Source of the DNA: Candidatus Vogelbacteria bacterium RIFOXYD1_FULL_46_19
GTDB lineage: Bacteria > Patescibacteriota > Minisyncoccia > Phycocordibacterales > XYD1-FULL-46-19
NCBI GenBank assembly: GCA_001824825.1
Contig: MHTK01000002.1
Location: 6,020 to 70,019 of the forward strand
Length of the DNA stretch: 64,000 bases
Reading direction: 5' to 3'
Numbering within the stretch: position 1 is the first letter of the stretch; every line of letters starts with the position of its first letter. The translations under genes and the position numbers were made by a program. The notes under the pieces are model-generated. The model worked only from the letters and a program-made list of their open reading frames with translations. It was not told where the DNA came from and searched no databases. This document shows positions 1-64,000 of the stretch, piece after piece.

Positions 1-570
1 ACCAACCCCGGTGATGTGGTGACTGTCGCTTATGGTTACCGCTGGCGCAAGCACTTTGGACGAGACCAACTCGGCAAACTAATCGAACTACTCCAAAAAG
101 ATCCTAGCTCGAGACACGGCGTGATTGTGACATGGGACCCGGCGAGCGACGGCTTGGGTGGTGTGGCTAGGAAAAATGTCCCTTGCCCTTATACTTTTAC
201 AGTAAATATTATTGGCGGTAAATTGCATCTTCATAACATCATCCGCTCCAATGATATGATGCTTGGTATGCCGGCGGATGTAGCCGGCTTTGCTCTCTTG
301 CAATGTATGCTGGCTCAAAAATTAAACGTTAAACCTGGTATCTACACCCACTCCATTTCTAATGCCCATATTTATGATATCCACTACGCTGGGGCTCAGG
401 AAATTATTGACCGCAAGCATAACCATAAGCCAATCAACTTACACTTACCGGAAAATTCTTTCGATCGAGCTGAGAATCGTGATCCAAAATTGTATCAGGA
501 AATAGTCGACGATCTAGAGGCCCAGTATCACCCAGGTGAACCCATTAGTGGTTTAAAAATAGTTTTGTGA
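1..570 (+). CDS. thyA: Thymidylate synthase, 5'-truncated at window edge
   Basis: The translation matches the ThyA C-terminal half, including the Cys-containing PCPY region and the conserved HxxIRSND motif. The frame is open from base 1 and the stop overlaps the folA start (GTGA). Confidence 0.88.
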   Translation, partial: TNPGDVVTVAYGYRWRKHFGRDQLGKLIELLQKDPSSRHGVIVTWDPASDGLGGVARKNVPCPYTFTVNIIGGKLHLHNIIRSNDMMLGMPADVAGFALLQCMLAQKLNVKPGIYTHSISNAHIYDIHYAGAQEIIDRKHNHKPINLHLPENSFDRAENRDPKLYQEIVDDLEAQYHPGEPISGLKIVL

Positions 571-1064
571 AAACCTTTATTGTGGCCGCCATGTCGGCCG
601 ACGGCTTCATCGCCAAAAATCGAGATGAGGCTTCGACCAGCTGGACCAGTAAAGCCGACAAAAAACATTTTATTGCCCTCACCAAAAAAGCGGGCGTAAT
701 AGTAATGGGAGCGAAAACCTACGAAACTTTCGGGGCCCAGCCCCTGGCCGGTCGCCGTAATATTATCTACTCTCTCGACGTTGAATATGAAGGCGTTGAA
801 ACAACCACCGAACCCCCAGAACAACTACTCCTGCGACTAGAGCGAGAAGGTGTGTCTGAAGTAGCAATTTGTGGTGGGGCATCAATATATACCCTCTTTC
901 TAGATAATAATTTGGTCGACAAATTATATTTGACAGTTGAAGGGGTTATTTTTGGCCAAGGATTAAATTTACTATCAAAAAACTTGCCAAGACAGCTATC
1001 TCTTGTTTCACTTAACAAAATTGGAGACAATACGGTTCTATTAGAATACGACCTAATAAAGTAA
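567..1064 (+). CDS. folA: Dihydrofolate reductase
   Basis: 165 aa with a DHFR-like N-terminus (MKTFIVAAMSADGFIAKN...) and a GVIVMGAKTYE motif. The GTG start overlaps the thyA stop, the classic thyA-folA arrangement. Confidence 0.78.
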   Translation: MKTFIVAAMSADGFIAKNRDEASTSWTSKADKKHFIALTKKAGVIVMGAKTYETFGAQPLAGRRNIIYSLDVEYEGVETTTEPPEQLLLRLEREGVSEVAICGGASIYTLFLDNNLVDKLYLTVEGVIFGQGLNLLSKNLPRQLSLVSLNKIGDNTVLLEYDLIK

Positions 1065-1065
1065 T

Positions 1066-1710
1066 ATGGCTATCCTAACCAAAGACCAGATTTTAAAACG
1101 AATTCAAACTGCTGACCTAAAATTCAAGCCAAGCTTAGATATTTTTCAGCTTCAGGCTCACGCAGTGGATTTGCGTTTGGGCTATACTTTTTTAATCCCC
1201 AAAAAGTGGCACCTAACAAAAGCCGGTCGAGAAGCTTTAAATATCAACTATTTTGATAAAAACAGGCCAGCTTACTTCGACATCATCGAATTAGAGGAAG
1301 GCCAGGTGTTTGACCTGTTGCCGGGAGAATATGTTTTAGTAAGCACTTTGGAATCTATTACTCTGCCAAGAGATATTATGGCAGTGCTTTACCCTCGGTC
1401 TTCCACCAACCGCAAAGGCTTGTCCGTCGATCTAACCGGCATAGTTGACTCAGGTTATGAAGGACAACTAGCCATACCTATTACCAATAACACTGACTCT
1501 CAAGTGATAAAACTTTATCCGGGCGAACGTTTTTGTCAACTTGTGTTTGAACAATTAGACCAAGCGGTGGATGCGCGCCAAAGTCGCTATCACCATAAAG
1601 ACATTATTGAAGGGTTTATTGCCAAGCACCTATCCAAAGACAACACTGAAATAAACTTAATCAAGAAAGGAGAGATAAAAAAACTTAAAAGCCAGTATAA
1701 AATTAAGTAA
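1066..1710 (+). CDS. dcd: dCTP deaminase / dUTPase-fold protein with Lys-rich C-terminal tail
   Basis: 214 aa with dCTP deaminase family motifs (DLRLG, the VLYPRSS...GL region and GYEG). It starts 2 nt after the folA stop. Confidence 0.72.
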   Translation: MAILTKDQILKRIQTADLKFKPSLDIFQLQAHAVDLRLGYTFLIPKKWHLTKAGREALNINYFDKNRPAYFDIIELEEGQVFDLLPGEYVLVSTLESITLPRDIMAVLYPRSSTNRKGLSVDLTGIVDSGYEGQLAIPITNNTDSQVIKLYPGERFCQLVFEQLDQAVDARQSRYHHKDIIEGFIAKHLSKDNTEINLIKKGEIKKLKSQYKIK

Positions 1711-1712
1711 AG

Positions 1713-1740
1713 AAAAACCCCCAGTACTGGGGGTTTTTCT
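1713..1740. terminator. Bidirectional rho-independent terminator between dcd (+) and rplK (-)
   Basis: AAAAACCCCC-agtact-GGGGGTTTTT hairpin flanked by A and T runs. Confidence 0.7.
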
Positions 1741-1839
1741 TTGTGTATATTTTATTTCACCTCCACCCACACATATTTTTCTGCTGAAAAATTGCGCGGG
1801 CCCGCCTCGGCTCGTCAGCCTCCGGCCGGTGGAAGTTGC

Positions 1840-2262
1840 CTATTTCACTTCCACCCCCATCGAACGAGCGGTGCCGGCAATAATTTTAGCAGCCGCGGTC
1901 ACGTCGTTAGCATTCAAATCCGGCATTTTCCTCTCAGCAATTTCATTAATTTGAGCTTTGGTAATAGTGCCAACTTTTTTAGCCACATTTTTACCCGAGC
2001 CTTTCTCGACTCCGATCGCTTTAAGAATCAAACTCGAAGCTGGTGGGGTTTTTAAAACAAAGTCAAAACTCCGGTCTTCATAAACCGAAATTTCAACCGG
2101 GATAATATCCCCTCTCATTTCTTGAGTTTTAGAATTGAACTGATTGACGAACTCGCCAATGTTAATACCAGCCTGACCTAAGGCTGGACCAACCGGTGGC
2201 GCTGGGTTAGCCGCCCCCGCGGGAATCTGCAGTTTTAATTTTTTGATGATTTTTTTAGCCAT
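1840..2262 (-). CDS. rplK: 50S ribosomal protein L11
   Basis: 140 aa with an unmistakable L11 sequence ([30 protein letters not shown]). Confidence 0.95.
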
Positions 2263-2331
2263 AACGATAGAAATCTACCTTATTTTTGTAAAAATGTCCA
2301 ATTCAAGCTGATGAGCGAAAAATTCATTAAT

Positions 2332-2877
2332 CTAAATCTTCTTGACTTGGAGAAAATCCAACTCTACCGGGGTTTCGCGGCCAAACATCGATACCAGGAC
2401 TTTGACCTTGCCACGCTCGGAATCGATCTCGCTAACTTTACCTTCAAAGTCTTTAAACGGACCATCGACAATCACTACCGGCTCCTCTACCGACAAGTCG
2501 ATAGCGTGCTTAGTGGAGTCGTCGCTCATCCGGCGGAACAATTCATCCACTTCCTCTTTAGCGAGCGGCACCGGAATCACTCCCGAACCAATAAAGCCAG
2601 TTACCCGCGGCGTGTTACGTACCACGTACCAAGAATCGTCGGTGACGATCATATCCACCAAGACATAACCGGGGTAAATTTTTTCTTCTTCGGTCACGCG
2701 TTTACCCCCCTTAATTTTTACCTTTTTCTCGCTGGGTACCAAGACATTGAAAATTTTAGTTTCCATCCCCAACGACTCGATGCGTTGTTTTAGGTTTCTC
2801 GCCACCGCATTTTCATAACCGGCGTAAGTATGAATAGCATACCAATTACGCCCTTGGTCTAGTTCTTGTTTAGCCAT
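2332..2877 (-). CDS. nusG: Transcription termination/antitermination factor NusG
   Basis: 181 aa with a NusG NGN domain (WYAIHTYAGYENAV) and a KOW motif near the C-terminus. It lies directly upstream of rplK as in the conserved cluster. Confidence 0.9.
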   Translation of the reverse strand: MAKQELDQGRNWYAIHTYAGYENAVARNLKQRIESLGMETKIFNVLVPSEKKVKIKGGKRVTEEEKIYPGYVLVDMIVTDDSWYVVRNTPRVTGFIGSGVIPVPLAKEEVDELFRRMSDDSTKHAIDLSVEEPVVIVDGPFKDFEGKVSEIDSERGKVKVLVSMFGRETPVELDFLQVKKI

Positions 2878-2881
2878 AGGT

Positions 2882-3061
2882 TTAGATTAAAAAATTTCTT
2901 AAAATAGTAGTGAAAATAAAATCAAAAGCCCCCAAGTAAAATCCAATGACAAAAGCAATCGCAATCACAATCGTCGTATAAGCAATCGCCTGATTTTTGG
3001 TCGGCCAGTTCACGTGCTTGAGTTCTCCCTTGGTGGACTTAAGATAGTCGATGAATGACAT
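2882..3061 (-). CDS. secE: Preprotein translocase subunit SecE (59 aa, below the ORF-track size cut-off)
   Basis: Hand translation gives MSFIDYLKSTKGELKHVNWPTKNQAIAYTTIVIAIAFVIGFYLGAFDFIFTTILRNFLI. It has the SecE-like K..V.WP motif plus a single TM segment and sits in the canonical position upstream of nusG. Confidence 0.6.
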   Translation of the reverse strand: MSFIDYLKSTKGELKHVNWPTKNQAIAYTTIVIAIAFVIGFYLGAFDFIFTTILRNFLI

Positions 3062-3081
3062 AAATTAGAAATTATCGCTGT

Positions 3082-3105
3082 AATAAAAAAGCCCCGCGGG
3101 GCCCT
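3082..3105 (-). terminator. Rho-independent terminator (minus strand)
   Basis: GCCCCGCGGGGC hairpin followed on the minus strand by a T run (A7 on the plus strand at 3084-3090). Confidence 0.5.
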
Positions 3106-3284
3106 TTCATACTACAAGGCTATCAAGGGAAAGTCAACCCTGTGAAATAGGTAGTTTAAAGTCTCACTGTAAGCTCATAGTGATTCGGAGTACTAAATAT
3201 AAGCACAATATTCCGATGGCTTATTTCACAGGGTCAACTCCAGCACCAATGCCTTAGTTGGTGCTGGGTGTCCCAACACTTCTT

Positions 3285-4712
3285 TTAACTCACACTAGGT
3301 AAGTCGCCTCGGCGGTAGCGCGTTAGGGGCAACTTGTTCAGCTGATTTAAAATAGGTGTAATAAATTGCCACGATGCAATAATTTCGCCGCGAGTAGGAA
3401 AGAGGGTACTGTCCCCCATCAAGGCGTCAAACAACAGCCGCTCATAGTCGGAAGGTATCAGCCGATCGGGCCAGCCGGTCGCATAAGCAAACTCCAGGTT
3501 TTTTTCTGTGACCAGATAGTCTAAACCCGGCTCTTTAGCCAGAAGCGACAGTGCCACCCCTTCGTTGGGTTGAATGGTGAAAGTTAAGACATTACCCACC
3601 TCTCCACTCTCCACCTCTACCGGTATCAACTTTAAATTTTTAAAGTAAATTTTGATCTCGGTTTTTTTAACCGGTAAACCTTTGCCACTTTCTAAAGTAA
3701 ATGGAACACCACGTAAGGGGCCAGTGGTTACAGTGGCGTTAATTTTAAAATAAGTTTCCGTAGTTGAGTAAGGAGCCACTCCGGACTCATTTAAGTATCC
3801 CTCATATTGGCCCCGTTGCACCGACTCTTTAAAATCAGAATGGGCCAGTTTTAAACCTTTTAATACTCTCTCCCGAGCCGCTCTAATACTAGCGGCTGTC
3901 AGGGTAGCCGGTGTCTCCATCGCCACCAAAGCGAGCATTTGCAGTAAATGATTCTGACCCACATCCCGTAAGGCTCCCACCTCGTCATAAAAAGACCCCC
4001 GACCCACTATTCCTTCTTGCTCTAAGAGACGCACCTCTACGCGGACAATGTGCCCGCGATTCCAAATATTGGCAAATAAGGGGTTGGCCAATCTAAAAGT
4101 AATAATATTTTGCAAAGTCTCCTTGGCTAAATAATGATCAATCCGAAAAATTTGATCCTCGGTAAAAATATTCTTAAGTTGGCGTTCTAAAGATCTGGCG
4201 GTTCCTAAATCACGACCAAAAGGCTTTTCCACCAAAAAACGCGTCCAGCCGGTACCAGCCCGCGCGCTTTCGCAAGCTTTAGCCAAGTGACTCTTTTTAA
4301 TTAACGGGAAAATCGTCGGATAAAGCGCTGGGGGCACGGCAAGGTAAAATAGCTTATTAGTACAAACACCTAAACTGTTATCTAAAGACTTAAGTTGTTC
4401 GCCTAAGCGCTCGTAAGCCGCCGGGTCGTCAAATTGGCCCTGCTCCAATACTATCAACTTTAAAAATTTTTTAAGACTAGTTGAACTCGCCCCACGGTGA
4501 TACTTGGTGAGACTGTCTTGAATCAAAGTTTGAAATTCCAGTTTAGATAAGTCACGCCGCATAAACCCCACCAGCCGGAACTGGCTGGGCAGCAACCCCT
4601 TTAGATATAAATCGAAAATGGCCGGCAACAGTTTACGCCGGGCTAAATCACCGGTAATACCAAAAACCACCACAATGGTGGGAGGTAAGGGCGTGGTTTT
4701 TGGTCTGGTCAT
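3285..4712 (-). CDS. zwf: Glucose-6-phosphate 1-dehydrogenase
   Basis: 475 aa with the G6PD signature RIDHYLAKE, an EKPFG motif and an N-terminal NADP-binding GITGDLA region. Confidence 0.9.
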   Translation of the reverse strand: MTRPKTTPLPPTIVVVFGITGDLARRKLLPAIFDLYLKGLLPSQFRLVGFMRRDLSKLEFQTLIQDSLTKYHRGASSTSLKKFLKLIVLEQGQFDDPAAYERLGEQLKSLDNSLGVCTNKLFYLAVPPALYPTIFPLIKKSHLAKACESARAGTGWTRFLVEKPFGRDLGTARSLERQLKNIFTEDQIFRIDHYLAKETLQNIITFRLANPLFANIWNRGHIVRVEVRLLEQEGIVGRGSFYDEVGALRDVGQNHLLQMLALVAMETPATLTAASIRAARERVLKGLKLAHSDFKESVQRGQYEGYLNESGVAPYSTTETYFKINATVTTGPLRGVPFTLESGKGLPVKKTEIKIYFKNLKLIPVEVESGEVGNVLTFTIQPNEGVALSLLAKEPGLDYLVTEKNLEFAYATGWPDRLIPSDYERLLFDALMGDSTLFPTRGEIIASWQFITPILNQLNKLPLTRYRRGDLPSVS

Positions 4713-4744
4713 AAAACTTATTCTACCACCTCACTTCTAGATCG

Positions 4745-4966
4745 CTAAGCCGACGCCTCAGTCGAGGTGACAGTCGAATCCGGTCCTTGGGGCACTATAA
4801 GAATGGCTAGTAAGTAGCCAATAACACCAGGAAAAATACCCGTCATTAAAACAATTAAAATAAAAATAACGCGCAGTAAAACCGGGTCAATACTAGAATA
4901 CTCCCCCAAGCCACCCAAGACCCCAGCCACTGTTCGATCTTTTTGGCTACGATAAAGTTTTTTCAT
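4745..4966 (-). CDS. PspC-domain small membrane protein
   Basis: 73 aa. The motif LYRSQKDRTVAGVLGGLGEY followed by a TM helix is typical of the PspC domain. Confidence 0.6.
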   Translation of the reverse strand: MKKLYRSQKDRTVAGVLGGLGEYSSIDPVLLRVIFILIVLMTGIFPGVIGYLLAILIVPQGPDSTVTSTEASA

Positions 4967-5091
4967 AGATTCTTTAAATTTAGACTTTAATAATTATAGA
5001 TTTACTCTTTTTAAGCCGAAAAGCAAGGTCTACTTGCTAGTTTTTTTAAGAAGCCCCCGCCGTCGAGTGACGTCGGGGGCGATAGGTGCTC

Positions 5092-5409
5092 TTACACCAC
5101 ATGGCCGCAGCGAGCTAAGCTCTGGCGTATAATCGATAGATTCGACCTGGTCCTAGCATCGGTAATCCAGGGTGGCAAAGTCGCATCTCGATCAAGGCAA
5201 AACTGACGTGGAAGCGTAGGATGAGCAAGAATTACTCCCGCCCCTTTACCGCCCCAGTCTTTGGCCGGCCACACCTTGACCAATTTCAGATTTGAAGCAA
5301 GGATAAGATCCACGACTTCTGGCGGTAAAACAGGAGCCGGCCGAGCCAACTTACCCCTTCGAACCTCCAGTACATTTGGGTCTACCACATCCTTGTCCGG
5401 AGTATACAT
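5092..5409 (-). CDS. Hypothetical protein
   Basis: 105 aa ORF with no recognisable motif. Its GC is somewhat higher than its neighbours. Confidence 0.35.
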   Translation of the reverse strand: MYTPDKDVVDPNVLEVRRGKLARPAPVLPPEVVDLILASNLKLVKVWPAKDWGGKGAGVILAHPTLPRQFCLDRDATLPPWITDARTRSNLSIIRQSLARCGHVV

Positions 5410-5472
5410 AACTCACCTCCCTAAGTTGAGTCCTATTTCTACTCTTAATAAACCAGAAAACTCATGCGCTGT

Positions 5473-6477
5473 CTATATTCCCAAGGTCCGACCTAGGGAA
5501 GTAGCCACTTTGGCTTTAGCTTCGGCTAGGGGCATTAAAAGCAGTGCCCCGGCGGCGGCCCGATGCCCGCCGCCGCCGAAGGTGGCGGCAATTTTAGACA
5601 CATCAACCAGGTCGGGGTTCTTAGACCGGAGGGATAATCTAACTCGTCCCAGCTCCTTTTCCACCAAAGTGGCAACCACTACATAATCCCTAACCAAAAG
5701 TAAGTCCCCCGAAATCGACAAGCCTTCCGTATCGGCGTAATTAATCCCCGCTGACTCCAAATCAGAAAAACTTAAAGCTACCATCCCCGCTCGTCCCCCA
5801 GCCACTTCCTCAGCCGAATTAAGAGCTAAGCCCCAATACCGCAAAGCGCCCTTGGTCATACTCCGCTCCAGGTCTAAAACCACTCGGGTAGCTTGGGGAT
5901 TCACTTTTAAAAGTTCCGCCCCCACCTCGAGTGTACGCGGGGTCACTTCCGGATATTTAAAACCCCCGGTGTCACTATACAGGCCAGCGTATAAATTGGC
6001 CGCCATAGTAGCAGTCAAGGCCACATGCCAAGCGGTTAGTAATTCAAAAATTATCTCAGCGGTGGCTGGCCGCGACGAATCGATTAAGTTGATCTGACCA
6101 AAGCCGGGATTGGAGATGTGATGATCAATCACTACTGTCTTTAAGTGAGACGGAAACACTACCGCCCCCTTTTTAGAAATCATATTAACTGAAGCGGAAT
6201 CCAAAATTAAAAACAAATCAAACTGGCCCACCTCAATATCGGAGTAAGCGGTCGGGATAATAGTTTCAAAACCTGGCAAAGCGGCAAGTGACGGGGATAA
6301 ATCCGAATCACCACCAATGGCCACCACCTCCTTACCCAAACTACGACACGCTTCAGCGAGAGCCAGCACCGACCCGGCCGAATCAGGGTCCGGACTCGGG
6401 TGTAAATGCAGCAATATCCGGTTTGAATTTTTAATAGCGTTTAGAATCTCGTCGGCAATTTTGAAAAAATCATTCAT
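5473..6477 (-). CDS. nrnA: DHH-family phosphoesterase (NrnA-like oligoribonuclease / pAp phosphatase)
   Basis: 334 aa with a DHH motif (VVIDHHISN) and a C-terminal DHHA1 GGGH motif (FGGGGHRAAAG). Confidence 0.8.
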   Translation of the reverse strand: MNDFFKIADEILNAIKNSNRILLHLHPSPDPDSAGSVLALAEACRSLGKEVVAIGGDSDLSPSLAALPGFETIIPTAYSDIEVGQFDLFLILDSASVNMISKKGAVVFPSHLKTVVIDHHISNPGFGQINLIDSSRPATAEIIFELLTAWHVALTATMAANLYAGLYSDTGGFKYPEVTPRTLEVGAELLKVNPQATRVVLDLERSMTKGALRYWGLALNSAEEVAGGRAGMVALSFSDLESAGINYADTEGLSISGDLLLVRDYVVVATLVEKELGRVRLSLRSKNPDLVDVSKIAATFGGGGHRAAAGALLLMPLAEAKAKVATSLGRTLGI

Positions 6478-6543
6478 AAGTAAAAAACTAGTTTTTAAAC
6501 AAGCCCTTGAATTATAACCTATCCGAGGGTAGCCTATAAATCA

Positions 6544-7395
6544 ATGCCCCTCGTTCAACAATACCCCGCTCTACAGTGCCTGGCCACCGCCTGCGATAAT
6601 TTAAATATTCCGTATCGCTACCTAGACCGCCATCACAACTTTATTGAAGTTAAACCGGCCGGCTCTTTGTCTCTATTTTTTGCCAACGCCGCCACTCCCT
6701 TTAACTCTGATGTGGTAAACCGTATCTGTGCGGACAAAGAATTTACCTACCTCCTGCTAAACGAAGTGATCGCGATGCCGGCCACGCTTGGCTTTTTCAA
6801 CCCGGATTCACTCGATATTTACGAACTTTATCGCAATGTTAAATCAAGGACAGAAATTATTGAAACCATCCAACAAAATTTTTCTTGGCCCCTAATAATG
6901 AAACGGAACGCCGGCCAACAAGGCAACAATGTTTTTCTCTGCCCCACCGAAAAAGATTTACATCGCGCTCTAAAAAAAATCTACAATCCCAAGTCCCAGC
7001 AGTACGACTACGTGGCCCTGGCCCAAGAGTACATCAAACCAAAAGCGGAGTACCGCTTGATTTTCTTCCGTGAGAAACTTTTACTTGCTTATGAAAAAAG
7101 CATAGTCGGCGCCACCTTTAATGGCAATCTAAGCCCCCTACACTGGGACCAAGCCCAGGCAATACCAATTGAAGACCAAGCTCAGTTGGCCGCTTTAGCG
7201 GATTTCGCCCAACCTATTTTTGCGCCCTTGCCGGTCACTTTTGCCGGCTTAGACGTCATTGAAGACGAACAAGGTAAATTGTGGCTAATTGAAATCAATA
7301 CCCGGCCGGGCTTTAAATTTTTCATTCATTCCAACGGTGAACAACCCTTAATTGAGATGTATGAAAAAATTCTTCAGGCGATCTTGGCCCACTAA
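6544..7395 (+). CDS. ATP-grasp domain protein (RimK/GshB-like ligase, specificity unknown)
   Basis: 283 aa with ATP-grasp C-terminal motifs (KLWLIEINTRPGF) and a lysine-rich nucleotide-binding region. Confidence 0.62.
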   Translation: MPLVQQYPALQCLATACDNLNIPYRYLDRHHNFIEVKPAGSLSLFFANAATPFNSDVVNRICADKEFTYLLLNEVIAMPATLGFFNPDSLDIYELYRNVKSRTEIIETIQQNFSWPLIMKRNAGQQGNNVFLCPTEKDLHRALKKIYNPKSQQYDYVALAQEYIKPKAEYRLIFFREKLLLAYEKSIVGATFNGNLSPLHWDQAQAIPIEDQAQLAALADFAQPIFAPLPVTFAGLDVIEDEQGKLWLIEINTRPGFKFFIHSNGEQPLIEMYEKILQAILAH

Positions 7396-7399
7396 AAAA

Positions 7400-8005
7400 T
7401 TATTTAAACTTTAAGCGAGGTTTCCAATACAGCATCACGGCCATAAAGATTGCTCCCACCGCATTAAACACTAAATCGAGACCAGTATTAAAGTACCCAC
7501 CCACCCCGGTCGACGGCATAAAAACGACAGCGGCAAATTCCACCAATTCATTAATCGCCCCCAAGCCCAAGCCGCCCAAAGCGGCTATAAAAACTAAAAG
7601 CCCCCGACTACCCGTAAAATACCGCTTCGTGATTTCATACATCACCAAAGTCGCCACGGCAAAGCCAAAAGCGTGAACCACTTGGTCAAATTTTAGAATG
7701 AAAAACTCACCGCCTCGATCCACCAAAGGCAGTAAGCGATAAGCGTATAAAACGTCGCCAGCCACCAGCACACTCCCCCCGGCCATATGTAAGAGCCCCC
7801 AGAGTGATAAGCCCCAGATTGACCAGTGACTAAGTCTGGTGTATTTAATCGTGCCTAATATTAGGGCAAAAAATAAAACAGTGACCGCCACGTACCAAAT
7901 AAACTCTGCATCGCCCTTGAAAATATAATAGACACTAAAAACAAGTAAGTAACCACTGGTAAAAACTAAGGGTCGCCAAAACTGATACCATAATTTTTTA
8001 GTCAT
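7400..8005 (-). CDS. Polytopic membrane protein (hypothetical)
   Basis: 201 aa with multiple hydrophobic helices. It overlaps the next gene by 8 nt, so the two are likely co-transcribed. Confidence 0.5.
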   Translation of the reverse strand: MTKKLWYQFWRPLVFTSGYLLVFSVYYIFKGDAEFIWYVAVTVLFFALILGTIKYTRLSHWSIWGLSLWGLLHMAGGSVLVAGDVLYAYRLLPLVDRGGEFFILKFDQVVHAFGFAVATLVMYEITKRYFTGSRGLLVFIAALGGLGLGAINELVEFAAVVFMPSTGVGGYFNTGLDLVFNAVGAIFMAVMLYWKPRLKFK

Positions 8006-8471
8006 ATTTATTACATAATGGACAAAGGACTTTCCACAAGCGAGCTAAGGCTAGGGCCACCGACCCGGTTAAAGCCAGCTGGACCGTGGGCGACCAACCC
8101 ACTTTAAAGACCGGCACCAGAGGCATTAGATCGTTATAAGCCCAGCGGCCAGTATAAAGAGCAAAGAGTTCGAACCCGACAGCAAAGATAAGAGCTAAAA
8201 CAGAGAGCCAGATTAACTCTTTTTTAATATCCCGCCCACCAACCAAGAACCTAGCTATAGCGGCCAAAAAGGTAATCACCACGGCATCAAACACAGCCGC
8301 CCGCAGTAAAATGAAAATGGTAATCGATTCCCCTTGGTAGTGGGTATACAAAACCTCATGTGTGAGCTCCCAGCCAGCATTAAAAATAAAAGCGGCCGAC
8401 CAAACAGCAATAAACTCCACAACTATATGGGGTCTAAAAGTAAGCGCTAGAACCTTGGTGGTATTACACAT
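7998..8471 (-). CDS. Polytopic membrane protein (hypothetical)
   Basis: 157 aa with 4-5 predicted TM helices. It is translationally coupled to the 7400..8005 gene. Confidence 0.5.
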   Translation of the reverse strand: MCNTTKVLALTFRPHIVVEFIAVWSAAFIFNAGWELTHEVLYTHYQGESITIFILLRAAVFDAVVITFLAAIARFLVGGRDIKKELIWLSVLALIFAVGFELFALYTGRWAYNDLMPLVPVFKVGWSPTVQLALTGSVALALARLWKVLCPLCNKYD

Positions 8472-8607
8472 CCTATCAATTATATAAGATTTTTTAGTAG
8501 GATACCTCTACCCTATTAACAATAGACCAACGACAAGTAAGTTCAAGTGTATTAAAATGTAAATACTAAATATAAGATCTCTTATTTCGATCAATAAAAG
8601 ATATTCT

Positions 8608-11600
8608 ATGAATGAAAATAATATTGAGTCTAATATTCCCAAACTGGATTACAATAATCTCCGGCTAACTCTTCACGACCTAACCCGAAAATTAAAAAAT
8701 TTACCAAAGCCTGACTTGTCGGGCTTTGGACCATCTAGAATTGAAGAAATTAAAAAACAATTAGAGAAACTCGCACCAGAAATTGAGGCCATAATATCTG
8801 ACCCGGCTATCAAATCCGAAAATAAAGAGCTTCTAAAAAATCAACTAAACAGAATCGAGGATAGATTAAATAAAACCTCTGACAATGAAACAAGCCCTTC
8901 AACCACTAAAGGCAGTGCAACAAAGGAAGAAAAGGAAGAGCAACTTGAAGTGGTGAAAAAAGCTTTTTTGAACGCTAAAGATATTATTGACACCCCAGAG
9001 GTAGACCCGGCCGATAAAAAGTCCGCAGTTGAAGCTTTCTATCAAGCTCGACAAGATTACTACCACCAAATGGAAGGAGGAGAAAAAGTGCCCGAAGAAT
9101 TAAAAGATGCCAACTTGCGTATTGCTAAAGTGGAAAAAGACCTGCAAACTCCCACCAATCAGGAATCCATTAAATCACCTGCAAAAACCAAACTAAAGCC
9201 AGATGAAATAACTCTAGAACCGGTCGACAAAACCGCCGGTAGGGCAATTAAATTTTCCGACACCGACCATCGAGAAATACAATCCGCCCTAAAACCAGAA
9301 ACCGAAACAGACAGTGCTCTTGATAGTTACTGGCGACTAGTAGAAGAAACGGCTAACCCCCAAGTACCCCCAACCATTCAAACACCGGAAGAACAAAAAC
9401 GTTCGAGGGGGCAGGTTAAAACCAATCAATTTGTCCAAGACCATCTCGGAATGCTATCACGTGCCGAAAGAGAAAAAATACCCTCAGGATTAAAACCTCA
9501 AGACCCAATTCAAGAACACCCGCCGGTAGTGGAGCCAGCGGCCACACTAGGGGCCGAGGCAACTCCTGTGTTAGTAGACAACGAGGAAAAAAAACCAGAC
9601 GAGCTGACTGCCTTGCTGGAAGAATCAAAGGTGCAAGAACAAGCGGAACTAGACAAAATTACTCAAGCCATCAGTGAAACTACCACTTTAGACGAACTTC
9701 AAACAGCGATCGATAACCTAGGTGGCTTGCAAGGAAGCGACTACTATTCATCGGAAGATCTGAAAAAGCAAATAGACCGTTATTTAATATCGTCAAATAA
9801 ATTCTTTTTAACTGGAGCCGGTGGCTTTCGCGACAAAATAGTGGAACTAGTAAAGCTAGATTCAACTAAAAGCTCAGAGGCCAAACTCCAGGAGCTCCCA
9901 GGATTTAAATTTAGAGACGGAGCAACAAGTACAGCCAGTAGCAATCAAGTAGAGCCAGCAACATCTGAGGTGGGTTCAGAAACAGAAGAAAAAACGGAAA
10001 AGGATGAAAACCTTCAAGACTTATTAGAAGCACTACTAGCTGAAGCTGATGATGAAAAAAATGCGTCTTTAACTCCAAACAACTTCTCCTCGACCAAATT
10101 ACCAACCCTAGAAAACAATGATGATAACACGGAGTTACCAGCTTTAGATCCAGTATTTGTCCAAGAAATGATGGCTAGCCTACCTCCAGAGGAAGTAGGT
10201 TCAGCCACCAACTTTGAAAGCTTGCCGACACCCACTCAAGAAAAAATTAAAGTAGGACTATACAATCTGGGCTGGCAGTTTAAAAAAACTAAAAGCGACT
10301 GGATGGCTCTGGCTCTTGAAAGTATGACCAGCAAGAAAGTTTCCGCTGACGAACTAAAAAATTTAAGCCCAGGCAAGCGTTTAGCCCACGGCTTAGCCGC
10401 CAGCTATCACCGCGATAGCCAGCAAGCCGAATCGCGAATGAGGGAAATAGCCCAGTTAAAAGCTAGGGGTGAAAGTACAAGTTTACTGAGGCATAAGCTA
10501 GGCAATGTAGGCCAACCTTTAAGCACACTTGTAAAAATCGGCCGCACTGTGGCTGACTTAACTGGGGTGGCGATCATTAATCCAACCCGATATGTTTTAG
10601 CCGCCAGTATGATGGCCGGACGAGTAGCGGAAGCTGGTAAAGAAGCTCGTTTTTCCAGTCAGATAACACTAAAGCGAGCTGGTGTAGAAAAGTATCAAAA
10701 CGAGCTTAATTTTGAAGAGCTGGCCTTTGGATCACTAAAAGAAAAATTTCAGCAATTTGAAAATTTTAAAAATCGTAAAAATCATTTACGAAAAATTGCT
10801 CGCGGTATCGCCGCAATGCCTAAAAGAACAACTGGTATGTCGGAAGAAGAAAAGACACAGTTCCAAGAGAATAAATTCACTGGCAATGAAGAACAACTAG
10901 ACTCAGTAAACATCGAAAATGCTTTGACTAAAGTGTCCGATTTTATTGCCGACGGCGTCCAAGGACTTTTACGTTTCGATACCCAACAAAACATTAACGC
11001 CATTGATAAGAAACTCCGTAAGTTAGAAACAAATAGCAAACTGACAGCCGAACAAAAAGAAGCGGTCAAACAAAAAATATTCAAGGCTCATAGCCGGCGA
11101 ATAAAAGATTTAGAAAGAATGACCAGTCGCTATGCCACCATTGATGTTTTGGCTCACACCGCGCGCACTTTAGAATTTGGCGCCAAAGCCACTACAAACA
11201 TTATGATGGTGGAAAGTTTACTGTTGGCGGCTGCCAATATTTACGATCACTTGTTACAGCAAACAGACGAAACAGTAGCCACCACTAATCAAATAGAACA
11301 AATTGAGAAAACCATAAGTGATGATTCACAATCTACCCCAGATGAAACCAATAAATCAACAGAAGATACCGGTCGTTTGTCCTACAACTACCTTTTACCA
11401 AGTGATGAAATGGAAACACAATCTGTCCCTGTTGCTAATGTCGGCTCAACACCAACAGAAAAATTAACAGCAGGTGACCCAGTAGATGTTGAACCTCAAG
11501 CTTCAAGCGAGAGGGTTATCCCACCTGTTTATCAAGAACTAGCCAAGTCAACCTCTCCAGCAGAAAGCGTCACCCCAGATGGAGAAAAACTACCCCTCCT

Positions 11601-12942
11601 CGAACAAACTGGGGCAGAAGTGTCCTATGGTGATAAAATCAGCGTCATTTATGACATCGGTCGCGGGGGCGACTTCGACTCACTCGACCAAGCTCTGCGC
11701 CGAATTGTGGTTCAAGAATACGACTTTAGTAGCGGTGACAAAATTTTAAGCCCAGTGGAAGCGGCTCAACTTGAAAATGTCTTGGCCAATGTCCGGGAGA
11801 TATTAGGCGGACGCACGATCGCCAGCCTCGGGCCTGATGACTTAAAAGGGGTAGCGGAATTTTCAGGTGGCAAACTCACTATTACCGACTACCAAGAATT
11901 TGATCAGAAAATTCTAAGCCCCTTATTTGAGCGAGCTAGCGAAAACATTACCGCCGACTCCCCGGCTGTAAAATTTGCTCAAGCTACTTCCATCGACAAA
12001 TGGCAAGAAATGTTAAGTCAACGGTTTACCTCAGACGACTATAAAGTGGCCACCAACTTCACCGAATCTCCAGCCAGCCCCGCTGTCATCGAGCCTGAAT
12101 CGGAAATGTCCAAAATAAACATCTCCACCAACTCAAGCATCCAACCCACCTCGGCTGAGGAAATTCTAATAAAAACCAAGGTTCCGGAAACACCAGCTGG
12201 TGAGCAAATTACACTTAAGGGCCCCGAAAGCTACAACTCGCCAGCCCCTACCGAAACTCCCCGTATCCCTGATAGTAAACTGATTGATCGAATAGCTGTC
12301 GAAGAAGCCATAGTAAATCTAGGTTACCGCTATAGCCTCCCCACTCCCTTAGCCAGAGCGGTTATGGAATTGGGGCTATCTGATCAGGTAGAGGGCTTAA
12401 CTGAAAGCGGAGTTGCGAAGCCCGGCAGTCAGTTTGATTTTCTGATCAAAATCTGTGGCCCTGATGGCTTTAGTCAAATCTTAAATGACTTAGGGCAAAT
12501 TGATCGTAATCAATTAAATATCTTTAATCAGCTTCACACCGACGGGGCCACTATCGAGCAAATTCGAAGCGCCATCAACTTTACCGATAAGATAAAGTGG
12601 GAGACCGGCCGAGAACTAGCTTTGGCGCGGGCCATCGCCTTCAATAAAACCGAATATTGGCAAGCTGCTTTGGGTAAGGATCTAGTCCCCAATGGGCCAC
12701 AAACAACGAGATTTACCAAAGACGGTGACTTAGTCTTAAAGCAAATTGAAGGACTGAAAGGATCTCTCATTATTGACCCCAACCGACAAAAAATAATGTT
12801 GACCAATCTATTCGACCGGAAGGGTATCAAACTTGAACCGGACCGCTATATTAGTTTTAAAGATAAACCAATTGCTGAGGCTCTAAATAAAGCCCGGGAA
12901 ATAGTGGCTAGCGCTCGCCTACGTGCTACCAAAGCGACCTAA
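8608..12942 (+). CDS. Giant acidic/lysine-rich low-complexity protein (1444 aa), hypothetical
   Basis: Single uninterrupted ORF of 4.3 kb. The product is E/K/Q/S/T-rich with coiled-coil-like segments, no signal peptide and no recognisable catalytic motif. Confidence 0.7.
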   Translation: MNENNIESNIPKLDYNNLRLTLHDLTRKLKNLPKPDLSGFGPSRIEEIKKQLEKLAPEIEAIISDPAIKSENKELLKNQLNRIEDRLNKTSDNETSPSTTKGSATKEEKEEQLEVVKKAFLNAKDIIDTPEVDPADKKSAVEAFYQARQDYYHQMEGGEKVPEELKDANLRIAKVEKDLQTPTNQESIKSPAKTKLKPDEITLEPVDKTAGRAIKFSDTDHREIQSALKPETETDSALDSYWRLVEETANPQVPPTIQTPEEQKRSRGQVKTNQFVQDHLGMLSRAEREKIPSGLKPQDPIQEHPPVVEPAATLGAEATPVLVDNEEKKPDELTALLEESKVQEQAELDKITQAISETTTLDELQTAIDNLGGLQGSDYYSSEDLKKQIDRYLISSNKFFLTGAGGFRDKIVELVKLDSTKSSEAKLQELPGFKFRDGATSTASSNQVEPATSEVGSETEEKTEKDENLQDLLEALLAEADDEKNASLTPNNFSSTKLPTLENNDDNTELPALDPVFVQEMMASLPPEEVGSATNFESLPTPTQEKIKVGLYNLGWQFKKTKSDWMALALESMTSKKVSADELKNLSPGKRLAHGLAASYHRDSQQAESRMREIAQLKARGESTSLLRHKLGNVGQPLSTLVKIGRTVADLTGVAIINPTRYVLAASMMAGRVAEAGKEARFSSQITLKRAGVEKYQNELNFEELAFGSLKEKFQQFENFKNRKNHLRKIARGIAAMPKRTTGMSEEEKTQFQENKFTGNEEQLDSVNIENALTKVSDFIADGVQGLLRFDTQQNINAIDKKLRKLETNSKLTAEQKEAVKQKIFKAHSRRIKDLERMTSRYATIDVLAHTARTLEFGAKATTNIMMVESLLLAAANIYDHLLQQTDETVATTNQIEQIEKTISDDSQSTPDETNKSTEDTGRLSYNYLLPSDEMETQSVPVANVGSTPTEKLTAGDPVDVEPQASSERVIPPVYQELAKSTSPAESVTPDGEKLPLLEQTGAEVSYGDKISVIYDIGRGGDFDSLDQALRRIVVQEYDFSSGDKILSPVEAAQLENVLANVREILGGRTIASLGPDDLKGVAEFSGGKLTITDYQEFDQKILSPLFERASENITADSPAVKFAQATSIDKWQEMLSQRFTSDDYKVATNFTESPASPAVIEPESEMSKINISTNSSIQPTSAEEILIKTKVPETPAGEQITLKGPESYNSPAPTETPRIPDSKLIDRIAVEEAIVNLGYRYSLPTPLARAVMELGLSDQVEGLTESGVAKPGSQFDFLIKICGPDGFSQILNDLGQIDRNQLNIFNQLHTDGATIEQIRSAINFTDKIKWETGRELALARAIAFNKTEYWQAALGKDLVPNGPQTTRFTKDGDLVLKQIEGLKGSLIIDPNRQKIMLTNLFDRKGIKLEPDRYISFKDKPIAEALNKAREIVASARLRATKAT

Positions 12943-12991
12943 ACAGCCCGACCCACCCGGGCCCCCACTTGAAGTTCTACCTTAAAAATAG

Positions 12992-13024
12992 TTATCCACA
13001 ACTATTCCACTTGGCTGTGGATAA
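12992..13024. promoter_or_regulatory. Pair of perfect DnaA boxes in inverted orientation (TTATCCACA at 12992-13000, TGTGGATAA at 13016-13024)
   Basis: Exact consensus 9-mers spaced 15 bp apart, about 65 bp upstream of the 13090 gene. Confidence 0.45.
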
Positions 13025-13089
13025 CATCTCATCAATGTTATAATTACCACTATATTTACTAGCTTAAAAGTATTAACTGCCGTCTTTTT

Positions 13090-15237
13090 ATGAAATATTT
13101 ATTCAACTTATTAACCCTCGTGGCCCTGATTTTAATCCCCACTTTTGGACGAGCCCAATCAGGATCTACTGGCTACTGTTACAACTTCACCCGAAATTTA
13201 ATTCCAACATCAGTAGGAGCAGACGTTACCGCTCTACAAGATCTACTTCGCAGTGAAGGACATTTACAAATAGACAATTCCACTCGCTACTACGGCACGC
13301 AAACGACCGCCGCTTTAGCTAGCTGGCAAAGGGCTCACTGGCCCATCCCAGCCATTGGCCTCTTTGGTCCCTTAACTCGGGCAGCCTTTGTCAATCTCTG
13401 TCAGCAAGACGATAATCAAACAGATAATGAAACGGAAACCGGTACCACTCCCAACCTTAACCTATCAACCTCCGGCCCCAGCAAACTTACTACCGGCGAA
13501 ATAGGTACCTGGCAAGTAACTTCCAACGCGGAAATGGAACACACTGTCGTCTACAGCGCCAACTGGGGTGACAATATAATGACTCCGGCCTTTAGACGAG
13601 CCGGTCCTAGAACTGTCCCCTTTACTCACACCTACCAAAAAGCCGGAACTTATGAAATTACCTTTACGGGTGACCAAACCACTGATATCACCGAAGTAAC
13701 GGTTTCGGACCCCAGTCCAACCACCGACAACCCTGATACCAATGAAAACCCCACTAACGAGGCGAACGACGAAGATGATCCAAATAACACCGAGAAGGAC
13801 CCCACTATCTCTTTCACTCCAGAAATAAGTAGCCCTGTTAATCTTGAGCCCTCAGACTCAATTAACTGGGAAGTCAAAGCGCAAGACAGCAACAATGATT
13901 TAAGATCTTTATCTTACCGCTGGGTCGACCAGAGAACGACTAACAAAGTAAATTCTCCAACAACTAGAGGCACTAGCCAGCTAACCAGAACAGTCAAGCG
14001 AGTATTTACCAGACCAGGAACCTATACCCTCTCAGTCGCCGCCGAAGATGCGGAGAAACGAGTCACCACTGAAAGTATTAAAGTGGTGGTCGGCGAAGTA
14101 TCGGCCAATAACGCCGGGCCATCAATTATACTTAACCCTAACAACCTGGATGGATCCACTCACACTATCCCGGCCGCTGTTAACTGGAGTGTAACTGCCA
14201 CCGATCCAACAGGCAACTTAAGCTCTTTAACTTATAAATGGTCAGACGAAGTTTACACTCACTACGCGGCCAGCAACCTTAACACGAGCAAAATTACTCG
14301 ATCAATCAGTCGTAGTTTTGCTCGAGCCGGCGCCTACAGTTTAACCATCATCGCCATCGACCGCACCGGCAACAAGGTCAACAAAACTGTCAAGATTACG
14401 GTCAATTCTACTGTTTCTGGCACCAACTCAGCTCCCGCCATCCAAGTAAGGTCCACCCCTCCCTCTAGCGCCCCCAGCGCTAATCAAAGCGCTAATATGC
14501 TAGGTACGATTAGTGGCACGGCTCCGATGACTGCCACTTGGAATGTCACCATTACCGATGCCGACCGCAACCTAAAATCTCTAACCTATTGGTGGTCTGG
14601 TGACTCCGGTTCAGAAATTGTCATGAATGCTCCCAACCTCACCACCGGCACCGATTACCTGACGACTCGCATCACCAAAACCTTCACTTCACCCGGCCAG
14701 TATTCTCTAAACTTAGTAGCGGTTGACACGGCCGGCGAGCGAACCAACCGACAAGCCGGAGCTAATATTCAATCACCAGTAAATCTAAGCAGTTATGCTC
14801 AACCGATTTTCATTAGTGAAATTCCCAGCACTTTAACCGTCGGTCAAAGGCTACCAGTCACTATTAAGATGATGAATACCGGCAACAGTACTTGGTACAG
14901 AAGTCAGACTATCGGAACAGTTGACCGTTCATTTAAACTTGGCTCTCAAAGTCCTCAAGACAATATCAACTGGGGAACAGCTCGGGTTAATTTAGAAGAA
15001 GATGTGACTCCTGGTAAAATTACAACGTTTAACTTTACGGTGACAGCTCCTAGTGAAGCGGGCTTCTACAATTTTCAGTGGAAAATGCTCCAGGAAAACT
15101 TAGGCTGGTTTGGCCGAGCCTTCCCTATCAATCCTAAAGTGATCGAGGTCAAAGCTGGCTCGACCACTTCCTCTGGTGAACTTAGTCAACTAGCTTCTTC
15201 CCTCCAAGCCTTAACCCAATTACTGAAAAATTACTAA
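13090..15237 (+). CDS. Secreted protein with peptidoglycan-binding-like domain, three PKD/Ig-like repeats and a C-terminal NBR1-FW-like domain
   Basis: N-terminal signal peptide (LLTLVALILIPTFGRAQS). A PG_binding_1-like segment follows (VTALQDLLRSEGHL...YYGTQTTAALASWQRAH). Three repeats share the pattern ...PGxYxLxxxAxDxxG.... The C-terminal W-rich segment (WYRSQ...NWGTARV...FQWKMLQENLGWFG) resembles the FW / N_BRCA1_IG fold. Confidence 0.65.
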   Translation: MKYLFNLLTLVALILIPTFGRAQSGSTGYCYNFTRNLIPTSVGADVTALQDLLRSEGHLQIDNSTRYYGTQTTAALASWQRAHWPIPAIGLFGPLTRAAFVNLCQQDDNQTDNETETGTTPNLNLSTSGPSKLTTGEIGTWQVTSNAEMEHTVVYSANWGDNIMTPAFRRAGPRTVPFTHTYQKAGTYEITFTGDQTTDITEVTVSDPSPTTDNPDTNENPTNEANDEDDPNNTEKDPTISFTPEISSPVNLEPSDSINWEVKAQDSNNDLRSLSYRWVDQRTTNKVNSPTTRGTSQLTRTVKRVFTRPGTYTLSVAAEDAEKRVTTESIKVVVGEVSANNAGPSIILNPNNLDGSTHTIPAAVNWSVTATDPTGNLSSLTYKWSDEVYTHYAASNLNTSKITRSISRSFARAGAYSLTIIAIDRTGNKVNKTVKITVNSTVSGTNSAPAIQVRSTPPSSAPSANQSANMLGTISGTAPMTATWNVTITDADRNLKSLTYWWSGDSGSEIVMNAPNLTTGTDYLTTRITKTFTSPGQYSLNLVAVDTAGERTNRQAGANIQSPVNLSSYAQPIFISEIPSTLTVGQRLPVTIKMMNTGNSTWYRSQTIGTVDRSFKLGSQSPQDNINWGTARVNLEEDVTPGKITTFNFTVTAPSEAGFYNFQWKMLQENLGWFGRAFPINPKVIEVKAGSTTSSGELSQLASSLQALTQLLKNY

Positions 15238-15258
15238 AATTACTTTACAGTAACAAGC

Positions 15259-15295
15259 AAACTCTCGGTCCCACCAGACCGAGAGTTTTTGTTTG
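15259..15295 (+). terminator. Rho-independent terminator
   Basis: AAACTCTCGGTC-ccacca-GACCGAGAGTTTTTGTTT hairpin. Confidence 0.7.
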
Positions 15296-15428
15296 GTTTT
15301 ATTCTATCAAAAATATTTAGCTCACCTTACCAGCTAAGGTATAATATAAATTATTCCCTGACTGACAATCAGCCTATCTACCAACCAAATTGAAAGTGCG
15401 TTTTAACCCAATTATTTAAGTTTACATT

Positions 15429-16391
15429 ATGATTTGGATTCTAAACCTTGCTTTGTTTGTAGGATCAGCCAGCCTCCTATACATAGCTAGTGAAATGATT
15501 GTCTCTGGACTAGTACGCCTGGCTCGCTATTTTGGTTGGAAAGAGTTTGTGGTAGCTTTTTTTGTGATGGCTATGGCCGCCTCTTTACCTAATTTTTTTG
15601 TTGGCCTAACTTCAGCCCTTAAAAACATTCCTCAGTTATCCTTCGGGGATATTATGGGTAATAACATTATTGCTCTTACTGTCGCCGTCGCTTTAGCGAC
15701 TTTTTTTGCTCCCAAAAAGGAACTCCCAGCCGATGGTCAGACTATTCAGTCGACCCTTATTTTCACCACCGTGGCCGCCCTCCTACCCCTCCTACTCATT
15801 GTCGATAATGTTTTGTCCCGGGGTGATGGGCTAATTTTAATTTTATTTTTCCTGTCTTACATTTATTGGCTGTTTTCTAAAAAAGAAAGATTCACTAAAA
15901 CTTATGATCCAACTGACACAGCCAAGCTAAACTTATCCCAAGCCCTACTAACCACCACTAAAATTACCGGTGGAATTGGCATCTTGTTTGTAGCCTCTCA
16001 AGGCATTGTACTATCAGCCACCTTCTTAGCCACTGACCTAGGACTGCCTTTGATTTTGGTCGGTATTATAATTTTGGGTCTGGGTAGCGCTCTGCCGGAA
16101 ATTTATTTTGCTTTCAGTTCAGCCAGGCGGGGGGAAACCGATATGATCTTAGGTAACTTGATGGGTTCGGTTATTATCCCCGCCTCTTTAATCTTAGGAT
16201 TAGTGGCCATTATTCACCCCATCAGCAGTCAAAGCCTAGCGTGGATTGCTAGCAGCCGGATGGTGCTCCTTCTAGCCATCATTCTATTTTTTGTCTTCAC
16301 GCGTTCCAGTCACAAAATTTCCCAACGTGAAAGTTTGATTTTACTGCTAGTTTATCTCGTGTTTATAATGACCATCATTTTTTATAAGTAG
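15429..16391 (+). CDS. Ca2+/Na+ antiporter (CaCA / YrbG family)
   Basis: 320 aa, about 10 TM segments, with two alpha-repeat motifs (GDIMGNNI... and LGSALPE...GNLMGS). Confidence 0.8.
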   Translation: MIWILNLALFVGSASLLYIASEMIVSGLVRLARYFGWKEFVVAFFVMAMAASLPNFFVGLTSALKNIPQLSFGDIMGNNIIALTVAVALATFFAPKKELPADGQTIQSTLIFTTVAALLPLLLIVDNVLSRGDGLILILFFLSYIYWLFSKKERFTKTYDPTDTAKLNLSQALLTTTKITGGIGILFVASQGIVLSATFLATDLGLPLILVGIIILGLGSALPEIYFAFSSARRGETDMILGNLMGSVIIPASLILGLVAIIHPISSQSLAWIASSRMVLLLAIILFFVFTRSSHKISQRESLILLLVYLVFIMTIIFYK

Positions 16392-16404
16392 AAAAATGAA
16401 TGAT

Positions 16405-18069
16405 CTAAATTTTACCAACAATTGGTTTAACCGGTAATTTAACATAGAAAGTACTGCCATGGCCGGAACCCTCCGACTCCGCCCAAATCTTACCCTGGTG
16501 AGCCTCCACAATTTTTTTAGCGATAAATAGGCCGTGTCCAGTGCTGTGAACGTTAATCTTGGCTGATTCCCTGCCTTTGCCACCTTCAGTAAATAGCTTT
16601 TTCTGATCATCATTAGAAAGACCAACACCTGTATCTTCAATCGAAAAAAGATAATTATTTGTATCTTGAGTTAACTTAACTTTAATGCCCCCGGTTAATG
16701 TGTAATTTAAAGCATTGTCAATTAGATTTTTAAATACATGTTCCACCAGTTGACCCTGATCCCCGGTAATCAAACCTTCGCCACTCGGTAGCCCAACCTC
16801 AAAACTTAACCCTTTATGCTTGGCCTGTTTTTCGTAATCGAGGCTTAATTTTTTTATAGTTTCAGTTAAAGAAAAAACTTTAAAATTATACTCTACCTTA
16901 CCACTACTAAGATCGGCTGACTTTAATATATTTTCTACAGTTTGACGTCCTTTGGCGTTAGATTCAGACGCTTCCTTAATCAATGATTTTACTGATTCTG
17001 GAACCAATCCATAGTCACCGCTTAAAATTGACTCATACGCAAATTGATTCTTAGTTAAATAATTTTTTACCTCGTGGCTTAAAAAATGAAGAAAATCCTC
17101 CTGCCCTTCATTAGATAAAGCCAATTTGTCATTGGTCGCTTTTAATTGTAGAGAAATCATTTCCTCACGTTCCTTGGCTTTGATTTCTCTCTTAACCCCA
17201 CGAATAGTGATAGCACTTAATATAATATAAACGACTAAGGTCAAAACAATAACAAAATAAATATAGGTCAGATCTTGCACAAATAGAAGTGAAGCAATGA
17301 CCAAACCCTGAGTCACTAATAGGGCTTTGACCCCAATTAACTTAATGTTAAAAGTATGAAATTTAACAATTAAGTAAGACAAAATGGCAGTAAAGATGAG
17401 CATCCCAAACAAACCCAACTGTTCTAGGGCAAACAGACCCAAAACCGAAGCGACCTGCCACGTAAAAATTAACAAGGCCACGAAAAATATAAGCCCCAAG
17501 GAAAACAGAAGTTTTTGCAGTCGATCTTTAGGATTGGCCGCTCGCTTTACTTTAACCACCCCCACCACCACCAACCAGACAAAAATTAATCCGGAAACAA
17601 TGTTTTGATAAAGATCCATCGCTGGTGAGGTAACTAGTTCACAATTAGTTAAATCAAAATATAGAATATTCCACGGTGAAAAAATCAAAGCTCCGGTTAA
17701 GGCAAACAAAGCAAACCAGAACAACTTGTAAGTCATCTTTACCGGCTTATCATTAAGAAACACATATAGCAAATACAGTGAAACGAGGGGTATGGAAAAC
17801 TGAATAAGCTGAGACAGTGGCCAAATAATGGTAATTAGATTAACGTTAACATTTGTCCATAAGATAAGGTTAAAAAATACTAATAGACAAAATAAAATAT
17901 TTAAGATTAATAAAACTTTAACGGCTAAACTTTGACGATTCTTATAAAATAAATATATCCCTGATCCTAACGCGACAAAAAAAGCCGGTAAATGTGAGTA
18001 ATACAAAAGCGGCAAAGCATCAGTTGAAAATAAGAAGTAAATTGGCGGTGCAACGTCAGTACAAAACAT
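16405..18069 (-). CDS. Sensor histidine kinase with large multi-TM N-terminal sensor domain
   Basis: 554 aa. The N-terminal 300 aa is polytopic membrane. There is an H-box (SHEVKNYL) and an HATPase_c domain with N, G1 and G2 boxes (DNALNYT..., IEDTGVGL, GHGLFIAKKIV). No response regulator is adjacent. Confidence 0.85.
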   Translation of the reverse strand: MFCTDVAPPIYFLFSTDALPLLYYSHLPAFFVALGSGIYLFYKNRQSLAVKVLLILNILFCLLVFFNLILWTNVNVNLITIIWPLSQLIQFSIPLVSLYLLYVFLNDKPVKMTYKLFWFALFALTGALIFSPWNILYFDLTNCELVTSPAMDLYQNIVSGLIFVWLVVVGVVKVKRAANPKDRLQKLLFSLGLIFFVALLIFTWQVASVLGLFALEQLGLFGMLIFTAILSYLIVKFHTFNIKLIGVKALLVTQGLVIASLLFVQDLTYIYFVIVLTLVVYIILSAITIRGVKREIKAKEREEMISLQLKATNDKLALSNEGQEDFLHFLSHEVKNYLTKNQFAYESILSGDYGLVPESVKSLIKEASESNAKGRQTVENILKSADLSSGKVEYNFKVFSLTETIKKLSLDYEKQAKHKGLSFEVGLPSGEGLITGDQGQLVEHVFKNLIDNALNYTLTGGIKVKLTQDTNNYLFSIEDTGVGLSNDDQKKLFTEGGKGRESAKINVHSTGHGLFIAKKIVEAHQGKIWAESEGSGHGSTFYVKLPVKPIVGKI

Positions 18070-18072
18070 GGT

Positions 18073-18405
18073 TTATATGTTAAATTCTTCAGGGCCGGTA
18101 CAAGTCTCCCCTTCTTCGACCTCATCTTCGGTGCAATAAGTTATACGACAATTTCCCGTACGACAAAAATCATAACAATCGTCACGAGCAGAACATAGTC
18201 CATAATCTTCAGCAGACATCAGGGTATATTTATAAAAACTCTGACTATCATAAAAACAAGCTTCCACTGCTGGATCACAATTAATAGTTGTTTTTATTAA
18301 AAATTTTTGACTAACAACAACGTAAAAATATCCCCACCCGCTCACCAAGACCAAGACCGAGACTGAAGCTGCAAATATAATCTTGTTGAGGTCTTTAGGC
18401 TTCAT
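18073..18405 (-). CDS. Small membrane-anchored cysteine-rich protein (10 Cys in 75 aa ectodomain)
   Basis: 110 aa with one N-terminal TM helix and a Cys-rich acidic C-terminal part. Its stop lies 3 nt before the start of the histidine kinase gene. Confidence 0.5.
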   Translation of the reverse strand: MKPKDLNKIIFAASVSVLVLVSGWGYFYVVVSQKFLIKTTINCDPAVEACFYDSQSFYKYTLMSAEDYGLCSARDDCYDFCRTGNCRITYCTEDEVEEGETCTGPEEFNI

Positions 18406-18573
18406 AGACTAATCCAAGATTGAAATTAAAAGACGAGGCCCTTTTCTAATATGGTATTTAAAAAAAATATAACAACCGTCACAATTACTAAAATAACTAC
18501 GGAATTGAAATAACCTAGATCTAACTTCTGACAACAACTTTGAAGAAACTTTCATTAACTAAGTATATCAGCT

Positions 18574-19491
18574 TCAGGCTACGAACAGAAGATAAGTACC
18601 CACCCCAACCACCACCATAGCAAGCAACTTCTGAAAGATATATTTCAGCTCAATTTTTTCAGCTACTAAATTAGGAAAAACCAGAGTTAGTATGATTCCC
18701 AAGATGAGAACACTTAACGGTTGATAGGAGTTAACCAAGAGAACCAAGGCCACTGGTGCCAAAATAAAAGAATAGGCAAACAGAAAGTTGCCGACTAATA
18801 CTAATATTTCGTTTAAGATATTTATAGAAAATACTCCAGCTGAATTTCTTTTTACCATATAAACAAAGCCTTGCCGACACGATCTAAATCCAATAACTAG
18901 AAATAGTCCGACTAGAGCTAAACTAAAACTCTGCCAAAATAACGATATCCACAAGCTCTCTTCAACCGCCGCCAATTTAAATAAGACTGATTCAAAAGAT
19001 GAAAAAAAAGCAGCCAGAGTCATGAGGAACGCAGTTTTAGTTTTAAGATGAAACCGGTTGTCGCGGTCCACATCAATGGAAATAATTAAGGCCCCGATAA
19101 TAATTAAGGCCATAGCTGCTAACTGCATACTATTTAAAATTTCATTCAAGATGAAAAAACCCAGGATGTAACCGAAGACTGGTACTAGTTGATAAAAAAC
19201 TACCACCACCGAAGCTTCATCGTCCGCCAAAGCCACAAAGTAAAGATATAGGGCGGCTGTTTCCAATAAACCACTGGCTATAAGAATAGCCAAATTAAAA
19301 GGTGTGACATTAAAAACCAAGGGATTTAACCAATATAAAACGGGCATAGCCAAAAAACCAATCAGTGAAGAAAAAACCATCAAAGTTGAAATACCGGCAG
19401 TTTTGAAGTACTTCTCCAGTAACAACTTGTCTATATGGTTACCAATACTCCACAGTATCGGAGCGGCTATGGCGACAAAAAACCAACTCAT
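18574..19491 (-). CDS. EamA/DMT-superfamily transporter
   Basis: 305 aa with 10 TM helices and a two-EamA-repeat architecture. It starts 3 nt after the upstream ATP-grasp gene. Confidence 0.75.
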   Translation of the reverse strand: MSWFFVAIAAPILWSIGNHIDKLLLEKYFKTAGISTLMVFSSLIGFLAMPVLYWLNPLVFNVTPFNLAILIASGLLETAALYLYFVALADDEASVVVVFYQLVPVFGYILGFFILNEILNSMQLAAMALIIIGALIISIDVDRDNRFHLKTKTAFLMTLAAFFSSFESVLFKLAAVEESLWISLFWQSFSLALVGLFLVIGFRSCRQGFVYMVKRNSAGVFSINILNEILVLVGNFLFAYSFILAPVALVLLVNSYQPLSVLILGIILTLVFPNLVAEKIELKYIFQKLLAMVVVGVGTYLLFVA

Positions 19492-19494
19492 ATA

Positions 19495-20859
19495 TTATCG
19501 CTTAATCGGAATAATAGAATCTTGATCACTAAATACAAACTTGGAAATGTGCTTTAAATATCCCCATTTAACGAGCTTTAAATAATCATGTTTAACAAAT
19601 TTAGCACCTATATCATGACGATAAAACATTTGGGGAATTTTTATGTTTAACAACAATTTATAGGCCTTTTGTCGTGCCTGACTTATAGTGGAACCAAAAC
19701 CTGTTACATACATTGCATACCCACGCCGATCGGAAATGTAATATTGAGATTGTACCTCCTTAGCACCACGTAAAGCCACTTCTTCAAAATGGATATGCTT
19801 TAAATCGGTTTGAGTTACTTTTCGACTAAAGTGGATATCAGTATTATAAGAAGAATTTTTATCTAATTTATAGTTATATGGGAAAGGAGGTAGGGCTACG
19901 GTTACCACCACACCATAACCTTTCTTCCATTTGAGGTTAAATTTTTGTCCTGAAGCAACCGCGAAGAGCAGATCTCCCCAGGGAGAGCTATTTATTTCAG
20001 ATTGAAGGTGTACAATCGGCGAACCTAAACGAGCAGTAGCCTCTAGAGGAAACGCCCCTTTTTGATTAACAATGCAGTTAACAGAAATATCCCCACGGAA
20101 GTTAGCTTTGACTAGAAAGGGTTTTAACTTGGCTAAAGTTTCAGTGAATAACTTATTTTTTTCATCGTTATCATACCAAGCCAGAGTTCCCATCTCGCTT
20201 GTTACTGGACCAATATCGCCAGGAAAGAGCCTGGTGTGTTCAAAATTAACTTCAATCGGACCAACCCAATCATATCCGTTGAAAAATCTTCCCACTCCCA
20301 TTTCAATACCATCAACATATTCTTGAAGAGTAATCTCATTCATCTTAAGTAAACCATTACGGTTGTAAGACTCTAAAACGTTAACCACATCCTCACCGGT
20401 GTCCATATGCCCAGTGTAAGTCAGACTTTTAAAACTATGATTATTATGCTTCAACACCCAACGCTTTGGGTTTTTTCTTATAAAAGAAATAGCACTCTTG
20501 ATATCAAAAAAATTTTTTAACTCAGCGATTTGTAAACCACTTACTTTAAAAATTTGTTGACCAAATTCACGGTCAGTTTCAAGTTTTTCACCTAGTTCTG
20601 AACCACCAAAAACAGTATAACCCTCCTCTCTCAACTTATCCTGAATAGCCCCATAACCAACATCATCAAAAATAATAAGGCCATCCGTTCCCACCCATGA
20701 TAAATCCTGGCGCCAATTATTAGTTTTTGGTACTAAATTATTAAAATTCTCCCGAGCTGATTTTTCCTCAATAAATAAATGCACATCATGACCTTCACGG
20801 TGAAGCAATAATGAAAGGTGACCCGCGATTAAATCGTTGGAGACAAAGAGTATTTTCAT
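19495..20859 (-). CDS. PurD-like ATP-grasp ligase (divergent; not a canonical GAR synthetase)
   Basis: 454 aa with GAR-synthetase-like N/A/B-domain layout (WVGTDGLIIFDD..., RWVLKHNNH..., PGDIGPVTSEMG). It lacks the PurD GGREHA signature. Confidence 0.68.
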   Translation of the reverse strand: MKILFVSNDLIAGHLSLLLHREGHDVHLFIEEKSARENFNNLVPKTNNWRQDLSWVGTDGLIIFDDVGYGAIQDKLREEGYTVFGGSELGEKLETDREFGQQIFKVSGLQIAELKNFFDIKSAISFIRKNPKRWVLKHNNHSFKSLTYTGHMDTGEDVVNVLESYNRNGLLKMNEITLQEYVDGIEMGVGRFFNGYDWVGPIEVNFEHTRLFPGDIGPVTSEMGTLAWYDNDEKNKLFTETLAKLKPFLVKANFRGDISVNCIVNQKGAFPLEATARLGSPIVHLQSEINSSPWGDLLFAVASGQKFNLKWKKGYGVVVTVALPPFPYNYKLDKNSSYNTDIHFSRKVTQTDLKHIHFEEVALRGAKEVQSQYYISDRRGYAMYVTGFGSTISQARQKAYKLLLNIKIPQMFYRHDIGAKFVKHDYLKLVKWGYLKHISKFVFSDQDSIIPIKR

Positions 20860-20916
20860 GCTAAATATTATACATATTTTAGAATCTTTGTCAATACTAC
20901 AGATTTAGCTGACTAA

Positions 20917-21372
20917 TTACTTACGCCGTAACACCAGCATCCAGTGTTTGGAATTTTTCCGACCATTGTGCCAGCGTCGCATAAACTCGTTTTGCTTCAA
21001 TTTAAAACGCTCCCCCAGCCACGGATCGTTTAGAATTACTTCCGTTTCAGACAGTCCCACCACGACAGCGTAATGACCCTGATTGGTAGCTGGTTCGATA
21101 TAATTTACCATTACCGGCGAGCCTTTTTTTAAATAATATCCAATAAGGGCCAGACTACCACGACCAGCAAAAGTACAAGCAAAACCTAGTTGGCGTGACA
21201 CCCCCTCCAGGCGACGGTGACTAACACCATGACGAGGGTCGGTTTTAAGCTTGCGTTCTAACCAGGCTTCGCTTTTATGGCAGCCCCAGTGACCAAGCAC
21301 CGATTGCAGGGCCGCCGCTGCACAAGTATAGACTTTATCTTGTTTATAGTAAGGAGTCTGGAGAACGGTCAT
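20917..21372 (-). CDS. Peptidase C39-like (papain-fold; BtrH-like) domain protein
   Basis: 151 aa with a Cys nucleophile context (YTCAAAALQSVLGHWG) and a downstream His (GHYAVVVG), typical of the C39-like family. Confidence 0.58.
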   Translation of the reverse strand: MTVLQTPYYKQDKVYTCAAAALQSVLGHWGCHKSEAWLERKLKTDPRHGVSHRRLEGVSRQLGFACTFAGRGSLALIGYYLKKGSPVMVNYIEPATNQGHYAVVVGLSETEVILNDPWLGERFKLKQNEFMRRWHNGRKNSKHWMLVLRRK

Positions 21373-21866
21373 TTATTTAGAGTAAAGAGTTATTAAAATT
21401 GAGGGCTCGTTCAGGCAAAGCAAAGCCCGTCTAAGGACGAGCTTTTGGAGTGCAAAGTGTAAATGTCATATTTCTTTTCCTTCCGACACCAAGCGCAAAC
21501 TCGAAGCTGATCCAAATTGGCCACAAATGCGGTCTTCCTCATCAATCACCGCTTGAGTTGACTGACTCCACCGGAACAGCCGCAGCACCCCGGTGGGCAG
21601 ATAACACATTTGCACCACCCTCGATCCCGCAATAAGACTGGTCGAAATAATTTCCCACCAGCGGCCACCACAACAAGAACACCTAAACTGCTGACCTGGG
21701 ACCAAATTGTTGAAATCAGATTCCGTGCGAATCACTTTACACCTCCTTTCTAAGATCAACCGACCTGTCTACATTAGAGCAAATTATTTTCTTTAAAGGA
21801 AGAGCAAGTAGTGGTTAGCACATTCAAACCATCAAAAAAGCCAAGCGGATAATAACCACTTGGCCA

Positions 21867-22457
21867 CTAAACAGGTTGCCAGACAAAGTAGCTCGTCTTG
21901 TCTGGGTCCGTTTCGACATAACCCTCCGGTTGGTACAAATGGACCGGCAGAACAGTTTCAAACAGGTGCGCCCGGTGCTTGGTCCCCAGCCCTGGATAAG
22001 AAATGGAGGCTTGAACCGGAAAGATTTTCGTACCTAGAAAATTTAAAGAAATATTATCTTCAATTCCCAGTTCCTCCCGTAGGCCACGGCTGGCTGCCTC
22101 GGTTGGTGTTTCGCCTGGTAACATTTTTTCCGACATACTGTAATCCAGACTACGCCGGTTCTCTCGACCGTCTCGAAACACTTGGCGGTCTTCCCTCAGG
22201 CGCAAGCGATCCGTCGGCAAGTCAAAGTAAACATTAATCCTAACTGCCTCAACACAGCGGACGAGCGGCCAAGTGGTCGAACCCTCGCCCCAGCTACACT
22301 CACCTAAGACCAGCTCGCGGTGTAAATGCTTGATGGTTTTGGCTCGGCCCTGCTCCCCCCAGCTACCAAAGGGGATATTATGGCGAGTAAGTAACTCTAA
22401 AAGAGCTTCAATATCCACTACCAATCCTCCTCGATCGGTTAAGTTCGAATTGTACAT
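21867..22457 (-). CDS. NUDIX-like hydrolase (degenerate Nudix box)
   Basis: 196 aa. The segment PGETPTEAASRGLREELGIED resembles the Nudix box. GC is clearly higher than in flanking genes. Confidence 0.4.
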   Translation of the reverse strand: MYNSNLTDRGGLVVDIEALLELLTRHNIPFGSWGEQGRAKTIKHLHRELVLGECSWGEGSTTWPLVRCVEAVRINVYFDLPTDRLRLREDRQVFRDGRENRRSLDYSMSEKMLPGETPTEAASRGLREELGIEDNISLNFLGTKIFPVQASISYPGLGTKHRAHLFETVLPVHLYQPEGYVETDPDKTSYFVWQPV

Positions 22458-22567
22458 CTACCCTATACTGCCCCAAAACGGCTGGGTTGGCAATTTAAAT
22501 AAAGGCTATTATACCCAGCACTTTAAAAAGAACCCGGAAAAAGCTTTTGCTCTTCCGGGTTCGTGCA

Positions 22568-24244
22568 CTACAGTGACTTCAAGAGCTGTGATGCCCGCTC
22601 CTCCGCCTGTGCCACATATGTCTTGTAATCAGGAATCCTAGTGAGAACCCCTTCAGATAAGGTATAAGTAGAATCAAGTCGTGCTTTTTCAAGGAAGTAT
22701 CGATCGTGGGACACGAGCAATATGGTTCCTCGATAGGCTTCGATTGTTTCCTCTAGAGCTTCGAGTGCCTCGAGATCGAGATGATTGGTAGGCTCATCTA
22801 GGACCAGCACATTGACTGATTGGGCGGAAAACAAAGCAAGAAGCAATCGAGCGCGGCCGCCGGGACTCAGAGTACCGATTGGCTGCTTAACTTGACTCTC
22901 CTCGAAACCAAACCTTGCAAGCTTGGCATATGAATCTTGTTCTCTGAACCCTGCGCGCTCCTTGAGGAATTCGAGAAGCGTGCGATCACGAGGCAAGCTT
23001 TCGTGCTCCTGCATCATGTTTCCGATTTTGACACCAGAACCGATCTCGATCGTGCCACCACGTGCCACCAGTTGACCAGTAATGGTCTTGAGAAGAGTTG
23101 ACTTTCCTGTGCCGTTTAAGCCCATGATGCCAACCCTGCTCCCATACCGCGCCTCAAATGACATTGGACCGATAGTGAAACCCTCCGGATATCCTGCTAC
23201 AACGTCAACGAGACGTATATCAAGCGTCCCGGGACCGACTTCGGCCTTGAGCGGAATCTCAAACGGATCGCGTTCGATAGGTTTTTCAACTTTCTCCATC
23301 TGGTCGATCCGTTTTTCAATTACTTTCGCTTTCCTTCCAGATCCTCCTGCGCGATCTCGCTTGAAACCTCGCAAGAACTTGTCATTGTCGCTTCCCTGCC
23401 AGTTCGATCCTTTGGCCGAAGCAGCTCTCTGCTGTCGTGCTTGATCAGAAAGTCGTTCAATCTCCTCCCGTTGGAGTCGATATTCTTCCTTCTGCCGAGC
23501 AATGCGTTTCGCCACCATCGCCAGGTAATCACTATATGTACCACCTGAGATGTTGAGTACGCGCGTATGTCGGTCAAGTTCCAAGATTTTCCTCACGACT
23601 CGATCAAGAAACCGGCGATCGTGAGAAATGACAATGCAAGCAGCATCAGACTTCCGGAGGAAATCCTCAAGCCAGATAAGTGCTGGTAGGTCAAGATTAT
23701 TTGTCGGCTCATCAAGGAGTAAGAGATCGACACCTTTGAGGAGAATCCCCGCTAGTGCCACCTTGCTTTTCTGTCCGCTACTTAAATCGGACAGACGATG
23801 ATCAATGCCGACGTTTTCAAGACCGAAACCTGCAAGCATCACTTTGATGTGATGCTCAAAGGCGTAACCATCGAGACGCTCGTATTGATGGTGCGCCTCC
23901 CCATACTCATCGGACTTCGCCTTGTCCTCAAGCTGAGAAGCAAGGGTCTCGAGTTTTTGTTCAAGAGCATCGACGCCTGTGATCCGCCTCAAGTACTCAC
24001 TAATCGTTTCATCGCCCGAGAGACTGGTGTCCTGCGGTAGATATCCGATGCACGTATTCTTAGCAAGTTCAATCTCGCCAGCATCAGGCTCCACCAATCC
24101 TGCAACGATCTTGAGAATGGTTGTCTTACCAGTCCCGTTGTCGCCGACTAATGCCACCTTCTGCCCTTTTGCCAAGGAGAAGGAGACATCGGCAAGCACA
24201 GTCAGACTGCCGTAATTTTTTTGAATGTGTTTTGCTTGTATCAT
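22568..24244 (-). CDS. ABC-F family ATPase (two tandem ABC domains, no TMD)
   Basis: 558 aa with two Walker A motifs (GDNGTGKTT, GLNGTGKST), two ABC signatures (LSGGQKSKV, LSPGGRARL) and an approximately 80 aa charged interdomain linker. GC is about 52% against about 40% background. Confidence 0.9.
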   Translation of the reverse strand: MIQAKHIQKNYGSLTVLADVSFSLAKGQKVALVGDNGTGKTTILKIVAGLVEPDAGEIELAKNTCIGYLPQDTSLSGDETISEYLRRITGVDALEQKLETLASQLEDKAKSDEYGEAHHQYERLDGYAFEHHIKVMLAGFGLENVGIDHRLSDLSSGQKSKVALAGILLKGVDLLLLDEPTNNLDLPALIWLEDFLRKSDAACIVISHDRRFLDRVVRKILELDRHTRVLNISGGTYSDYLAMVAKRIARQKEEYRLQREEIERLSDQARQQRAASAKGSNWQGSDNDKFLRGFKRDRAGGSGRKAKVIEKRIDQMEKVEKPIERDPFEIPLKAEVGPGTLDIRLVDVVAGYPEGFTIGPMSFEARYGSRVGIMGLNGTGKSTLLKTITGQLVARGGTIEIGSGVKIGNMMQEHESLPRDRTLLEFLKERAGFREQDSYAKLARFGFEESQVKQPIGTLSPGGRARLLLALFSAQSVNVLVLDEPTNHLDLEALEALEETIEAYRGTILLVSHDRYFLEKARLDSTYTLSEGVLTRIPDYKTYVAQAEERASQLLKSL

Positions 24245-24295
24245 AATTGTCTCCTTTCTTGTTATTTTACCACCGTTAAAGAACTTTTGCCGGAC

Positions 24296-24385
24296 TTAAA
24301 GAACCTTTTCGATTCCTGACCGGAAACAAATCAGTTTGTTTCTTATCGGGAATCTTTCCCTACGGGAACGGTATAGGTTTTCCAT
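24296..24385 (-). CDS. Candidate 29-aa leader uORF upstream of ABC-F (MENLYRSRRERFPIRNKLICFRSGIEKVL)
   Basis: The ATG is preceded by AGGTGA at -6. It lies in the 240-nt leader between tRNA-His and the ABC-F start and contains a perfect 8-bp hairpin (GAAACAAA-ctga-TTTGTTTC). This is a speculative call. Confidence 0.25.
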   Translation of the reverse strand: MENLYRSRRERFPIRNKLICFRSGIEKVL

Positions 24386-24486
24386 TTTTTCACCTAACGG
24401 CTCAAAAATATGGAAGAACCTTTTCGATTCCCGATGGGCACTGATTTACCCAAAAAGAAAAACCCCTAGATAGAGGTTTTTCTTTT

Positions 24487-24562
24487 TGGGGTGCCCATCG
24501 GGAATCGAACCCGAATTAGAGGTTCCACAAACCTCTGTGTTAACCGTTACACCATGGGCACC
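24487..24562 (-). tRNA. tRNA-His (GTG), with G-1 and encoded CCA
   Basis: Hand-folded cloverleaf: acceptor GTGCCCA/TGGGCAC, anticodon stem GAGGT/ACCTC, loop TTGTGGA, T-loop TTCGATT, extra 5' G and discriminator C. Confidence 0.85.
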
Positions 24563-24630
24563 ATGTTTAATAAATGGTATGGAGTATTGAATCAATATCC
24601 TATACTAAATACCCCCATACACCCCACCCC

Positions 24631-25188
24631 CTACTCATACTTCGGCGGCTCCTCTTTTATACCAGACAAGTGGTTGGTAAGTCTAGCCAAAGCGTACAAT
24701 AGGCTCGATAGTCGGTTTAAGTAAGCGCGGGTATTGTCATCGATTGATCTAACTCCTTCCTCTTGCACCGCCACTACTCGTCGTTCAGCCCGGCGAGCCA
24801 AGGTCCGCGCGTAATCGAAATGGGCCGCCAGTTCTGTCCCCCCGGAAATGAAAAAGGTGTTAATAGGTGGCATTAGTTTTTCAATTTCATTAATTAAGGT
24901 TTCAGTGGCCACCACTTTGTCCCGACTTATTTTTTTATCCGCTCCGGCTAGCTCGGCTTGTACAATAAACAAATTTTGCTGGGTCTGGTGGACGAGTTCA
25001 TGGACCGGAACATTGTCCGGCGGTACAGCGAAGCCCGCTCGAGCTTTTTCCTTACAAATTCCTAAAAATGAGTTAATCTCATCCAAAGTACCGAGAGCCT
25101 CCGCGATACCGGAACTTTTTGATACCCGCTGGTCACAACCAAAAGTCTTGGTTGTACCCCCATCGCCTTTACCAGTGAACAATGCCAT
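24631..25188 (-). CDS. ATP:cob(I)alamin adenosyltransferase, PduO/MMAB type
   Basis: 185 aa with an N-terminal TGKGDGGTT motif and the Cob_adeno_trans fold signature (VSKSSGIAEALGTLDEINS). Confidence 0.8.
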   Translation of the reverse strand: MALFTGKGDGGTTKTFGCDQRVSKSSGIAEALGTLDEINSFLGICKEKARAGFAVPPDNVPVHELVHQTQQNLFIVQAELAGADKKISRDKVVATETLINEIEKLMPPINTFFISGGTELAAHFDYARTLARRAERRVVAVQEEGVRSIDDNTRAYLNRLSSLLYALARLTNHLSGIKEEPPKYE

Positions 25189-25279
25189 AAAATCTAGTTT
25201 AGCAAAAAATGGGTAAAAAGAAACCGCTTCCGAGAATGATTATTTCAAACTCGAAAGCGGTAATCTATTAGCACCGCCA

Positions 25280-25552
25280 CTAGACCCCCGGGAGCAGTAG
25301 CTGAAACCCCAGGAAAGACTCCAATTGGGGCCAGCTATGTTTCCGAATGGTGGGACGACGAGACCCAACTTTCGTGCCAGCCCCCTCGATCACCTGACCG
25401 AAGAGAAGGGGTCGGCGGTCGGCTGGAATTTTCCCGCCCCGACGGTAAACGACATTGTTCACCGCCTGTCGCTCGCTTGAAGCCCAGGTATTACCCTGGA
25501 ATTTTACGAGTTGGCCGTCTTTTTCATAGACGGCGTAAAGTTCCCTTTTCAC
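25280..25552 (-). CDS. Hypothetical small protein
   Basis: 90 aa ORF with no motif. Its coding status is uncertain. Confidence 0.3.
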   Translation of the reverse strand: MKRELYAVYEKDGQLVKFQGNTWASSERQAVNNVVYRRGGKIPADRRPLLFGQVIEGAGTKVGSRRPTIRKHSWPQLESFLGFQLLLPGV

Positions 25553-25794
25553 AAAACCTCCTTGGCCACGGAAAGCCGTTTAGAAATCCAACGAATCTTC
25601 TCTTATTATACCATAGTTAATATATAAAGCAAGGAGCTCGGGAGAGGACTTTCCCCCAACGGGGGCTGGTACTTTTCGTTTCATTCGCTTAACAGCTCAT
25701 TCTTATCGAAAAGTCTTTCAAGTCCCCACGCGACTAAAGCAGTTTAGTCGCTTCCCGAGCACAAATAAAAGCACCCGGTAGGTGCTTTTATTTG

Positions 25795-25876
25795 TGCTCG
25801 GGAGAGGACTTGAACCTCCACGCCTTTCGGCACTGGTACCTCATACCAGCGTGTATACCAATTTCACCACCCGAGC
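25795..25876 (-). tRNA. tRNA-Leu (GAG), long variable arm, CCA not encoded
   Basis: Acceptor GCTCGGG/CCCGAGC, anticodon stem CTGGT/ACCAG with loop ATGAGGT, variable arm GCC-GAAA-GGC and T-loop TTCAAGT. Confidence 0.8.
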
Positions 25877-25947
25877 ATTTACACGACTTATTGTAAGGAA
25901 ATCAGAGCAAAAAACAAGCCGGCGGAGCCGGCTTGTTTTTTGTTTGA

Positions 25948-26451
25948 TTATTTGGTTTCAGTTTCGTCCGTAGATTCAAGAGCCTCAGAAGAACTTGCTT
26001 CAGTTTGATCGGCAGTTACTACTTCCACTTCCGGCTCAATCGCCTCTTCTTCCATTGCCACCTCATCATCAGTGTCTCCCACGCTGGCCTTGGTACCCAC
26101 TACCTGCTTCATGCGACGGCGGATTTCCTTAGCCGCCTTGTCCCTAATATAGTAAAGCTTAGACCGGCGAACTTTAGACTGCTTCACCACCTCAATCTTA
26201 TCGATCATCGGCGAATACAGCGGAAAAATTTTTTCCATTCCTACCCCACTGGCCACTTTACGAACCGTAAAAGTCGAACCAGCTTCGTGGCCATGCTTAA
26301 CGGCAATTACCAACCCTTCAAAAATCTGAATACGAGTTTTGCCTTTTTCTTGAATCTTTTGGTGGACCCGCACCGTACTACCAGGAACCACTTTAACCTT
26401 GGCTCTTTTGTCAGTATCAATAGGTGAAATTTTAAATATAGGTGCTTGCAT
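25948..26451 (-). CDS. rplS: 50S ribosomal protein L19 with acidic C-terminal extension
   Basis: L19 core ([37 protein letters not shown]) followed by an approximately 45 aa Glu/Asp-rich tail. Confidence 0.9.
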
Positions 26452-26463
26452 AACAGCGAAAGT

Positions 26464-27201
26464 TTAGCACGAGCCCCGAAGATTATCAAGGGCGACTGTC
26501 ATATCCTGGGGTAAGTCCGCCTCCAGGGTCACCTTTTGGCCCCCTAAGAGCGCAATCTGAAGCTTAGCCGCGTGCAGAGCTTGTCGCTTTAACCCCAAGG
26601 CTTCGGTAGGCTTGTTCTGGGCGTATAAGTGGTCACCTACAATCGGGTGCTGTAGGGCCTTAAAATGGGCCCGAAGCTGGTGAGTGCGGCCAGTCTCGGG
26701 CTTGGCCTCCACCAAAGAGTAGCCGGAAAAAGTTTCTAGAACTTTAAAAATGGTGCGGGCCGAACGTAAATGGCTAGCGGCCTTAGGGCTTGCCACTCGC
26801 AGGCGCGGGTCGCGTTTACTCCGACCAATTGGCAGATCGATTACTTTTTCTTCTTCCGGGTTGGCAAAAACCCCGTGGACAATAGCCAGATAGGTTTTTT
26901 TCACCAACCGATTCTTAAACTGCTGTTTTAAGTATTGGAAACTGGGCTCATTTTTGGCAATCACCATTACCCCGCTGGTATCGCGGTCCAGGCGGTGAAC
27001 AATCCCCGGTCGGGGAATCTCCCGGCCGTCTGGCATTTTCGCCGGTTCACCCACCTCCAGCGTATCCGGAAACCGGCCAATAACCCAGTCAGCTAAGGTT
27101 AACTCCGGCCGGCGGCCATCAGAGTGCACCGCGAGACCAGCCGGCTTGTCGATAGCCACCGTATTATCGTCCTCAAAGATTATGGTCGGTTCCAGATTCA
27201 T
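26464..27201 (-). CDS. RluA-family pseudouridine synthase
   Basis: Catalytic HRLDRDTSG motif. The start was chosen at MNLEPTIIFEDD; the ORF track extends 12 codons further upstream. Confidence 0.85.
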   Translation of the reverse strand: MNLEPTIIFEDDNTVAIDKPAGLAVHSDGRRPELTLADWVIGRFPDTLEVGEPAKMPDGREIPRPGIVHRLDRDTSGVMVIAKNEPSFQYLKQQFKNRLVKKTYLAIVHGVFANPEEEKVIDLPIGRSKRDPRLRVASPKAASHLRSARTIFKVLETFSGYSLVEAKPETGRTHQLRAHFKALQHPIVGDHLYAQNKPTEALGLKRQALHAAKLQIALLGGQKVTLEADLPQDMTVALDNLRGSC

Positions 27202-27248
27202 TCTTGATAAAGTAATACAAATACGGTATTGTAGCAATGTTACAAGCT

Positions 27249-27322
27249 GCGCGCTTAGCTCAGTTGGCTAGAGCATCTCGTTTACACCGAGAGGGTCGGG
27301 GGTTCGAGTCCCTCAGCGCGCA
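27249..27322 (+). tRNA. tRNA-Val (TAC), CCA not encoded
   Basis: Acceptor GCGCGCT/AGCGCGC, D-arm GCTC-AGTTGGCTA-GAGC, anticodon stem TCTCG/CGAGA with loop TTTACAC, and T-loop TTCGAGT. Confidence 0.85.
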
Positions 27323-27326
27323 CAAG

Positions 27327-27352
27327 AAAAGGCTGCTTCGGCAGCTTTTTAT
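27327..27352 (+). terminator. Rho-independent terminator after tRNA-Val
   Basis: GGCTGC-ttcg-GCAGC hairpin followed by TTTTTATT. Confidence 0.7.
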
Positions 27353-27475
27353 TGTGCGCACTAGGAAGTGCACTGCTGCACTTCCGTGAGGGACTCGAAA
27401 GGAGTTTCGTTATCAAGCACCTGCCAAAGGTGCCTTGATCGAAACTCACCAGCCCCCGTAGGGGGAGAGTCCCTC
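27353..27475. repeat. tRNA-Val 3'-flanking module: hairpin-interrupted inverted copy of the tRNA 3' end, hairpins, degenerate direct copy of the T-arm
   Basis: GTGCGCAC (27354-61) plus a 26-nt hairpin insert plus GAGGGACTCGAA (27388-99) is the reverse complement of the tRNA-Val 3' 22 nt, split at the acceptor/T-stem junction. GAGTCCCTC recurs at 27466-74. Confidence 0.6.
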
Positions 27476-27655
27476 GATTCCCAAAATCAAAAGCCCAAAG
27501 CTTTCGCTTCAGGACTTTTGATTTTACAGCAACGCTGAGAGACTCGAACCAAGTTTCCACGAAGCCTGATTTTTTACTCGAGTTATTTTGCTTGTCGCCT
27601 TCGCGATCCTTCTGGTGGACTGCATCACGCCGTAGGTTCGCAGTAGCGAACCTAC

Positions 27656-27825
27656 GGCGGAGGGGGCTAGATTCTAAACTTACAGTTTCAGTCCCCTTGT
27701 TGGATAAATTTTTCGTCCTTCGGACTTAAATTTATGCTCAACAAAGCTTCGAATCCCTCCTTCCGCTTTGCGAAACCGTCCTTCAGACGGCTTCCGCAAA
27801 AAAGCTTTCGGGTCTCGCTTTTTTG
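27656..27825. repeat. tRNA-Ser 3'-flanking module: degenerate direct copy of the tRNA 3' end plus trailer hairpin
   Basis: GGCGGAGGGGGCTAGATTCTAAACT (27656-80) matches TGCGGAGGGGGCGAGATTCGAACTCG of the gene (27824-49). There is a hairpin CGCAAAAAAGC...GCTTTTTTGCG at 27796-27830 and a perfect 12-bp hairpin at 27612-27643. Confidence 0.6.
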
Positions 27826-27912
27826 CGGAGGGGGCGAGATTCGAACTCGCGATGCCCTTGCGGACATGCTGGTTTTCAAGACCAGTGCTTTAAACCACTC
27901 AGCCACCCCTCC
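27826..27912 (-). tRNA. tRNA-Ser (TGA), long variable arm, CCA not encoded
   Basis: Acceptor GGAGGGG/CCCCTCC, anticodon stem CTGGT/ACCAG with loop CTTGAAA, an 18-nt variable arm and T-arm GCGAG-TTCGAAT-CTCGC. Confidence 0.8.
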
Positions 27913-27960
27913 AAACAACCAGCGATATTAACGCCGATTGAATTTAACTTATGCTTAAAC

Positions 27961-28284
27961 CTAAACCGAACTAGTAGTGTTGTGCTCGGCACTCACTGTC
28001 TCACTCGAAGAAACTTGAGCTGGCGTTGGTACTGACTGCTGCGTAGTCACTGGCCTGGCTGATGTTTTCCAACCACTAAAAAATTTGGCCACAAACACCA
28101 GGTAAATTATTTCTAAGATACCAGCGGTTTGTAAAATCAGCATGGCAATATACCAGCCCTTATCCCCGCGGCGCGCGGCTTGCCACAAAGCCAAACCCTT
28201 CCACACTGTGGACCACACAATTAAAACCAGTATCACCCCCCAAAAAAGCGAAGCAAAAACTAAAATGTCGTTGGGATTTTCCAT
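27961..28284 (-). CDS. Small membrane protein (two TM helices) with Ser/Thr-rich tail, hypothetical
   Basis: 107 aa hydrophobic ORF with coding-like composition. Confidence 0.45.
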   Translation of the reverse strand: MENPNDILVFASLFWGVILVLIVWSTVWKGLALWQAARRGDKGWYIAMLILQTAGILEIIYLVFVAKFFSGWKTSARPVTTQQSVPTPAQVSSSETVSAEHNTTSSV

Positions 28285-28380
28285 AACTAAATACTAGCAG
28301 TTTCCCTCAACAAATCAACAGCCTATTTTCAACTACCTCTCATACTAGATCAGCCAGAACTGATGCTATATACTGGTTTA

Positions 28381-28767
28381 ATGCGCTTACTTGGAATTGA
28401 TTATGGATCCAAAAAAATCGGCCTGGCCCTCTCCGACTCCACCGGACGCTTTGCCTCCCCGCTAGAGGTAATACCAAGCTCGCTGACCACCGCCGAAACT
28501 ATTGCCAAAATTTGTCAGCAAGAGGAAGTAACCAAAATCGTGATAGGCCACTCCTTAAATTATGCCAACGAGCCCAACTTGATTGTGGCTGATAGCGAGA
28601 AACTGGCCGAGAAACTACGAGTCTTAACCGGACTAGAAGTAATTTTTGAGCCAGAAGTCCTAACCACTCGCGAAGCCGAAAGAACAGTAGGAAAAGATGA
28701 GCTACTCGACGCTAGGGCGGCTGCTTTAATTTTAAAAAGTTATATTGATCGCCACCACCATGACTGA
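28381..28767 (+). CDS. ruvX: Holliday-junction resolvase-like RNase H-fold protein RuvX/YqgF
   Basis: LGIDYGSKKIGLALSD N-terminal motif. The start was moved to the internal Met (MRLLGIDYG). Confidence 0.8.
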   Translation: MRLLGIDYGSKKIGLALSDSTGRFASPLEVIPSSLTTAETIAKICQQEEVTKIVIGHSLNYANEPNLIVADSEKLAEKLRVLTGLEVIFEPEVLTTREAERTVGKDELLDARAAALILKSYIDRHHHD

Positions 28768-29356
28768 AAAATTAAATATTTATAAAGAAAAAATGCGCAG
28801 CTGGGCCAACAACCGCGCCGACCATAAACAGACCAGCTGGTGGCTGGCCCTTCTCTCTTTTTCCGAAAGCTCTTTTTTTCTAGTACCGCCAGATGTTTTT
28901 TTGATCGGGATTTTAATGACTAGTCGGCGTTTTGCCTACTACGCTTTTATTACTACTATTTCTTCCGTTTTAGGCGGGGCCTTTGGTTACTTGATCGGGA
29001 TATTCTTTTTTGACACCATCGGCCAAACTTTAGTCGACCTTTATGGCCTACAAGATGAAATGGCTAAAGTCGGACAGCTCTTTAACAATAACGCCCTTGT
29101 CGCTATTTTCCTGTCAGCTTTTACACCCATTCCCTACAAAATATTCACTATCTCGGCCGGCTTTTTCCATATTAACTTTATAATTTTTATGCTGGCCTCC
29201 CTCCTGGGCCGCGGTTTACGATTTTTCCTTGAAGCTTACGCGATGAAACTATGGGGTAAAACTGTAGGTAAAATGATTTACCACTACTTTAACTTATTTA
29301 CTTTCATTGTCGGGGCTTTGGTGGTTTTGGGTATTTTCTACTTTTACTACTTTTAA
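28760..29356 (+). CDS. DedA/YqaA (SNARE-associated, VTT domain) membrane protein
   Basis: Polytopic protein with VTT-domain-like motifs (FLVPPDVFLIGI...). The start was chosen at MTEKLN, overlapping the ruvX stop. Confidence 0.68.
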   Translation: MTEKLNIYKEKMRSWANNRADHKQTSWWLALLSFSESSFFLVPPDVFLIGILMTSRRFAYYAFITTISSVLGGAFGYLIGIFFFDTIGQTLVDLYGLQDEMAKVGQLFNNNALVAIFLSAFTPIPYKIFTISAGFFHINFIIFMLASLLGRGLRFFLEAYAMKLWGKTVGKMIYHYFNLFTFIVGALVVLGIFYFYYF

Positions 29357-29436
29357 CACTCACCACTCTACTGGCTACCGTTTTTAAATTTAGATATTGC
29401 AGTTGGTCAGCAAGTAAGGTATTTTAAGCGTATTCT

Positions 29437-29508
29437 GCCCTTGTAGTTCAATGGATAGAACAGCGGACTTCTAAGCCGTTAATGGGGGTTCGATTCCCTC
29501 CAGGGGCA
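29437..29508 (+). tRNA. tRNA-Arg (TCT) probable; one A·G mismatch at the loop-closing pair of the anticodon stem
   Basis: Acceptor GCCCTTG/CAGGGGC, D-arm GTTC-AATGGATA-GAAC, anticodon loop CTTCTAA and T-loop TTCGATT. CCA is not encoded. Confidence 0.65.
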
Positions 29509-29509
29509 C

Positions 29510-29553
29510 AAAATAAAATTTCACAGGATTATATTCCTGTGAAATTTTATTTT
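29510..29553 (+). terminator. Perfect 19-bp hairpin terminator after tRNA-Arg(TCT)
   Basis: AAAATAAAATTTCACAGGA-ttatat-TCCTGTGAAATTTTATTTT. Confidence 0.6.
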
Positions 29554-30100
29554 GTGCCCCTGAGCAAGCAAACTGCTTGGCTTGCGTGAGGGAATCGAAA
29601 GACTTTTCGTTACCAAGCACCTGATAAAGGTGACTTGGTCGAAAAGTACCTGCCCGCCATCGCTATGCTCAGGCATTGGCAGGCGGGCCAGCGAGTGTAG
29701 CTCGAGATTCCCTCTAGAACTTGGCGTCCGGGAATCGAAGAAGCTGAGCTTGTCGCAACGAGGCTGTAGGCCGAAGTGAGACGCGAAGCCTGTACTGTTC
29801 CTGCTGTGCCCGCTAGAGCTTTAGCGTAAGCGGGTAATGAAAGATTCCCGATGTGTGTAAAGGAACCGAAAGACTTTTCGCTGCCGAAACTTATCGCAGT
29901 GAGCGTAGCGAAACGAGATGTGAAGCCTGTACCGTTTAGGTTTTACTCTCCTTGGCTCGGAAATGAGAAATATTACTTTCTCATTTCACTCGCTCTACAT
30001 CAGCAATAAAAACGAAAGCCGCTTAGGGGTTAACCAAAGCGGCTGAATCACATTTGATGATATATAAACCAAGGTCGGACCTTGGGAAAGAAATTGGGGG
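29554..30100. repeat. Expanded tRNA-Arg(TCT) 3'-flanking repeat field (split inverted 3'-end copy, multiple T-arm fragments, repeated ~100-nt units, many hairpins), non-coding
   Basis: GTGCCCCTG (29554-62) plus a 25-nt hairpin plus GAGGGAATCGAA (29588-99) is the exact reverse complement of the tRNA 3' 21 nt, split at the acceptor/T junction. ATTCCCTC, GGGAATCGAA and GATTCCCGA fragments follow. There are two GAAGCCTGTAC(T/C)GTT-containing repeat units at 29780-29940. 710 bp contain no ORF longer than 65 aa. Confidence 0.55.
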
Positions 30101-30220
30101 CATTTGCTCTACATCCGCCGGTCCATCTGTTGCCAGATTTCGCTAACGGCCAAGGTGGGTCTCTTCCTGTTTCTAACGAAACAATCCGTAGCCACACTCA
30201 AGCAAATTTACACTCGCACA

Positions 30221-31396
30221 CTAACCTCGAACTTGCATTCTTTGGAATTCTCGCTTGAAGCCGTCATCAGGGTCGTCCACCTTGGATGAAGGTAGCTGAA
30301 TTACGGCCAGTTTGCCATTTCCGTCGGCTTTTTCTTCAATCCTCCTCTGCTCGCGCCGACGACGATTCCTTTCAAACTGTTGAGGTGATGCCGATTGCCA
30401 CACTCCTCGATCATCTTGGTAAACGACTTCTCCGTTCATTAGGGGATATTGATTACCCTCAGAGTCAGTATATACATGATCCTGCACCACAGTTTCCAAC
30501 TCTGCCAATTTTGCCATTTGTTCCTCCACCTCGACTTTCTTTGCTTCTAGTTCTTGGTGGAGGCGCAACTTTTCAGTTGCTATACGAGATGTTTCTTCTC
30601 TCCCTTCTCGCAGTTTTGAGTTAACATCCCGTAAGCGCTGGTGGGCAAGTTCTGTCACATGAACTCGGCTGAGTTTGGGTCGACCTGAGGACTGGTGATT
30701 CTCTGCTCCAAAGGAAGATTGCGCCGGTTCACGGCGCCACCAGGCCACCACTAGTAACGAAAGTACCAACAACAGCCAAACTAGGCCAGTGGTAAGATTT
30801 TGTTCAAACCAGCTTACCAGGCCGATCTTTTTTTGAACCGAAGCCGATTGTAGTTGCAACAGACTCAAGGCCTGCTCCAGTTTTCCATTAACTACTACCA
30901 TCTCCTCCTGGAGCTGTTGTATGTCGGCCATCCCTTTCGCGACAGCCGGAGTGAGTTTTTGAACCACACTAGCCGAGACTTGTTCAACCGACTCGTTACC
31001 AAGCGTAGTGCTCGTGGCATTTTGGAGACTCTCGATCATTTTCACAATCCGATCGAGTTTCTCAGGAATAACAGGGATGGGAGAAATCTCAACCTCGGCG
31101 GTAGGCACCGTGGCAACTACAAAGTCAGCTGGTACTGGCCGCTCGTACGTTCCTGCCAACATTTTGTAGAATGCCTTTTCGGCGTTCTTCATGTGATGCA
31201 GTTTAGCAAAAGCAACCTGGTACTCTTCGGGGTCTGGCCAAACCTCGCGAACAAGGTCATTGGCCTGATAATCTTGGATTACCCAGGGGCCTTGGCCCTG
31301 GACCATTTCAAACTCTCCGAGGCCAAGATCAGCCTCGGCGGTTACTGCTGTCGCCATGACCAGCAGCACCATTAGCATCCATGCGACGCGCTTCAT
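30221..31396 (-). CDS. Secreted/membrane-spanning coiled-coil protein, hypothetical (anomalously GC-rich)
   Basis: Signal peptide MKRVAWMLMVLLVMATAVTAEA (start chosen there), one central TM helix and a C-terminal charged coiled-coil. GC is about 50% against about 40% background. Confidence 0.5.
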   Translation of the reverse strand: MKRVAWMLMVLLVMATAVTAEADLGLGEFEMVQGQGPWVIQDYQANDLVREVWPDPEEYQVAFAKLHHMKNAEKAFYKMLAGTYERPVPADFVVATVPTAEVEISPIPVIPEKLDRIVKMIESLQNATSTTLGNESVEQVSASVVQKLTPAVAKGMADIQQLQEEMVVVNGKLEQALSLLQLQSASVQKKIGLVSWFEQNLTTGLVWLLLVLSLLVVAWWRREPAQSSFGAENHQSSGRPKLSRVHVTELAHQRLRDVNSKLREGREETSRIATEKLRLHQELEAKKVEVEEQMAKLAELETVVQDHVYTDSEGNQYPLMNGEVVYQDDRGVWQSASPQQFERNRRRREQRRIEEKADGNGKLAVIQLPSSKVDDPDDGFKREFQRMQVRG

Positions 31397-31575
31397 AGTA
31401 AGACACCTCCTTTCTATATCTTCCACCCAAAATCGATAATGTCTAAAACTACAGGTTTTAGACATAAGCTTCACATCATCTATGTGTAAAAGAACTCCGC
31501 TGTTACCAACGATTTCTACTTTAGAAACTTACATAAAATTAGAAATATGTCAATACCACACCAGACTACCCGTTA

Positions 31576-33015
31576 CTAGTCAAAGTCTAGGTTGTAGATC
31601 TCGCTAGTATAATCTCGGAGCTTATCCACGTCGCCCTTTAGAGCCTCCGAGCCCAGCACTACCACCCCCAGGCGCCTCTCCTCGCCATTTTCCGTCTTAA
31701 CCTTAAACATAAAGAGGCCAGTGTTCTGAGCCACATCGGTGAAACCGCTTTTGCCACCGATAAACCCGGGTTCCGTCTGAAAATTATTTTTATTACGGAG
31801 ACTAGCTAGTGCAAAAGACACTTGGCCAAAACTTGTGACCTTCCGACCCCGCGTAATATCTAAAAGCGGACGCCGATTATTCGCCAAATAGCGACCCAAG
31901 AGATAAAGATCCTGGGCCGACGATTGGTTGCCGTCCTCTAAACCGGACGGGTCACTATAAGTGGTCGAATTCATAAACAAATGTTTGGCCTTCTCATTCA
32001 TTAAAGTTAAAGTGTGGCCACGTCCTAAAAATTCACTCAAAACTTCCGCCGCATCATTGGACGACTCGGTTAGAAGTGGGTAAAACAACTCCACAATCCG
32101 GTAATTAACGCCAGCTAGGAGGCCACTGGTTTCCCCAAAACCTCGCTCTAACATAGTGTCGGTCACTAAAATATTTCGGCGCAAATCAATATGCTCAGCT
32201 ACCACCGTCGCGGTCATTAGTTTGGTAATCGAGGCTATCGGTCGGACAGTGGTGCTATCTTTATCAATTAATATTTCGCCAGAATCCAAATCAGCCACTA
32301 AGTAACTTTTAGCCGTTAGAGCCAAAGTGGGACGCGTCCGACTAGCTTTATATTTAAAATTATCGTCATAATCTAGGTCTACCACCAAAGCCGGTAAGCC
32401 CTTGGACACCTTGTTGAAAAAGGCTGGTGCGTCCGTATCGGATAATCTAATACAACCCCCGGAGACATCAGACACTATTTTCTCGCCACTAGCATAATAG
32501 GGCTCACCGTGGATGAAGTACTTGCCGTACAAGTGCACAGCCTGAGGCATATAAGCTTCGGCTGAAGCGGAAAAGGTGCGTTCGTTTTTATCCAATACTG
32601 AGTAAAGGCCGGCCGGTGTACCGCCCCAGCCCTGCGGATCACCGACCGCCATAATAGAAGTAGTGCCCACAGTGCCATTGGGACGAAAATGGTGAATTTG
32701 TTTGGTCGAAAAATTAACTTCAATAAACTCCACCCCCGATTCCAATAGTTCTTTTTTAGCCGTAGTAAAAGGACGAATAAAGCGTTCGGATGGTTCGGCA
32801 AAAATCGGGGCCATCGGTGCCGGCTGGTACTCAATATCCACAGCTGGAGTTGGGAAAGCGGTAGCCGCCAAACTCACCGAGGAAGAGACAGCCGTATAAT
32901 TTGAAACTTTAGCCACAATAGCCTCCGGCCCGTAATAAGCCACCGCTAAAGTCGCCGAGGCGGTAATTAAACTAACCAGTACAAAAAAGAGGGCCAGCCG
33001 TTCGAGGATTGTCAT
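31576..33015 (-). CDS. Fusion of L,D-transpeptidase (YkuD) domain and serine-type D-Ala-D-Ala carboxypeptidase (S11/PBP5-like) domain
   Basis: N-terminal TM anchor, then an Ldt catalytic motif (HG...SGGCIRL), then an SxxK motif (ASITKLMTA) and S11-like downstream motifs. Confidence 0.72.
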   Translation of the reverse strand: MTILERLALFFVLVSLITASATLAVAYYGPEAIVAKVSNYTAVSSSVSLAATAFPTPAVDIEYQPAPMAPIFAEPSERFIRPFTTAKKELLESGVEFIEVNFSTKQIHHFRPNGTVGTTSIMAVGDPQGWGGTPAGLYSVLDKNERTFSASAEAYMPQAVHLYGKYFIHGEPYYASGEKIVSDVSGGCIRLSDTDAPAFFNKVSKGLPALVVDLDYDDNFKYKASRTRPTLALTAKSYLVADLDSGEILIDKDSTTVRPIASITKLMTATVVAEHIDLRRNILVTDTMLERGFGETSGLLAGVNYRIVELFYPLLTESSNDAAEVLSEFLGRGHTLTLMNEKAKHLFMNSTTYSDPSGLEDGNQSSAQDLYLLGRYLANNRRPLLDITRGRKVTSFGQVSFALASLRNKNNFQTEPGFIGGKSGFTDVAQNTGLFMFKVKTENGEERRLGVVVLGSEALKGDVDKLRDYTSEIYNLDFD

Positions 33016-33169
33016 TTATTTAGAAAAAACCACTATCATATTTCCCATCATTATAATGCAAGTGTTTAATTATCTCAAAGTCATCCATTACCCGTGACAA
33101 AAAATTTTGGGCTAAAAAATGAACACTTTTTTATTGCGGTTGACCAGGGGCGTTGCTACAATGTAAATA

Positions 33170-33664
33170 ATGGAAGAGCAAAATTCATCACCAGAAAAAA
33201 GCACGAGCGGCCCCGCTACCGAGTGGCTAGATTACGAATACATTCACTACGAAAAAAGTTCTAATTGGTTTTGGATTGTGGGCTTGGCCGGACTCCTAGG
33301 CATCATTCTCTCAATCGTATTTAAGAACTTCCTCCTGGCCATCATTTTATTGATCGGCACTTTAACAGTCATGCTTTACGGGGCGCGGGTCCCAGAGCTG
33401 GTTCACTTTAGTATTACCAATCGAGGCATAAAAGCTAAAGATGACCTCTATCCATTCAAAGCCCTAAAATCCTTTTCCATTAAAGATGACGATTATCCCT
33501 TTAAACTAGTTATCGAATCCGATCGCTTGTTTATGCCCCACATTATCATCCCTTTAGGTGATGCAGAACCAGAAGAAATTAGAGCAATTTTAGCCAAATT
33601 CCTTCCAGAAGAGCCTTATGAAGAGTCTTTAATTGATATTTTAGCCGACAGTCTTGGGTTTTAA
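33170..33664 (+). CDS. Hypothetical membrane protein (two TM helices)
   Basis: 164 aa. It has a coding-like composition but no recognisable motif. Confidence 0.45.
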   Translation: MEEQNSSPEKSTSGPATEWLDYEYIHYEKSSNWFWIVGLAGLLGIILSIVFKNFLLAIILLIGTLTVMLYGARVPELVHFSITNRGIKAKDDLYPFKALKSFSIKDDDYPFKLVIESDRLFMPHIIIPLGDAEPEEIRAILAKFLPEEPYEESLIDILADSLGF

Positions 33665-33702
33665 CTTAAAATGTGCTAGTTTTTTAGGGCTGATTAAGAA
33701 AA

Positions 33703-33727
33703 ACGATTTGCTCTCATAGTTCAATGG
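33703..33727 (+). repeat. Duplicated 5' fragment of the downstream tRNA (pseudo-tRNA 5' half)
   Basis: TTGCTCTCATAGTTCAATGGA is identical to the first 19-21 nt of the tRNA at 33827, then diverges. Confidence 0.5.
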
Positions 33728-33826
33728 ACCCCAAGTCAGATAGCTCACCAGTTCGCAAACCTGACGGGGCGAGATGTAGGCCAACAAAAGTTTCGGTATA
33801 ATTAAGTATAGGGTGTTTAACATTTT

Positions 33827-33898
33827 GCTCTCATAGTTCAATGGATAGAACGCTAGCTTGCGGAGCTGGTAATCCAGGTTCGAATCCTGGTGAGAGCA
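33827..33898 (+). tRNA. tRNA with anticodon GCG as read (Arg, atypical G34)
   Basis: Acceptor GCTCTCA/TGAGAGC, D-arm GTTC-AATGGATA-GAAC, anticodon stem CTAGC/GCTGG with loop TTGCGGA, and T-arm CCAGG-TTCGAAT-CCTGG. Confidence 0.55.
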
Positions 33899-34072
33899 CA
33901 CGAATGAAATGGGTGGATCTGACCAGGATTCGAACTCGAAAGGGGTCGGGAAAACTGTAGTTTTCCCGTGGAGGAAGGCAGAGCGAAGCTCGTCGGAAAA
34001 CCGTCCGCGTGTCGCTGAAGCTTTAGCGGAGGCACAGGGTTTCCGAAAGGTGAGATTCCTGATGAGAGCACC
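33899..34072. repeat. tRNA-Arg(GCG) 3'-flanking module
   Basis: Inverted T-arm copy CCAGGATTCGAA (33923-34) is followed by CTCGAAAGG and then the hairpin GGGAAAACTGTAGTTTTCCC. A degenerate direct copy GAGATTCCTGATGAGAGCACC lies at 34052-72. Confidence 0.55.
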
Positions 34073-34197
34073 ACTCTATTCGTACAGTACCTAGACTAAA
34101 ATTTGGCGACGGCCAAATTTTGAGTCGAAAGAAAATCCTGGCAAGCCCCCCCTACCAGTAGCTAATTACCAACCTAGTAGGTAGCAAACAAAAAACC

Positions 34198-34227
34198 TGT
34201 CAGTGACAGGTTTTTTGTTGGAGTTTA
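34198..34227. terminator. Bidirectional terminator downstream of rpsT
   Basis: AAAAAACCTGTCA-g-TGACAGGTTTTTT. Confidence 0.65.
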
Positions 34228-34238
34228 AGTTTTTTAAT

Positions 34239-34514
34239 TTAGACGATCGCTTTAGCTTTCTTTATCATTTTAGCCAAACGTGACTTTTTGCGAGCGGCAG
34301 TATTTTTTTTGATTACTCCCCGCTTAGCCGCTTTGTCGATAGCTTGATAGGCAGCCGAGAGGCCCGCTTCGGCGCCGGCAACATCCTTATTAATAGTTAG
34401 TACTTTTTTAACAGATTTTACTTGTTCACGCATCGCTTTTTTGCGAGCATCGTTAAAAACTCGCTTGCGAGCACCTTTGCGCAATTCCTTTTTGGCTGAA
34501 GTCGTGATAGGCAT
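34239..34514 (-). CDS. rpsT: 30S ribosomal protein S20
   Basis: MPITTSAKKELRKGARKRVFNDARK... matches the S20 family. The start was moved to the internal Met. Confidence 0.85.
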   Translation of the reverse strand: MPITTSAKKELRKGARKRVFNDARKKAMREQVKSVKKVLTINKDVAGAEAGLSAAYQAIDKAAKRGVIKKNTAARKKSRLAKMIKKAKAIV

Positions 34515-34651
34515 AGACAGAACGATACCGCATCTTCCGTGAAAATGCAAGGGTGGCTTAGAACAATATTATTGATCTTTATTAAGACTAAAGGAGTATT
34601 TGGTGGTTTTACCGGTTTAGCGGTCGATTCGGAACATGCTATGATTACCTT

Positions 34652-35233
34652 ATGATTGGCTACTTAAAAGGAGATGTCACACATTTTGACGACAAAATTG
34701 CCATTATTTCGGTAAGCGGCGTGGGTTACTCCGTCTATTTACCGGTTCACGTCTTAGTCGTGCTCGCCCTCGGTCAGTCGCTAAGCCTGTGGACACATCT
34801 AGCGGTACGAGAAGATGCGTTGGAGCTTTTTGGATTTACTGATCGGGAGGAACTAACCTACTTTAAACTCTTGATCGGCATTTCTGGCATCGGCCCCAAA
34901 AGCGCCTTAGCTATTCTGTCTCTGGCTCCGCCGACCACCTTAAGACAAGCTATTTTAACCAATAATACAGAGTATCTGACCAAAGTGTCAGGTATTGGCC
35001 GCAAAAGTGCCGAAAAAATTATTATCGAACTACGCGATAAACTAGGGTCTTTAGCTGACGGTGAAATAGGCTTACTGGATGCTGACAGTGATGTAGCGGC
35101 CGCCCTTTTGTCGCTTGGCTATCAGCCGAAGGAAATTCGTGAGGCCCTCAAAAATATATCTAACGATATAACCTCAACTGATAAAAAAATAAAAGAGGCC
35201 TTACGCTGGCTAAGCAGTGGTCGCAAAAGTTAA
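34652..35233 (+). CDS. ruvA: Holliday junction branch-migration complex subunit RuvA
   Basis: MIGYLKGDV N-terminal motif, two HhH motifs (ISGIGPKSA, VSGIGRKSAEKI) and C-terminal domain III. Confidence 0.9.
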   Translation: MIGYLKGDVTHFDDKIAIISVSGVGYSVYLPVHVLVVLALGQSLSLWTHLAVREDALELFGFTDREELTYFKLLIGISGIGPKSALAILSLAPPTTLRQAILTNNTEYLTKVSGIGRKSAEKIIIELRDKLGSLADGEIGLLDADSDVAAALLSLGYQPKEIREALKNISNDITSTDKKIKEALRWLSSGRKS

Positions 35234-35239
35234 TTCACT

Positions 35240-36271
35240 ATGGGTCGCTTAACTATTTCAAATATTACAAATAACGAGCCGTGGCCAAATAAAGCTGAGG
35301 CCGAGGCACACTTTACCCAATCTGAGCTTTTTGGTCAGTGGCAAATTGAGCGCGGTTTTAAAGTACGCCGCTTGGTCTTAAAAGACAACGACCGGCCCAT
35401 ATTATGGTGGCAAGCCCTTACTGCTCCCCTAATAAGACGTCACACTCAAATCTATATTCCACACGGACCGATTGTTTTAGACCCCTCCGATTTGAACCCA
35501 ACTGTAATAAAGTTATTTAAAGAGGAACTCTTTAAACTGGCCCGAGAAGATAAAGCGGTCTTTGTCCGTCTTGATCCCCAAATCAAAGACTGGACCAAGA
35601 GTGCCCTAAACAAAAATGGCTTTAAGACCGCTCCGGCCTTTGCTGCCCACTCAACTCTAACCCAGCCTCGCTACGAGTGGATTATGGATTTAATCGGCAG
35701 TGAAACTGATTGGTTTAACCGTATGTCTAAAGACACACGCTACTCTATTCGTACCGCCCAGAAACGCGGCACGGTAACGGAAATCATTAACGAAAACTTA
35801 ACCAGTGAACTCAATAACTTTTACCAACTTGTCCTTGAGACCAGCAAGCGAAACAACTTCCGCCTTCACCCTAAGTCTTATTATGAAAAAGTTTTGAGTG
35901 AAACCAGCCGGAATCAGAGCGGCTTTATCGTGAAAGCCTCTTTCAACGGCATTCCCCTAGTCATGAACTTGATCACCACCGGTAGTCCCACCGCCCTTCA
36001 CGTTTTTGGTGGCTCGACGACCGTCCATCGTGACCAGCTAGCTTCCTACTTAGCTCACTGGGCCGGCTTTATTGAAGCCAAGCGCCAAGGAGCCACGACT
36101 TATAGTTTCGGCGGGATTAGTTTCGGTGAAGATCAAAATCCTTCCTGGGTGGACTTAACCGCTTTTAAACAAAAGTTCCCCGGCCACATCAAAGATTATG
36201 GCCCCTTGTATGATCTCCCTATTTCCAGGCTATGGTATTATGCCTATGTCACCGCAAAAAAATTCCGCTAA
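35240..36271 (+). CDS. FemAB-family peptidoglycan peptide-bridge aminoacyltransferase-like protein
   Basis: 343 aa with a FemABX-like two-GNAT-lobe architecture. The call rests on overall sequence resemblance only. Confidence 0.55.
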   Translation: MGRLTISNITNNEPWPNKAEAEAHFTQSELFGQWQIERGFKVRRLVLKDNDRPILWWQALTAPLIRRHTQIYIPHGPIVLDPSDLNPTVIKLFKEELFKLAREDKAVFVRLDPQIKDWTKSALNKNGFKTAPAFAAHSTLTQPRYEWIMDLIGSETDWFNRMSKDTRYSIRTAQKRGTVTEIINENLTSELNNFYQLVLETSKRNNFRLHPKSYYEKVLSETSRNQSGFIVKASFNGIPLVMNLITTGSPTALHVFGGSTTVHRDQLASYLAHWAGFIEAKRQGATTYSFGGISFGEDQNPSWVDLTAFKQKFPGHIKDYGPLYDLPISRLWYYAYVTAKKFR

Positions 36272-36274
36272 ATT

Positions 36275-37564
36275 ATGGGCCAACTTAAACTCCAACTAAA
36301 AAAAATTACCCCGACTTGGATGCTGTCACTGTACCATTATAAGATGTCCCTGGTGGGCGCCCTGCGTTATGGTTTCCCGTCGCGAAACATAAAAGTAGTG
36401 GGCGTCACCGGCACCAAGGGTAAGTCTAGCACTGTCGAAATTTTAAACGCTATTTTAGAAGAGGCCGAGTTTACTACCGCCTTAGTGTCAACAGTCCGGT
36501 TTAAAGTGGGAAATGACTCCGAGCCCAATCGGCTTAAAATGACCACCCCAGGACGTTTCTTTCTGCAAAAGAAAATTCGAGAAGCAGTAGAAGCCGGTTG
36601 TGACTATATTATTATCGAGATGAGTTCGGAAGGGGTTAAACAGTGGCGCCACAAATTTATTACCCTTAACGCTCTCTTGGTTACCAACTTGTCGCCCGAG
36701 CATATTGAATCGCATGGATCCTACGCCAACTACCGCGAAGCTAAACTAAAAATAGCCAAAGCTTTGACTCGCTCGTCGAAACCCCACAAAGTTTTAGTCA
36801 CCAATGGTGACGATCCAGAACTTGAGGTTTTTCGCCAGCTTAAAAATGTGACTCAAGTCTCCACTCACCTAGTAGATGCTAGCCCTCACACTCTGCTAGC
36901 CGACGGACTTTTCTTTACATATAAAAATCAAAAAATCCAAACCAAACTGGTGGGCGAATTTAATTTGTATAATATCTTACTCGCTGTCGCTTATGCCGAA
37001 CATGAAAATGTTGATTCGGAAAAAATAAAAAAGGCTTTAGAAAAATTTACTGGTGTCCCCGGCCGGCTAGAGCTTGTCACCAGCTCCGATCCAACTTTGG
37101 CCCGACGGCAAAATTTTAAAGTAATTGTCGACTACGCCCACACCGCCGACTCCCTGAAAAAAGTTTACGAGATTTATAAAGACCATAAAATAATTGCGGT
37201 ATTGGGCGGCACCGGTGGGGGGCGAGACCGGGACCGCCGAACTATCATGGGCGGCCTGGCCAACAAGTATGCGAGCTTAGTGATTGTGACGGATGAAGAC
37301 CCTTACGACGAAGACCCACGCCAAATTGCCGAGGCAGTGGCCACCGGCGTCACCAGTACCCCTAAAAAGATCATTATGGACCGACGAGAAGCTATCCGAG
37401 TAGCACTTAAAAGTGCTACAGGCGACTCGGTGGTGATAATTACCGGCAAGGGCACCGACCCTTATATTATGAGAGCGGGTGGTACCAAAGAACTGTGGAG
37501 CGACGCCGAGGTGGCACGGGAGGAGCTGGAGATGGTACTAAAAGAACGAAGTGAACAGAAATAG
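36275..37564 (+). CDS. Mur-ligase-family protein lacking the usual N-terminal UDP-binding domain (MurT/CapB/MurE-like; substrate unresolved)
   Basis: The P-loop GVTGTKGKSST lies at residue about 45, with a Mur ligase middle domain and a C-terminal domain. Confidence 0.72.
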   Translation: MGQLKLQLKKITPTWMLSLYHYKMSLVGALRYGFPSRNIKVVGVTGTKGKSSTVEILNAILEEAEFTTALVSTVRFKVGNDSEPNRLKMTTPGRFFLQKKIREAVEAGCDYIIIEMSSEGVKQWRHKFITLNALLVTNLSPEHIESHGSYANYREAKLKIAKALTRSSKPHKVLVTNGDDPELEVFRQLKNVTQVSTHLVDASPHTLLADGLFFTYKNQKIQTKLVGEFNLYNILLAVAYAEHENVDSEKIKKALEKFTGVPGRLELVTSSDPTLARRQNFKVIVDYAHTADSLKKVYEIYKDHKIIAVLGGTGGGRDRDRRTIMGGLANKYASLVIVTDEDPYDEDPRQIAEAVATGVTSTPKKIIMDRREAIRVALKSATGDSVVIITGKGTDPYIMRAGGTKELWSDAEVAREELEMVLKERSEQK

Positions 37565-37572
37565 CTTAGATA

Positions 37573-37726
37573 CCCCGCCTCGCTTTTTACCTTTTCAATT
37601 TAAAGTAAGAGGTAACCCAGTGTGGTGTGGTAGAATTTTAGCCAACACGCTTCGCGCGTAACGTAAGGAATGGCCTATACGGCCCCGCGTGTTGAAAAAA
37701 TAATTAACAGTAAAAGCGAGGCGGGG
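37573..37726. repeat. 15-bp perfect inverted repeats (CCCCGCCTCGCTTTT / AAAAGCGAGGCGGGG) flanking a 124-nt structured segment
   Basis: Read directly from the sequence. There is an inner inverted repeat CAACACGC...GCGTGTTG. It lies immediately upstream of the AT-rich GIY-YIG gene. Confidence 0.5.
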
Positions 37727-37803
37727 CGATGATTTTATAAAGCTCGCCTTCCCCGCTAAAAATTCACCCTGTTTAGTAAACTTTAAATTTTTTCAAAAAT
37801 ATT

Positions 37804-38058
37804 ATGTACTTTACATACGTTCTCCAATCTCAACTGGATAAAAAATTTTACACAGGTTTTACAAAAAATTTAAAGTTAAGATTTGACGATCACTGTGATG
37901 GTTTAGTAAATTCTACTAGCAGTAGACGACCCTTAAAACTAATTTATTATGAGGCTTGTTTGAATCAACATGACGCTACCTATAGAGAAAAATATTTAAA
38001 AACCACATATGGAAAACGTTTTATTAGAAATAGAGTCAAATCTTACTTAACAGGGTAA
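37804..38058 (+). CDS. Stand-alone GIY-YIG nuclease-domain protein (84 aa), AT-rich
   Basis: YVLQSQLDKKFYTGFTKNLKLRFDDH matches the GIY-YIG core. GC is about 33%, well below the flanks. Confidence 0.62.
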   Translation: MYFTYVLQSQLDKKFYTGFTKNLKLRFDDHCDGLVNSTSSRRPLKLIYYEACLNQHDATYREKYLKTTYGKRFIRNRVKSYLTG

Positions 38059-38940
38059 ATGCCCGAACTACCCGAAGTTGAAACGGTGGCCCGTGACCTC
38101 AACCGTGTTTTAAAAAACCACGTTATTAAAAAGGTTGTGGTCCGTGTGCCCAAAATGATTTTACCGCTCTCGGCGGAAGATTTTGGTAGTGGCTTAAAAA
38201 CTTGGTCCATCGAGAAAGTCTCCCGCCGAGCCAAAATTATCGTAATAAATTTATCTAAACCCAAAGCTAAAGCCAAGAAATTTTTACTGATTCACCTCAA
38301 AATGACCGGCCAACTTATTTGGATGCCTAAAATCGGCCAAGCAGTAATCGGCGGCCACCCCCAGCCCGGCGGTGGTCATAATTTGCCCCACAAACACACC
38401 CACGCCGAATTCCACTTCCAAGACGGGTCAGTTTTGTATTTCAACGATATGCGTAAATTTGGCTGGCTTAAATTGGTGACTGAATCAGAAAAAGAAATCA
38501 TTCTTAGCCCGCACGGCGTGGAGCCACTGGCTAAAGATTTTAGTTTGACCATTTTTACCAACCTAATCACCAAGTACCCCAACCGCACTCTTAAGCACAC
38601 CCTGCTAGACCAAAAGCTGATCGCCGGCTTAGGCAACATTTATGTGGATGAAGCCTGCTTTAAGACCGGTGTTCTACCCACGCGTCCGGTTCATACTTTA
38701 TCAAGATCAGATTTAACAAAACTTCACCAAGAGATTGTGGCTGTTTTAAAACTCTCCATCAAAAAGAAAGGGACTTCGGCCCGCAATTATGTCCGAGCCG
38801 ACGGCACCAAAGGTGGCTTTGTCCCCTACTTAAATGTGTACGGCCGCGCGGGCTTAGCCTGCAAACAATGTGGCAACCTAATTTCGAAAACTAAACATGC
38901 CGGCCGGGGCACTCATTTTTGCAGTAAATGTCAAAAATGA
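38059..38940 (+). CDS. mutM: Formamidopyrimidine-DNA glycosylase (Fpg/MutM)
   Basis: MPELPEVETV N-terminus, H2TH domain and a C-terminal zinc finger (CKQCG...CSKCQ). Confidence 0.9.
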   Translation: MPELPEVETVARDLNRVLKNHVIKKVVVRVPKMILPLSAEDFGSGLKTWSIEKVSRRAKIIVINLSKPKAKAKKFLLIHLKMTGQLIWMPKIGQAVIGGHPQPGGGHNLPHKHTHAEFHFQDGSVLYFNDMRKFGWLKLVTESEKEIILSPHGVEPLAKDFSLTIFTNLITKYPNRTLKHTLLDQKLIAGLGNIYVDEACFKTGVLPTRPVHTLSRSDLTKLHQEIVAVLKLSIKKKGTSARNYVRADGTKGGFVPYLNVYGRAGLACKQCGNLISKTKHAGRGTHFCSKCQK

Positions 38941-39013
38941 TATAGACCAAAGGGCCCTCATTTTTTCGTCACAGTTCGAGATAGAAAACATTAATTTACT
39001 ATGCTTTAATAGT

Positions 39014-39137
39014 AAAAGCCGACACAAATTCACCTTTAGTTTAACCAACTGAAGTTACCCTAAGCCTAGAACCGCCAACTAGGGACGGGCCCTGATACGG
39101 GGCAGGAAGGAGGGTGTTGAATTTAGTGTCGGCTTTT
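39014..39137. repeat. 18-bp near-perfect inverted repeats (AAAAGCCGACACAAATTC / GAATTTAGTGTCGGCTTTT) flanking an 87-nt segment
   Basis: Read directly. The 3' arm is followed by TTTTTAT, so it can act as a long-stem terminator for mutM. Confidence 0.45.
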
Positions 39138-39202
39138 TATCTACCCATAATTTCAAAAAACCTAACCACACTAAGTGACTAGTTGTTATAGAAAGTGTCA
39201 GA

Positions 39203-39245
39203 AATAAAAAAATGAAACCCCCGATTCGTCAAAACGAATCGGGGG
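39203..39245 (-). terminator. Rho-independent terminator for the 39254..39865 gene
   Basis: CCCCCGATTCGT-caaa-ACGAATCGGGGG hairpin followed on the minus strand by a T run. Confidence 0.6.
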
Positions 39246-39253
39246 CTAATTCT

Positions 39254-39865
39254 CTACTTGCGAAAAGCGAGAAACCGGCAATTGCCACCCCAGCCATCTT
39301 CGAACCAACCCAAGCTCAAGACGCGCCGCGAGTCATTCCCGTCGAGGAAAGGCACACGACGGTCACCACACACCTCCGCACTAGAGCCAAGAGCGACAAC
39401 CAGAAACTCTTGTTGAACCTCGGGGCAAGTCGCCCCAAAAGCAAGCAATTCCGCGAGTGTGCCGGGGCGCAAACCACGTTTCTCGAGCTCGGCCAGCACC
39501 ACCTCGGACGACCTATCATGACCGAAGTGGACCAGCTCAGGCTCAAGCTCCACTTGCCCTTCCCCCTCCACTTCGAAAAGATCCGGGGTAATGTTGAGGT
39601 CGACCAAGTCGTAACAACCAGCGATCACCATCTGCTCGAGAGTCATAGTATAATCCACGACAATCTTGCAAATTTTCGCCACCAGACCAAGTAGCTGACG
39701 AAACGCAAAGCGATCCACCCTCTTCAACTTTCCCACCACGGCCGCCTCGTAGAGATCAGCTTGAAGTCCAGTTTGAACAAGGTCGTCACAAGCCTCTTCG
39801 GTGAGGCCTTTATGATCAGCCAAATTTATGAGATGTTTTGCATTGCCCAAAATCACTATACTCAT
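39254..39865 (-). CDS. Hypothetical protein, anomalously GC-rich (~52%)
   Basis: 203 aa ORF with its own terminator and no recognisable motif. Confidence 0.42.
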   Translation of the reverse strand: MSIVILGNAKHLINLADHKGLTEEACDDLVQTGLQADLYEAAVVGKLKRVDRFAFRQLLGLVAKICKIVVDYTMTLEQMVIAGCYDLVDLNITPDLFEVEGEGQVELEPELVHFGHDRSSEVVLAELEKRGLRPGTLAELLAFGATCPEVQQEFLVVALGSSAEVCGDRRVPFLDGNDSRRVLSLGWFEDGWGGNCRFLAFRK

Positions 39866-40049
39866 AGAATTATCTCCCAGTGTTACTCTATTTAGTAATA
39901 GTAGTTTAAGTTATCCTTGGTGGAAAAACCGCCAGAGAACTTATCTGCATAAGATAATACACTTATTTTAATACCTTATCAAGATACACCCAGCTCAGAA
40001 TATCCCTATTCATAGCCGCATTCTTAGCAATTTTTGAGTCTACTTAAGT

Positions 40050-40355
40050 CTATTTCACCTTTCGCTCCAACATTATCACCCTCTTTTCCAGACGGGCAAA
40101 TTCTTGTCGATCCACTTTTTGTTTCGTTTCATATTTAATATCTGCCAGGTCTAACAGTATCTGCCCCATCCGTTCGGTATGACTATCTAATTTTTTCTCG
40201 ACAACACTAAATTTAGTCTCCACCTTTTGGTTTAATCCTAACAGCCCCTCACCGAATATTTTGAACTGCGAACGCAGATCTTCCAACACGACCGTATATT
40301 GGTCTTTCTTAGGTGCTCCTTTATTGGCCTTGGATTCTGGAGTTTTCTTCTTCAT
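40050..40355 (-). CDS. Small coiled-coil protein, hypothetical
   Basis: 101 aa, Lys/Glu-rich with a heptad-like periodicity. Confidence 0.45.
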   Translation of the reverse strand: MKKKTPESKANKGAPKKDQYTVVLEDLRSQFKIFGEGLLGLNQKVETKFSVVEKKLDSHTERMGQILLDLADIKYETKQKVDRQEFARLEKRVIMLERKVK

Positions 40356-40376
40356 AAATTGATTATACTCCCAGAC

Positions 40377-40844
40377 TTAAATCAGGCCAAACAAGGCTAC
40401 CCCGGCCGCCACTGAAACATTGAGCGACTCTTTCTTCCCCCTCATGGGGATTTCGGTAATAAGATCGCATTTATTTAAAACTGACGTGGGTAAACCCTTA
40501 GTTTCTTCACCTAAGACTAAAGCCCAACTACCCTTTAGCTTTAGTTTCCGGTAATCGACTGAGTGGTCCGTTTGCTCTAAAGCCACCGTTTTAAGGCCGG
40601 CTTTTTTAAGTTTGACCAGAATGGAGGCAATGGTTTTATGATAAGTCCAGGAAACAGATTTTTCCGCCCCTAAGGCTGTTTTAGCAATTCGCGAATTCAC
40701 CCGACCAAACCGGTCGACAGGGCATGGGGTGACACCGATAAGAAATATTTTTACTATCCCCACCGCGTCCGCCGTCCGAAAAATCGCCCCCACATTGTAG
40801 GCTGAACGGATGTTATAAAGAATTAAAAAAACTTTTCGTTTCAT
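40377..40844 (-). CDS. SpoU/TrmH-family RNA 2'-O-methyltransferase (TrmL-like)
   Basis: 155 aa with SPOUT motifs (YNVGAIFRTADAVG, LVLGEE, the IPM.G...SLNVSVAAGV region). Confidence 0.8.
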   Translation of the reverse strand: MKRKVFLILYNIRSAYNVGAIFRTADAVGIVKIFLIGVTPCPVDRFGRVNSRIAKTALGAEKSVSWTYHKTIASILVKLKKAGLKTVALEQTDHSVDYRKLKLKGSWALVLGEETKGLPTSVLNKCDLITEIPMRGKKESLNVSVAAGVALFGLI

Positions 40845-40884
40845 CTTTTGAAACTATCAGGAATTAAACTAGAAGTAAACTTGA

Positions 40885-41106
40885 TGCCCCGTGCAAGATT
40901 CTGTCCCTACCTGCCCGCCAGCGCCTAAGCCAGCAGGGCGACTCGCCTGCCATGCAAGGTACGAACGGGTACCCCGCCCTGTGCACAGGGCGGGGTCTTT
41001 CGAATCCTGACGCAAGCCAAGTCCTAAAGCCGTCCGGACTCGGAGTAGGCCAGTTGACTTGCTCACGGGGCACAAAATAAAAACGCCTAGCGGCGTCTTC
41101 ATTTTG
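40885..41106. repeat. tRNA-Lys 3'-flanking module
   Basis: Direct copy TGCCCCGTGCAAGATTC (40885-901) matches 16 of 17 positions of the gene's TGCCCCGTGCAGGATTC (41107-23). There is an inverted T-arm fragment TTTCGAATCCTG (40999-41010), a hairpin CCGCCCTGTG-ca-CAGGGCGG, and a 15-bp perfect inverted repeat CACGGGGCACAAAAT (41064-78) / ATTTTGTGCCCCGTG (41101-15) that includes the tRNA acceptor end. Confidence 0.6.
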
Positions 41107-41179
41107 TGCCCCGTGCAGGATTCGAACCTGCGACCGTTCGCTTAAAAGGCGACTGCTCTACCAACTGAGCTAACGGGGC
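41107..41179 (-). tRNA. tRNA-Lys (TTT), CCA not encoded
   Basis: Acceptor GCCCCGT/ACGGGGC, D-arm GCTC-AGTTGGTA-GAGC, anticodon loop CTTTTAA and T-arm GCAGG-TTCGAAT-CCTGC. It closely resembles canonical bacterial tRNA-Lys. Confidence 0.8.
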
Positions 41180-41226
41180 AAAAGAGTTTAAACGCAAATT
41201 ATTCTACCTTAAAAATTTCACCTAGT

Positions 41227-41943
41227 CTACACCCCCAACACCCACCGCTCCAGCGCCACGTCCAAATCACGACTGCGACGCCTAGTCTCATGATATAAAA
41301 CCAACAACTCGCCCATTATCGACAGCAACTCCGCTTCGGTATAATTACGGCCAAACCGGCGCAACTTGGAAGCCACAAACGGCGCCACCGGCAATTTTTG
41401 ATTATCCGGCTCCCCGGCGGCTAGACTCAAGTTGACCACCATCCCCCACAACTGCCAAAACACCTCTTCGGCCACATAGCCCCGCAATTTGGCTTCGGCT
41501 AGAGTCAGCCATAACTTTTGACGATTTCTTTCACCGAAAGCATCGCCAATGGAATAAATAAAATTGTCTCGCTTGGCTTTAGACGTTACCGCCGAAAATT
41601 CTTTCAACTGAGCCCCGGCCTCCGTCAACCTTTTCTTAAGTAGGGCTAAAATTTTGGTCTCCACCACCACAAAAATATGTTCAGCCTGTACTAAACCGGG
41701 AAGCTCCGCCTCTAGCCACTCCAGCCCATTCGGCTGAGCTAAAATATCCCTTAACTCCACTATATGTTTAGCCTCAAACAAACCTTGAGCCGACACCAGC
41801 TCACTGGCCACCCGACTGTCAAAATTATCTTCATTAAATATAAAGTGTTCAGCCTCGGGCCGCTTGTGGTGCACCGCCGTTAAAAATTTAGCCGTATAAG
41901 CTAAACATTTGGCTCGGTCTGATCCGTAAAATACGTAAAGCAT
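41227..41943 (-). CDS. DNA polymerase III delta-subunit-like protein (HolA-like), tentative
   Basis: 238 aa with an MLYVFYGSD N-terminus and a clamp-loader-like helical C-terminus. The assignment is weak. Confidence 0.38.
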   Translation of the reverse strand: MLYVFYGSDRAKCLAYTAKFLTAVHHKRPEAEHFIFNEDNFDSRVASELVSAQGLFEAKHIVELRDILAQPNGLEWLEAELPGLVQAEHIFVVVETKILALLKKRLTEAGAQLKEFSAVTSKAKRDNFIYSIGDAFGERNRQKLWLTLAEAKLRGYVAEEVFWQLWGMVVNLSLAAGEPDNQKLPVAPFVASKLRRFGRNYTEAELLSIMGELLVLYHETRRRSRDLDVALERWVLGV

Positions 41944-41960
41944 AATTTATTAGACCCAAG

Positions 41961-42743
41961 TTACAACTTTAGGGTAAGTAAAATTGGCGCATGATCTGAA
42001 CCCAAAACCTCATCCAAAATATCGGCCTGGACCACTCTCTTAGCCAAAGAAGTTGAAACATAAAAGTAGTCGATCCGCCACCCCACCCCTCGCTCGCGCG
42101 AGCGAGTTTTTTGATCCCACCAACTATACTTAACCATCTGCGGGTGCTTTAGGCGAAAGGTGTCCACAAAGCCCAACTCGGTAAACTGATCAAGCCAGGC
42201 CCGCTCCACGGGCATAAAGCCGGAGGTATTCTCATTTTGCTTGGGTCTCGCCAAGTCGATAGCTTGATGCGCCGTGTTCACGTCACCGCAAAATATAATA
42301 TTAGGTTGGATTTTTTGAAGTTTTTTTAGATGCTTGGTAAACTCCTGATAAAAATCCAGTTTATACTTGAGTCTCTCGGCACTAGCTCCCCCATTCGGAA
42401 AATAAACATTTAACAAGACAAATTTTTCAAAATGAAGTTCAATCACCCGCCCCTCCTGTGACAATAAGCTAGTGCCAAAATCTGTTACAATTTTATGTGG
42501 TACCAATTTGGAGTAAACCGCAACACCACTATAACCTTTCTTGGGAGTACAACAATGCCAATAAGAGTTATAACCATCGGGGTGAAGTAAATTTTCTGAC
42601 AAGTGCGAAGAATCGTGGGTCTTGGTTTCTTGAATACCCACTAGGTCGTAGCGCCCGGCTAACATAAAGTCAATAAAACCTTTGCGCTCAGCGGCGCGCA
42701 CGCCGTTAACATTCCACGATACCAGCGAGAGGGTTTGGGCCAT
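41961..42743 (-). CDS. xthA: Exodeoxyribonuclease III / AP endonuclease
   Basis: LSLVSWNVNGVRA and LVGIQETK motifs and a C-terminal SDHAP motif. Confidence 0.9.
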   Translation of the reverse strand: MAQTLSLVSWNVNGVRAAERKGFIDFMLAGRYDLVGIQETKTHDSSHLSENLLHPDGYNSYWHCCTPKKGYSGVAVYSKLVPHKIVTDFGTSLLSQEGRVIELHFEKFVLLNVYFPNGGASAERLKYKLDFYQEFTKHLKKLQKIQPNIIFCGDVNTAHQAIDLARPKQNENTSGFMPVERAWLDQFTELGFVDTFRLKHPQMVKYSWWDQKTRSRERGVGWRIDYFYVSTSLAKRVVQADILDEVLGSDHAPILLTLKL

Positions 42744-42764
42744 AAAATTTAGTATAACATAGGC

Positions 42765-43367
42765 TTATGTTAGAACTTTTAAGACTTGGAAATCTTTAAA
42801 CAAAGTATTTTTAAGAGCTTGGTTATAAATAGCAGCGGCCGGGTGGTAAAGCGGTAATACCGACATCGCGAGCCCTTTAAGGGAACCCGGAATAACTCGA
42901 CCGTGAAGCTCACCAATCGAACGCAACCTTTCCGACGAATCAAACTTGTCTAAAATATATTTCATCGAGAAGCGTCCCAGGGTGGCAATAATTTCAGGTT
43001 CGATAATCTCAATTTGTCGATCCAGAAAAGGTCCGTAAAAAATTATTTCCTCCGGACTAGGGTCGCGATTGGCCGGCGGCCGGTCTTTAACAATATTGGT
43101 CACGTACACATCGGACCGTTTTAAACCAATCGAGTTTAAAAGCTCGTCTAAAATCCGTCCCGAGGCGCCACAAAAAGGTTTAGCGGTTAAAGCCTCGTTT
43201 TTACCAGGCGCTTCACCCACGAACATAACCCTCGCCTCATGGTTACCCTCACCAATGACCGGATAATATTTATTGGCTTGCCGATACTCATATAAAGGCG
43301 AGCTCGTTAAATTTAAAAGCTCATCCTTAATCTCTTTTAAGCCCTGATGTTTTTCGTCTAGAGTCAT
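42765..43367 (-). CDS. Uracil-DNA glycosylase, family 4
   Basis: VMFVGEAPGKNEALTAKPFCGASG motif (GEAPG...PF.G..G). Confidence 0.8.
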   Translation of the reverse strand: MTLDEKHQGLKEIKDELLNLTSSPLYEYRQANKYYPVIGEGNHEARVMFVGEAPGKNEALTAKPFCGASGRILDELLNSIGLKRSDVYVTNIVKDRPPANRDPSPEEIIFYGPFLDRQIEIIEPEIIATLGRFSMKYILDKFDSSERLRSIGELHGRVIPGSLKGLAMSVLPLYHPAAAIYNQALKNTLFKDFQVLKVLT

Positions 43368-43627
43368 TTGGTTTTTTCCGATGAAAGTAACTTGGCTTTA
43401 GCCTTAGGACCTCCCCGATTGTACCCGCCCACCCCACCGTCGGAACGCACCACCCGGTGGCAGGGAATGCTGGGATTATAATTTTTACTTAAAATTATCC
43501 CCACCGCGCGGCAGGCCCGGGGATTCCCCGCCAAACGCGCCACCTCTTGGTAGGTTAGGGTTTGGCCGCGTTTAATATGTTTTACCACTTGATAAACTTG
43601 CTGGGTAAAGGTTGGGGTCTGTTTCAT
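43364..43627 (-). CDS. Methylated-DNA-protein-cysteine methyltransferase, DNA-binding/catalytic C-terminal domain only (Ogt-like)
   Basis: 87 aa with the IPCHRVV active-site motif. It overlaps the udg start by 4 nt. Confidence 0.75.
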   Translation of the reverse strand: MKQTPTFTQQVYQVVKHIKRGQTLTYQEVARLAGNPRACRAVGIILSKNYNPSIPCHRVVRSDGGVGGYNRGGPKAKAKLLSSEKTK

Positions 43628-43646
43628 AACCTTATCCTAACATTAC

Positions 43647-43700
43647 AAAAACCCCGCTTACAAACAATTTAAGCTTAAATTGTTTGTAAGCGGGGTTTTT
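43647..43700. terminator. Long perfect hairpin (22-bp stem) terminator
   Basis: AAAAACCCCGCTTACAAACAATTT-aagc-TTAAATTGTTTGTAAGCGGGGTTTTT. Confidence 0.65.
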
Positions 43701-43714
43701 AATTTTTTGTTGAG

Positions 43715-43936
43715 TTAGATCTGAGCTTCAGCGGCGGCATCAACTTCACCTTCCGCAGCACCAGCGTCAGCACCTTCAGTTACGAAAGAACCAGCACCAG
43801 CATCACCGGTCACATCAATCACTTCAGCCTCGTTGTCAATTGCATCAACTGGAGTATCGTTCTGACCCATGTACCAGATAACACCAGCAATAATGATAAC
43901 AATTACAACGATAGCAATGATTACATTTTTGGACAT
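43715..43936 (-). CDS. Small N-terminally anchored membrane protein with acidic Ala/Gly/Glu-rich tail, hypothetical
   Basis: 73 aa. It has a single TM segment (IIAIVVIVIIIAGVIWY). Confidence 0.4.
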   Translation of the reverse strand: MSKNVIIAIVVIVIIIAGVIWYMGQNDTPVDAIDNEAEVIDVTGDAGAGSFVTEGADAGAAEGEVDAAAEAQI

Positions 43937-44050
43937 AATTGCTTTAGTTGTTTAGTAATCGACCTTTCCTTGATTGTCAATAATTAAACACTACCATTTC
44001 CGTGGTTTATTTTCAACATTTAAGCCCATGTGGATAATTAAACCCCAACT

Positions 44051-46414
44051 TTAGCCCTCTTGCAACTGACCCCAACTGGGCCCGGTTTCAATATTTACGT
44101 CTAGGGGGATCTCCGCGGTTAAAACCCCCTTCATTTCTTTTTCAATAATCACCCGCACCCGATCAACCACAGGCTGTTCGACCTCATAGATCAACTCATC
44201 ATGAACTTGAAGTAAGAAATGGGCCTGATTAATGAGCCCTGCTTGGCGGAGAGACTCATCAATCCTAATGGTCGCCAGCTTCACAATATCCGCTTCGGTG
44301 CCTTGGATCGGAGCGTTAAAAGCGGCCCGCTCCGCTTGAGCCCGCACAAAGGGTAGTTTAGATTTAAGCCCAGGGAAATAACGCCGCCGCCCAAACATGG
44401 TCTCAGTGTAACCACTAGTGTAAGCCGCCGCAATCACCGTATCAAAATACTCCCGCACCCCGGCAAATTGCTGGAAATAGTTGTCGTGAAAAGTTTGAGC
44501 CTCCTCCCGGGTCGAACCGAGATTGGCCCGCAAAGCATTAACTCCCATACCGTAAATAATCCCAAAGTTAATCACTTTAGCCTGCCGACGCATATCTTTA
44601 GTAACTTCTTCGGGGGCTACCCCAAACACCAGAGAGGCCACCGACCGGTGGACATCTTGGCCGGTTTTAAAAATTTCCAGCAGTTGCGAATCTTTGGACA
44701 ATAAAGCTAACACCCGCAATTCGATTTGCGAGTAGTCTCCGGCCACCCACACATGACCCGGGGTCGCCACAAAACCGCGGCGAATAGCCGCCCCGTAAGC
44801 GTCACTGGAAGGTATATTTTGTAAATTGGGGTCAGTGCTAGACATCCGACCAGTGGTGGTACCGGCTTGATTTAACTTGGAGTGGAGGCGGTTTTGCTCA
44901 TCAACCAACTTAGGAATCGCATCCAAATAGGTGGAGACTAATTTTTGTAGCTCCCGGTATTTAAGAATATCGGTCACAATCGGATGGGCGGCTTGAAGTT
45001 TAAGAAGCTCCGACTCCCTGGTCGAGCGGGCCCCACCGGCTGTTTTTTTCAAACCCTTCGTCGATACCATAAGTTTATCAAACAAAATTTCTCCCAATTG
45101 GCGCGGTGAGTTTAGATTAAATTCCTGACCGGCCACCGTGAAAATCTGTTGCTCCAACTTTTTAAGTTGACCGTGAAAATCTTTCGACAGTCCGGCTAAA
45201 TATTTTACATCCACCAAAATACCTCGCTGTTCGGCCTGTTTTAAAATCGGTAGCAGTGGCTCTTCAATTTCTTGATAAACCGCCAGCAAACTTTTTTCTT
45301 TTAATTCAGCCATTAAAGCCGGCCAAGCCTCTTCGAGGGTTTTTTTACCGGTATAATTCAGCAGGTCAGCCAGGTCGGGGTTGGTTTGATTGGAATCCAA
45401 AATCCACCACGCCACCGCTGCCTGGCGCCACAGCGAGGGGTCCACTTTTACCTCCACTTGATCCTCGGGGGCCACCACTTTCTTATCAGTCAACACCGCC
45501 CGGGCTCGAGCCAGCAAAGTTTTAAAGTCCAATTCCTGAAAAGTTTTTTCCACCCCTCCAAAATCTAGTGTATCCCGCCAGTAGTCACCGGCCAGAGTAA
45601 ACTCAATCGGGGCATCACGCCTGATAGTGGCCAAGGTTTTGGAAAAAAGGGCTTCCTCTTCACCTTCCTTCAACAAGCTAATAATCCGCGGTTTAATACC
45701 GGCGTCCAAAAACTTTTGCTCCCCACCTTTCTTCTGACCCAAGGTTTTATAAATTTTTTCAATCGAACCAAATTCTTGAATCAAAGTGGTAGCGGTTTTC
45801 TCTCCAATGCCCGAGATACCAATAATATTGTCAGACGGGTCGCCCCGTAAACCCTTAAAGTCGGTTAAATATTCCGGCGCAAAGCCAAAGCGGGCGCGAA
45901 CACTCTCTTCGTCATACAAAATAGTATCGTTTAAACCCCGCTTTAGAGTGTAAACCAACACCTGGTCCCCGGTTACCAACTGCATAGTGTCCATATCCCC
46001 TGAGGCGATCACCACCTGCAAATCTTTTTTAGCTTTAGTTTGCTCAACGATAGTGCCGATAATGTCGTCCGCTTCAAAACCCACCGCATCGTAAATAGGA
46101 ATCCCAAAAGCGGTAAAAATATCGCGTGAGCGATTCATCTGAGCCACCAAGGCCTCATCCGCCTTGGCTCGGCCAGCTTTATAGTTATCGTAAACTTTCT
46201 TCCTAAAGGTAGGTTCAGCCAAATCGTAACAAGCGGCCATATAGTCGGGCTTTAACTCTTGGATTATTTTTAAAAGCATGGAAGCCAAGCCATATAAGCC
46301 ACCGGTCGGCTCACCCGCGGCCGACACAAAATCGGGCAAGGCATGATAGGCCCGATGCAAAATAGCGTGAGCATCAAATAAAACCAGTTTCTGACTGTAT
46401 TTTTTAGTGGCCAT
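44051..46414 (-). CDS. polA: DNA polymerase I (5'-3' exonuclease plus polymerase domains)
   Basis: An N-terminal 5'-nuclease domain and C-terminal pol motifs A/B/C (DYSQIELR, RRQAKVINFGIIYG, VHDELIYE). The start was chosen at MATKKY. Confidence 0.9.
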   Translation of the reverse strand: MATKKYSQKLVLFDAHAILHRAYHALPDFVSAAGEPTGGLYGLASMLLKIIQELKPDYMAACYDLAEPTFRKKVYDNYKAGRAKADEALVAQMNRSRDIFTAFGIPIYDAVGFEADDIIGTIVEQTKAKKDLQVVIASGDMDTMQLVTGDQVLVYTLKRGLNDTILYDEESVRARFGFAPEYLTDFKGLRGDPSDNIIGISGIGEKTATTLIQEFGSIEKIYKTLGQKKGGEQKFLDAGIKPRIISLLKEGEEEALFSKTLATIRRDAPIEFTLAGDYWRDTLDFGGVEKTFQELDFKTLLARARAVLTDKKVVAPEDQVEVKVDPSLWRQAAVAWWILDSNQTNPDLADLLNYTGKKTLEEAWPALMAELKEKSLLAVYQEIEEPLLPILKQAEQRGILVDVKYLAGLSKDFHGQLKKLEQQIFTVAGQEFNLNSPRQLGEILFDKLMVSTKGLKKTAGGARSTRESELLKLQAAHPIVTDILKYRELQKLVSTYLDAIPKLVDEQNRLHSKLNQAGTTTGRMSSTDPNLQNIPSSDAYGAAIRRGFVATPGHVWVAGDYSQIELRVLALLSKDSQLLEIFKTGQDVHRSVASLVFGVAPEEVTKDMRRQAKVINFGIIYGMGVNALRANLGSTREEAQTFHDNYFQQFAGVREYFDTVIAAAYTSGYTETMFGRRRYFPGLKSKLPFVRAQAERAAFNAPIQGTEADIVKLATIRIDESLRQAGLINQAHFLLQVHDELIYEVEQPVVDRVRVIIEKEMKGVLTAEIPLDVNIETGPSWGQLQEG

Positions 46415-46844
46415 AACTAATACTTCTAGTGGTGTCGTCAATAAATTTAAAATCAATATTCACCAGTTCCGCCGGTAAAACATCCGCCACTCGCTCCGGC
46501 CACTCGATAACTATTAAATGGCCAGGCTCGGATAACAAATCGGCGAAACCTAGTTGGACCAGCTCTTCCACTCGCTCCAGCCGATAGGCATCAATATGGA
46601 TCAGGCGCTTAAATTTTGACCCGAGTGGCAAATCATAAATTTTTTCAATCACAAAAGTCGGACTAATAACCGTCTCGATAATTCCGAGCGCCTCGGCCAA
46701 CCCTTGCGTAAACGCAGTTTTACCCGCCCCCAAGTCACCCCGCAGGGCCACCACCGTGGCCCGGTCAACTCCGGGAGATAGCTCATTTATAAAATCAGCC
46801 GCCAGTTGCTTGGTTTCCGCTAGACTTTTCGTGATCGTTTCCAT
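46404..46844 (-). CDS. tsaE: tRNA t6A biosynthesis ATPase TsaE (YjeE)
   Basis: Walker A GDLGAGKTAFTQG motif and the typical approximately 150 aa size. The start was chosen at METITKS. It overlaps the polA start by 11 nt. Confidence 0.75.
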   Translation of the reverse strand: METITKSLAETKQLAADFINELSPGVDRATVVALRGDLGAGKTAFTQGLAEALGIIETVISPTFVIEKIYDLPLGSKFKRLIHIDAYRLERVEELVQLGFADLLSEPGHLIVIEWPERVADVLPAELVNIDFKFIDDTTRSISYGH

Positions 46845-46947
46845 AACCAAAATTGTAGCACAAGGACTCCCTTTGCCCACGCTGACCTCTGGTAACAAAA
46901 AAGCGCGCAAGGGTCTAAAGACTCTTGCGCGCTATCCACAGAACAAT

Positions 46948-47583
46948 TTATCGCTGGGGGCCTCGGACCACGCGGTCCGAGGATGACTTCCGTGGCCCTG
47001 GCGGGGGTGGCGTGTGCTGCTTCGGCAGGGCCGGCAGGTGCGCCGCGTCGGCCGAGCGAGACGGGGCTCGCTCCACACTCCGGCTGGGCGCCGGGGTGGT
47101 GCGCCGGCTCACACTGGGCGTAGACACCGAGCGCGACCGCGTCTCGACATGCGGGCGCGTCGTCGGCCCGATTGGACGCGGACGACTGGGCCGCTCGATC
47201 ACAATGGGTTGTGACTCGAGCTGGCGGTTTTCCACCCGCACGTCGTGGCGAAATTCCGCCCACTCTCTCGCTTCACGCGAGATAGTTTGAAGCTGACGCG
47301 TTTGTTCCCGCGCAGCCCGCTCGGCCGCGCGATCCTCGTCCCGCCGACGTTGCTCGTCCAGCCGCGCCCAGTCCATCGCTCGGTCGTGGGCTTGATCACG
47401 CTCATAGGCATCTTGCCGACGCAGCATGACCTGATCGCGGGGATCCTCATAAACCACAACAGTATTCCCCGGTTGGACATACTGTCCATTCCGGTAGTGG
47501 TACGTCATACCACTACCTGTCGAGGCACACCCACCACTAACCAACACCGCGAGCACCAACATCAATCCAACGAACTTACTCAT
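46948..47583 (-). CDS. Lipoprotein, Arg/Pro/Glu-rich, strongly GC-rich (~60%)
   Basis: Signal peptide plus lipobox (LVSGGCAS). The mature part is low-complexity (RRRDEDRAAERAARE..., PSRPRPIGPTTRP...). Several overlapping alternative ORFs exist because of the high GC, so the frame assignment is tentative. Confidence 0.5.
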   Translation of the reverse strand: MSKFVGLMLVLAVLVSGGCASTGSGMTYHYRNGQYVQPGNTVVVYEDPRDQVMLRRQDAYERDQAHDRAMDWARLDEQRRRDEDRAAERAAREQTRQLQTISREAREWAEFRHDVRVENRQLESQPIVIERPSRPRPIGPTTRPHVETRSRSVSTPSVSRRTTPAPSRSVERAPSRSADAAHLPALPKQHTPPPPGPRKSSSDRVVRGPQR

Positions 47584-48213
47584 GTTAAAGTCCTCCCAGT
47601 TGAGGCCTAAGATAGGCCATATTTAGTTACTCTAGGTTTATTATATCACAATCAACAGCAATTTGTCAAGGCCTACCAGGTCGCCCTCTTTTAGCTCAAA
47701 CCTTCTCATAATCAGCTCAATTCTACGGTCAAGGTGTCACCTTGACCGTAGAATTGAGCTCTTCGCACTTACCTATCCGGCCAGTCGTACAAGATAGGTA
47801 GGTTTTATAAACCAGTCCGTCCGTCGATCCCTGGGGCAAAGCCCCGCGGTACTCGCGGACGGCAACGGGGCTGGTTTTTTGCCTGCCCGCCATCGCTTCG
47901 CTCAGGCGCTAGCAGGCGGGGAAGAAGAAACGGCTCCGCCGTTCCATATCACTTTGCCTCCCATCCCCGCCACAAAGTGGACGGGGTATTCTCGGCACCC
48001 AATAAAAATTTATTAAAAAATGTTTTGAAAGTTTAAACAACCCCGACGCAAACCTTCTAACTTAACGGTTTTTCACAATTTAAAGTCTTATGACTTTTTT
48101 CATCCACAGCGTCAATGTTGCTTGCCTAAAATTCGAGTGCTAGGAATAAACTTAGTAATACCGCTCGACTGTGAAATTGTGTTTACGCCGACAAGCAAGT
48201 ACAATAGATAGTA

Positions 48214-49911
48214 ATGTCGCCTACTTTCAATGAAGAAAAGCAAGAAAAACGCTTAGAAGAATTACATTTGAAAGAAGCCGAGGAACTAGCTCAGGTATTG
48301 TCGCAGCGTTACTCTCTGCCCTACATCGATCTTTCAAAAACATCAATAAATACCGATGCTCTTAAATTAATTCCCGAGGTAGTGGCTAGGGAGGCCGGGG
48401 TCGCCACTTTCAAGGTGATTGGTAAAAAGGTTTTTATCGCCGTCATCTCGCCCAACAACGATAAACTTAAAAGCATTCTGGAAGACTTGAAGCAAAAAAA
48501 CTACCAACTAACCGTTTACCTCACTTCCACCAATAGCTTAGACCGAGCTTACGAGCGTTATGCCGAAGTGTCTGACACCAAAAAAACTGAGGCCGGAATG
48601 ATTGATATTTCCAATGACAATATCACCGCCTTCCTGGAAGAATTTAAGGAGTTAGACGATATCACCAAGGCTATTGGTGATGAAGGGGTGCGCGTCGTGC
48701 GCGAAGGCGGGATTTCCACCATCCTGGAAATTATTCTTTCCGGCGCTCTGGCTATCGACGCTTCAGACATTCATATCGAACCGGAAGAAGAAGGTATTCG
48801 CTTGCGTTACCGCATTGACGGCGTCCTGCAAGACGCGGCCTCCTTTAACCCACTGATTTATCGGCCGATTCTATCGCGGATTAAGTTGGTCTCGGGTTTA
48901 AAGCTTAATGTTAAGCAGTCGGCCCAAGATGGACGGTTTTCCATTGGGGCGGGTGATGAAACCAACATCGAAATTCGAACTTCCATCATTCCCGGCGCCT
49001 ATGGCGAATCCATTGTGATGAGAGTTTTGAATCCGAAAAACATTCAAACCACCTTTAATCACCTCGGGATTCCCGACGACCTCCTAGAAATCTTTAAACG
49101 CGAAATTCACAAGCCTAATGGTTTGGTGCTACTAACCGGACCTACCGGCTCCGGCAAAACCACGACGCTTTACTCTTTTCTGCGTGAAGTTAATGATCCA
49201 GAATCTAAAATCATCACGATTGAGGACCCGATTGAGTATCACTTGAAAGGAATCAACCAAACTCAAGTAAATCGAGACAAGGGCTACACCTTTTTATCCG
49301 GCTTGCGTAGTGCTTTGCGCCAAGATCCGGATATTATAATGGTGGGCGAAATCCGCGACTCGGAAACCGCCAAGATTGCCATCAACTCCGCCTTAACCGG
49401 CCACTTGGTTTTCTCCACTCTACACACCAATAATGCAGCCGGCACCATTCCCCGTCTGATCGACTTGGGGGTAAACAGTAAGATTATTAGTTCGGCCCTC
49501 ACTCTCTCCATCGCTCAGCGCCTAGTTCGTCGCTTGTGTCCAACGTGTAAAATTGAAATTCCTCTGAGCGATAGCGAAGAGAAGCTTATTAACGAAGTGG
49601 TGGCCGGGATTAAAAAGAAAAAACCCGACTTTACGCCGGCTCAAACTACTAAAATGTGGTCCCCGGGTAAATGCCGAGAGTGTAATAATACCGGCTACAA
49701 AGGCCGCCAAGGGATTTACGAAGCCATTGTGATGGATGAAGCTATTGCCGAGGTTTGCGCCCAAAATCCGAATGAGCGCGATATTTGGCTCGCCGCCTTA
49801 CCACAAAGCATCCTCGATATGCGTGAAGACGGAATTATGAAAGTTTTGGCCGGGCTGACTTCCCTACGTGAACTTAGTCGAGTTATCGACTTATACGAAA
49901 AAACGGTTTAA
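48214..49911 (+). CDS. pilB: Type IV pilus / type II secretion assembly ATPase (PilB/GspE family)
   Basis: N-terminal GSPII_E domain, Walker A GPTGSGKTTT, Asp and His boxes, and a C-terminal CxxC...CxxC zinc motif. Confidence 0.85.
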   Translation: MSPTFNEEKQEKRLEELHLKEAEELAQVLSQRYSLPYIDLSKTSINTDALKLIPEVVAREAGVATFKVIGKKVFIAVISPNNDKLKSILEDLKQKNYQLTVYLTSTNSLDRAYERYAEVSDTKKTEAGMIDISNDNITAFLEEFKELDDITKAIGDEGVRVVREGGISTILEIILSGALAIDASDIHIEPEEEGIRLRYRIDGVLQDAASFNPLIYRPILSRIKLVSGLKLNVKQSAQDGRFSIGAGDETNIEIRTSIIPGAYGESIVMRVLNPKNIQTTFNHLGIPDDLLEIFKREIHKPNGLVLLTGPTGSGKTTTLYSFLREVNDPESKIITIEDPIEYHLKGINQTQVNRDKGYTFLSGLRSALRQDPDIIMVGEIRDSETAKIAINSALTGHLVFSTLHTNNAAGTIPRLIDLGVNSKIISSALTLSIAQRLVRRLCPTCKIEIPLSDSEEKLINEVVAGIKKKKPDFTPAQTTKMWSPGKCRECNNTGYKGRQGIYEAIVMDEAIAEVCAQNPNERDIWLAALPQSILDMREDGIMKVLAGLTSLRELSRVIDLYEKTV

Positions 49912-49930
49912 CCGAAGTTCCTTGTCATCA

Positions 49931-50099
49931 AGAATATAAACCTCCAAGTAATCTCTTTACTTGTGCAAATAAAGTTAGGTAAATTGGCCAGGATGGTTCC
50001 AGACATACTTGCTATAAAGCGAGCCACCAAAACGTCCTTTTCAACAAACCCGTTAAGCTGTAAACAGCCTAAATTGCTTGGAGGTTTATGTTCTTGATT
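49931..50099. repeat. 22-bp inverted repeats (21/22) flanking a 125-nt segment upstream of ruvB
   Basis: ATCAAGAATATAAACCTCCAAG (49931-52) pairs with CTTGGAGGTTTATGTTCTTGAT (50078-99). Confidence 0.45.
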
Positions 50100-50262
50100 C
50101 TTTCAAAGTAGATTTTTGAGTGAAAAGTAGCCTTTCTGCCTCCCGCGTCGCCCTTTTTACTAAAAATGCTATTATAGGCAAAGGCCGATAAATAGTAAAG
50201 GGGTGGCTTGGTTTTCTATCACCCAACTCAACTTTTCAGAATGTTAGCATAAAGTTTTATAT

Positions 50263-51282
50263 ATGTCAAGTAGCTCACCCATCATCCCCCCTCTCGGGAG
50301 TAGTGATTTAAAATCAGATACTTTTTTAGATAAATCCCTCCGCCCAGAAACCTGGAGTGAATATATTGGTCAACAAAACATTAAAGATAATCTCCGTATC
50401 CTGTTGGAAGCTGCTAGGCGGCGTAAGCACCCGCCCGAGCACCTCCTGTTTTATGGTCCACCCGGTTTAGGCAAAACCACTCTGGCCTACCTAATTGCCA
50501 AAGAGCTTGGCGTCCAAATTAAATCCACCTCCGGGCCGGCTATAGAAAAGGTCGGCGACCTAGCTTCCATCCTCACCAACTTAGAAGCCGGCGATATTAT
50601 ATTTATCGATGAGATTCACCGGTTAAATAAAATGATTGAGGAAGTTTTATACCCAGCCATGGAACAGGGCAGTCTAAATATCATTATCGGCAAGGGTCCT
50701 GGTGCTCGGGTAATCCAACTAGACCTACCGCCCTTTACCCTCGTCGCCGCTACCACGCGAATTGCCCTCTTATCGGCTCCTCTCCGCTCCCGCTTTTCCG
50801 GCGGGGTACATCGTCTAGAATTTTATTCCGACCAGGAAATCAGCACTATTATTGAGCGATCCGCCAGAATTTTAGGGATTAATATTGAAAACGAAGCGGT
50901 CGGTGAAATCGCCAAACGGAGCCGCTTTACCCCCCGGATTGCTAACCACTTGGTTAAAAGGGCCCGTGACTACGCCGAGGTTGAGGAACTACCGCTCTCA
51001 GTGGAAACTATTGCCAAGGCCCTCGATCTTTTAGGTATCGACCAGTTGGGCTTATCCGGAGCTGATCGCTCGGTCTTGGAAGTTTTAGCTCATAAATTTA
51101 ACGGTGGTCCGGTCGGCTTAAACACTTTGGCCACCGCCCTCTCAGAAGAAGAAGCTACGGTAGAAGACGTGTATGAACCCTTTTTAATCCAGTGCGGTTT
51201 GATAGAAAGAACTCCGCGCGGTCGCATTTTAACCAATCGGGGTTATGGACACTTGAATTTAAAACCTCCCGAACATATCTAG
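50263..51282 (+). CDS. ruvB: Holliday junction ATP-dependent DNA helicase RuvB
   Basis: Walker A GPPGLGKTT, Walker B IIFIDEIHRL, sensor motifs and a winged-helix C-terminus. Confidence 0.95.
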   Translation: MSSSSPIIPPLGSSDLKSDTFLDKSLRPETWSEYIGQQNIKDNLRILLEAARRRKHPPEHLLFYGPPGLGKTTLAYLIAKELGVQIKSTSGPAIEKVGDLASILTNLEAGDIIFIDEIHRLNKMIEEVLYPAMEQGSLNIIIGKGPGARVIQLDLPPFTLVAATTRIALLSAPLRSRFSGGVHRLEFYSDQEISTIIERSARILGINIENEAVGEIAKRSRFTPRIANHLVKRARDYAEVEELPLSVETIAKALDLLGIDQLGLSGADRSVLEVLAHKFNGGPVGLNTLATALSEEEATVEDVYEPFLIQCGLIERTPRGRILTNRGYGHLNLKPPEHI

Positions 51283-51331
51283 TCAGCCTAATCCATTTAA
51301 CACTTTTCTTTTTAATTTCTTACACCAAACT

Positions 51332-51868
51332 ATGTCCGGACATAATAAGTGGTCTAAAATAAAAAATAAAAAAGCCGTCGAGGACGCCAAAAAAAGCAAG
51401 TTATTTTCTATGTACAGCAAAACCATCACTATTGAATCAAAAAAAGCTGGGGGTGACATTAACTCACCCGGTCTGCGGGCAGCCGTTGAACGAGCCCGGG
51501 CGGTCAATATGCCAGCTGACAATATTAACCGGGCCGTCGAGAAAGGGCGCCCGGGTAATAACTCCAATTTGGAAGAGGTGCTTTATGAAGCTTTCGCTCC
51601 CGGTGGTGTGGCGATGATTATTGAAGGCATCACCGATAACAAAAACCGGACCACCCCAGAAATAAAACACTTATTATCTCTCCACCAGGCAAGTTTAGGT
51701 GGCACCAACTCTGCCTTGTGGGCTTTTACTAAAACTGATCAGGGTTGGCAAGCCGGCAGTCTGATGCCGGTGGTTGAGTCGGTAAAAAACAGTGTTCAGT
51801 CTTTAATTGAAGACTTAGAAAGCCATGACGATGTCAACCGTATTTTTATTAATGCCGAGTTAAACTAA
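51332..51868 (+). CDS. YebC/PmpR-family protein (short, 178 aa)
   Basis: The N-terminus MSGHNKWSKIKNKKAVEDAKKSKLFSM is the YebC signature. It is shorter than typical approximately 240-aa members. Confidence 0.78.
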   Translation: MSGHNKWSKIKNKKAVEDAKKSKLFSMYSKTITIESKKAGGDINSPGLRAAVERARAVNMPADNINRAVEKGRPGNNSNLEEVLYEAFAPGGVAMIIEGITDNKNRTTPEIKHLLSLHQASLGGTNSALWAFTKTDQGWQAGSLMPVVESVKNSVQSLIEDLESHDDVNRIFINAELN

Positions 51869-51871
51869 ATT

Positions 51872-52360
51872 ATGCTCATTTTAGGGATTGACCCGGGTTA
51901 TGATCGTTTGGGCCTGGCGGTAATACAGAAACTCCCTCACCAAAAAGAAACTTTGTTGGAGAGTTGTTGTATTACCAGTGCCAAGCAGGATGAATTTTCT
52001 CGCCGGCTGGCCACCTTGGGAGAGCCGATTGTTTCTATTTTAAACCGACTACCTATTGACGGCATTGCAATTGAAAATTTGTTTGTCACCAAAAATCAAA
52101 AAACCGCCACCCGAGTGGCTGAGGTTCGGGGAATGATTTTATACCTCGCTGGTAGCAAAAAAATTCCCGTGATTGAATTTACACCACCCGCTATTAAACT
52201 GGCGGTCACCGGCTTTGGTCGGGCTGATAAAAAACAAGTGACCGCGATGGCCCAAAAATTACTGGCCATCCCGCCGGAAACCAAGCGACTTGATGATGAA
52301 TTTGACGCTATGGTCATAGCCCTCGCGGGCCTGGCCCACGCCAGTACTTGGCTTAAATAA
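51872..52360 (+). CDS. ruvC: Crossover junction endodeoxyribonuclease RuvC
   Basis: ILGIDPGYDRLGLAVI N-terminal catalytic Asp motif and the RNase H-like fold. Confidence 0.9.
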   Translation: MLILGIDPGYDRLGLAVIQKLPHQKETLLESCCITSAKQDEFSRRLATLGEPIVSILNRLPIDGIAIENLFVTKNQKTATRVAEVRGMILYLAGSKKIPVIEFTPPAIKLAVTGFGRADKKQVTAMAQKLLAIPPETKRLDDEFDAMVIALAGLAHASTWLK

Positions 52361-52581
52361 TATTTATCCAATTCTATCCCTTTACTCCAGACTCAGAAGC
52401 GTAGTCGCCTGACCGAGAGCGTCGAGTCTGGAGTAAAGGGATACACTCTTAATTATCCACAGTGGGGCCATTAAAAATTTGCCAAGTCACATCTCTTTTG
52501 TTACAACATTTAAAATCTTCGACTTGATTTAAAGTCGCCTGAGTTTTAATAAATTAATTGCATAGCCAGTCAATATAATAT

Positions 52582-52743
52582 ATGGATGACGAGAATAACT
52601 TAAACAACAGCGACGAACTACCAATTCTTGACGAAGACTTGTTGGATTCGGAACTAACAGAAGATGAGTTAGATGAACTCTACGATGATGATGACGAGGA
52701 TGAAGCTTCTTATGAAGCTGACTACGACAACTACGACGAGTAA
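52582..52743 (+). CDS. Candidate 53-aa extremely acidic protein (over 50% Asp/Glu), below the ORF-track cut-off
   Basis: Hand translation gives MDDENNLNNSDELPILDEDLLDSELTEDELDELYDDDDEDEASYEADYDNYDE. It is followed immediately by a strong terminator. A TTGCAT upstream has poor spacing to a -10 element, so the call is speculative. Confidence 0.3.
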   Translation: MDDENNLNNSDELPILDEDLLDSELTEDELDELYDDDDEDEASYEADYDNYDE

Positions 52744-52744
52744 G

Positions 52745-52775
52745 AAAAAAACCGGCGCTAGGGCCGGTTTTTTTC
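52745..52775. terminator. Bidirectional rho-independent terminator (between the small acidic ORF and tyrS)
   Basis: AAAAAAACCGGC-gctagg-GCCGGTTTTTTT. Confidence 0.7.
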
Positions 52776-53960
52776 TTACTCGTCTCTTTTAACGGCCAGT
52801 TTAATAAACTTCTTTTTTCCTACCCGAATAACTTGATCTGAACTGGCGACAGCTGTCAGAGTACTAACCTTAGAATCCGGCAAAACGGTAATACCACCCC
52901 CGTCCACTAAGCGCTTATATTCAGCCTTCGACTCCACTAGCCCAGCTTTGATTAAAACATCGCGCAACATATCTCCGGCTGTGAAGTAAAAAACTTCAAC
53001 CCGTTCCGGCACCTCCGACGTTTGAAATTTGGCAATAAAGTCGGCCTCGGCCGCCTCCACTTGGTCGTCCCCGGCAAAAATCGAGACGATCTCGCGCGCC
53101 AACCTCATTTTAGCATCACGTGGATGCTCGGAGAGAATAGTCTCCACCTCAGCCGCCGGCACTCTGGTACAAATTTCAAAAGCTAGGGGCATCAAGGTAT
53201 CTGGCCAACTCATTATTTTACCGTACATTAGGGCTGGTTCATCTGATAGTGTCACCATATTCCCCTCGCTTTTACCCATTTTCTTCCCGGTCGGATCCAC
53301 TAAAAGTTTGGTCGTCAGCACAAATTTTTCCTGCCCTCGCCGCTTCATCATGGTCCGACCGGTTAACATATTAAAAGTTTGGTCGCTGCCGCCAATTTCA
53401 GCGTTAATATCCATCTGCACCGAATCATAACCCTGCATTAATGGGTAAAGAAACTCGTGTAAATAAATAGGTTCATCTCGCTTGAGGCGCTCCTGGAACA
53501 TATCTCTTTCAATCATTTGGGAAACGGTAAATTCCGACGCTATTTCCACCACCTCTTCAAAATTAAGTCGTCCCAACCACTCTTTATTAAAAACAAACTT
53601 AATTTGGCTTAAGTCTAAAATTTTAGCGATTTGACTTTGGTAGGACTGGTAGTTGGCTTTTACCTCTTCCGCCGAGAGTTTCCGCCGAGCCGATGTTTTA
53701 TCGGTCGGGTCGCCAATCATAGCGGTAAAATCGCCTATTAAGATGGTGATTTGATGTCCGGCCACTTGCAAGTCGCGCAATTTAAGTAAAATAGAGCCGT
53801 GACCAATGTGAATATGTGGCCCAGTCGGATCAAGACCTAGAAAAACCTTTAACTGGCCTCCACTTTGTAAGAATTCATCAAGCTCACCCGTTGAAGGGTA
53901 AATTCGCTCCAAACCGCGTTCCCATAAATTATCCGAAAAAACCGGCTGACTTGTAGACAT
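52776..53960 (-). CDS. tyrS: Tyrosyl-tRNA synthetase
   Basis: HIGH motif (PHIHIGHG), KMGKS motif and a C-terminal S4-like domain. The start was chosen at MSTSQPVF. Confidence 0.9.
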   Translation of the reverse strand: MSTSQPVFSDNLWERGLERIYPSTGELDEFLQSGGQLKVFLGLDPTGPHIHIGHGSILLKLRDLQVAGHQITILIGDFTAMIGDPTDKTSARRKLSAEEVKANYQSYQSQIAKILDLSQIKFVFNKEWLGRLNFEEVVEIASEFTVSQMIERDMFQERLKRDEPIYLHEFLYPLMQGYDSVQMDINAEIGGSDQTFNMLTGRTMMKRRGQEKFVLTTKLLVDPTGKKMGKSEGNMVTLSDEPALMYGKIMSWPDTLMPLAFEICTRVPAAEVETILSEHPRDAKMRLAREIVSIFAGDDQVEAAEADFIAKFQTSEVPERVEVFYFTAGDMLRDVLIKAGLVESKAEYKRLVDGGGITVLPDSKVSTLTAVASSDQVIRVGKKKFIKLAVKRDE

Positions 53961-54018
53961 AATATACCAAATGTACCACGGCTTACGCTTTTTTTCTAGA
54001 TATGCTAGCATTAGCCAC

Positions 54019-56463
54019 ATGAAAAGATGGAGGGCTTTTATTAAAATCTGGGGCCTAAAAATAGTTATCGTGATAGCTGGCCTTGGCCTTTTTTTGGGTA
54101 GTGCTGGTATTTTATGGGCCCTAACTTTACAAATTCCCGATTTTAACTCTTATTTCGACCAAAGAATAATTGCCGAATCGACCAAACTTTATGACCGAAC
54201 CGGCAAAATCCTCCTTTATAACGCTCATAGCGACATCCGACGGACCATTGTACCTTTGGACCAAATGTCCGACCATGTTAAAAAAGCCACTATTGCTATT
54301 GAGGATGTGGATTTTTACAACCACCGCGGTATTAAACCGACCGCCATTTTAAGAGCTTTTTGGGTTAATGTGAGTAGTGGCCGAGTAGAACAAGGTGGAT
54401 CCACCTTAACTCAGCAGGTAATAAAAAATACTTTGCTAACTAAAGATAAAAGTATTGCCCGCAAAGTTAAGGAAGCCATTTTATCTATAAAATTGGAAAG
54501 TGAGTTACCTAAGGACGAAATTTTAGAGCTCTACTTAAATGAGGTACCCTATGGGGGTAATCTCTACGGTATTGAAGAAGCTTCTAAAGCTTATTTCGGC
54601 AAAGAGTCTAAAAACTTAAGTCTGGCTGAAGCGGCTTACTTAGCCTCTCTCCCCCAAGCTCCGTCTTATTTATCTCCTTATGGTAGCCACCAAGACAAAC
54701 TGGAAGAAAGAAAAAATTTAGTTTTGTCCCGCTTGAAAAGTTTAGACTGGATAACCGATGAAGAATATCAGCAAGCCAAAGCCGAAGAAGTTTTGTTTGC
54801 CAAACCGGATAAAAACAGTATCAAGGCTCCCCACTTTGTGTTCTTTGTCTTGGAATACCTAGAAGATAAATATGGACAAGACACAGTTAAAAATGGCGGT
54901 TTTCGGGTAATCACTAGTCTAGATTGGGAACTACAACAAAAAGCAGAGGAAATTGTTTATCAGTACGGCACTCAGAATGCCGCCAACTACCAAGCTCGGA
55001 ATGCCGGCTTGGTGGCCTTGGACCCGCAAACTGGCCAAATTTTGGCGATGGTAGGATCAATTGATTATTTTGATTTGGAAAATGAGGGCAACTTTAATGT
55101 CACAACCGCCAGACGCCAACCAGGCTCAGCCTTTAAACCCTTTGTGTATGCCACCGCTTTTAATGAAGGCTACACCGCTGACACGATTGTTTTTGATCTA
55201 AAGACTGAATTCAACGCCAGCTGTAGCCCCGAACATATTCCACTGTCCTCTGGTATTACTTGTTACTCACCTACCAACTACGACGGCAGTACCGTTGGCC
55301 CTATTAGTCTTAAAAATGCCCTAGCCCAATCGAGAAATATTCCGGCGGTTAAAGTGTTGTATTTGGCCGGCCTAAAGGATTCTTTTGACACCGCTCGAAA
55401 ACTTGGTATTTCCACTTTACGAGATTACCGTCAGTATGGACTCACTTTAGTCTTAGGTGGTGGTGAAGTCACTCTCTTGGATATGACTAGTGCTTACGGT
55501 GTTTTTGCTAATGATGGGGCTCGTCAGCCCTACTCCTTCATTATGGAAATTAATGACCGCAATAAAAAAACTTTAGAAAAGTACAATAGTCAGAGTACCC
55601 AGGTTTTACCTCCAAATACTGCTCGCCTAATTTCTAATATCTTGTCGGACAACTCCGCGCGGGCGCCGATTTTTGGCACCAATTCTCAACTTAATATTCC
55701 CGGCTATCAAGTAGCTGTCAAAACCGGTACCACTAACGATTATAAAGATGCTTGGATTGTTGGTTATACTCCTAGTTTAGTGGTAGGAGCCTGGGTTGGT
55801 AATAATGATAATACCCCTATGGATAAACGAATTGCCGGGGTAATTGTCGCCCCTATTTGGAATACTTTTATGAAAGATTATTTGAAAAACAAATCAGTTC
55901 AGTATTTCATACCACCAGAACCAGCTCCTAGTGATGTTAAACCTATTCTAAGGGGTATTTGGTCTGGTTTGGCAGGTGGAGAATTGGCTGACGAAGGGGT
56001 TCATTCTATCTTGCACTGGGTTAATAAAAATAATCCCCAAGGACCAGTTCCAATTAACCCAGCTAGCGACCCTCAATACTACAACTGGGAAGCCCCAGTT
56101 CAGGCCTGGGCGGCCGCTACTGGTAACAACTTTTTACTTACCCCTGGTATTTTACCCAGTGGTCTAAACGAACCTACTAAAGAAGAATTCGGCTCTGATC
56201 GAGTGGAAATAAGATCCCTTAGAAATTCCTACAAGCCTGATGATAATATTACCGTGTCTTTAGACGAGACAAGGGCAGTAATAAAAGCTGAATTTTTCTT
56301 AAATGACAGGCTCTTAGGTACCGTCACTAGAACCCCGTTTCGCTTTTCTTTTGTACCAGAAGAATCAGCTGACTTAAGCTCAATAAATACTATTATAGTG
56401 ATTGTTTATGACTCTAAAGGTAATAAACAGCAACTAGAAGAAACTTTTAGACTAAACGACTAA
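54019..56463 (+). CDS. Class A penicillin-binding protein (bifunctional glycosyltransferase/transpeptidase, PBP1A-like)
   Basis: N-terminal TM, GT51 motifs (EDVDFYNHRGI, GGSTLTQQ), transpeptidase SxxK (GSAFKP), SxN and KTG (KTGTT) motifs, and a C-terminal extension. The start was chosen at the internal MKRWRAF. Confidence 0.85.
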   Translation: MKRWRAFIKIWGLKIVIVIAGLGLFLGSAGILWALTLQIPDFNSYFDQRIIAESTKLYDRTGKILLYNAHSDIRRTIVPLDQMSDHVKKATIAIEDVDFYNHRGIKPTAILRAFWVNVSSGRVEQGGSTLTQQVIKNTLLTKDKSIARKVKEAILSIKLESELPKDEILELYLNEVPYGGNLYGIEEASKAYFGKESKNLSLAEAAYLASLPQAPSYLSPYGSHQDKLEERKNLVLSRLKSLDWITDEEYQQAKAEEVLFAKPDKNSIKAPHFVFFVLEYLEDKYGQDTVKNGGFRVITSLDWELQQKAEEIVYQYGTQNAANYQARNAGLVALDPQTGQILAMVGSIDYFDLENEGNFNVTTARRQPGSAFKPFVYATAFNEGYTADTIVFDLKTEFNASCSPEHIPLSSGITCYSPTNYDGSTVGPISLKNALAQSRNIPAVKVLYLAGLKDSFDTARKLGISTLRDYRQYGLTLVLGGGEVTLLDMTSAYGVFANDGARQPYSFIMEINDRNKKTLEKYNSQSTQVLPPNTARLISNILSDNSARAPIFGTNSQLNIPGYQVAVKTGTTNDYKDAWIVGYTPSLVVGAWVGNNDNTPMDKRIAGVIVAPIWNTFMKDYLKNKSVQYFIPPEPAPSDVKPILRGIWSGLAGGELADEGVHSILHWVNKNNPQGPVPINPASDPQYYNWEAPVQAWAAATGNNFLLTPGILPSGLNEPTKEEFGSDRVEIRSLRNSYKPDDNITVSLDETRAVIKAEFFLNDRLLGTVTRTPFRFSFVPEESADLSSINTIIVIVYDSKGNKQQLEETFRLND

Positions 56464-56471
56464 CTTCTTGC

Positions 56472-56729
56472 CTAGCTAATACGAGTAATTACAAAACCAT
56501 CTGGGTGGTTTTTAATAACTTTTAAAATAACTATTTGTCTTAAAAAAACTTCGGATTTAACTACTGGTGGCACATTTAAAATTATTTCAGATCCTCTAAT
56601 CAAAACTTGAGAATTTTCAATCTTTAAACCTGTTAAATCCTTAATTACCTCCACCACCACTTTTTTTTGTCTTTCACCTTCTCCCCCTAGGCGATTATAT
56701 TTATCTAATAAATTTTTTATCAGGTCCAT
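56472..56729 (-). CDS. Small DUF721/DciA-like protein downstream of dnaN, tentative
   Basis: 85 aa. The pattern IILNVPPVVKSEVFLRQIVILKVIKN resembles the DUF721 core, and the position after dnaN is typical. Confidence 0.38.
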   Translation of the reverse strand: MDLIKNLLDKYNRLGGEGERQKKVVVEVIKDLTGLKIENSQVLIRGSEIILNVPPVVKSEVFLRQIVILKVIKNHPDGFVITRIS

Positions 56730-56733
56730 TATT

Positions 56734-57840
56734 TTAACGATTAACCGGCATAATTATATAAGAAAAACTTTTATTTTCTGTGCCTTGAATTAAAAGTGGA
56801 CGATTAGGTTCCGTCATTCCAATTAATAAATTTAAGGCCGGAATAGATTGAAATGACTCTAAAATATAACGAGCATTATAGTGAGCGGAAAAATCATTAC
56901 CCTCTATTTTAGCTTTAATTGTAGCCGTACTTTCACCAATATCCGAACTGGCTGAATAAATTATAATCTGTTCTTTAGCGGCATCTACATCTAGTTTAAT
57001 TTGATTAAATTTACCGGAAAAAATATTGGCCATTTTTAAAACTTGTCCCAAATCATCTTTACTTAAAGTGATAGTGGAAGTAGAAGTTTTGGGCATTATT
57101 TGCCGATAATCCGGATAAATACCATCAATCAATCTTGAGGTTAAATGAATTCCAACACTAGTAATAGATAATTGGTTACTGTCCGAACATAATTCTAATT
57201 CACCCTCTTCCCCTTCAAATACTTTTATAATCTCAGCGGCATTTTTTAAAGGAATAATCAGTCGGAAATCAACATCCTTATTTTGATTTGAAATTGTTAA
57301 CTTTTTTTCTGCCAATCTAAAGGAATCAGTAGCCACAAAAATTAATTCATTATTATTCTGGTAGATATAAACACTGGAAATTTCAGGTTTAATATCAGAT
57401 ACCGCCGCAGCATAAATAACAGATTTAAGTCCATAAACTAAATCGGTATTTTTTAACTTAAGTTTATTAGTGGTTGATATTTTAGGAATCAGTGGAAAAT
57501 CTTCATATTCTTCACTCTTTATAACCGTGTTATAAGTACTCGTTTTAATTAGTAAATTATTATTCTGTAACTCAACAGTTATTTTATCTTCATCTTTTAA
57601 ATTAGTTAGAAAATTACTTAGAGTAGTGGGATTACAAGAAGTCATTCCTTCTTCTAAAACCTTAGCCGGCAACTCCACTTCTAGACCAATTTCTAAGTTA
57701 GTCGACTTAATTACTAAGTTATTCTTTTTAACCTCTAAAATAAGGTTCTTTAAAACCGGTAAAGATAAATTATGAGAAGTAGCTCTTTCGGCGATTAGGA
57801 CAGCTTTCTGAAGTTTTTGTTTAGAGCATTCTATTTTCAT
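56734..57840 (-). CDS. dnaN: DNA polymerase III beta sliding clamp
   Basis: 368 aa with a three-domain clamp architecture, immediately downstream of dnaA. Confidence 0.9.
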   Translation of the reverse strand: MKIECSKQKLQKAVLIAERATSHNLSLPVLKNLILEVKKNNLVIKSTNLEIGLEVELPAKVLEEGMTSCNPTTLSNFLTNLKDEDKITVELQNNNLLIKTSTYNTVIKSEEYEDFPLIPKISTTNKLKLKNTDLVYGLKSVIYAAAVSDIKPEISSVYIYQNNNELIFVATDSFRLAEKKLTISNQNKDVDFRLIIPLKNAAEIIKVFEGEEGELELCSDSNQLSITSVGIHLTSRLIDGIYPDYRQIMPKTSTSTITLSKDDLGQVLKMANIFSGKFNQIKLDVDAAKEQIIIYSASSDIGESTATIKAKIEGNDFSAHYNARYILESFQSIPALNLLIGMTEPNRPLLIQGTENKSFSYIIMPVNR

Positions 57841-58060
57841 ATTTTAAAAAAGTAGAGCTATTAAGGTTGTGGATAGGTGGATAAGTTACTTTAAGGTTGA
57901 TAATTAAGGAAAATTTTATAACTTAAATTGTTTAATTTGGGGATAAAGCATTGGATGAGTTGGGATTAACTTTTTCATTTTTTATTATTAGACATTAATC
58001 CCAACTTTAATCTTCTTTTACTTCTGACTTATACCCAAGTTAATCCACATAATTTATTGT
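57841..58060. promoter_or_regulatory. Candidate oriC in the dnaA-dnaN intergenic region
   Basis: AT-rich 220 bp with clustered DnaA-box-like 9-mers (TGTGGATAG, GGTGGATAA, TGGGGATAA, TAATCCACA) and a T/A-rich putative unwinding stretch (TTTTTCATTTTTTATTATTAGACATTAAT). Confidence 0.5.
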
Positions 58061-59422
58061 TTAATTATTACTATATAGTTGTGATCTAATTTGTTCTATT
58101 TCTTGACCAAGTAAAGAGTCGGTTTTAGAGTCTTTTTTAATCTTCTCGTAGGCGTGAATAACTGTAGTATGATCTCGACCACCTAATTTTTGACCAATAT
58201 AAGGGTAGGAGGTGTTAAAGTCTTCTCGCAAAATATACATAATTATTTGACGCGGTTTTACTACCTCCTTTCGCCTAGTTTTCTCATAGAGAGTTTTTTC
58301 ATCCACACTGTAAAAATTAGCAATAGTTTTTATCACATCCTTATAAGAGATAGACTTTTTGGGCTTTATATTGCTTTTTAAGAGATGTTTAACCTCAGCT
58401 AAGCTTATTTCCTTCTTCTTAGCTTGAGCTTGGACAATAATTGATTTTAAAGTGCCTTCCAACTCTCTAATACTATCTTGAACCACTGAGGCTATATACT
58501 CTAAAACCTCGTCCGAGACTGGGGTGTTCAGGAAATTAGCCTTATTTTTTAAAATTGCTAAGCGGGACTCGTAGTCCGGTTTACTTATATCCACTATCAT
58601 TCCCCCTTCAAACCGAGACCGTAGTCGATCTTCTAAATGTTCTATATATTTAGGTGGTTGATCGGAGGAAAAAATAATTTGCTTGTTATTCTCATAAAAA
58701 TGATTAAAGAGATGAAACAATTCTTCCTGAGTTTTCTCTTTATTAGAGAAGAACTGAATATCATCCATAATAATCAGATCATATTTGCGATATTTTTCCT
58801 TAAACAGGTTTACTTTGTTGTTTAAAATAGAATTAACACAATCAATAGTGAAATTTTCCGAAGTGGTGTAAAAAACCCTCTTATTAGTGTTTAAACGGCT
58901 AATTTGGTTGCCAACTGCTTGTAAAAGATGGGTTTTTCCCACTCCAGTAACCCCGTAAATATATAGCGGGTTGTAATTCATCCCTGGGTTTTTAATTACC
59001 GCCTGGGAAGCGGCGTAAGCCACCTCGTTAAAAGAGCCCACCACGAAAGATTCAAAGGTGTATTTAGGGTTTAAATTACTATCCTGATTGATGTAGAGCT
59101 CATTTAGCCCTAAATCCGAAGAACTATGACTAGGAGCCTGGGTGGGAGCGGGATCGAGGGGTGGTTTGTCATCCCTTTTTACTATTATATATTCTAAACT
59201 TCTAACATTAGGCTCTATTTCCCTTAGGGCTTTTAAAATAAACTTGTGATATTTAGCTTTTAACCAGTCTTTAACGAAGGTGTTGGGAGTACTTAAAAAA
59301 ACCATCCCGTCGTCTAATTTATAAATGTAAGTGTTTTTAAACCAAGTGCCGAAGTTAGCTTTGGAAATATTTAACTCAATCTGAGCTAAGGCATTTTCCC
59401 AAAGTTGTTTATTTTCGACCAT
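58061..59422 (-). CDS. dnaA: Chromosomal replication initiator protein DnaA
   Basis: AAA+ Walker A GVTGVGKTHLL, Walker B LIIMDDIQF, sensor motifs and a C-terminal DNA-binding domain (GGRDHTTVIHAYEKI). Confidence 0.95.
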   Translation of the reverse strand: MVENKQLWENALAQIELNISKANFGTWFKNTYIYKLDDGMVFLSTPNTFVKDWLKAKYHKFILKALREIEPNVRSLEYIIVKRDDKPPLDPAPTQAPSHSSSDLGLNELYINQDSNLNPKYTFESFVVGSFNEVAYAASQAVIKNPGMNYNPLYIYGVTGVGKTHLLQAVGNQISRLNTNKRVFYTTSENFTIDCVNSILNNKVNLFKEKYRKYDLIIMDDIQFFSNKEKTQEELFHLFNHFYENNKQIIFSSDQPPKYIEHLEDRLRSRFEGGMIVDISKPDYESRLAILKNKANFLNTPVSDEVLEYIASVVQDSIRELEGTLKSIIVQAQAKKKEISLAEVKHLLKSNIKPKKSISYKDVIKTIANFYSVDEKTLYEKTRRKEVVKPRQIIMYILREDFNTSYPYIGQKLGGRDHTTVIHAYEKIKKDSKTDSLLGQEIEQIRSQLYSNN

Positions 59423-59608
59423 AAGATAAGAATGAAAAAGGGTTAAGAAAAGTGGAGATAATTTTTCTAATTATAGGAGGATAAGCTATTATAACAAACC
59501 CTGTCTAATTGTTGATAACCGGTGGATTAGTTGAGGATAGTCATTATTTCATATTTGAGGCCTCGGGGACAGTTGCCAAGGCTATTTTTTTAATGTAGAC
59601 TAGCCTTC

Positions 59609-59743
59609 ATGTCACAAACCTATCAACCCAACAAGCGCAAAAGAGCCACTACTCATGGTTTTTTGGTTCGGAGTCAGTCGGCCTCAGGCCGGAAGGTTTT
59701 ACTGCGTCGTAGGCGTAAAGGACGGGCCAAATTAAGCGTTTAA
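59609..59743 (+). CDS. rpmH: 50S ribosomal protein L34 (44 aa, below the ORF-track cut-off)
   Basis: Hand translation gives [44 protein letters not shown]. It lies directly upstream of rnpA as in the conserved rpmH-rnpA-yidC cluster. Confidence 0.85.
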
Positions 59744-59745
59744 AT

Positions 59746-60087
59746 ATGCTTGATAGACCTTCTCGGGTCACTAAAGACGAAATTGGTACGATTTTAAAGC
59801 AGGGACGTACTTACCACTCCCCTAAAGTCTCCTTTAGGGTTTTTTACAAACCTAATACTAGTACGGCTTTTGGGGTGGTAGTATCTAAAAAGGTGGCGGT
59901 CCAAGCTGTAGTTCGTAATAAAATAAAGCGGCGGGTTAAAAGTATTCTAAGAAAAAATTTAGCTCAAACCAAAAGTGGCTATAAATCCTTATTTTTTATT
60001 AAAAAAGAGGGAGTGGAAGCTAGGTTTAAGGATTTAGAGGCAGATATTGTATACTTACTAGAAGCGGCGCGGATTTTAAAAAAATAA
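59746..60087 (+). CDS. rnpA: RNase P protein component
   Basis: 113 aa basic protein with RnpA-like motifs (KVSFRVFYKP, VRNKIKRRVKS). It starts 2 nt after the rpmH stop. Confidence 0.8.
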   Translation: MLDRPSRVTKDEIGTILKQGRTYHSPKVSFRVFYKPNTSTAFGVVVSKKVAVQAVVRNKIKRRVKSILRKNLAQTKSGYKSLFFIKKEGVEARFKDLEADIVYLLEAARILKK

Positions 60088-60105
60088 TTAAATACTCCTT
60101 AAACA

Positions 60106-60834
60106 ATGATTGGTTTTTTTAATATAATTTTGTTTCAACCTTTGTACAATGCTTTGGTCTGGTTGAGTGGGGTGATGCCGGGCCACAGTATTGCCCTCGC
60201 GATTATTGCTTTAACGGTCATTATTAAAACTTTACTTACTCCTTTGTATCATAAGTCTTCTAAGACCCAACGCAAACTTAAAGAAATAGAACCGGAGCTC
60301 TCGAAGCTTAAAGAACAACATAAAGACGACAAACAACTGCAAGCTCAAAAAATGATGGAACTGTACCGTGAACATGGTATTAATCCCCTGACCGGCTTTA
60401 TGGTCCTTCTAATTCAACTGCCGATTATTTTAGCTTTGTTTTATGTTTTTTCTAAGGGTTTTGAGCTTAATTTGGATATTTTATACCCCTTTGTGTCGAG
60501 TCCAGAGGTGGTAGATCGAACAGTTTTTGGTTGGATTCTCTTAACGGAAAAAAGTTACTGGTTGGCTTTACTTGTTGGCTTGACTCAGTATGTGCAAATT
60601 CGCCTAACTTTGCCCCCCTTACCCCAGCGATTGCCTAAGTCCGATACCCCCTCTTTTAAAGAAGATTTAGCGCGCAGTATGAATATGCAAATGCGCTACG
60701 TGATGCCGGTTATTATTACGGTGATTGCCTCCCAGTTCCCTTCAGCGATCGCTTTATACTGGCTCACTGGTAACCTTTTTGCTATTGGTCACGAGTTAAT
60801 TGTGAGGAGTAAGGCGAAGAAACTAGTAGTTTAA
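60106..60834 (+). CDS. yidC: Membrane protein insertase YidC (short form)
   Basis: 242 aa, about 5 TM segments, with conserved MELYREHGINPLTG and LPIIL motifs of YidC/Oxa1. Confidence 0.8.
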   Translation: MIGFFNIILFQPLYNALVWLSGVMPGHSIALAIIALTVIIKTLLTPLYHKSSKTQRKLKEIEPELSKLKEQHKDDKQLQAQKMMELYREHGINPLTGFMVLLIQLPIILALFYVFSKGFELNLDILYPFVSSPEVVDRTVFGWILLTEKSYWLALLVGLTQYVQIRLTLPPLPQRLPKSDTPSFKEDLARSMNMQMRYVMPVIITVIASQFPSAIALYWLTGNLFAIGHELIVRSKAKKLVV

Positions 60835-62040
60835 TTCACTAACCCACAAAGACATATCTTTCTTATTTTGAAGGACAATGTACCGTCCATCTTCGACTAG
60901 TTTAATTTTGTTAGTATCAAAATTTTCCGGCAAAGTGGTAACGACTAGAAAATCGTTTGAGTTATTTATTCCCACTACTACAATATCGTCACTAAAAGAT
61001 ATAATCCCTTTGTACCAATCGTCTGGGTATTCACCAAAAGGGATGTGACGTGGAGCTCCACAATAAATGTTTAAAGAATCTTCAGTCCAGACACATTTGT
61101 CGGCGAATGTTAAGAAAGGTAAGGGGGTAGAGTTTTTAGTTGCTGTGTCGTAAAGATTAAGACTAAGGCTTTGATTGGTAGATAATGAGTAAAGTATTTT
61201 ATTACCATCAGGGCTAGGAAGAATACTTAGACCATTAGAACTATTTGATAATAATATTTTTTCTAAACTTGGATTATTAGCAGTCTTTAGATATAAGTAT
61301 CCAGGATAACTTTTTGTAGGCTTGGTAGATAAAAATACTTTATTTTGACTTTGATCTACAAAGGTAGACCAATTAGAAGTTGGAGAAGTAAAGACTTCTT
61401 TCTTGTTTTCAAGATTAATGTTTGATAAATATAAATAATATAAGGAGTTAACTTTCTCAGTAGTTAAAATATTTTTACCCATTGTTTCAATTTCTTCGAT
61501 ATAAGAAGGCAAATTTTTAGGTTTTATGCCTGACAGAATGGATGATTCATTACTTAAGTTAGATATAGGAATATCAAAATATTGGTAATTTATCTTTGTG
61601 TTATTATTGGATCCCGCAAAAATTCTAAGGAAATCATCCCCGTTTAAAGCTGTTAGGGAATGGGGAGATGTAATGGTGGTGTTGGTTAGTCGGCTTTTAA
61701 TTTTATTAATAATATCCCAGGAAATAATGTTGCCGTTCTTTAGGTCACTATAAACTATATAATATTGATCTACTCCTAAATTTACCAAATCAAAATCAGC
61801 CACCAAATCATTCACTTTATATATCCCCTTTTCAGAATCATCATCTTTATCTAATAGACCAGGGTTTTGATTATTATTCTGGGCTTCATTTCCGTCATCT
61901 AAAGGAAAAAAACTGGAAAGTTTATTTATTACCGACGAGGTTTCTAGGTTGTTGGTTGGCTTAAAGAGTAGAAGTAAAACAACTACTCCAACTATTATTA
62001 CTAGAATAATCCCAATGAGTATTGTTTTTTTATTTAACAT
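60823..62040 (-). CDS. N-terminally anchored extracytoplasmic protein, hypothetical (possible beta-propeller-like repeats)
   Basis: 405 aa with a single N-terminal TM helix and an Asn/Ser/Tyr-rich beta-strand-like composition. Confidence 0.45.
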   Translation of the reverse strand: MLNKKTILIGIILVIIVGVVVLLLLFKPTNNLETSSVINKLSSFFPLDDGNEAQNNNQNPGLLDKDDDSEKGIYKVNDLVADFDLVNLGVDQYYIVYSDLKNGNIISWDIINKIKSRLTNTTITSPHSLTALNGDDFLRIFAGSNNNTKINYQYFDIPISNLSNESSILSGIKPKNLPSYIEEIETMGKNILTTEKVNSLYYLYLSNINLENKKEVFTSPTSNWSTFVDQSQNKVFLSTKPTKSYPGYLYLKTANNPSLEKILLSNSSNGLSILPSPDGNKILYSLSTNQSLSLNLYDTATKNSTPLPFLTFADKCVWTEDSLNIYCGAPRHIPFGEYPDDWYKGIISFSDDIVVVGINNSNDFLVVTTLPENFDTNKIKLVEDGRYIVLQNKKDMSLWVSELNY

Positions 62041-62056
62041 AAAATTAAGTTATTTA

Positions 62057-62965
62057 TTAGCGAGCATCACAATGAACATGTCGATTTTCTACTAAAACAT
62101 AAGTAAAGCCAGCTTGTCGACAGTAGTCAGCAATTATATTTAGATTTGAACTAGTTACATTTCCTCCGGTTGGCTGAATATCAACAGCCCTACCTTCATA
62201 ATGTTCACTGCCGGCACTATGTCCAACACCCTCAGTGTGTGCCGCGGTAATTTGGGTGCTTAAATTGTGGTCGGAGTTTAGGTTTTGTTGAACCCAAACA
62301 GTTGCTTCGGCCACATCTCTATGAACACGATCAGTTCTGCCGGGGCCATTAATCCCACTATAACCATTAGCCACTGTAGCCCCGGCTTCATTCAAGGAAA
62401 CACACTCGGTGTTAGAGGCTTCATGACAATCACTTTGGGCTGGAACTGAACCACTTAATACGGCCCCGGGGCCGGCATTACCATTTCCTGTACCTGGATT
62501 TTGTGAATCTGGTCGAGTTGTGCCCGAGGTGCCAGTTGGGGCCGAAGGGCCGGAATTCATAGATTGTCCCACTCGGTCTAGACTAAAATTAATATTAACC
62601 AAATCAGGGTTAATGGTGTAGAGGATCAACCAAGAAGTTAGAGCGAGAACTAGTCCCCCGACGGCGGCGTAAACCCGCCGCTGACCGGTGGTTTTGGTAG
62701 CGACTGCGGCGCCAAAAATGTACTCCAACCCCCCCACCACAATCATTAAGACCGATATTAAGACGACTAGGCCCAAAAAGACATCAAAGGCTCTTTTGGC
62801 ATAATCGGAAAAATCAATCTGGGTTTCACCAGACAAACCGACCGCTGTCGGCTCTAACAGAGTATAGTTTTGGGCCCAAGACATTGTTGGTATTAAAAAT
62901 AGCCCCACCAGTATGAGGATGGTGGTGAAAGTTATAACCCTGGTTAGTAAAAGTTGTACCCGCAT
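62057..62965 (-). CDS. Membrane-anchored protein with C-terminal LAS-type zinc peptidase (M15/VanY-like) domain
   Basis: N-terminal signal plus a second TM helix (pilin/TrbC-like topology), then a Gly/Thr/Pro-rich linker. The C-terminal motifs SEHYEGRAVD and HVHCD match the HxxxxxxD...H.H zinc-binding pattern of M15 peptidases. Confidence 0.42.
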   Translation of the reverse strand: MRVQLLLTRVITFTTILILVGLFLIPTMSWAQNYTLLEPTAVGLSGETQIDFSDYAKRAFDVFLGLVVLISVLMIVVGGLEYIFGAAVATKTTGQRRVYAAVGGLVLALTSWLILYTINPDLVNINFSLDRVGQSMNSGPSAPTGTSGTTRPDSQNPGTGNGNAGPGAVLSGSVPAQSDCHEASNTECVSLNEAGATVANGYSGINGPGRTDRVHRDVAEATVWVQQNLNSDHNLSTQITAAHTEGVGHSAGSEHYEGRAVDIQPTGGNVTSSNLNIIADYCRQAGFTYVLVENRHVHCDAR

Positions 62966-62968
62966 AGT

Positions 62969-64000
62969 TTATAGGCCAAAGAAACTCTTATCTAATATAA
63001 TTTTAAAAGATTTAGAAGCTCGTCTTAAGTTATTATTTAAGCTTGATACGAAGATTTCGACATTAGCCTCTCCTTGATCTGCCTTTTTTTGGGTGGTATT
63101 TAGGACTCGTGGGGTCTCGACATTAGTGACAATTGGTTCGCTGTTTATCCGCCAGGTGTAGGTTAAGTAATTACTGGCTACTTCACTCTTGGTAAAATAG
63201 TAAGGCTCGACGATAAACGACTCTTCCTCAGCTTTTGATTGGTAGGTCTCGGCAATAGCTTCACTCGCTACTACCCCAGCCAGAGGTTTTAAAGGGTAGA
63301 TGATGATCTCCGGCACTGTGACCGGAACAGTTATTTTGCGGTAGGCTGTTGCGTCGGAGGTAGGAGAGGTAACGGTTATTTCGATGACAGGGGCGTCGCT
63401 AGAGGCGGAGGGAGCAGTTATTTCAATATAGTCTTTACCTCGGCCTGATTGTTGGACTAGATTACGATAATTATGACGCCAAGTAAAAGTGAGTTGGCTA
63501 GAAGGGATCAATCGTCCACTGGTGGTAGTTAATTGAGGGATAGCCGTGAGGCGGACGCGGCTACCTTCGGTTACTAAAGGAGCTCCTGGGTAAAAAGGGG
63601 GTACATAGGTGTCGGCTTCCCATAAAATGTCGACCTCGGCCGGAATAAAGATTAGTTGTTTGGCGATGGCCCGTCCTTCTTTGGTTTTCACCGCCACGGT
63701 AATAACCGTGATTTCACCAAGTTTACCGGTGGTAAACTTAAAGCTTTTCTCGCCGATCCCCCGTTGTTGTTCTTTATTATTTAAAGCCCAAGCGATGGTG
63801 CTTTCGTTTAAGTCGTAACCATAACCCGCCAAGGTAATAGTGACATCTGTTTGGGGGCCCGGTGCTTTGGGTAAGACCGTAGCCACTAGACTGCCACCGG
63901 CAGTGGTTTCTTGATAAGCCTCGGCGAGGTGGCTGGGGGTGAGTCCGACTACCAAAGCCATTAAGGTGGTTAATATAATTCCAACTGCTGAATATTTCTT
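62969..64000 (-). CDS. Secreted hypothetical protein, N-terminus beyond window end
   Basis: The ORF stays open past 63961 to the window edge, with the upstream frame encoding a signal-peptide-like ...KKYSAVGIILTTLMALVVG. Thr/Val-rich beta composition. Confidence 0.45.
   Translation of the reverse strand, partial: KKYSAVGIILTTLMALVVGLTPSHLAEAYQETTAGGSLVATVLPKAPGPQTDVTITLAGYGYDLNESTIAWALNNKEQQRGIGEKSFKFTTGKLGEITVITVAVKTKEGRAIAKQLIFIPAEVDILWEADTYVPPFYPGAPLVTEGSRVRLTAIPQLTTTSGRLIPSSQLTFTWRHNYRNLVQQSGRGKDYIEITAPSASSDAPVIEITVTSPTSDATAYRKITVPVTVPEIIIYPLKPLAGVVASEAIAETYQSKAEEESFIVEPYYFTKSEVASNYLTYTWRINSEPIVTNVETPRVLNTTQKKADQGEANVEIFVSSLNNNLRRASKSFKIILDKSFFGL

Follow-up and report, generated by a model that had tools for sequence, protein, structure and literature searches.

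Structured elements without open reading frames lie 3' of tRNA genes in Vogelbacteria and match the adjacent tRNA copy by copy

Direct repeats that run from the T-loop of a tRNA gene to its 3' end are a classical signature of integration into tRNA genes. K. Williams is said to have described, in NAR in 2002, how islands and prophages in tRNA genes arise through tyrosine integrases that cross over in the T-loop, and to have classified them by sublocation. Integration of CTX-phi reportedly takes place via a folded single-strand attP, as Val and colleagues are said to have shown in Mol Cell in 2005, and integron attC sites are grouped with it here. MITEs and DNA transposons are recognized by constant terminal inverted repeats and a short target duplication of fixed length. 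A different kind of neighbour of the tRNA gene is found in plants, where dicistronic tRNA-snoRNA genes are processed by RNase Z (refs 66-67 in PMC12045711).

In the whole 64-kb stretch of DNA analysed here (the window), which comes from Candidatus Vogelbacteria RIFOXYD1_FULL_46_19, an initial annotation had reported inverted repeats at tRNA-His, tRNA-Leu and tRNA-Lys, and all three were found where it had placed them. At tRNA-His, 19 bp are perfectly repeated (TTCGATTCCCGATGGGCAC, 24423-24441, and GTGCCCATCGGGAATCGAA, 24491-24509) and enclose a 16-bp hairpin (CCCAAAAAGAAAAACC / GGTTTTTCTTTTTGGG) that takes in C73 and the encoded CCA; at tRNA-Leu the repeat is a perfect hairpin of 22 bp with a 5-nt loop (Table 1), and at tRNA-Lys it is a perfect repeat of 15 bp (41064-41078 and 41101-41115). 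By an analytic estimate for perfect inverted repeats within 100 nt over 64 kb, about 6e-3 would be expected at 15 bp, 2e-5 at 19 bp and 4e-7 at 22 bp, and chance cannot explain the three repeats. ARAGORN placed the three genes on the minus strand, so the arm at the higher coordinates lies in the gene and its copy in the 3' trailer. The repeats are the 3' end of the tRNA pairing with an antisense copy, A', across the trailer hairpin, and they form the edge of a larger element. The complementarity of the trailer to the T-arm and the acceptor 3' strand proved to be as systematic as had been proposed: all seven tRNAs of the window (His, Leu, Val, Ser, Arg-tct, Arg-gcg and Lys) carry it, each on its own strand, and it was kept in relatives, where it follows the local tRNA sequence.

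The element is a structured, unannotated stretch of about 110-230 nt, without open reading frames, directly 3' of the tRNA gene. Read along the tRNA strand, it consists of the trailer, A', a conserved three-way junction and a second tRNA-derived arm, A''. The trailer is the tRNA's own and holds a hairpin or terminator in the hairpin layout and a spacer of about 20 nt in the short-linker layout. A' runs antisense to the tRNA, first to nt 66-75 and then to nt 54-65, and is usually split exactly at 65/66 by a conserved hairpin, Pa, with a CUGC loop, while A'' is a sense copy of nt 56/57-74; between them lies the core (GAAAG / P3 / ACC / P4 with a GUA triloop / AGA). A direct partial copy of the tRNA 3' end is found 130-220 nt downstream of each tRNA of the window, beyond an intervening stretch of conserved, structured sequence. 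Helix P2, which closes the junction, is predicted to form from the T-arm parts of A' and A'', and in hairpin-layout copies the A' acceptor part would pair with the acceptor 3' strand of the real tRNA, lengthening the trailer hairpin. The closing helix, P1 plus P2, measures 16-17 bp. The trailer had been taken for a device in its own right; its complementarity is real, but the repeat is not self-contained, since the other arm of this larger conserved element, A'', can also pair with the antisense arm. Near dnaA, four copies lie on the minus and three on the plus strand, and an orientation set by the direction of replication was rejected, as that of each copy is that of its tRNA.

Table 1. tRNA genes, elements and associated features of the window (R1, covariance model of the element)
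Feature	Position	Strand	Evidence	Composition
tRNA-His(GTG), encoded CCA	24487-24561	-	ARAGORN; Rfam tRNA 63.1 bits	
His trailer hairpin	24450-24490	-	sequence	16 bp, A/U-rich, including C73 and CCA
His element	24342-24441	-	R1 match 24345-24452, 45 bits, E 4e-9; fold z -4.6	A' contiguous, without Pa (24423-24441); core GAAAAG / P3 / UAUACC / P4 (GUUCCC-GUA-GGGAA); A'' GATTCCCGAT (24345-24354)
Second, partial element after His element	24296-24344	-	R1 E 0.006	GTCAGGAATCGAAAAGG...; direct repeat AAGAACCTTTTCGATTCC
tRNA-Leu(GAG)	25794-25876	-	ARAGORN; Rfam	
Leu 22-bp hairpin	25754-25802	-	sequence	inner part terminator-like; acceptor 3' strand, A-tract and GCACC stem against GGUGC, U-tract and acceptor part of A'
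Leu element	25636-25762	-	R1 103 bits; fold -56.3 kcal/mol, z -6.1	A' acceptor part (25753-25762), Pa, A' T-arm part, type-1 core, A'' AAGTCCTCTCCCGAGC (25636-25651)
tRNA-Val(TAC)	27249-27323	+	ARAGORN; Rfam	
Val element	27354-27476	+	R1 123 bits; fold z -7.2	preceded by terminator GCTGC-TTCG-GCAGC-U5 (27324-27353); A' acceptor part GTGCGCAC, Pa, A' T-arm part TGAGGGACTCGAA, type-1 core, A'' GAGTCCCTC
Second antisense copy of Val-like tRNA 3' end, past a further hairpin	27533-27550	+		CGCTGAGAGACTCGAACC; tandem-element remnant
tRNA-Ser(TGA)	27825-27912	-	ARAGORN; Rfam	
Ser element	27657-27795	-	R1 15.4 bits, E 0.08 (weak); fold z -4.8	divergent core; A' GGAAGGAGGGATTCGAAG, A'' GAATCTAGCCCCCTCCGC
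tRNA-Arg(TCT)	29437-29509	+	ARAGORN; Rfam	
Arg-tct element	29554-29715	+	R1 77-87 bits; copy absent from seed alignment	preceded by hairpin and U-tract (29510-29553); A' acceptor part GTGCCCCTG, Pa, A' T-arm part GAGGGAATCGAA, type-1 core with enlarged P4, A'' GATTCCCTC
Extra degenerate tandem elements	29728-29940	+	sequence comparison	one copy His-type (A'' AAAGATTCCCGATG, 29840-29853), core resembling His element of Vogelbacteria 44_32; third partial tandem copy behind Arg-tct begins at 29864 (AACCGAAAGACTTTTCG)
tRNA-Arg(GCG)	33827-33899	+	ARAGORN; Rfam	
Arg-gcg element	33922-34071	+	arms; R1 only 9.6 bits	short-linker layout, divergent core; A' ACCAGGATTCGAAC, A'' GATTCCTGATGAGAGCAC; further remnant 34122-34141
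tRNA-Lys(TTT)	41106-41179	-	ARAGORN; Rfam	
Lys element	40885-41073	-	R1 26.8 bits, E 1e-4	terminator GACGCC-GCTA-GGCGU-U5AU4 between tRNA and A'; A' acceptor part GTGCCCCGTG (41064-41073), enlarged Pa, A' T-arm part CAGGATTCGAAAG (40997-41009), core, A'' GAATCTTGCACGGGGCA (40885-40901)

The covariance model R1 was built on a seed of 11 sequences, in whose consensus structure 20 of the 35 pairs covary. It matched 37 copies (31 distinct) on contigs of Vogelbacteria and other Patescibacteria, and within these matches 94.7% of the base-pair cells were paired as compared with 72.6% after shuffling; compensatory double changes were present in 31 of the 35 pairs, which none of 500 shuffles reached, and slid controls remained at 55% or below. 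G-U was found 22 times and A-C 12 times. Every convincing match in the window was co-oriented with a tRNA, and none was found away from tRNAs within the 64 kb. Across copies and genomes the sequence of the core (GAAAG, ACUUUUCG/CGAAAAGU, ACC, GCCCCC-GUA-GGGGG) is very strongly conserved, whereas the Pa stems have drifted and compensated; in their combination, cores and Pa hairpins form a mosaic that does not cluster by tRNA identity, and unrelated-looking 'type-2' cores occur between arms of the same kind. Elements were present at tRNAs of about 15 specificities, nearly every tRNA, and in one case (L026) within a tRNA operon in the order Pro, 8 nt, element, 9 nt, Ala, Ala. The elements make long perfect palindromes where assemblies break. 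The distribution that we claim is restricted to Parcubacteria-like Patescibacteria; a spread to Saccharibacteria, suggested by three MAGs, was withdrawn, as L043 is syntenic with the window and the assignment is doubtful.

A search of Rfam 15 returned no family for the element, with tRNA alone reaching threshold and the sub-threshold matches belonging to long-hairpin miRNA models. Hammerhead, HDV, twister, pistol and hatchet ribozymes gave no Rfam match, and in our reading a hammerhead core is incompatible with GAAAG / ACC / AGA as junction strands. T-box riboswitches, defined by the stem I specifier, the T-box sequence and a position ahead of an aaRS or amino-acid gene, were rejected as well, as were other riboswitches: no Rfam T-box match was obtained with E values allowed up to 10, and the Val and Ser elements face one another with no gene between or downstream of them. 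Nor, for the latter reason, is the element an attenuator of downstream genes. A phage or plasmid origin was rejected, with no match in a pattern scan of viral contigs or in blastn searches against phage and plasmid collections. TIGR-Tas, as described in PMC12045711, is unrelated, and the element, which our literature searches did not turn up, appears to be undescribed; we found no curated RNA family or mobile-element class with such a design.

The arms always match the adjacent tRNA, as shown by a per-copy arm table; we used this table in place of a tail-versus-trailer matrix of block-sum complementarity, which discriminated poorly because all tRNAs share the T-loop. In Vogelbacteria 44_32, tRNA-His has the acceptor GGTCGCC and the antisense arm reads GGGCGACC, while the downstream sense copy keeps GGGCACC; A' tracks two acceptor-pair changes of the tRNA and A'' retains the older sequence. 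The Lys T-loop, TTCGAAT in the window, reads TTCGACT at the orthologous loci of L042 and L043, and the T-arm part of A' as well as all three A'' copies follow the local tRNA. The Leu copy of L014 has an A' that agrees with its tRNA (GACTCC) and not with A'' (GAGTCC). Hairpin-layout copies keep the A' acceptor part perfect against the tRNA (mean 8.1/9), with that of A'' down to 5.6/9, whereas short-linker copies have a poor A' acceptor part (6.5/9), and in one such copy (L015) the P2 strands are CAGGAATC and GATTCCTG where the tRNA has GATTCCGG. Direct repeats of 18-20 nt begin at T-loop position 56/57 in short-linker copies and stop exactly at N73-C(A); in the copies of the window the direct repeats of the tRNA 3' segment measure 9-17 nt.

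The element shares several features with islands in tRNA genes: the insert is flanked by a direct repeat equal to the tRNA 3' end from the T-loop (16-20 bp in the islands), the copy that is displaced decays, several tRNA 3' fragments remain from tandem arrays and orthologous sites can be empty. Both the direct repeats at the two ends and the presence or absence at orthologous sites were found here, but an integrase gene was not; the insert, of 110-230 bp, holds neither an integrase nor any other ORF, it has an extra antisense tRNA copy and a covarying hairpin structure, and it uses nearly every tRNA (about 15 specificities) where the islands use one or two. The comparison with CTX-phi and attC rests on the integrated order, in which target, spacer, inverted copy, cargo and target correspond to tRNA 3' end, trailer, A', core and A''. 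This order was found in all copies, with tRNA:A' perfect in the hairpin layout, and in both systems a hairpin stem reproduces the chromosomal target duplex and structure rather than sequence is conserved. However, the target here is a tRNA gene instead of dif or attI, no candidate enzyme is present in the window, and the element is 100 times smaller than the phage and has arms that differ between copies. The retroviral or LTR primer-binding site, likewise about 18-21 nt complementary to a specific tRNA 3' end and starting in the T-loop, was rejected: the complement fits the gene or precursor (genomic N73-C-A-A...) and not the mature CCA end, it is split by Pa, no LTRs are present and no reverse transcriptase lies nearby. 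A MITE or DNA transposon was also rejected, as the inverted arms change from copy to copy, each set equalling its neighbouring tRNA.

Orthologous loci gave both outcomes, inverted copies in some relatives and empty sites in others. The sites at Val and Arg-tct in L014, Arg-gcg in L003 and Lys in L044, all filled in the window, are empty, which speaks against an obligatory processing checkpoint, while the Lys loci of L042 and L043 carry the element. Strain-level polymorphism for presence or absence was not seen at the Lys locus, where seven strain-level contigs are identical to the window. Synteny at tRNA-His does not extend to the close ABC-F relatives (L001, L032-L034), which leaves no orthologous comparison for that locus. 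Tandem, nested or orphan copies occur in the window (behind Arg-tct and Val; Table 1), in L018 (240-660, with a 42-nt duplication), in L012, where the tRNA-Leu 3' end is present three times, in L028, with an orphan element 2.7 kb away from its own tRNA-Ser, and in L042, which was also counted among these cases. Pfam scans of 40 of the larger ORFs of the window returned housekeeping genes or no family, with no recombinase, integrase, transposase or reverse transcriptase; next to the copies, the neighbours are housekeeping genes, with no integrase, transposase or reverse transcriptase near any of them, and no excised form of the element was seen.

The explanation that we tentatively prefer is that of an ORF-less duplicative element, tied to tRNA 3' ends, co-transcribed with the tRNA and folding as RNA; each inverted repeat may well mark where a tRNA gene meets one of this family of ORF-less structured elements. 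It would involve three steps, with direct sequence evidence falling under the first only. First, a non-autonomous duplicative element, bounded by the repeat of 18-20 nt from the T-loop to the 3' end, appears to be gained, lost, tandemly duplicated and rearranged at tRNA 3' ends. Second, it would be transcribed with the tRNA by read-through or within a tRNA operon and fold as RNA, with element-level selection presumably acting on the core, e.g. as a protein-binding or catalytic module. Third, the arms may be kept identical or complementary by copying from the adjacent tRNA, whether by gene conversion, by template switching between close repeats or by templating at insertion. The recombination scar considered in the initial annotation covers a part of this evidence only, namely the 18-20-nt direct repeats of the tRNA 3' end, the tandem copies and the empty orthologous sites. 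Selection for pairing between tRNA and A', the idea behind that annotation, could produce a perfect A' next to a decaying A'' acceptor part, but the pattern of the arms is not accounted for by such selection alone. The lack of both an excised form and an integrase, transposase or reverse transcriptase near the copies argues against a mobile element, and the conserved core and compensated Pa look more like purifying selection on a working RNA than recent transposition. To our knowledge, no mechanism re-specifies three target-derived segments (the acceptor and T-arm parts of A', and A'') for a new tRNA.

Another explanation, to which we give only a minor chance, is a cis-acting device of the pre-tRNA, predicted to serve as a processing or quality-control switch for 3'-extended precursors. 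The antisense arm would capture the 3' third of the tRNA in a read-through precursor, forming a duplex of at least 20 bp for which the downstream A'' would compete, and would thereby provide, e.g., an RNase III/RNase P entry site or sequester the acceptor end until the trailer is removed. The hairpin-layout copies agree with this, with an acceptor part of A' that is perfectly complementary to the tRNA even where A'' has decayed, as do the His copy of 44_32 and the Leu copy of L014, in which A' goes with the tRNA and A'' does not. The competition with cloverleaf formation that had been anticipated is borne out by the predicted folds of all seven read-through precursors, where the fold-back has the lower energy, ahead of 'cloverleaf plus closed element' by a margin of 6 kcal/mol at Ser and of 14-17 kcal/mol at the other six. 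Read-through would be expected at the Lys locus of L042, where the acceptor strand itself forms the hairpin and the U run lies inside the stem, with no U-tract after it. However, orthologous tRNAs of relatives do without the element, which is thus not required for maturation, and canonical-looking terminators lie inside the repeat at Leu, Val, Arg-tct and Lys, so that, in our reading, most tRNA transcripts would end before the antisense arm. In addition, the acceptor part of A' is poor in short-linker copies, P2 can co-vary away from the tRNA (L015), and the perfect Watson-Crick pairing of tRNA and A', with almost no G-U, would also be expected from homogenization of a palindrome at the DNA level at the hairpin.

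A stand-alone small RNA gene family, with one putative cognate 'guide' or tRNA mimic per tRNA, is similarly improbable. RNase Z and RNase P would cut the RNA out of the tRNA transcript, as in the plant dicistronic genes, with the core as protein-binding or catalytic scaffold and arms that mimic the cognate acceptor/T helix or guide the complex to the segment from the T-loop to the 3' end. Like those genes, the element is a small structured RNA directly 3' of the tRNA, putatively co-transcribed and releasable by tRNA-processing enzymes; the L026 operon, with its 8-nt and 9-nt spacers, fits this layout and has the element in the position of a tRNA. It differs from them in being bacterial, in lacking box C/D or H/ACA motifs and in having arms that match the upstream tRNA. 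A strongly conserved core sequence combined with variable arms matched to the target, Pa stems that drift with compensation, and a short-linker A'' that ends exactly at N73-C-A, like a tRNA gene, are all consistent with a small RNA. Against it, A' and A'' are mutually complementary, which would occlude a guide, and the closing helix exceeds the 12-bp acceptor/T stack; the A'' acceptor part has decayed in most hairpin-layout copies, so mimicry is not maintained. The patchy presence among orthologous tRNAs and the type-2 cores between arms of the same kind also count against it, and no associated protein was found.

We considered in addition a programmable, tRNA-templated system, in which the core would be a ribozyme or RNP scaffold and the arms guides copied from the neighbouring tRNA, or, equivalently, a miniature mobile element that would enter any tRNA gene via a target-mimicking hairpin; taken jointly, these two forms seem unlikely. 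Each tRNA gene would then have its own cognate guide RNA, acting on the tRNA or its gene in the stretch between T-loop and 3' end, with cleavage, ligation, repair, modification and RNA- or ssDNA-guided integration as candidate actions.

Plain intrinsic terminators, whose stems would reach the acceptor strand by accident or by template-switch growth of a palindrome, are a very remote prospect and effectively refuted: by eye, a GC hairpin with a U-tract is present in four of the seven cases (Leu, Val, Arg-tct and Lys, each behind an A-tract in the manner of bidirectional terminators) and weak at His and Ser, the His hairpin not being a good canonical terminator because its U run lies inside the stem, and the empty Val site of L014 carries such a terminator, but a region scan for the consensus gave 9 sites where 8.5 were expected without calling any of these hairpins on the strand of the tRNA, the tRNA-derived outer stem runs past the U-tract and resumes after Pa over nt 54-65, to be followed by the conserved 70-nt core and the sense copy, the same architecture exists without any terminator in short-linker copies, and the 37 covariance-model copies covary strongly.

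Taken together, our results, if true, would mean that one lineage of Patescibacteria with ultra-small genomes spends roughly at least 1% of its DNA, as extrapolated from about 1.7 kb in the 64-kb window, on a conserved RNA structure that is attached to most tRNA genes and whose sequence is matched, copy by copy, to the adjacent tRNA. Leftover tRNA 3' fragments of such elements could be mistaken for prophage att sites. One outcome would be a selfish element of a new kind, which exploits the conserved segment from the T-loop to the 3' end and encodes no enzyme, raising the questions of what mobilizes it and how its arms are rewritten; the other would be a tRNA-directed RNA of a new class, with the role of guide, mimic or processing module.

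The window has seven tRNA genes; comparing the 420 nt lying 3' of each, on the tRNA's own strand, we found a single plan common to all seven. After the tRNA came a trailer that was short or formed a hairpin, then sequence antisense to the tRNA 3' segment (A'), then GAAAG, P3 (a long hairpin), ACC, P4 (a short GC hairpin closed by a GUA/GUU triloop) and AGA, and lastly a downstream sense copy (A''). A' is antisense to the acceptor 3' strand, the T-stem 3' strand and the T-loop, and in five of the seven copies a hairpin (Pa) splits it precisely where the complements of nt 66 and nt 65 would meet; A'' is a direct tRNA copy starting at T-loop position 56/57. Pairing of A' with A'' over their T-arm portions gives a helix (P2) that closes a three-way junction; where the acceptor portion of A'' survives, it pairs with that of A' (P1). 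Single-sequence folds reproduced this structure with z-scores of -4.6 to -7.2. CCA is encoded by tRNA-His only; the other six genes stop at N73-C-A, and tRNAs and A'' copies of related contigs show the C-A ending too. A seemingly unrelated 'type-2' core (GAAC GCCGGAGCG ... GAGGCGGTGCC ...), without a match in Rfam, is flanked by tRNA-matched arms of the same kind at sites in three compared contigs and perhaps in the window.

Features of the window and of compared contigs from relatives and metagenomes (L numbers), with covariance-model scores of the elements; tRNA genes, whose positions are given in their rows, were called by ARAGORN and Rfam
Feature	Sequence	Positions	Strand	Bits	E
tRNA-His, element	window	24487-24561	-	45	4.4e-9
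Partial copy after His	window			20.1	0.006
tRNA-Leu-GAG, element	window	25794-25876	-	103	2.3e-23
tRNA-Val, element	window	27249-27323	+	123	2.4e-28
tRNA-Ser-TGA, element	window	27825-27912	-	15.4	0.08
tRNA-Arg-TCT, element (outside seed)	window	29437-29509	+	77	5.8e-17
tRNA-Arg-GCG	window	33827-33899	+
tRNA-Lys-TTT, element	window	41106-41179	-	26.8	1.3e-4
Extra copies incl. His-type	window	29728-29940
Further extra copy	window	27533-27550
Extra copies, 42-nt duplication	L018	240-660
Type-2 core	L042	1950-2130
Type-2 core	L009	100-230
Type-2 core	L003	19620-19700
Type-2 core (perhaps)	window	33936-34053
ACGRAGNGGAGUG	L003	19415-19467
ACGRAGNGGAGUG	L012	1355-1374
FemAB-family gene	window	35240-36271
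dnaN adjoining dnaA	window	56734-59422
IS110-family transposase	L033	2428-3357
1444-aa ORF, no Pfam family	window	8608-12942
ORFs of 238-417 aa, no Pfam family	window	30221-31474, 41227-41943, 60823-62040, 62969-63961

The initial annotation had described perfect inverted repeats at tRNA-His (19 and 16 bp), tRNA-Leu (22 bp) and tRNA-Lys (15 bp), and all were recovered at exactly the same coordinates; by analytic estimate, about 6e-3 to 4e-7 such repeats no more than 100 nt apart are expected by chance in 64 kb. Since these three genes lie on the minus strand, the lower-coordinate arms are 3' trailers, and we identify the repeats with high confidence as pairing between the tRNA and A'.

A covariance model was built from a MAFFT alignment of 11 seed sequences (35 consensus pairs, 20 covarying). 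Scanned with filters off, the window gave the matches listed in the table, all on the strand of their tRNA, and no convincing match in the rest of its 64 kb. The model recovered 37 copies across 23 sources, in whose alignment 94.7% of base-pair cells were paired, as compared with 72.6% after shuffling, and 31 of 35 pairs changed on both sides; these values were reached by none of 500 shuffles, and slid controls gave at most 55%. This alignment was fitted to the model, which somewhat inflates the pairing, although the margin remains large and the seed came from MAFFT. G-U outnumbered A-C combinations (22 vs 12), mildly supporting an RNA on the tRNA strand. No family in Rfam 15 matched, even at E up to 10, nor did any entry in the phage and plasmid collections. 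We are highly confident that the structured elements form a genuine and conserved family, and equally that it lacks Rfam annotation.

When several sequence collections were searched with the core pattern, matches were found in the sister genome Vogelbacteria 44_32, other Patescibacteria MAGs, three MAGs titled Saccharibacteria and twelve further metagenome contigs, while viral contigs gave none. The window's SpoU/TrmH protein shows 100% identity to a protein of Candidatus Vogelbacteria bacterium RIFOXYD1_FULL_46_19, and the window's ABC-F homologues are Parcubacteria-like as well. The contigs titled 'uncultured Candidatus Saccharibacteria' are L009 and L043 (assembly CAZIIR...), L008 and L015. 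L043 is syntenic with the window (ExoIII, 238-aa ORF, tRNA-Lys, SpoU, Fpg, Mur ligase) with 73% SpoU identity, which makes that label doubtful, so we claim a distribution in Vogelbacteria and other Patescibacteria only.

Wherever a tRNA lies upstream of a copy, A' read as its reverse complement corresponds to tRNA nt 54-65 and 66-75, and A'' to nt 56/57-74. With hairpin or terminator linkers of 30 nt or more (n=18), acceptor matches to the tRNA averaged 8.1/9 for A' and 5.6/9 for A''; with linkers under 30 nt (n=6) they were 6.5/9 and 8.5/9, and the direct repeat of 18-20 nt ended exactly at N73-C(A). The purine-rich motif ACGRAGNGGAGUG, common to short linkers (including those of L015, L017 and L018) and ordinary inter-tRNA spacers, may be a processing signal. 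In Vogelbacteria 44_32 the tRNA-His acceptor is GGTCGCC and its A' is GGGCGACC, while A'' retains GGGCACC, the sequence of the window tRNA-His. The Lys T-loop reads TTCGAAT in the window and TTCGACT in the orthologues L042 and L043, and in each the local tRNA is tracked by the T-arm portion of A' and by every A'' (three in L042). We are highly confident that the arms match the adjacent tRNA. Selection on A':A'' pairing alone would not hold them equal to the tRNA, from which we infer that some copying or homogenising process acts on them.

Our leading reading, held tentatively, is a duplicative element that lacks ORFs, associates with tRNA 3' ends and is transcribed with the tRNA. It is favoured because presence at orthologous sites is patchy: tRNA-Val of L014 is followed by a terminator only, its tRNA-Arg-tct by a short tRNA-like fragment and no element, tRNA-Lys of L044 has none, and the empty tRNA-Arg-gcg site of L003 leaves 55 bp to the S20 stop codon, as compared with 340 bp in the window. 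It is also favoured because the direct repeats span the T-loop to the 3' end, a footprint classically left when elements integrate into tRNA genes, because displaced copies decay, and because copies are often tandem, nested or orphan and modules are mosaic. Among such copies, the window's extra His-type element lies 5 kb from tRNA-His with a core resembling that of the 44_32 His element, L012 carries the tRNA-Leu 3' end three times with a similar trailer after each, an orphan in L028 lies 2.7 kb from its tRNA-Ser, and in L042 one of the two or three elements has a type-2 core. Mosaicism follows from core similarity being independent of tRNA identity and from identical Pa hairpins behind different tRNAs across genomes (e.g. 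window Leu and L024 Arg-tcg). In L026 the element sits inside a tRNA operon with spacers of 8 and 9 nt, a position in which it would necessarily be transcribed.

An attP folded into a hairpin, as in CTX-phi, offers a possible lead, as integration through it would yield the same order of tRNA 3' end, spacer, A', core and A''. Genes near the elements are housekeeping, with no recombinase or RT among them. Four points weigh against the leading reading: no enzyme was identified, no excised form was seen, no mechanism accounts for the rewriting of three arm segments, and the core is conserved in a way that resembles selection on a functional RNA. The tRNA-rich region also contains a gene of the FemAB family, whose enzymes form tRNA-dependent peptidoglycan branches, with no established link to the elements. 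The adjacency of dnaN and dnaA places the window next to the chromosomal replication origin; element orientation tracks the tRNA, not replication direction. In the relative L033 (ABC-F identity 90%) an IS110-family transposase (DEDD_Tnp_IS110 + Transposase_20) lies between PNP_UDP_1 and ABC-F, where the window has tRNA-His and its element. Independent metagenome assemblies of one strain (L038-L041) are interrupted within or close to the long palindrome at tRNA-Lys, with L038 beginning in its hairpin loop; the elements probably pose a hazard to assembly.

The initial annotation had proposed that the trailers compete with cloverleaf formation. In minimum-free-energy predictions of full read-through transcripts the tRNA 3' third pairs with A', and this fold-back is favoured over the cloverleaf plus closed element, by 14-17 kcal/mol in six of the tRNAs and by 6 kcal/mol in Ser; in several, the tRNA 5' acceptor strand is predicted to pair with A''. 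The proposal is therefore thermodynamically sound, although it is limited to transcripts passing the hairpin, and four of the seven trailer hairpins look to us like ordinary terminators. A cis-acting switch for read-through pre-tRNAs, for which the acceptor part of A' being held perfect against the tRNA speaks, seems unlikely, and a stand-alone guide or mimic RNA family is doubtful to the same degree. Plain terminators are a very improbable account of the family.

Single features are shared with tRNA-integrating islands, folded-attP elements, dicistronic tRNA-ncRNA genes, terminators and retroviral primer-binding sites, but the element fails a defining feature of each of those that lent themselves to testing. 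No description of it was found in the open-access literature, and we know of no system in which most tRNA genes of a genome are each followed by a conserved RNA structure with stems that copy, in antisense and in sense, the 3' end of that same tRNA. On that open-access basis, we rate the family as categorically new.

Follow-up and report, generated by a model that had tools for sequence, protein, structure and literature searches.

Split antisense copies of tRNA 3' ends as 5' arms of a non-coding module family behind tRNA and tmRNA genes

Genomic islands and prophages at the 3' ends of tRNA and tmRNA genes, which are reportedly classic integrase targets, are flanked by a direct repeat of the gene's 3' end whose proximal copy keeps the gene intact, and they occur in tandem arrays. 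Two inverted target-like arms in a hairpin that mimics the duplex target are known from the single-stranded attP of CTX-phi and from integron attC. At the RNA level, the box C/D guide in the archaeal pre-tRNA-Trp intron is an antisense element within the precursor of the matching tRNA, H/ACA split guides are divided into two arms by a hairpin, and tRNA-like structures (the tRNA-like domain of tmRNA, YrlA Y RNAs, viral TLS) and RNase P external guide sequences have a coaxial acceptor/T-stem helix, a tRNA-identical 3' strand with discriminator and an arm at the 7/49 junction. 23S rRNA intervening sequences and REP/REPIN palindromes are patchy, non-coding, nearly perfectly paired extensions, multi-copy, of obscure origin or mobilised in trans, and found beside terminators. 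Each of these properties recurs in a previously undescribed family of non-coding modules located directly 3' of tRNA and tmRNA genes on the gene's strand, of which split antisense copies of the gene's 3' end are the 5' arms. No counterpart was found in the searchable literature. The modules in the window (the whole 64-kb stretch of DNA analysed) gave no match to Rfam 15 at gathering score, only spurious miRNA-type matches to the palindromes being obtained at E<=10, and no tRNA cloverleaf was detected in them at E<=10 with ARAGORN and Rfam RF00005, which matched only the seven true tRNAs.

Inspection of the sequence revealed a same-strand module 3' of all seven tRNA genes in the window. With S denoting the last 20 nt of the tRNA gene, antiS the reverse complement of S and S' a downstream sense copy, the order is S, a terminator hairpin, antiS, GAA, conserved hairpins and S'. 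The antisense copy is often interrupted exactly at the acceptor/T-stem boundary by an A, a 22-nt hairpin (hairpin A) and GT; an unbiased set comprised 14 split and 8 contiguous copies. The frame is copied from the host gene, whose last ~17-20 nt are present in inverted form (antiS) and usually also in direct form (S'), and the constant scaffold consists of hairpin A, GAA, an interior drawn from a small interchangeable set and a hairpin C with a GUA loop. Unpaired motifs (GAAAG, ACC, GUA and CUGC) are conserved. AntiS has two alternative partners: with the complementary S' it closes the module in a helix shaped like the acceptor/T-stem minihelix of a tRNA, hairpin A taking the place of the D and anticodon arms, and with the gene's own 3' end it spans the terminator in a single long palindrome. 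Inverted-repeat search and folding recovered both helices as inverted target-like arms forming a hairpin. S' begins at tRNA position 57, and antiS additionally covers positions 54-56. Units measure 130-250 nt and carry no genes, S and S' lying 43-288 nt apart with no ORF between them. The hairpin between tRNA and module has the GC-rich stem and following T-run of an intrinsic terminator, and most modules stand 3' of such a structure, which looks strong and canonical.

The layout of tRNA, terminator hairpin and split antisense copy that the original prediction had described at tRNA-Val and tRNA-Arg(TCT) was found at both loci, with the same sequences and positions (Table 1). Its exact reverse complement holds for Arg (21/21), but Val has one A-for-G in the acceptor part (20/21), and the inserted hairpin, given as 25-26 nt, is present at both loci with a size of 25 nt in each (A, 22-nt hairpin, GT). 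Chance had been judged an insufficient explanation, and the inverted-repeat search agrees, with perfect inverted arms (13/13 and 12/12) and a 31+31-nt palindrome (97%) that comprises the Arg(TCT) acceptor strand, the terminator hairpin and the anti-acceptor. At Val the terminator hairpin is the apex of the S/antiS palindrome, the anti-acceptor complements the acceptor 3' strand, the discriminator and the first trailer bases with one mismatch, and hairpin A, flanked by A and GT, is inserted exactly at the acceptor/T boundary. The Val anti-T is the exact reverse complement of the T-loop and T-stem 3' strand (27303-27314); it pairs with S', which lacks the acceptor part, to close the module. GTGCCCCTG is the exact reverse complement of the Arg(TCT) acceptor 3' strand, discriminator and first trailer base. 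The Val and Arg copies of hairpin B are 87% identical and show compensatory changes. Degenerate tandem modules follow: at Val, CGCTGAGAGACTCGAACC matches the tRNA 3' end at 17 of 18 positions in antisense, and both Arg(TCT) copies are of the '...GAAGCCTGTACYGTT' type.

Table 1. Positions of tRNA genes and module features in the window
Feature	Position	Strand	Basis or remark
tRNA-Val(TAC)	27249-27322	+	ARAGORN; Rfam tRNA 68.8 bits
Val S (T-loop, T-stem 3' strand, acceptor 3' strand, discriminator)	27303-27322	+	
Val terminator-type hairpin with flanking A-tract and T-tract	27327-27350	+	inverted repeat 22 nt, 86%
Val anti-acceptor	27353-27362	+	GTGCGCAC(T) at 27354-27362
Val hairpin A, GGAAGTGCA-CTGC-TGCACTTCC	27364-27385	+	9-bp stem, CTGC loop; sequence, folding
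Val anti-T GAGGGACTCGAA	27388-27399	+	inverted repeat 13 nt, 100%
Val hairpin B, long, irregular	27401-27447	+	
Val conserved ACC junction, then hairpin C (CCCCC-GTA-GGGGG)	27448-27465	+	
Val S' GAGTCCCTC, sense copy of tRNA-Val positions 57-65	27467-27475	+	direct repeat, folding
Second, degenerate Val module: hairpin, then unsplit antisense copy CGCTGAGAGACTCGAACC	27483-27550	+	inverted repeat
tRNA-Arg(TCT)	29437-29508	+	ARAGORN, Rfam; S = 29489-29508
Arg(TCT) terminator-type hairpin	29510-29553	+	inverted repeat
Arg(TCT) anti-acceptor GTGCCCCTG	29554-29562	+	sequence, inverted repeat
Arg(TCT) hairpin A, GCAAGCAA-ACTGC-TTGGCTTGC, flanked by A and GT	29564-29585	+	
Arg(TCT) anti-T GAGGGAATCGAA, exact reverse complement of 29489-29500	29588-29599	+	inverted repeat 12 nt, 100%
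Arg(TCT) hairpin B; ACC; enlarged hairpin-C region	29602-29647; 29648-29650; 29653-29705	+	
Arg(TCT) S' GATTCCCTCTAG	29706-29717	+	direct repeat; 11/12 vs tRNA-Arg positions 57-68
Two further degenerate Arg(TCT) modules: CCGGGAATCGAA + body; AAAGGAACCGAA + body	29728-29801; 29859-29940	+	direct repeats
tRNA-Ser(TGA) module	27630-27793	-	gene at 27826-27912, minus strand
tRNA-Leu(GAG) module	25636-25762	-	
tRNA-His module	24345-24441	-	second degenerate module at 24308-24342
tRNA-Arg(GCG) module	33923-34073	+	
tRNA-Lys(TTT) module	40885-41073	-	

The antisense copies are confirmed as real and are much more widespread than first reported, the His, Leu, Ser, Arg-GCG and Lys tRNAs of the window carrying the same kind of module. 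The Ser(TGA) module consists of a hairpin-A-like hairpin, GGAGGGATTCGAA, hairpins B and C, S' GAATCTAGCCCCCTCCG (27658-27674) and a 3' hairpin. That of Leu(GAG) comprises an anti-acceptor, hairpin A, an anti-T with G.U, hairpin B, ACC, hairpin C and an S' that is a 16-nt exact copy of the tRNA 3' end, while the His module starts with an unsplit, exact antisense copy of 19 nt, followed by hairpins B and C and S'. At Arg(GCG), terminator and anti-acceptor are missing, the anti-T is exact, the interior differs (GGGGTCGGG...CCCGTGGAGGAAG) and S' terminates in GCACCA. Lys(TTT) has an exact 10-nt anti-acceptor, an enlarged hairpin A, an anti-T, hairpins and an S' identical at 16 of 17 positions, the single change preserving a G.U pair. 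The first reading of this DNA had missed S' after each module, the modules of these five tRNAs and the degenerate tandem modules.

Reverse-complemented tRNA 3' ends also exist outside the window. Among 274 tRNAs in 80 related Paceibacteria loci, with the upstream side and swapped tRNAs as controls, a 12-nt antisense copy with at most one mismatch lay within 300 nt downstream of 39 tRNAs (upstream 0, swapped control 3), and a sense copy followed 30 (0 in both controls). A metagenome scan queried with hairpin A alone matched at least 120 loci, and of the listed matches with enough upstream sequence 104/114 have a same-strand tRNA upstream, representing 33 anticodon classes; several other listed matches follow tmRNA-like 3' ends. 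Specificity for the adjacent gene is evident in these 104 listed cases, in which the anti-T matches the upstream tRNA 12/12 in 70, the anti-acceptor matches 8/8 in 42 and the split position is fixed (offset 1) in 89. S' is exact over 12 nt in 43/94 of the listed set, the swapped control always showing at least three mismatches. The common mechanism proposed from two loci is supported, since among the listed metagenome matches more than 100 independent tRNA contexts have their split at this same acceptor/T junction. In relatives and listed metagenome matches alike the module always has the orientation of the gene, and the hairpin-C motif is enriched approximately 21-fold downstream of tRNAs. 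Occurrence is patchy, with at least one module in 35 of 75 loci; the same tRNA in related genomes can carry different interiors, and interiors are common to different tRNAs. In environmental bacteria many genes for tRNAs and tmRNAs are followed by the same module.

The sequence of antiS is Watson-Crick complementary to the 3' strand of the gene and to the genomic trailer. For genes without encoded CCA, it complements the trailer exactly in 44/57 cases and contains TGG, the complement of CCA, in none (0/57). Where the tRNA 5' strand deviates from the complement of the 3' strand, antiS equals the complement at 44 of 49 positions; a copy of tRNA 5' strands was rejected as the origin of the module, since only 2/49 diagnostic positions fit. 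Folding z-scores of the modules range from -4 to -7, and 25 of the 34 consensus pairs show compensatory double changes. Covariation of the insert hairpin was found across the family, 616/635 hairpin-A pairs in 35 distinct stems being Watson-Crick; G.U pairs are nearly absent from stems (8/635; 1/265). The fold is better on the tRNA-sense strand in 47 of 49 modules, which may be a mere consequence of G-richness. For the read-through transcript, the computed minimum-energy fold pairs the tRNA 3' half with the antisense copy and places the insert hairpin as a third arm, so that the suggested three-way junction is predicted in cis.

We lean, tentatively and with somewhat less than even confidence, towards the module being an element without coding capacity that is framed by hairpins, probably mobile and specialised for the 3' flanks of tRNA and tmRNA genes. 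Alignment of related loci reveals an insertion/deletion polymorphism, the filled tRNA-Val site of L003 equalling the empty L001 site, which also has a similar terminator, plus one 159-nt unit; the module behaves like inserted DNA with the tRNA 3' end directly repeated on either side. Tandem multiplication is seen as exact units in L022 and as mixed ones in L001, a truncated copy adjoins a photolyase gene, and two tRNA-Ser isoacceptors on contig L241 have identical hairpins A and the same interior start in different frames. Mobility, the way in which the frame is written and any cellular role are inferences. Such a non-autonomous insertion element, selfish or domesticated, would nest in a safe site behind tRNA/tmRNA genes, its frame would be templated from host gene DNA or the primary transcript at or after insertion, and S' would neutralise the antisense arm, so that the tRNA would be left undisturbed. 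Searches of the 29 window ORFs revealed no recombinase, reverse transcriptase or transposase, no free or circular copy was seen, and the viral contigs scanned contained none. We know of no mechanism that writes both an inverted and a direct copy of its target into a scaffold and sets a hairpin precisely at the acceptor/T boundary. A MITE, which would have constant terminal inverted repeats and a short target-site duplication, was rejected, as each host gene has different inverted arms and 17-20 nt of the target make up the flanking repeat; 23S intervening sequences and REP/REPIN palindromes are neither templated on the adjacent gene nor tRNA-specific, whereas the module is both. The tRNA-aware split position, the conserved unpaired motifs and the 7/7 occupancy of the window would also fit a host-selected RNA. 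It is possible, if rather doubtful, that the module is a self-programming element, a constant RNA/DNA scaffold with two to three slots that hold an inverted and a direct copy of the adjacent tRNA/tmRNA 3' end. This would imply either a new mechanism of insertion or homing at tRNA-like genes that uses the target as its template, or an antisense system, encoded in cis, by which ultra-small bacteria control what becomes of read-through tRNA precursors.

Rather unlikely, though with several points in its favour, is a cis-acting host RNA, co-transcribed by read-through from the tRNA promoter and folding as a tRNA-like acceptor/T minihelix. Within this reading, RNase P, RNase Z or the CCA-adding enzyme might recognise the minihelix and release a small structured RNA, or the module might serve as a switch or in quality control, with antiS capturing the 3' end of the tRNA in transcripts that read through; read-through would be obligatory where a terminator is absent, as at tRNA-Arg-GCG. 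Hairpin A occupies the very point at which nucleotides 8-48 of a real tRNA depart from the minihelix, unpaired motifs are conserved while stems covary, all seven window tRNAs are occupied in constant co-orientation, and S', which often comprises the complete acceptor strand and the discriminator and in some cases CCA, has a terminator of its own downstream and is predicted in read-through folds to serve as an alternative tRNA 3' strand. However, a canonical-looking terminator precedes most modules, S' is often decayed (Val, Arg-TCT), the mirror reaches into the non-functional trailer, and the scarcity of G.U pairs would be unusual under RNA-level selection. Presence is patchy even among close relatives, and the module is therefore not essential. 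Both RNase P and the CCA-adding enzyme use the T-loop as a main recognition element, and it is absent from the module, which unlike tRNA-like structures has a branched interior in its place, no D-loop, no Rfam match and a sequence borrowed from the neighbouring gene.

That the modules are scars or miniature derivatives of integrase-mediated integration, with S as the attL supplied by the element and S' as the displaced original 3' end (attR), appears improbable. The inverted copy would then be part of a folded single-stranded attP comparable to the CTX-phi forked hairpin or integron attC, and the order S, antiS, interior (loop), S' is the one expected by analogy with that mechanism. The discrete unit between direct repeats, the classic target genes, the strictly Watson-Crick stems and ordinary displaced tRNA 3' fragments in relatives (L001 Ser, Arg-TCT) are consistent with it. 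In L272 one tmRNA module has a tyrosine recombinase gene at a distance of 1.1 kb, but this recombinase is XerC/D-sized and may be a housekeeping gene. Despite the integrase-type repeat, neither an integrase gene nor cargo lies between S and S', the window holds no cognate tyrosine recombinase, and scans of viral contigs yielded no module-bearing single-stranded replicon or phage. Unlike islands and prophages, the unit is small and gene-free, with an inverted target copy, a conserved multi-hairpin interior and a single scaffold framed for more than 33 different tRNAs; conservative recombination could not re-template antiS and S' for so many targets, and S' starts at position 57 whereas antiS covers 54-56 too. 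CTX-phi and attC each depend on a known recombinase and a replicon and use a single invariable target, dif or attI, whereas the module's arms are retailored per gene and neither enzyme nor free form is known for it. The recombination event of the original prediction is partly compatible with an insertion between direct repeats, but nothing marks the acceptor/T junction as its crossover: many antisense copies are unsplit (8 contiguous against 14 split) and no recombinase was found nearby.

It is very improbable that the module acts in trans as an antisense or guide RNA, or as a primer-binding site, by pairing with the 3' half of the mature tRNA in a three-way junction. Complementarity is perfect over 20-21 nt, the hairpin-split topology resembles that of H/ACA guides, and the computed cofold is 8-12 kcal/mol better than separate folds, but the tRNA would have to unfold, S' competes intramolecularly for antiS and the complementarity follows the trailer (44/57) and never CCA (TGG 0/57); pairing with the mature tRNA is therefore unsupported and this reading largely refuted. 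The same counts and the lack of a reverse transcriptase domain in the 29 window ORFs led us to reject a retroelement primer-binding site. An H/ACA split guide was rejected as well, the target pairing contiguously with no unpaired dinucleotide, the unpaired A and GT lying on the guide side and no ACA box standing at a fixed distance; to our knowledge H/ACA proteins are absent from bacteria. Unlike C/D and H/ACA guides, the module, in a bacterial host, has neither C/D nor ACA boxes, and its complementarity continues into the trailer and recurs in a sense copy. Finally, a palindrome formed by chance, a tRNA or pseudo-tRNA on the minus strand, or a mere local duplication of the tRNA gene is refuted and has a negligible probability, although on the minus strand the segments read as a tRNA-like 3' end beside a bidirectional terminator: chance is excluded by the counts against controls in relatives and metagenomes, no tRNA is detected there with ARAGORN or Rfam, antiS does not follow tRNA 5' strands and different tRNAs have interiors in common.

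Behind tRNA-Val and tRNA-Arg(TCT) the order of elements is the same: each tRNA gene is followed by a terminator composed of an A-tract, a hairpin and a T-tract, then by the acceptor 3' strand in reverse complement, an A, a 22-nt hairpin (hairpin A) and GT, and then by the T-stem 3' strand and T-loop, likewise in reverse complement, with GAA as the last bases. The original prediction, which had described such split antisense copies of the tRNA 3' end, is correct to the base for both loci; its statement that the copies are exact holds for Arg(TCT) (21/21), but Val shows one mismatch (20/21). A repeat search of the window recovered perfect inverted arms at the two loci (13/13 and 12/12) and a 31-nt palindrome (97%) that spans the Arg(TCT) terminator, with the acceptor strand on one side and the antisense copy on the other. 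The Val and Arg(TCT) trailers are homologous past this copy, the first ~130 alignment columns being highly conserved. The long hairpin 3' of GAA (hairpin B) is 87% identical between the two loci with all stem differences compensated, and its core pattern occurs twice in the window with 0 occurrences expected. It is followed by a conserved ACC, a hairpin with a GTA loop (hairpin C) and a sense copy of tRNA positions 57-65 or further. We refer to the last 20 nt of a tRNA gene as S, to its reverse complement (anti-acceptor plus anti-T) as antiS, to the downstream sense copy as S' and to the whole non-coding unit as the module, in which antiS and S' constitute the frame and the part between them the interior. 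Given that degenerate second and third modules lie in tandem behind Val, Arg(TCT) and His, the 500-nt spacer between Val and Ser and the 700-nt stretch behind Arg(TCT) are filled with modules.

ARAGORN and Rfam identified seven tRNAs in the window, and the other five are followed by the same kind of module, each on the strand of its own tRNA. The CCA at the end of the Arg(GCG) S' is present there, yet the tRNA-Arg(GCG) gene encodes none.

Modules behind the other five tRNAs of the window
Module	Position in the window	Features
His	24345-24441	antisense copy unsplit, 19 nt, exact
Leu	25636-25762	split antisense copy; S' 16-17 nt (range for Leu and Lys)
Ser	27630-27793	diverged version
Arg(GCG)	33923-34073	anti-T exact; no terminator; different interior; S' ends in GCACCA
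Lys	40885-41073	split antisense copy; S' 16-17 nt (range for Leu and Lys)

The module is a real, widespread and apparently undescribed kind of element. The window belongs to a Candidatus Vogelbacteria-like chromosome of the Paceibacteria (Patescibacteria), and its ribosomal protein L19 is 76% identical to that of MHTJ01000002. We fetched 80 related loci via L19, without selection for the module, and searched up to 300 nt downstream of their tRNAs for the reverse complement of the T-loop and T-stem 3' strand (12 nt, at most one mismatch). Such an antisense copy was found downstream of 39 of 274 tRNAs, upstream of none and in 3 cases after swapping of tRNAs and flanks, and a sense copy followed 30 of the 274, compared to 0 in both controls. 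Occupancy is patchy, with 7/7 tRNAs in the window, 3/6 in the closest relative and no module in 40 of the 75 loci tested. In metagenomes, a pattern specifying nothing but the hairpin A loop, its flanks and TYGAA retrieved at least 120 loci. Among the 127 matches listed, 104 of the 114 with enough upstream sequence have a tRNA on the same strand within 400 nt upstream, with a median gap of 46 nt and at least 33 anticodon classes; several others adjoin tmRNA-like 3' ends. In these listed matches, anti-T is a perfect complement of the upstream tRNA (12/12) in 70/104 cases and has a single mismatch in a further 22, the anti-acceptor is complementary at 8/8 positions in 42/104, and the split register with its single A spacer is constant in 89/104. 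The 12-nt sense copy of the T-stem and acceptor 3' strands, likewise among the listed matches, is exact in 43/94 and has at most two mismatches in 58/94, while the swapped control always yielded at least three. The GC content of the listed host contigs ranges from 28 to 70%, and the family therefore probably reaches beyond Patescibacteria.

Eleven modules of the type found in the window gave an RNAalifold consensus of 34 pairs, and compensatory double changes were present at 25 of these. The helices are hairpin A (9 bp), a closing helix between anti-T and S' (9 bp) and hairpins B and C, and the invariant unpaired motifs are GU, CGAAAG, ACC and the GUA loop. Through pairing of S' with antiS the module closes on itself, a structure that RNAfold gives with z-scores of -4 to -7. 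Among the metagenome matches listed, hairpin A occurs with 35 distinct 5-nt stem cores and 616 of 635 pairs are Watson-Crick; the hairpin C motif is enriched ~21-fold downstream of tRNAs, has 21 distinct stems and is found in that form within the window only behind tRNAs. At least four interior types exist, each recurring across genomes and behind different tRNAs. In the unbiased set, the antisense copy was split in 14 cases, contiguous in 8 and reduced to the anti-T part in 24. Folding energy favours the tRNA-sense strand in 47/49 modules, which is only weak evidence for the strand because the sense strand is G-rich.

Several loci behave as if the module had been inserted. At the tRNA-Val site, the alignment of a filled locus (L003) with an empty one (L001, from the closest relative) differs by one 159-nt insertion; the tRNA end, terminator and flank at the empty site correspond in this alignment to S', second terminator and flank at the filled one. 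The whole unit is repeated in exact tandem in the related locus L022, and behind tRNA-Arg(GCG) of L001 two unlike module types stand in tandem, each framed for this tRNA. In metagenome loci, a module is cut off by a photolyase gene (L242), and a tRNA-Ser module on a contig with a GC of 0.70 (L236) is interrupted just past the start of hairpin B by an ORF whose translation, read by eye, resembles an XRE-type helix-turn-helix protein. In L241, the modules of two tRNA-Ser isoacceptors agree fully in hairpin A and also in how the interior starts, whereas their frames are tailored to each gene. It follows that interiors are either moved or homogenised from locus to locus, with the frames remaining gene-specific.

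The module repeats its neighbouring gene in mirror image, with a scaffold hairpin set at the acceptor/T boundary, and such an architecture requires a process in which the target gene is read and its complement written. With regard to function and mechanism, we infer, as a tentative preference, that the module may be a non-autonomous and probably mobile element. The host gene would be the template for its frame, copied for instance by fold-back or template switching over the palindrome at the terminator, or through a recombinase that acts on a folded hairpin in a CTX-phi-like manner, and S' would occupy the antisense arm. The 29 window ORFs scanned are housekeeping genes including dnaA and dnaN, and no helper enzyme was detected among them.

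It is also possible, albeit doubtful, that the module is a cis-acting or processed tRNA-like RNA of the host. In the minimum-energy fold of a read-through transcript, the tRNA 3' end is paired with antiS, the terminator lies at the apex and hairpin A forms a third arm; at loci with a complete S', the tRNA 5' strands pair with S' instead, and folded alone the module pairs with itself. In its topology, the predicted antiS:S' helix with hairpin A corresponds to a tRNA acceptor/T minihelix that has one arm at the 7/49 junction and lacks a T-loop. G.U pairs, however, are nearly absent from the small stems (8/635 in hairpin A, 1/265 in hairpin C), one-sided changes are also rare in the 11-module alignment, and the covariation is nearly all from Watson-Crick to Watson-Crick. 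This scarcity of G.U is unusual for selection at the RNA level and hints at DNA-level pairing or templated palindromes. We consider it unlikely that the modules are miniature att structures of the integrase type: the direct repeat is reminiscent of integrative elements in tRNA genes and the inverted arms of CTX-phi attP and attC sites, but a defining feature of each is missing. The same is true for cis-encoded guides, tRNA-like structures, and rRNA intervening sequences and REPINs, which the module resembles in being antisense to its own precursor, in its minihelix and in its patchy, perfect palindromes, respectively.

What antiS is copied from bears on the pairing with the tRNA 3' half that the original prediction had considered. 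At informative positions, where the tRNA 5' strand differs from the Watson-Crick complement of the 3' strand, antiS equals the complement in 44/49 cases and the tRNA 5' strand in 2/49; it is therefore not a duplicated tRNA 5' half. Since the layout moreover tracks the orientation of each tRNA, a minus-strand tRNA-like gene with introns was rejected. In genes without encoded CCA, the trinucleotide that precedes the anti-acceptor complements the genomic trailer exactly in 44/57 cases and is TGG in 0/57. The trailer is mirrored and CCA never, so the template is the gene or its primary transcript and not the mature tRNA. This excludes a role as primer-binding site for the mature tRNA and speaks against base pairing with it in trans; a trans-acting guide is thus very improbable. 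Where S and S' differ, antiS in most cases retains the match to S (135 against 19 positions), and where antiS and S' both depart from S, they are mutually complementary in 19/24. Chance or a pseudo-tRNA is hardly credible in view of the tRNA-specific copies and their controls. In the metagenome and genome loci, CCA is absent from the majority of tRNA genes, and their trailer is CAA plus an A-tract, which is mirrored by the terminator T-tract at module-free sites too.

Further known identities were tried and rejected. A GTGCG at the 5' end had suggested a group II (class C) intron after the terminator, but homology extends over only ~130 nt and there is neither a domain V nor an Rfam match. The module had no match in Rfam 15 at E<=10, including hammerhead and other small ribozymes, RNase P-like, SRP, 6S and Y RNAs. 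Phage origin was dismissed likewise: three pattern scans of viral contigs yielded only chance matches and no module copies, the seven matches of the first pattern being one unrelated high-GC phage terminator. For a group I intron, RF00028 did not match, the interior is too small, and the introns described in Patescibacteria tRNAs sit in the anticodon loop (PMC13011429). That paper, on a different feature, is the only related one in the searchable full-text literature, where the layout is without description.

The genes for tRNAs and tmRNA are among the best-studied bacterial loci, and a large family of structured modules lies directly behind them, the metagenome loci having come from one narrow pattern. 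If the module reflects a mobility mechanism, it would be a new route by which DNA or RNA homes to tRNA genes; if it belongs to host RNA biology, Patescibacteria would handle their tRNA precursors at an additional, new level. Modules also account for 'empty' intergenic stretches of 150-700 nt in very compact genomes and can mislead the annotation of tRNAs and att sites.

Some minor observations were made in the surrounding sequences. Read by eye, four metagenome loci (L256, L263, L270, L272) carry hairpin-A modules behind tmRNA (ssrA)-like 3' ends with an antisense arm complementary to that end, and in L272 a gene for a 306-aa tyrosine recombinase lies ~1.1 kb further downstream. Small complete modules stand behind tRNA-Ser on three high-GC contigs (L278, L319, L340). 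In L241 (contig Ga0134128_10001287), a tRNA-like sequence (GGGGATATGGCAGAGAGG...GTCCCCGCCA) located ~300-385 nt after the first match has a 37-nt stretch identical to part of the nearby tRNA-Ser module, namely its interior and S' side, which suggests recombination of a class II tRNA-like gene with a module. In L001, in the flanks of 4968-5055 and 6926-6998, tRNA-Ser is followed by a displaced tRNA-Ser 3' half from the variable arm to the 3' end and tRNA-Arg(TCT) by a foreign tRNA-like 3' fragment; such fragments are the usual traces of earlier integration at tRNA genes of this lineage. Compared to L001 and L003, tRNA-Val of the window (27249-27323) points the other way with respect to the pseudouridine synthase and L19 genes beside it, an orientation common to L002 and L004-L006, and Ser and Arg(TCT) are also rearranged, so that tRNA/module loci coincide with rearrangement breakpoints. 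Two ORFs, of 1444 aa (8608-12942) and 417 aa (30221-31474), have no Pfam domain at E<=0.001. The genes dnaN and dnaA are adjacent (56734-59422), so the window adjoins a probable replication origin. A gene of the FemAB family (aminoacyl-tRNA-dependent peptidoglycan transferases), whose enzymes use the tRNA acceptor arm, adjoins a Mur ligase gene at 35240-36271.
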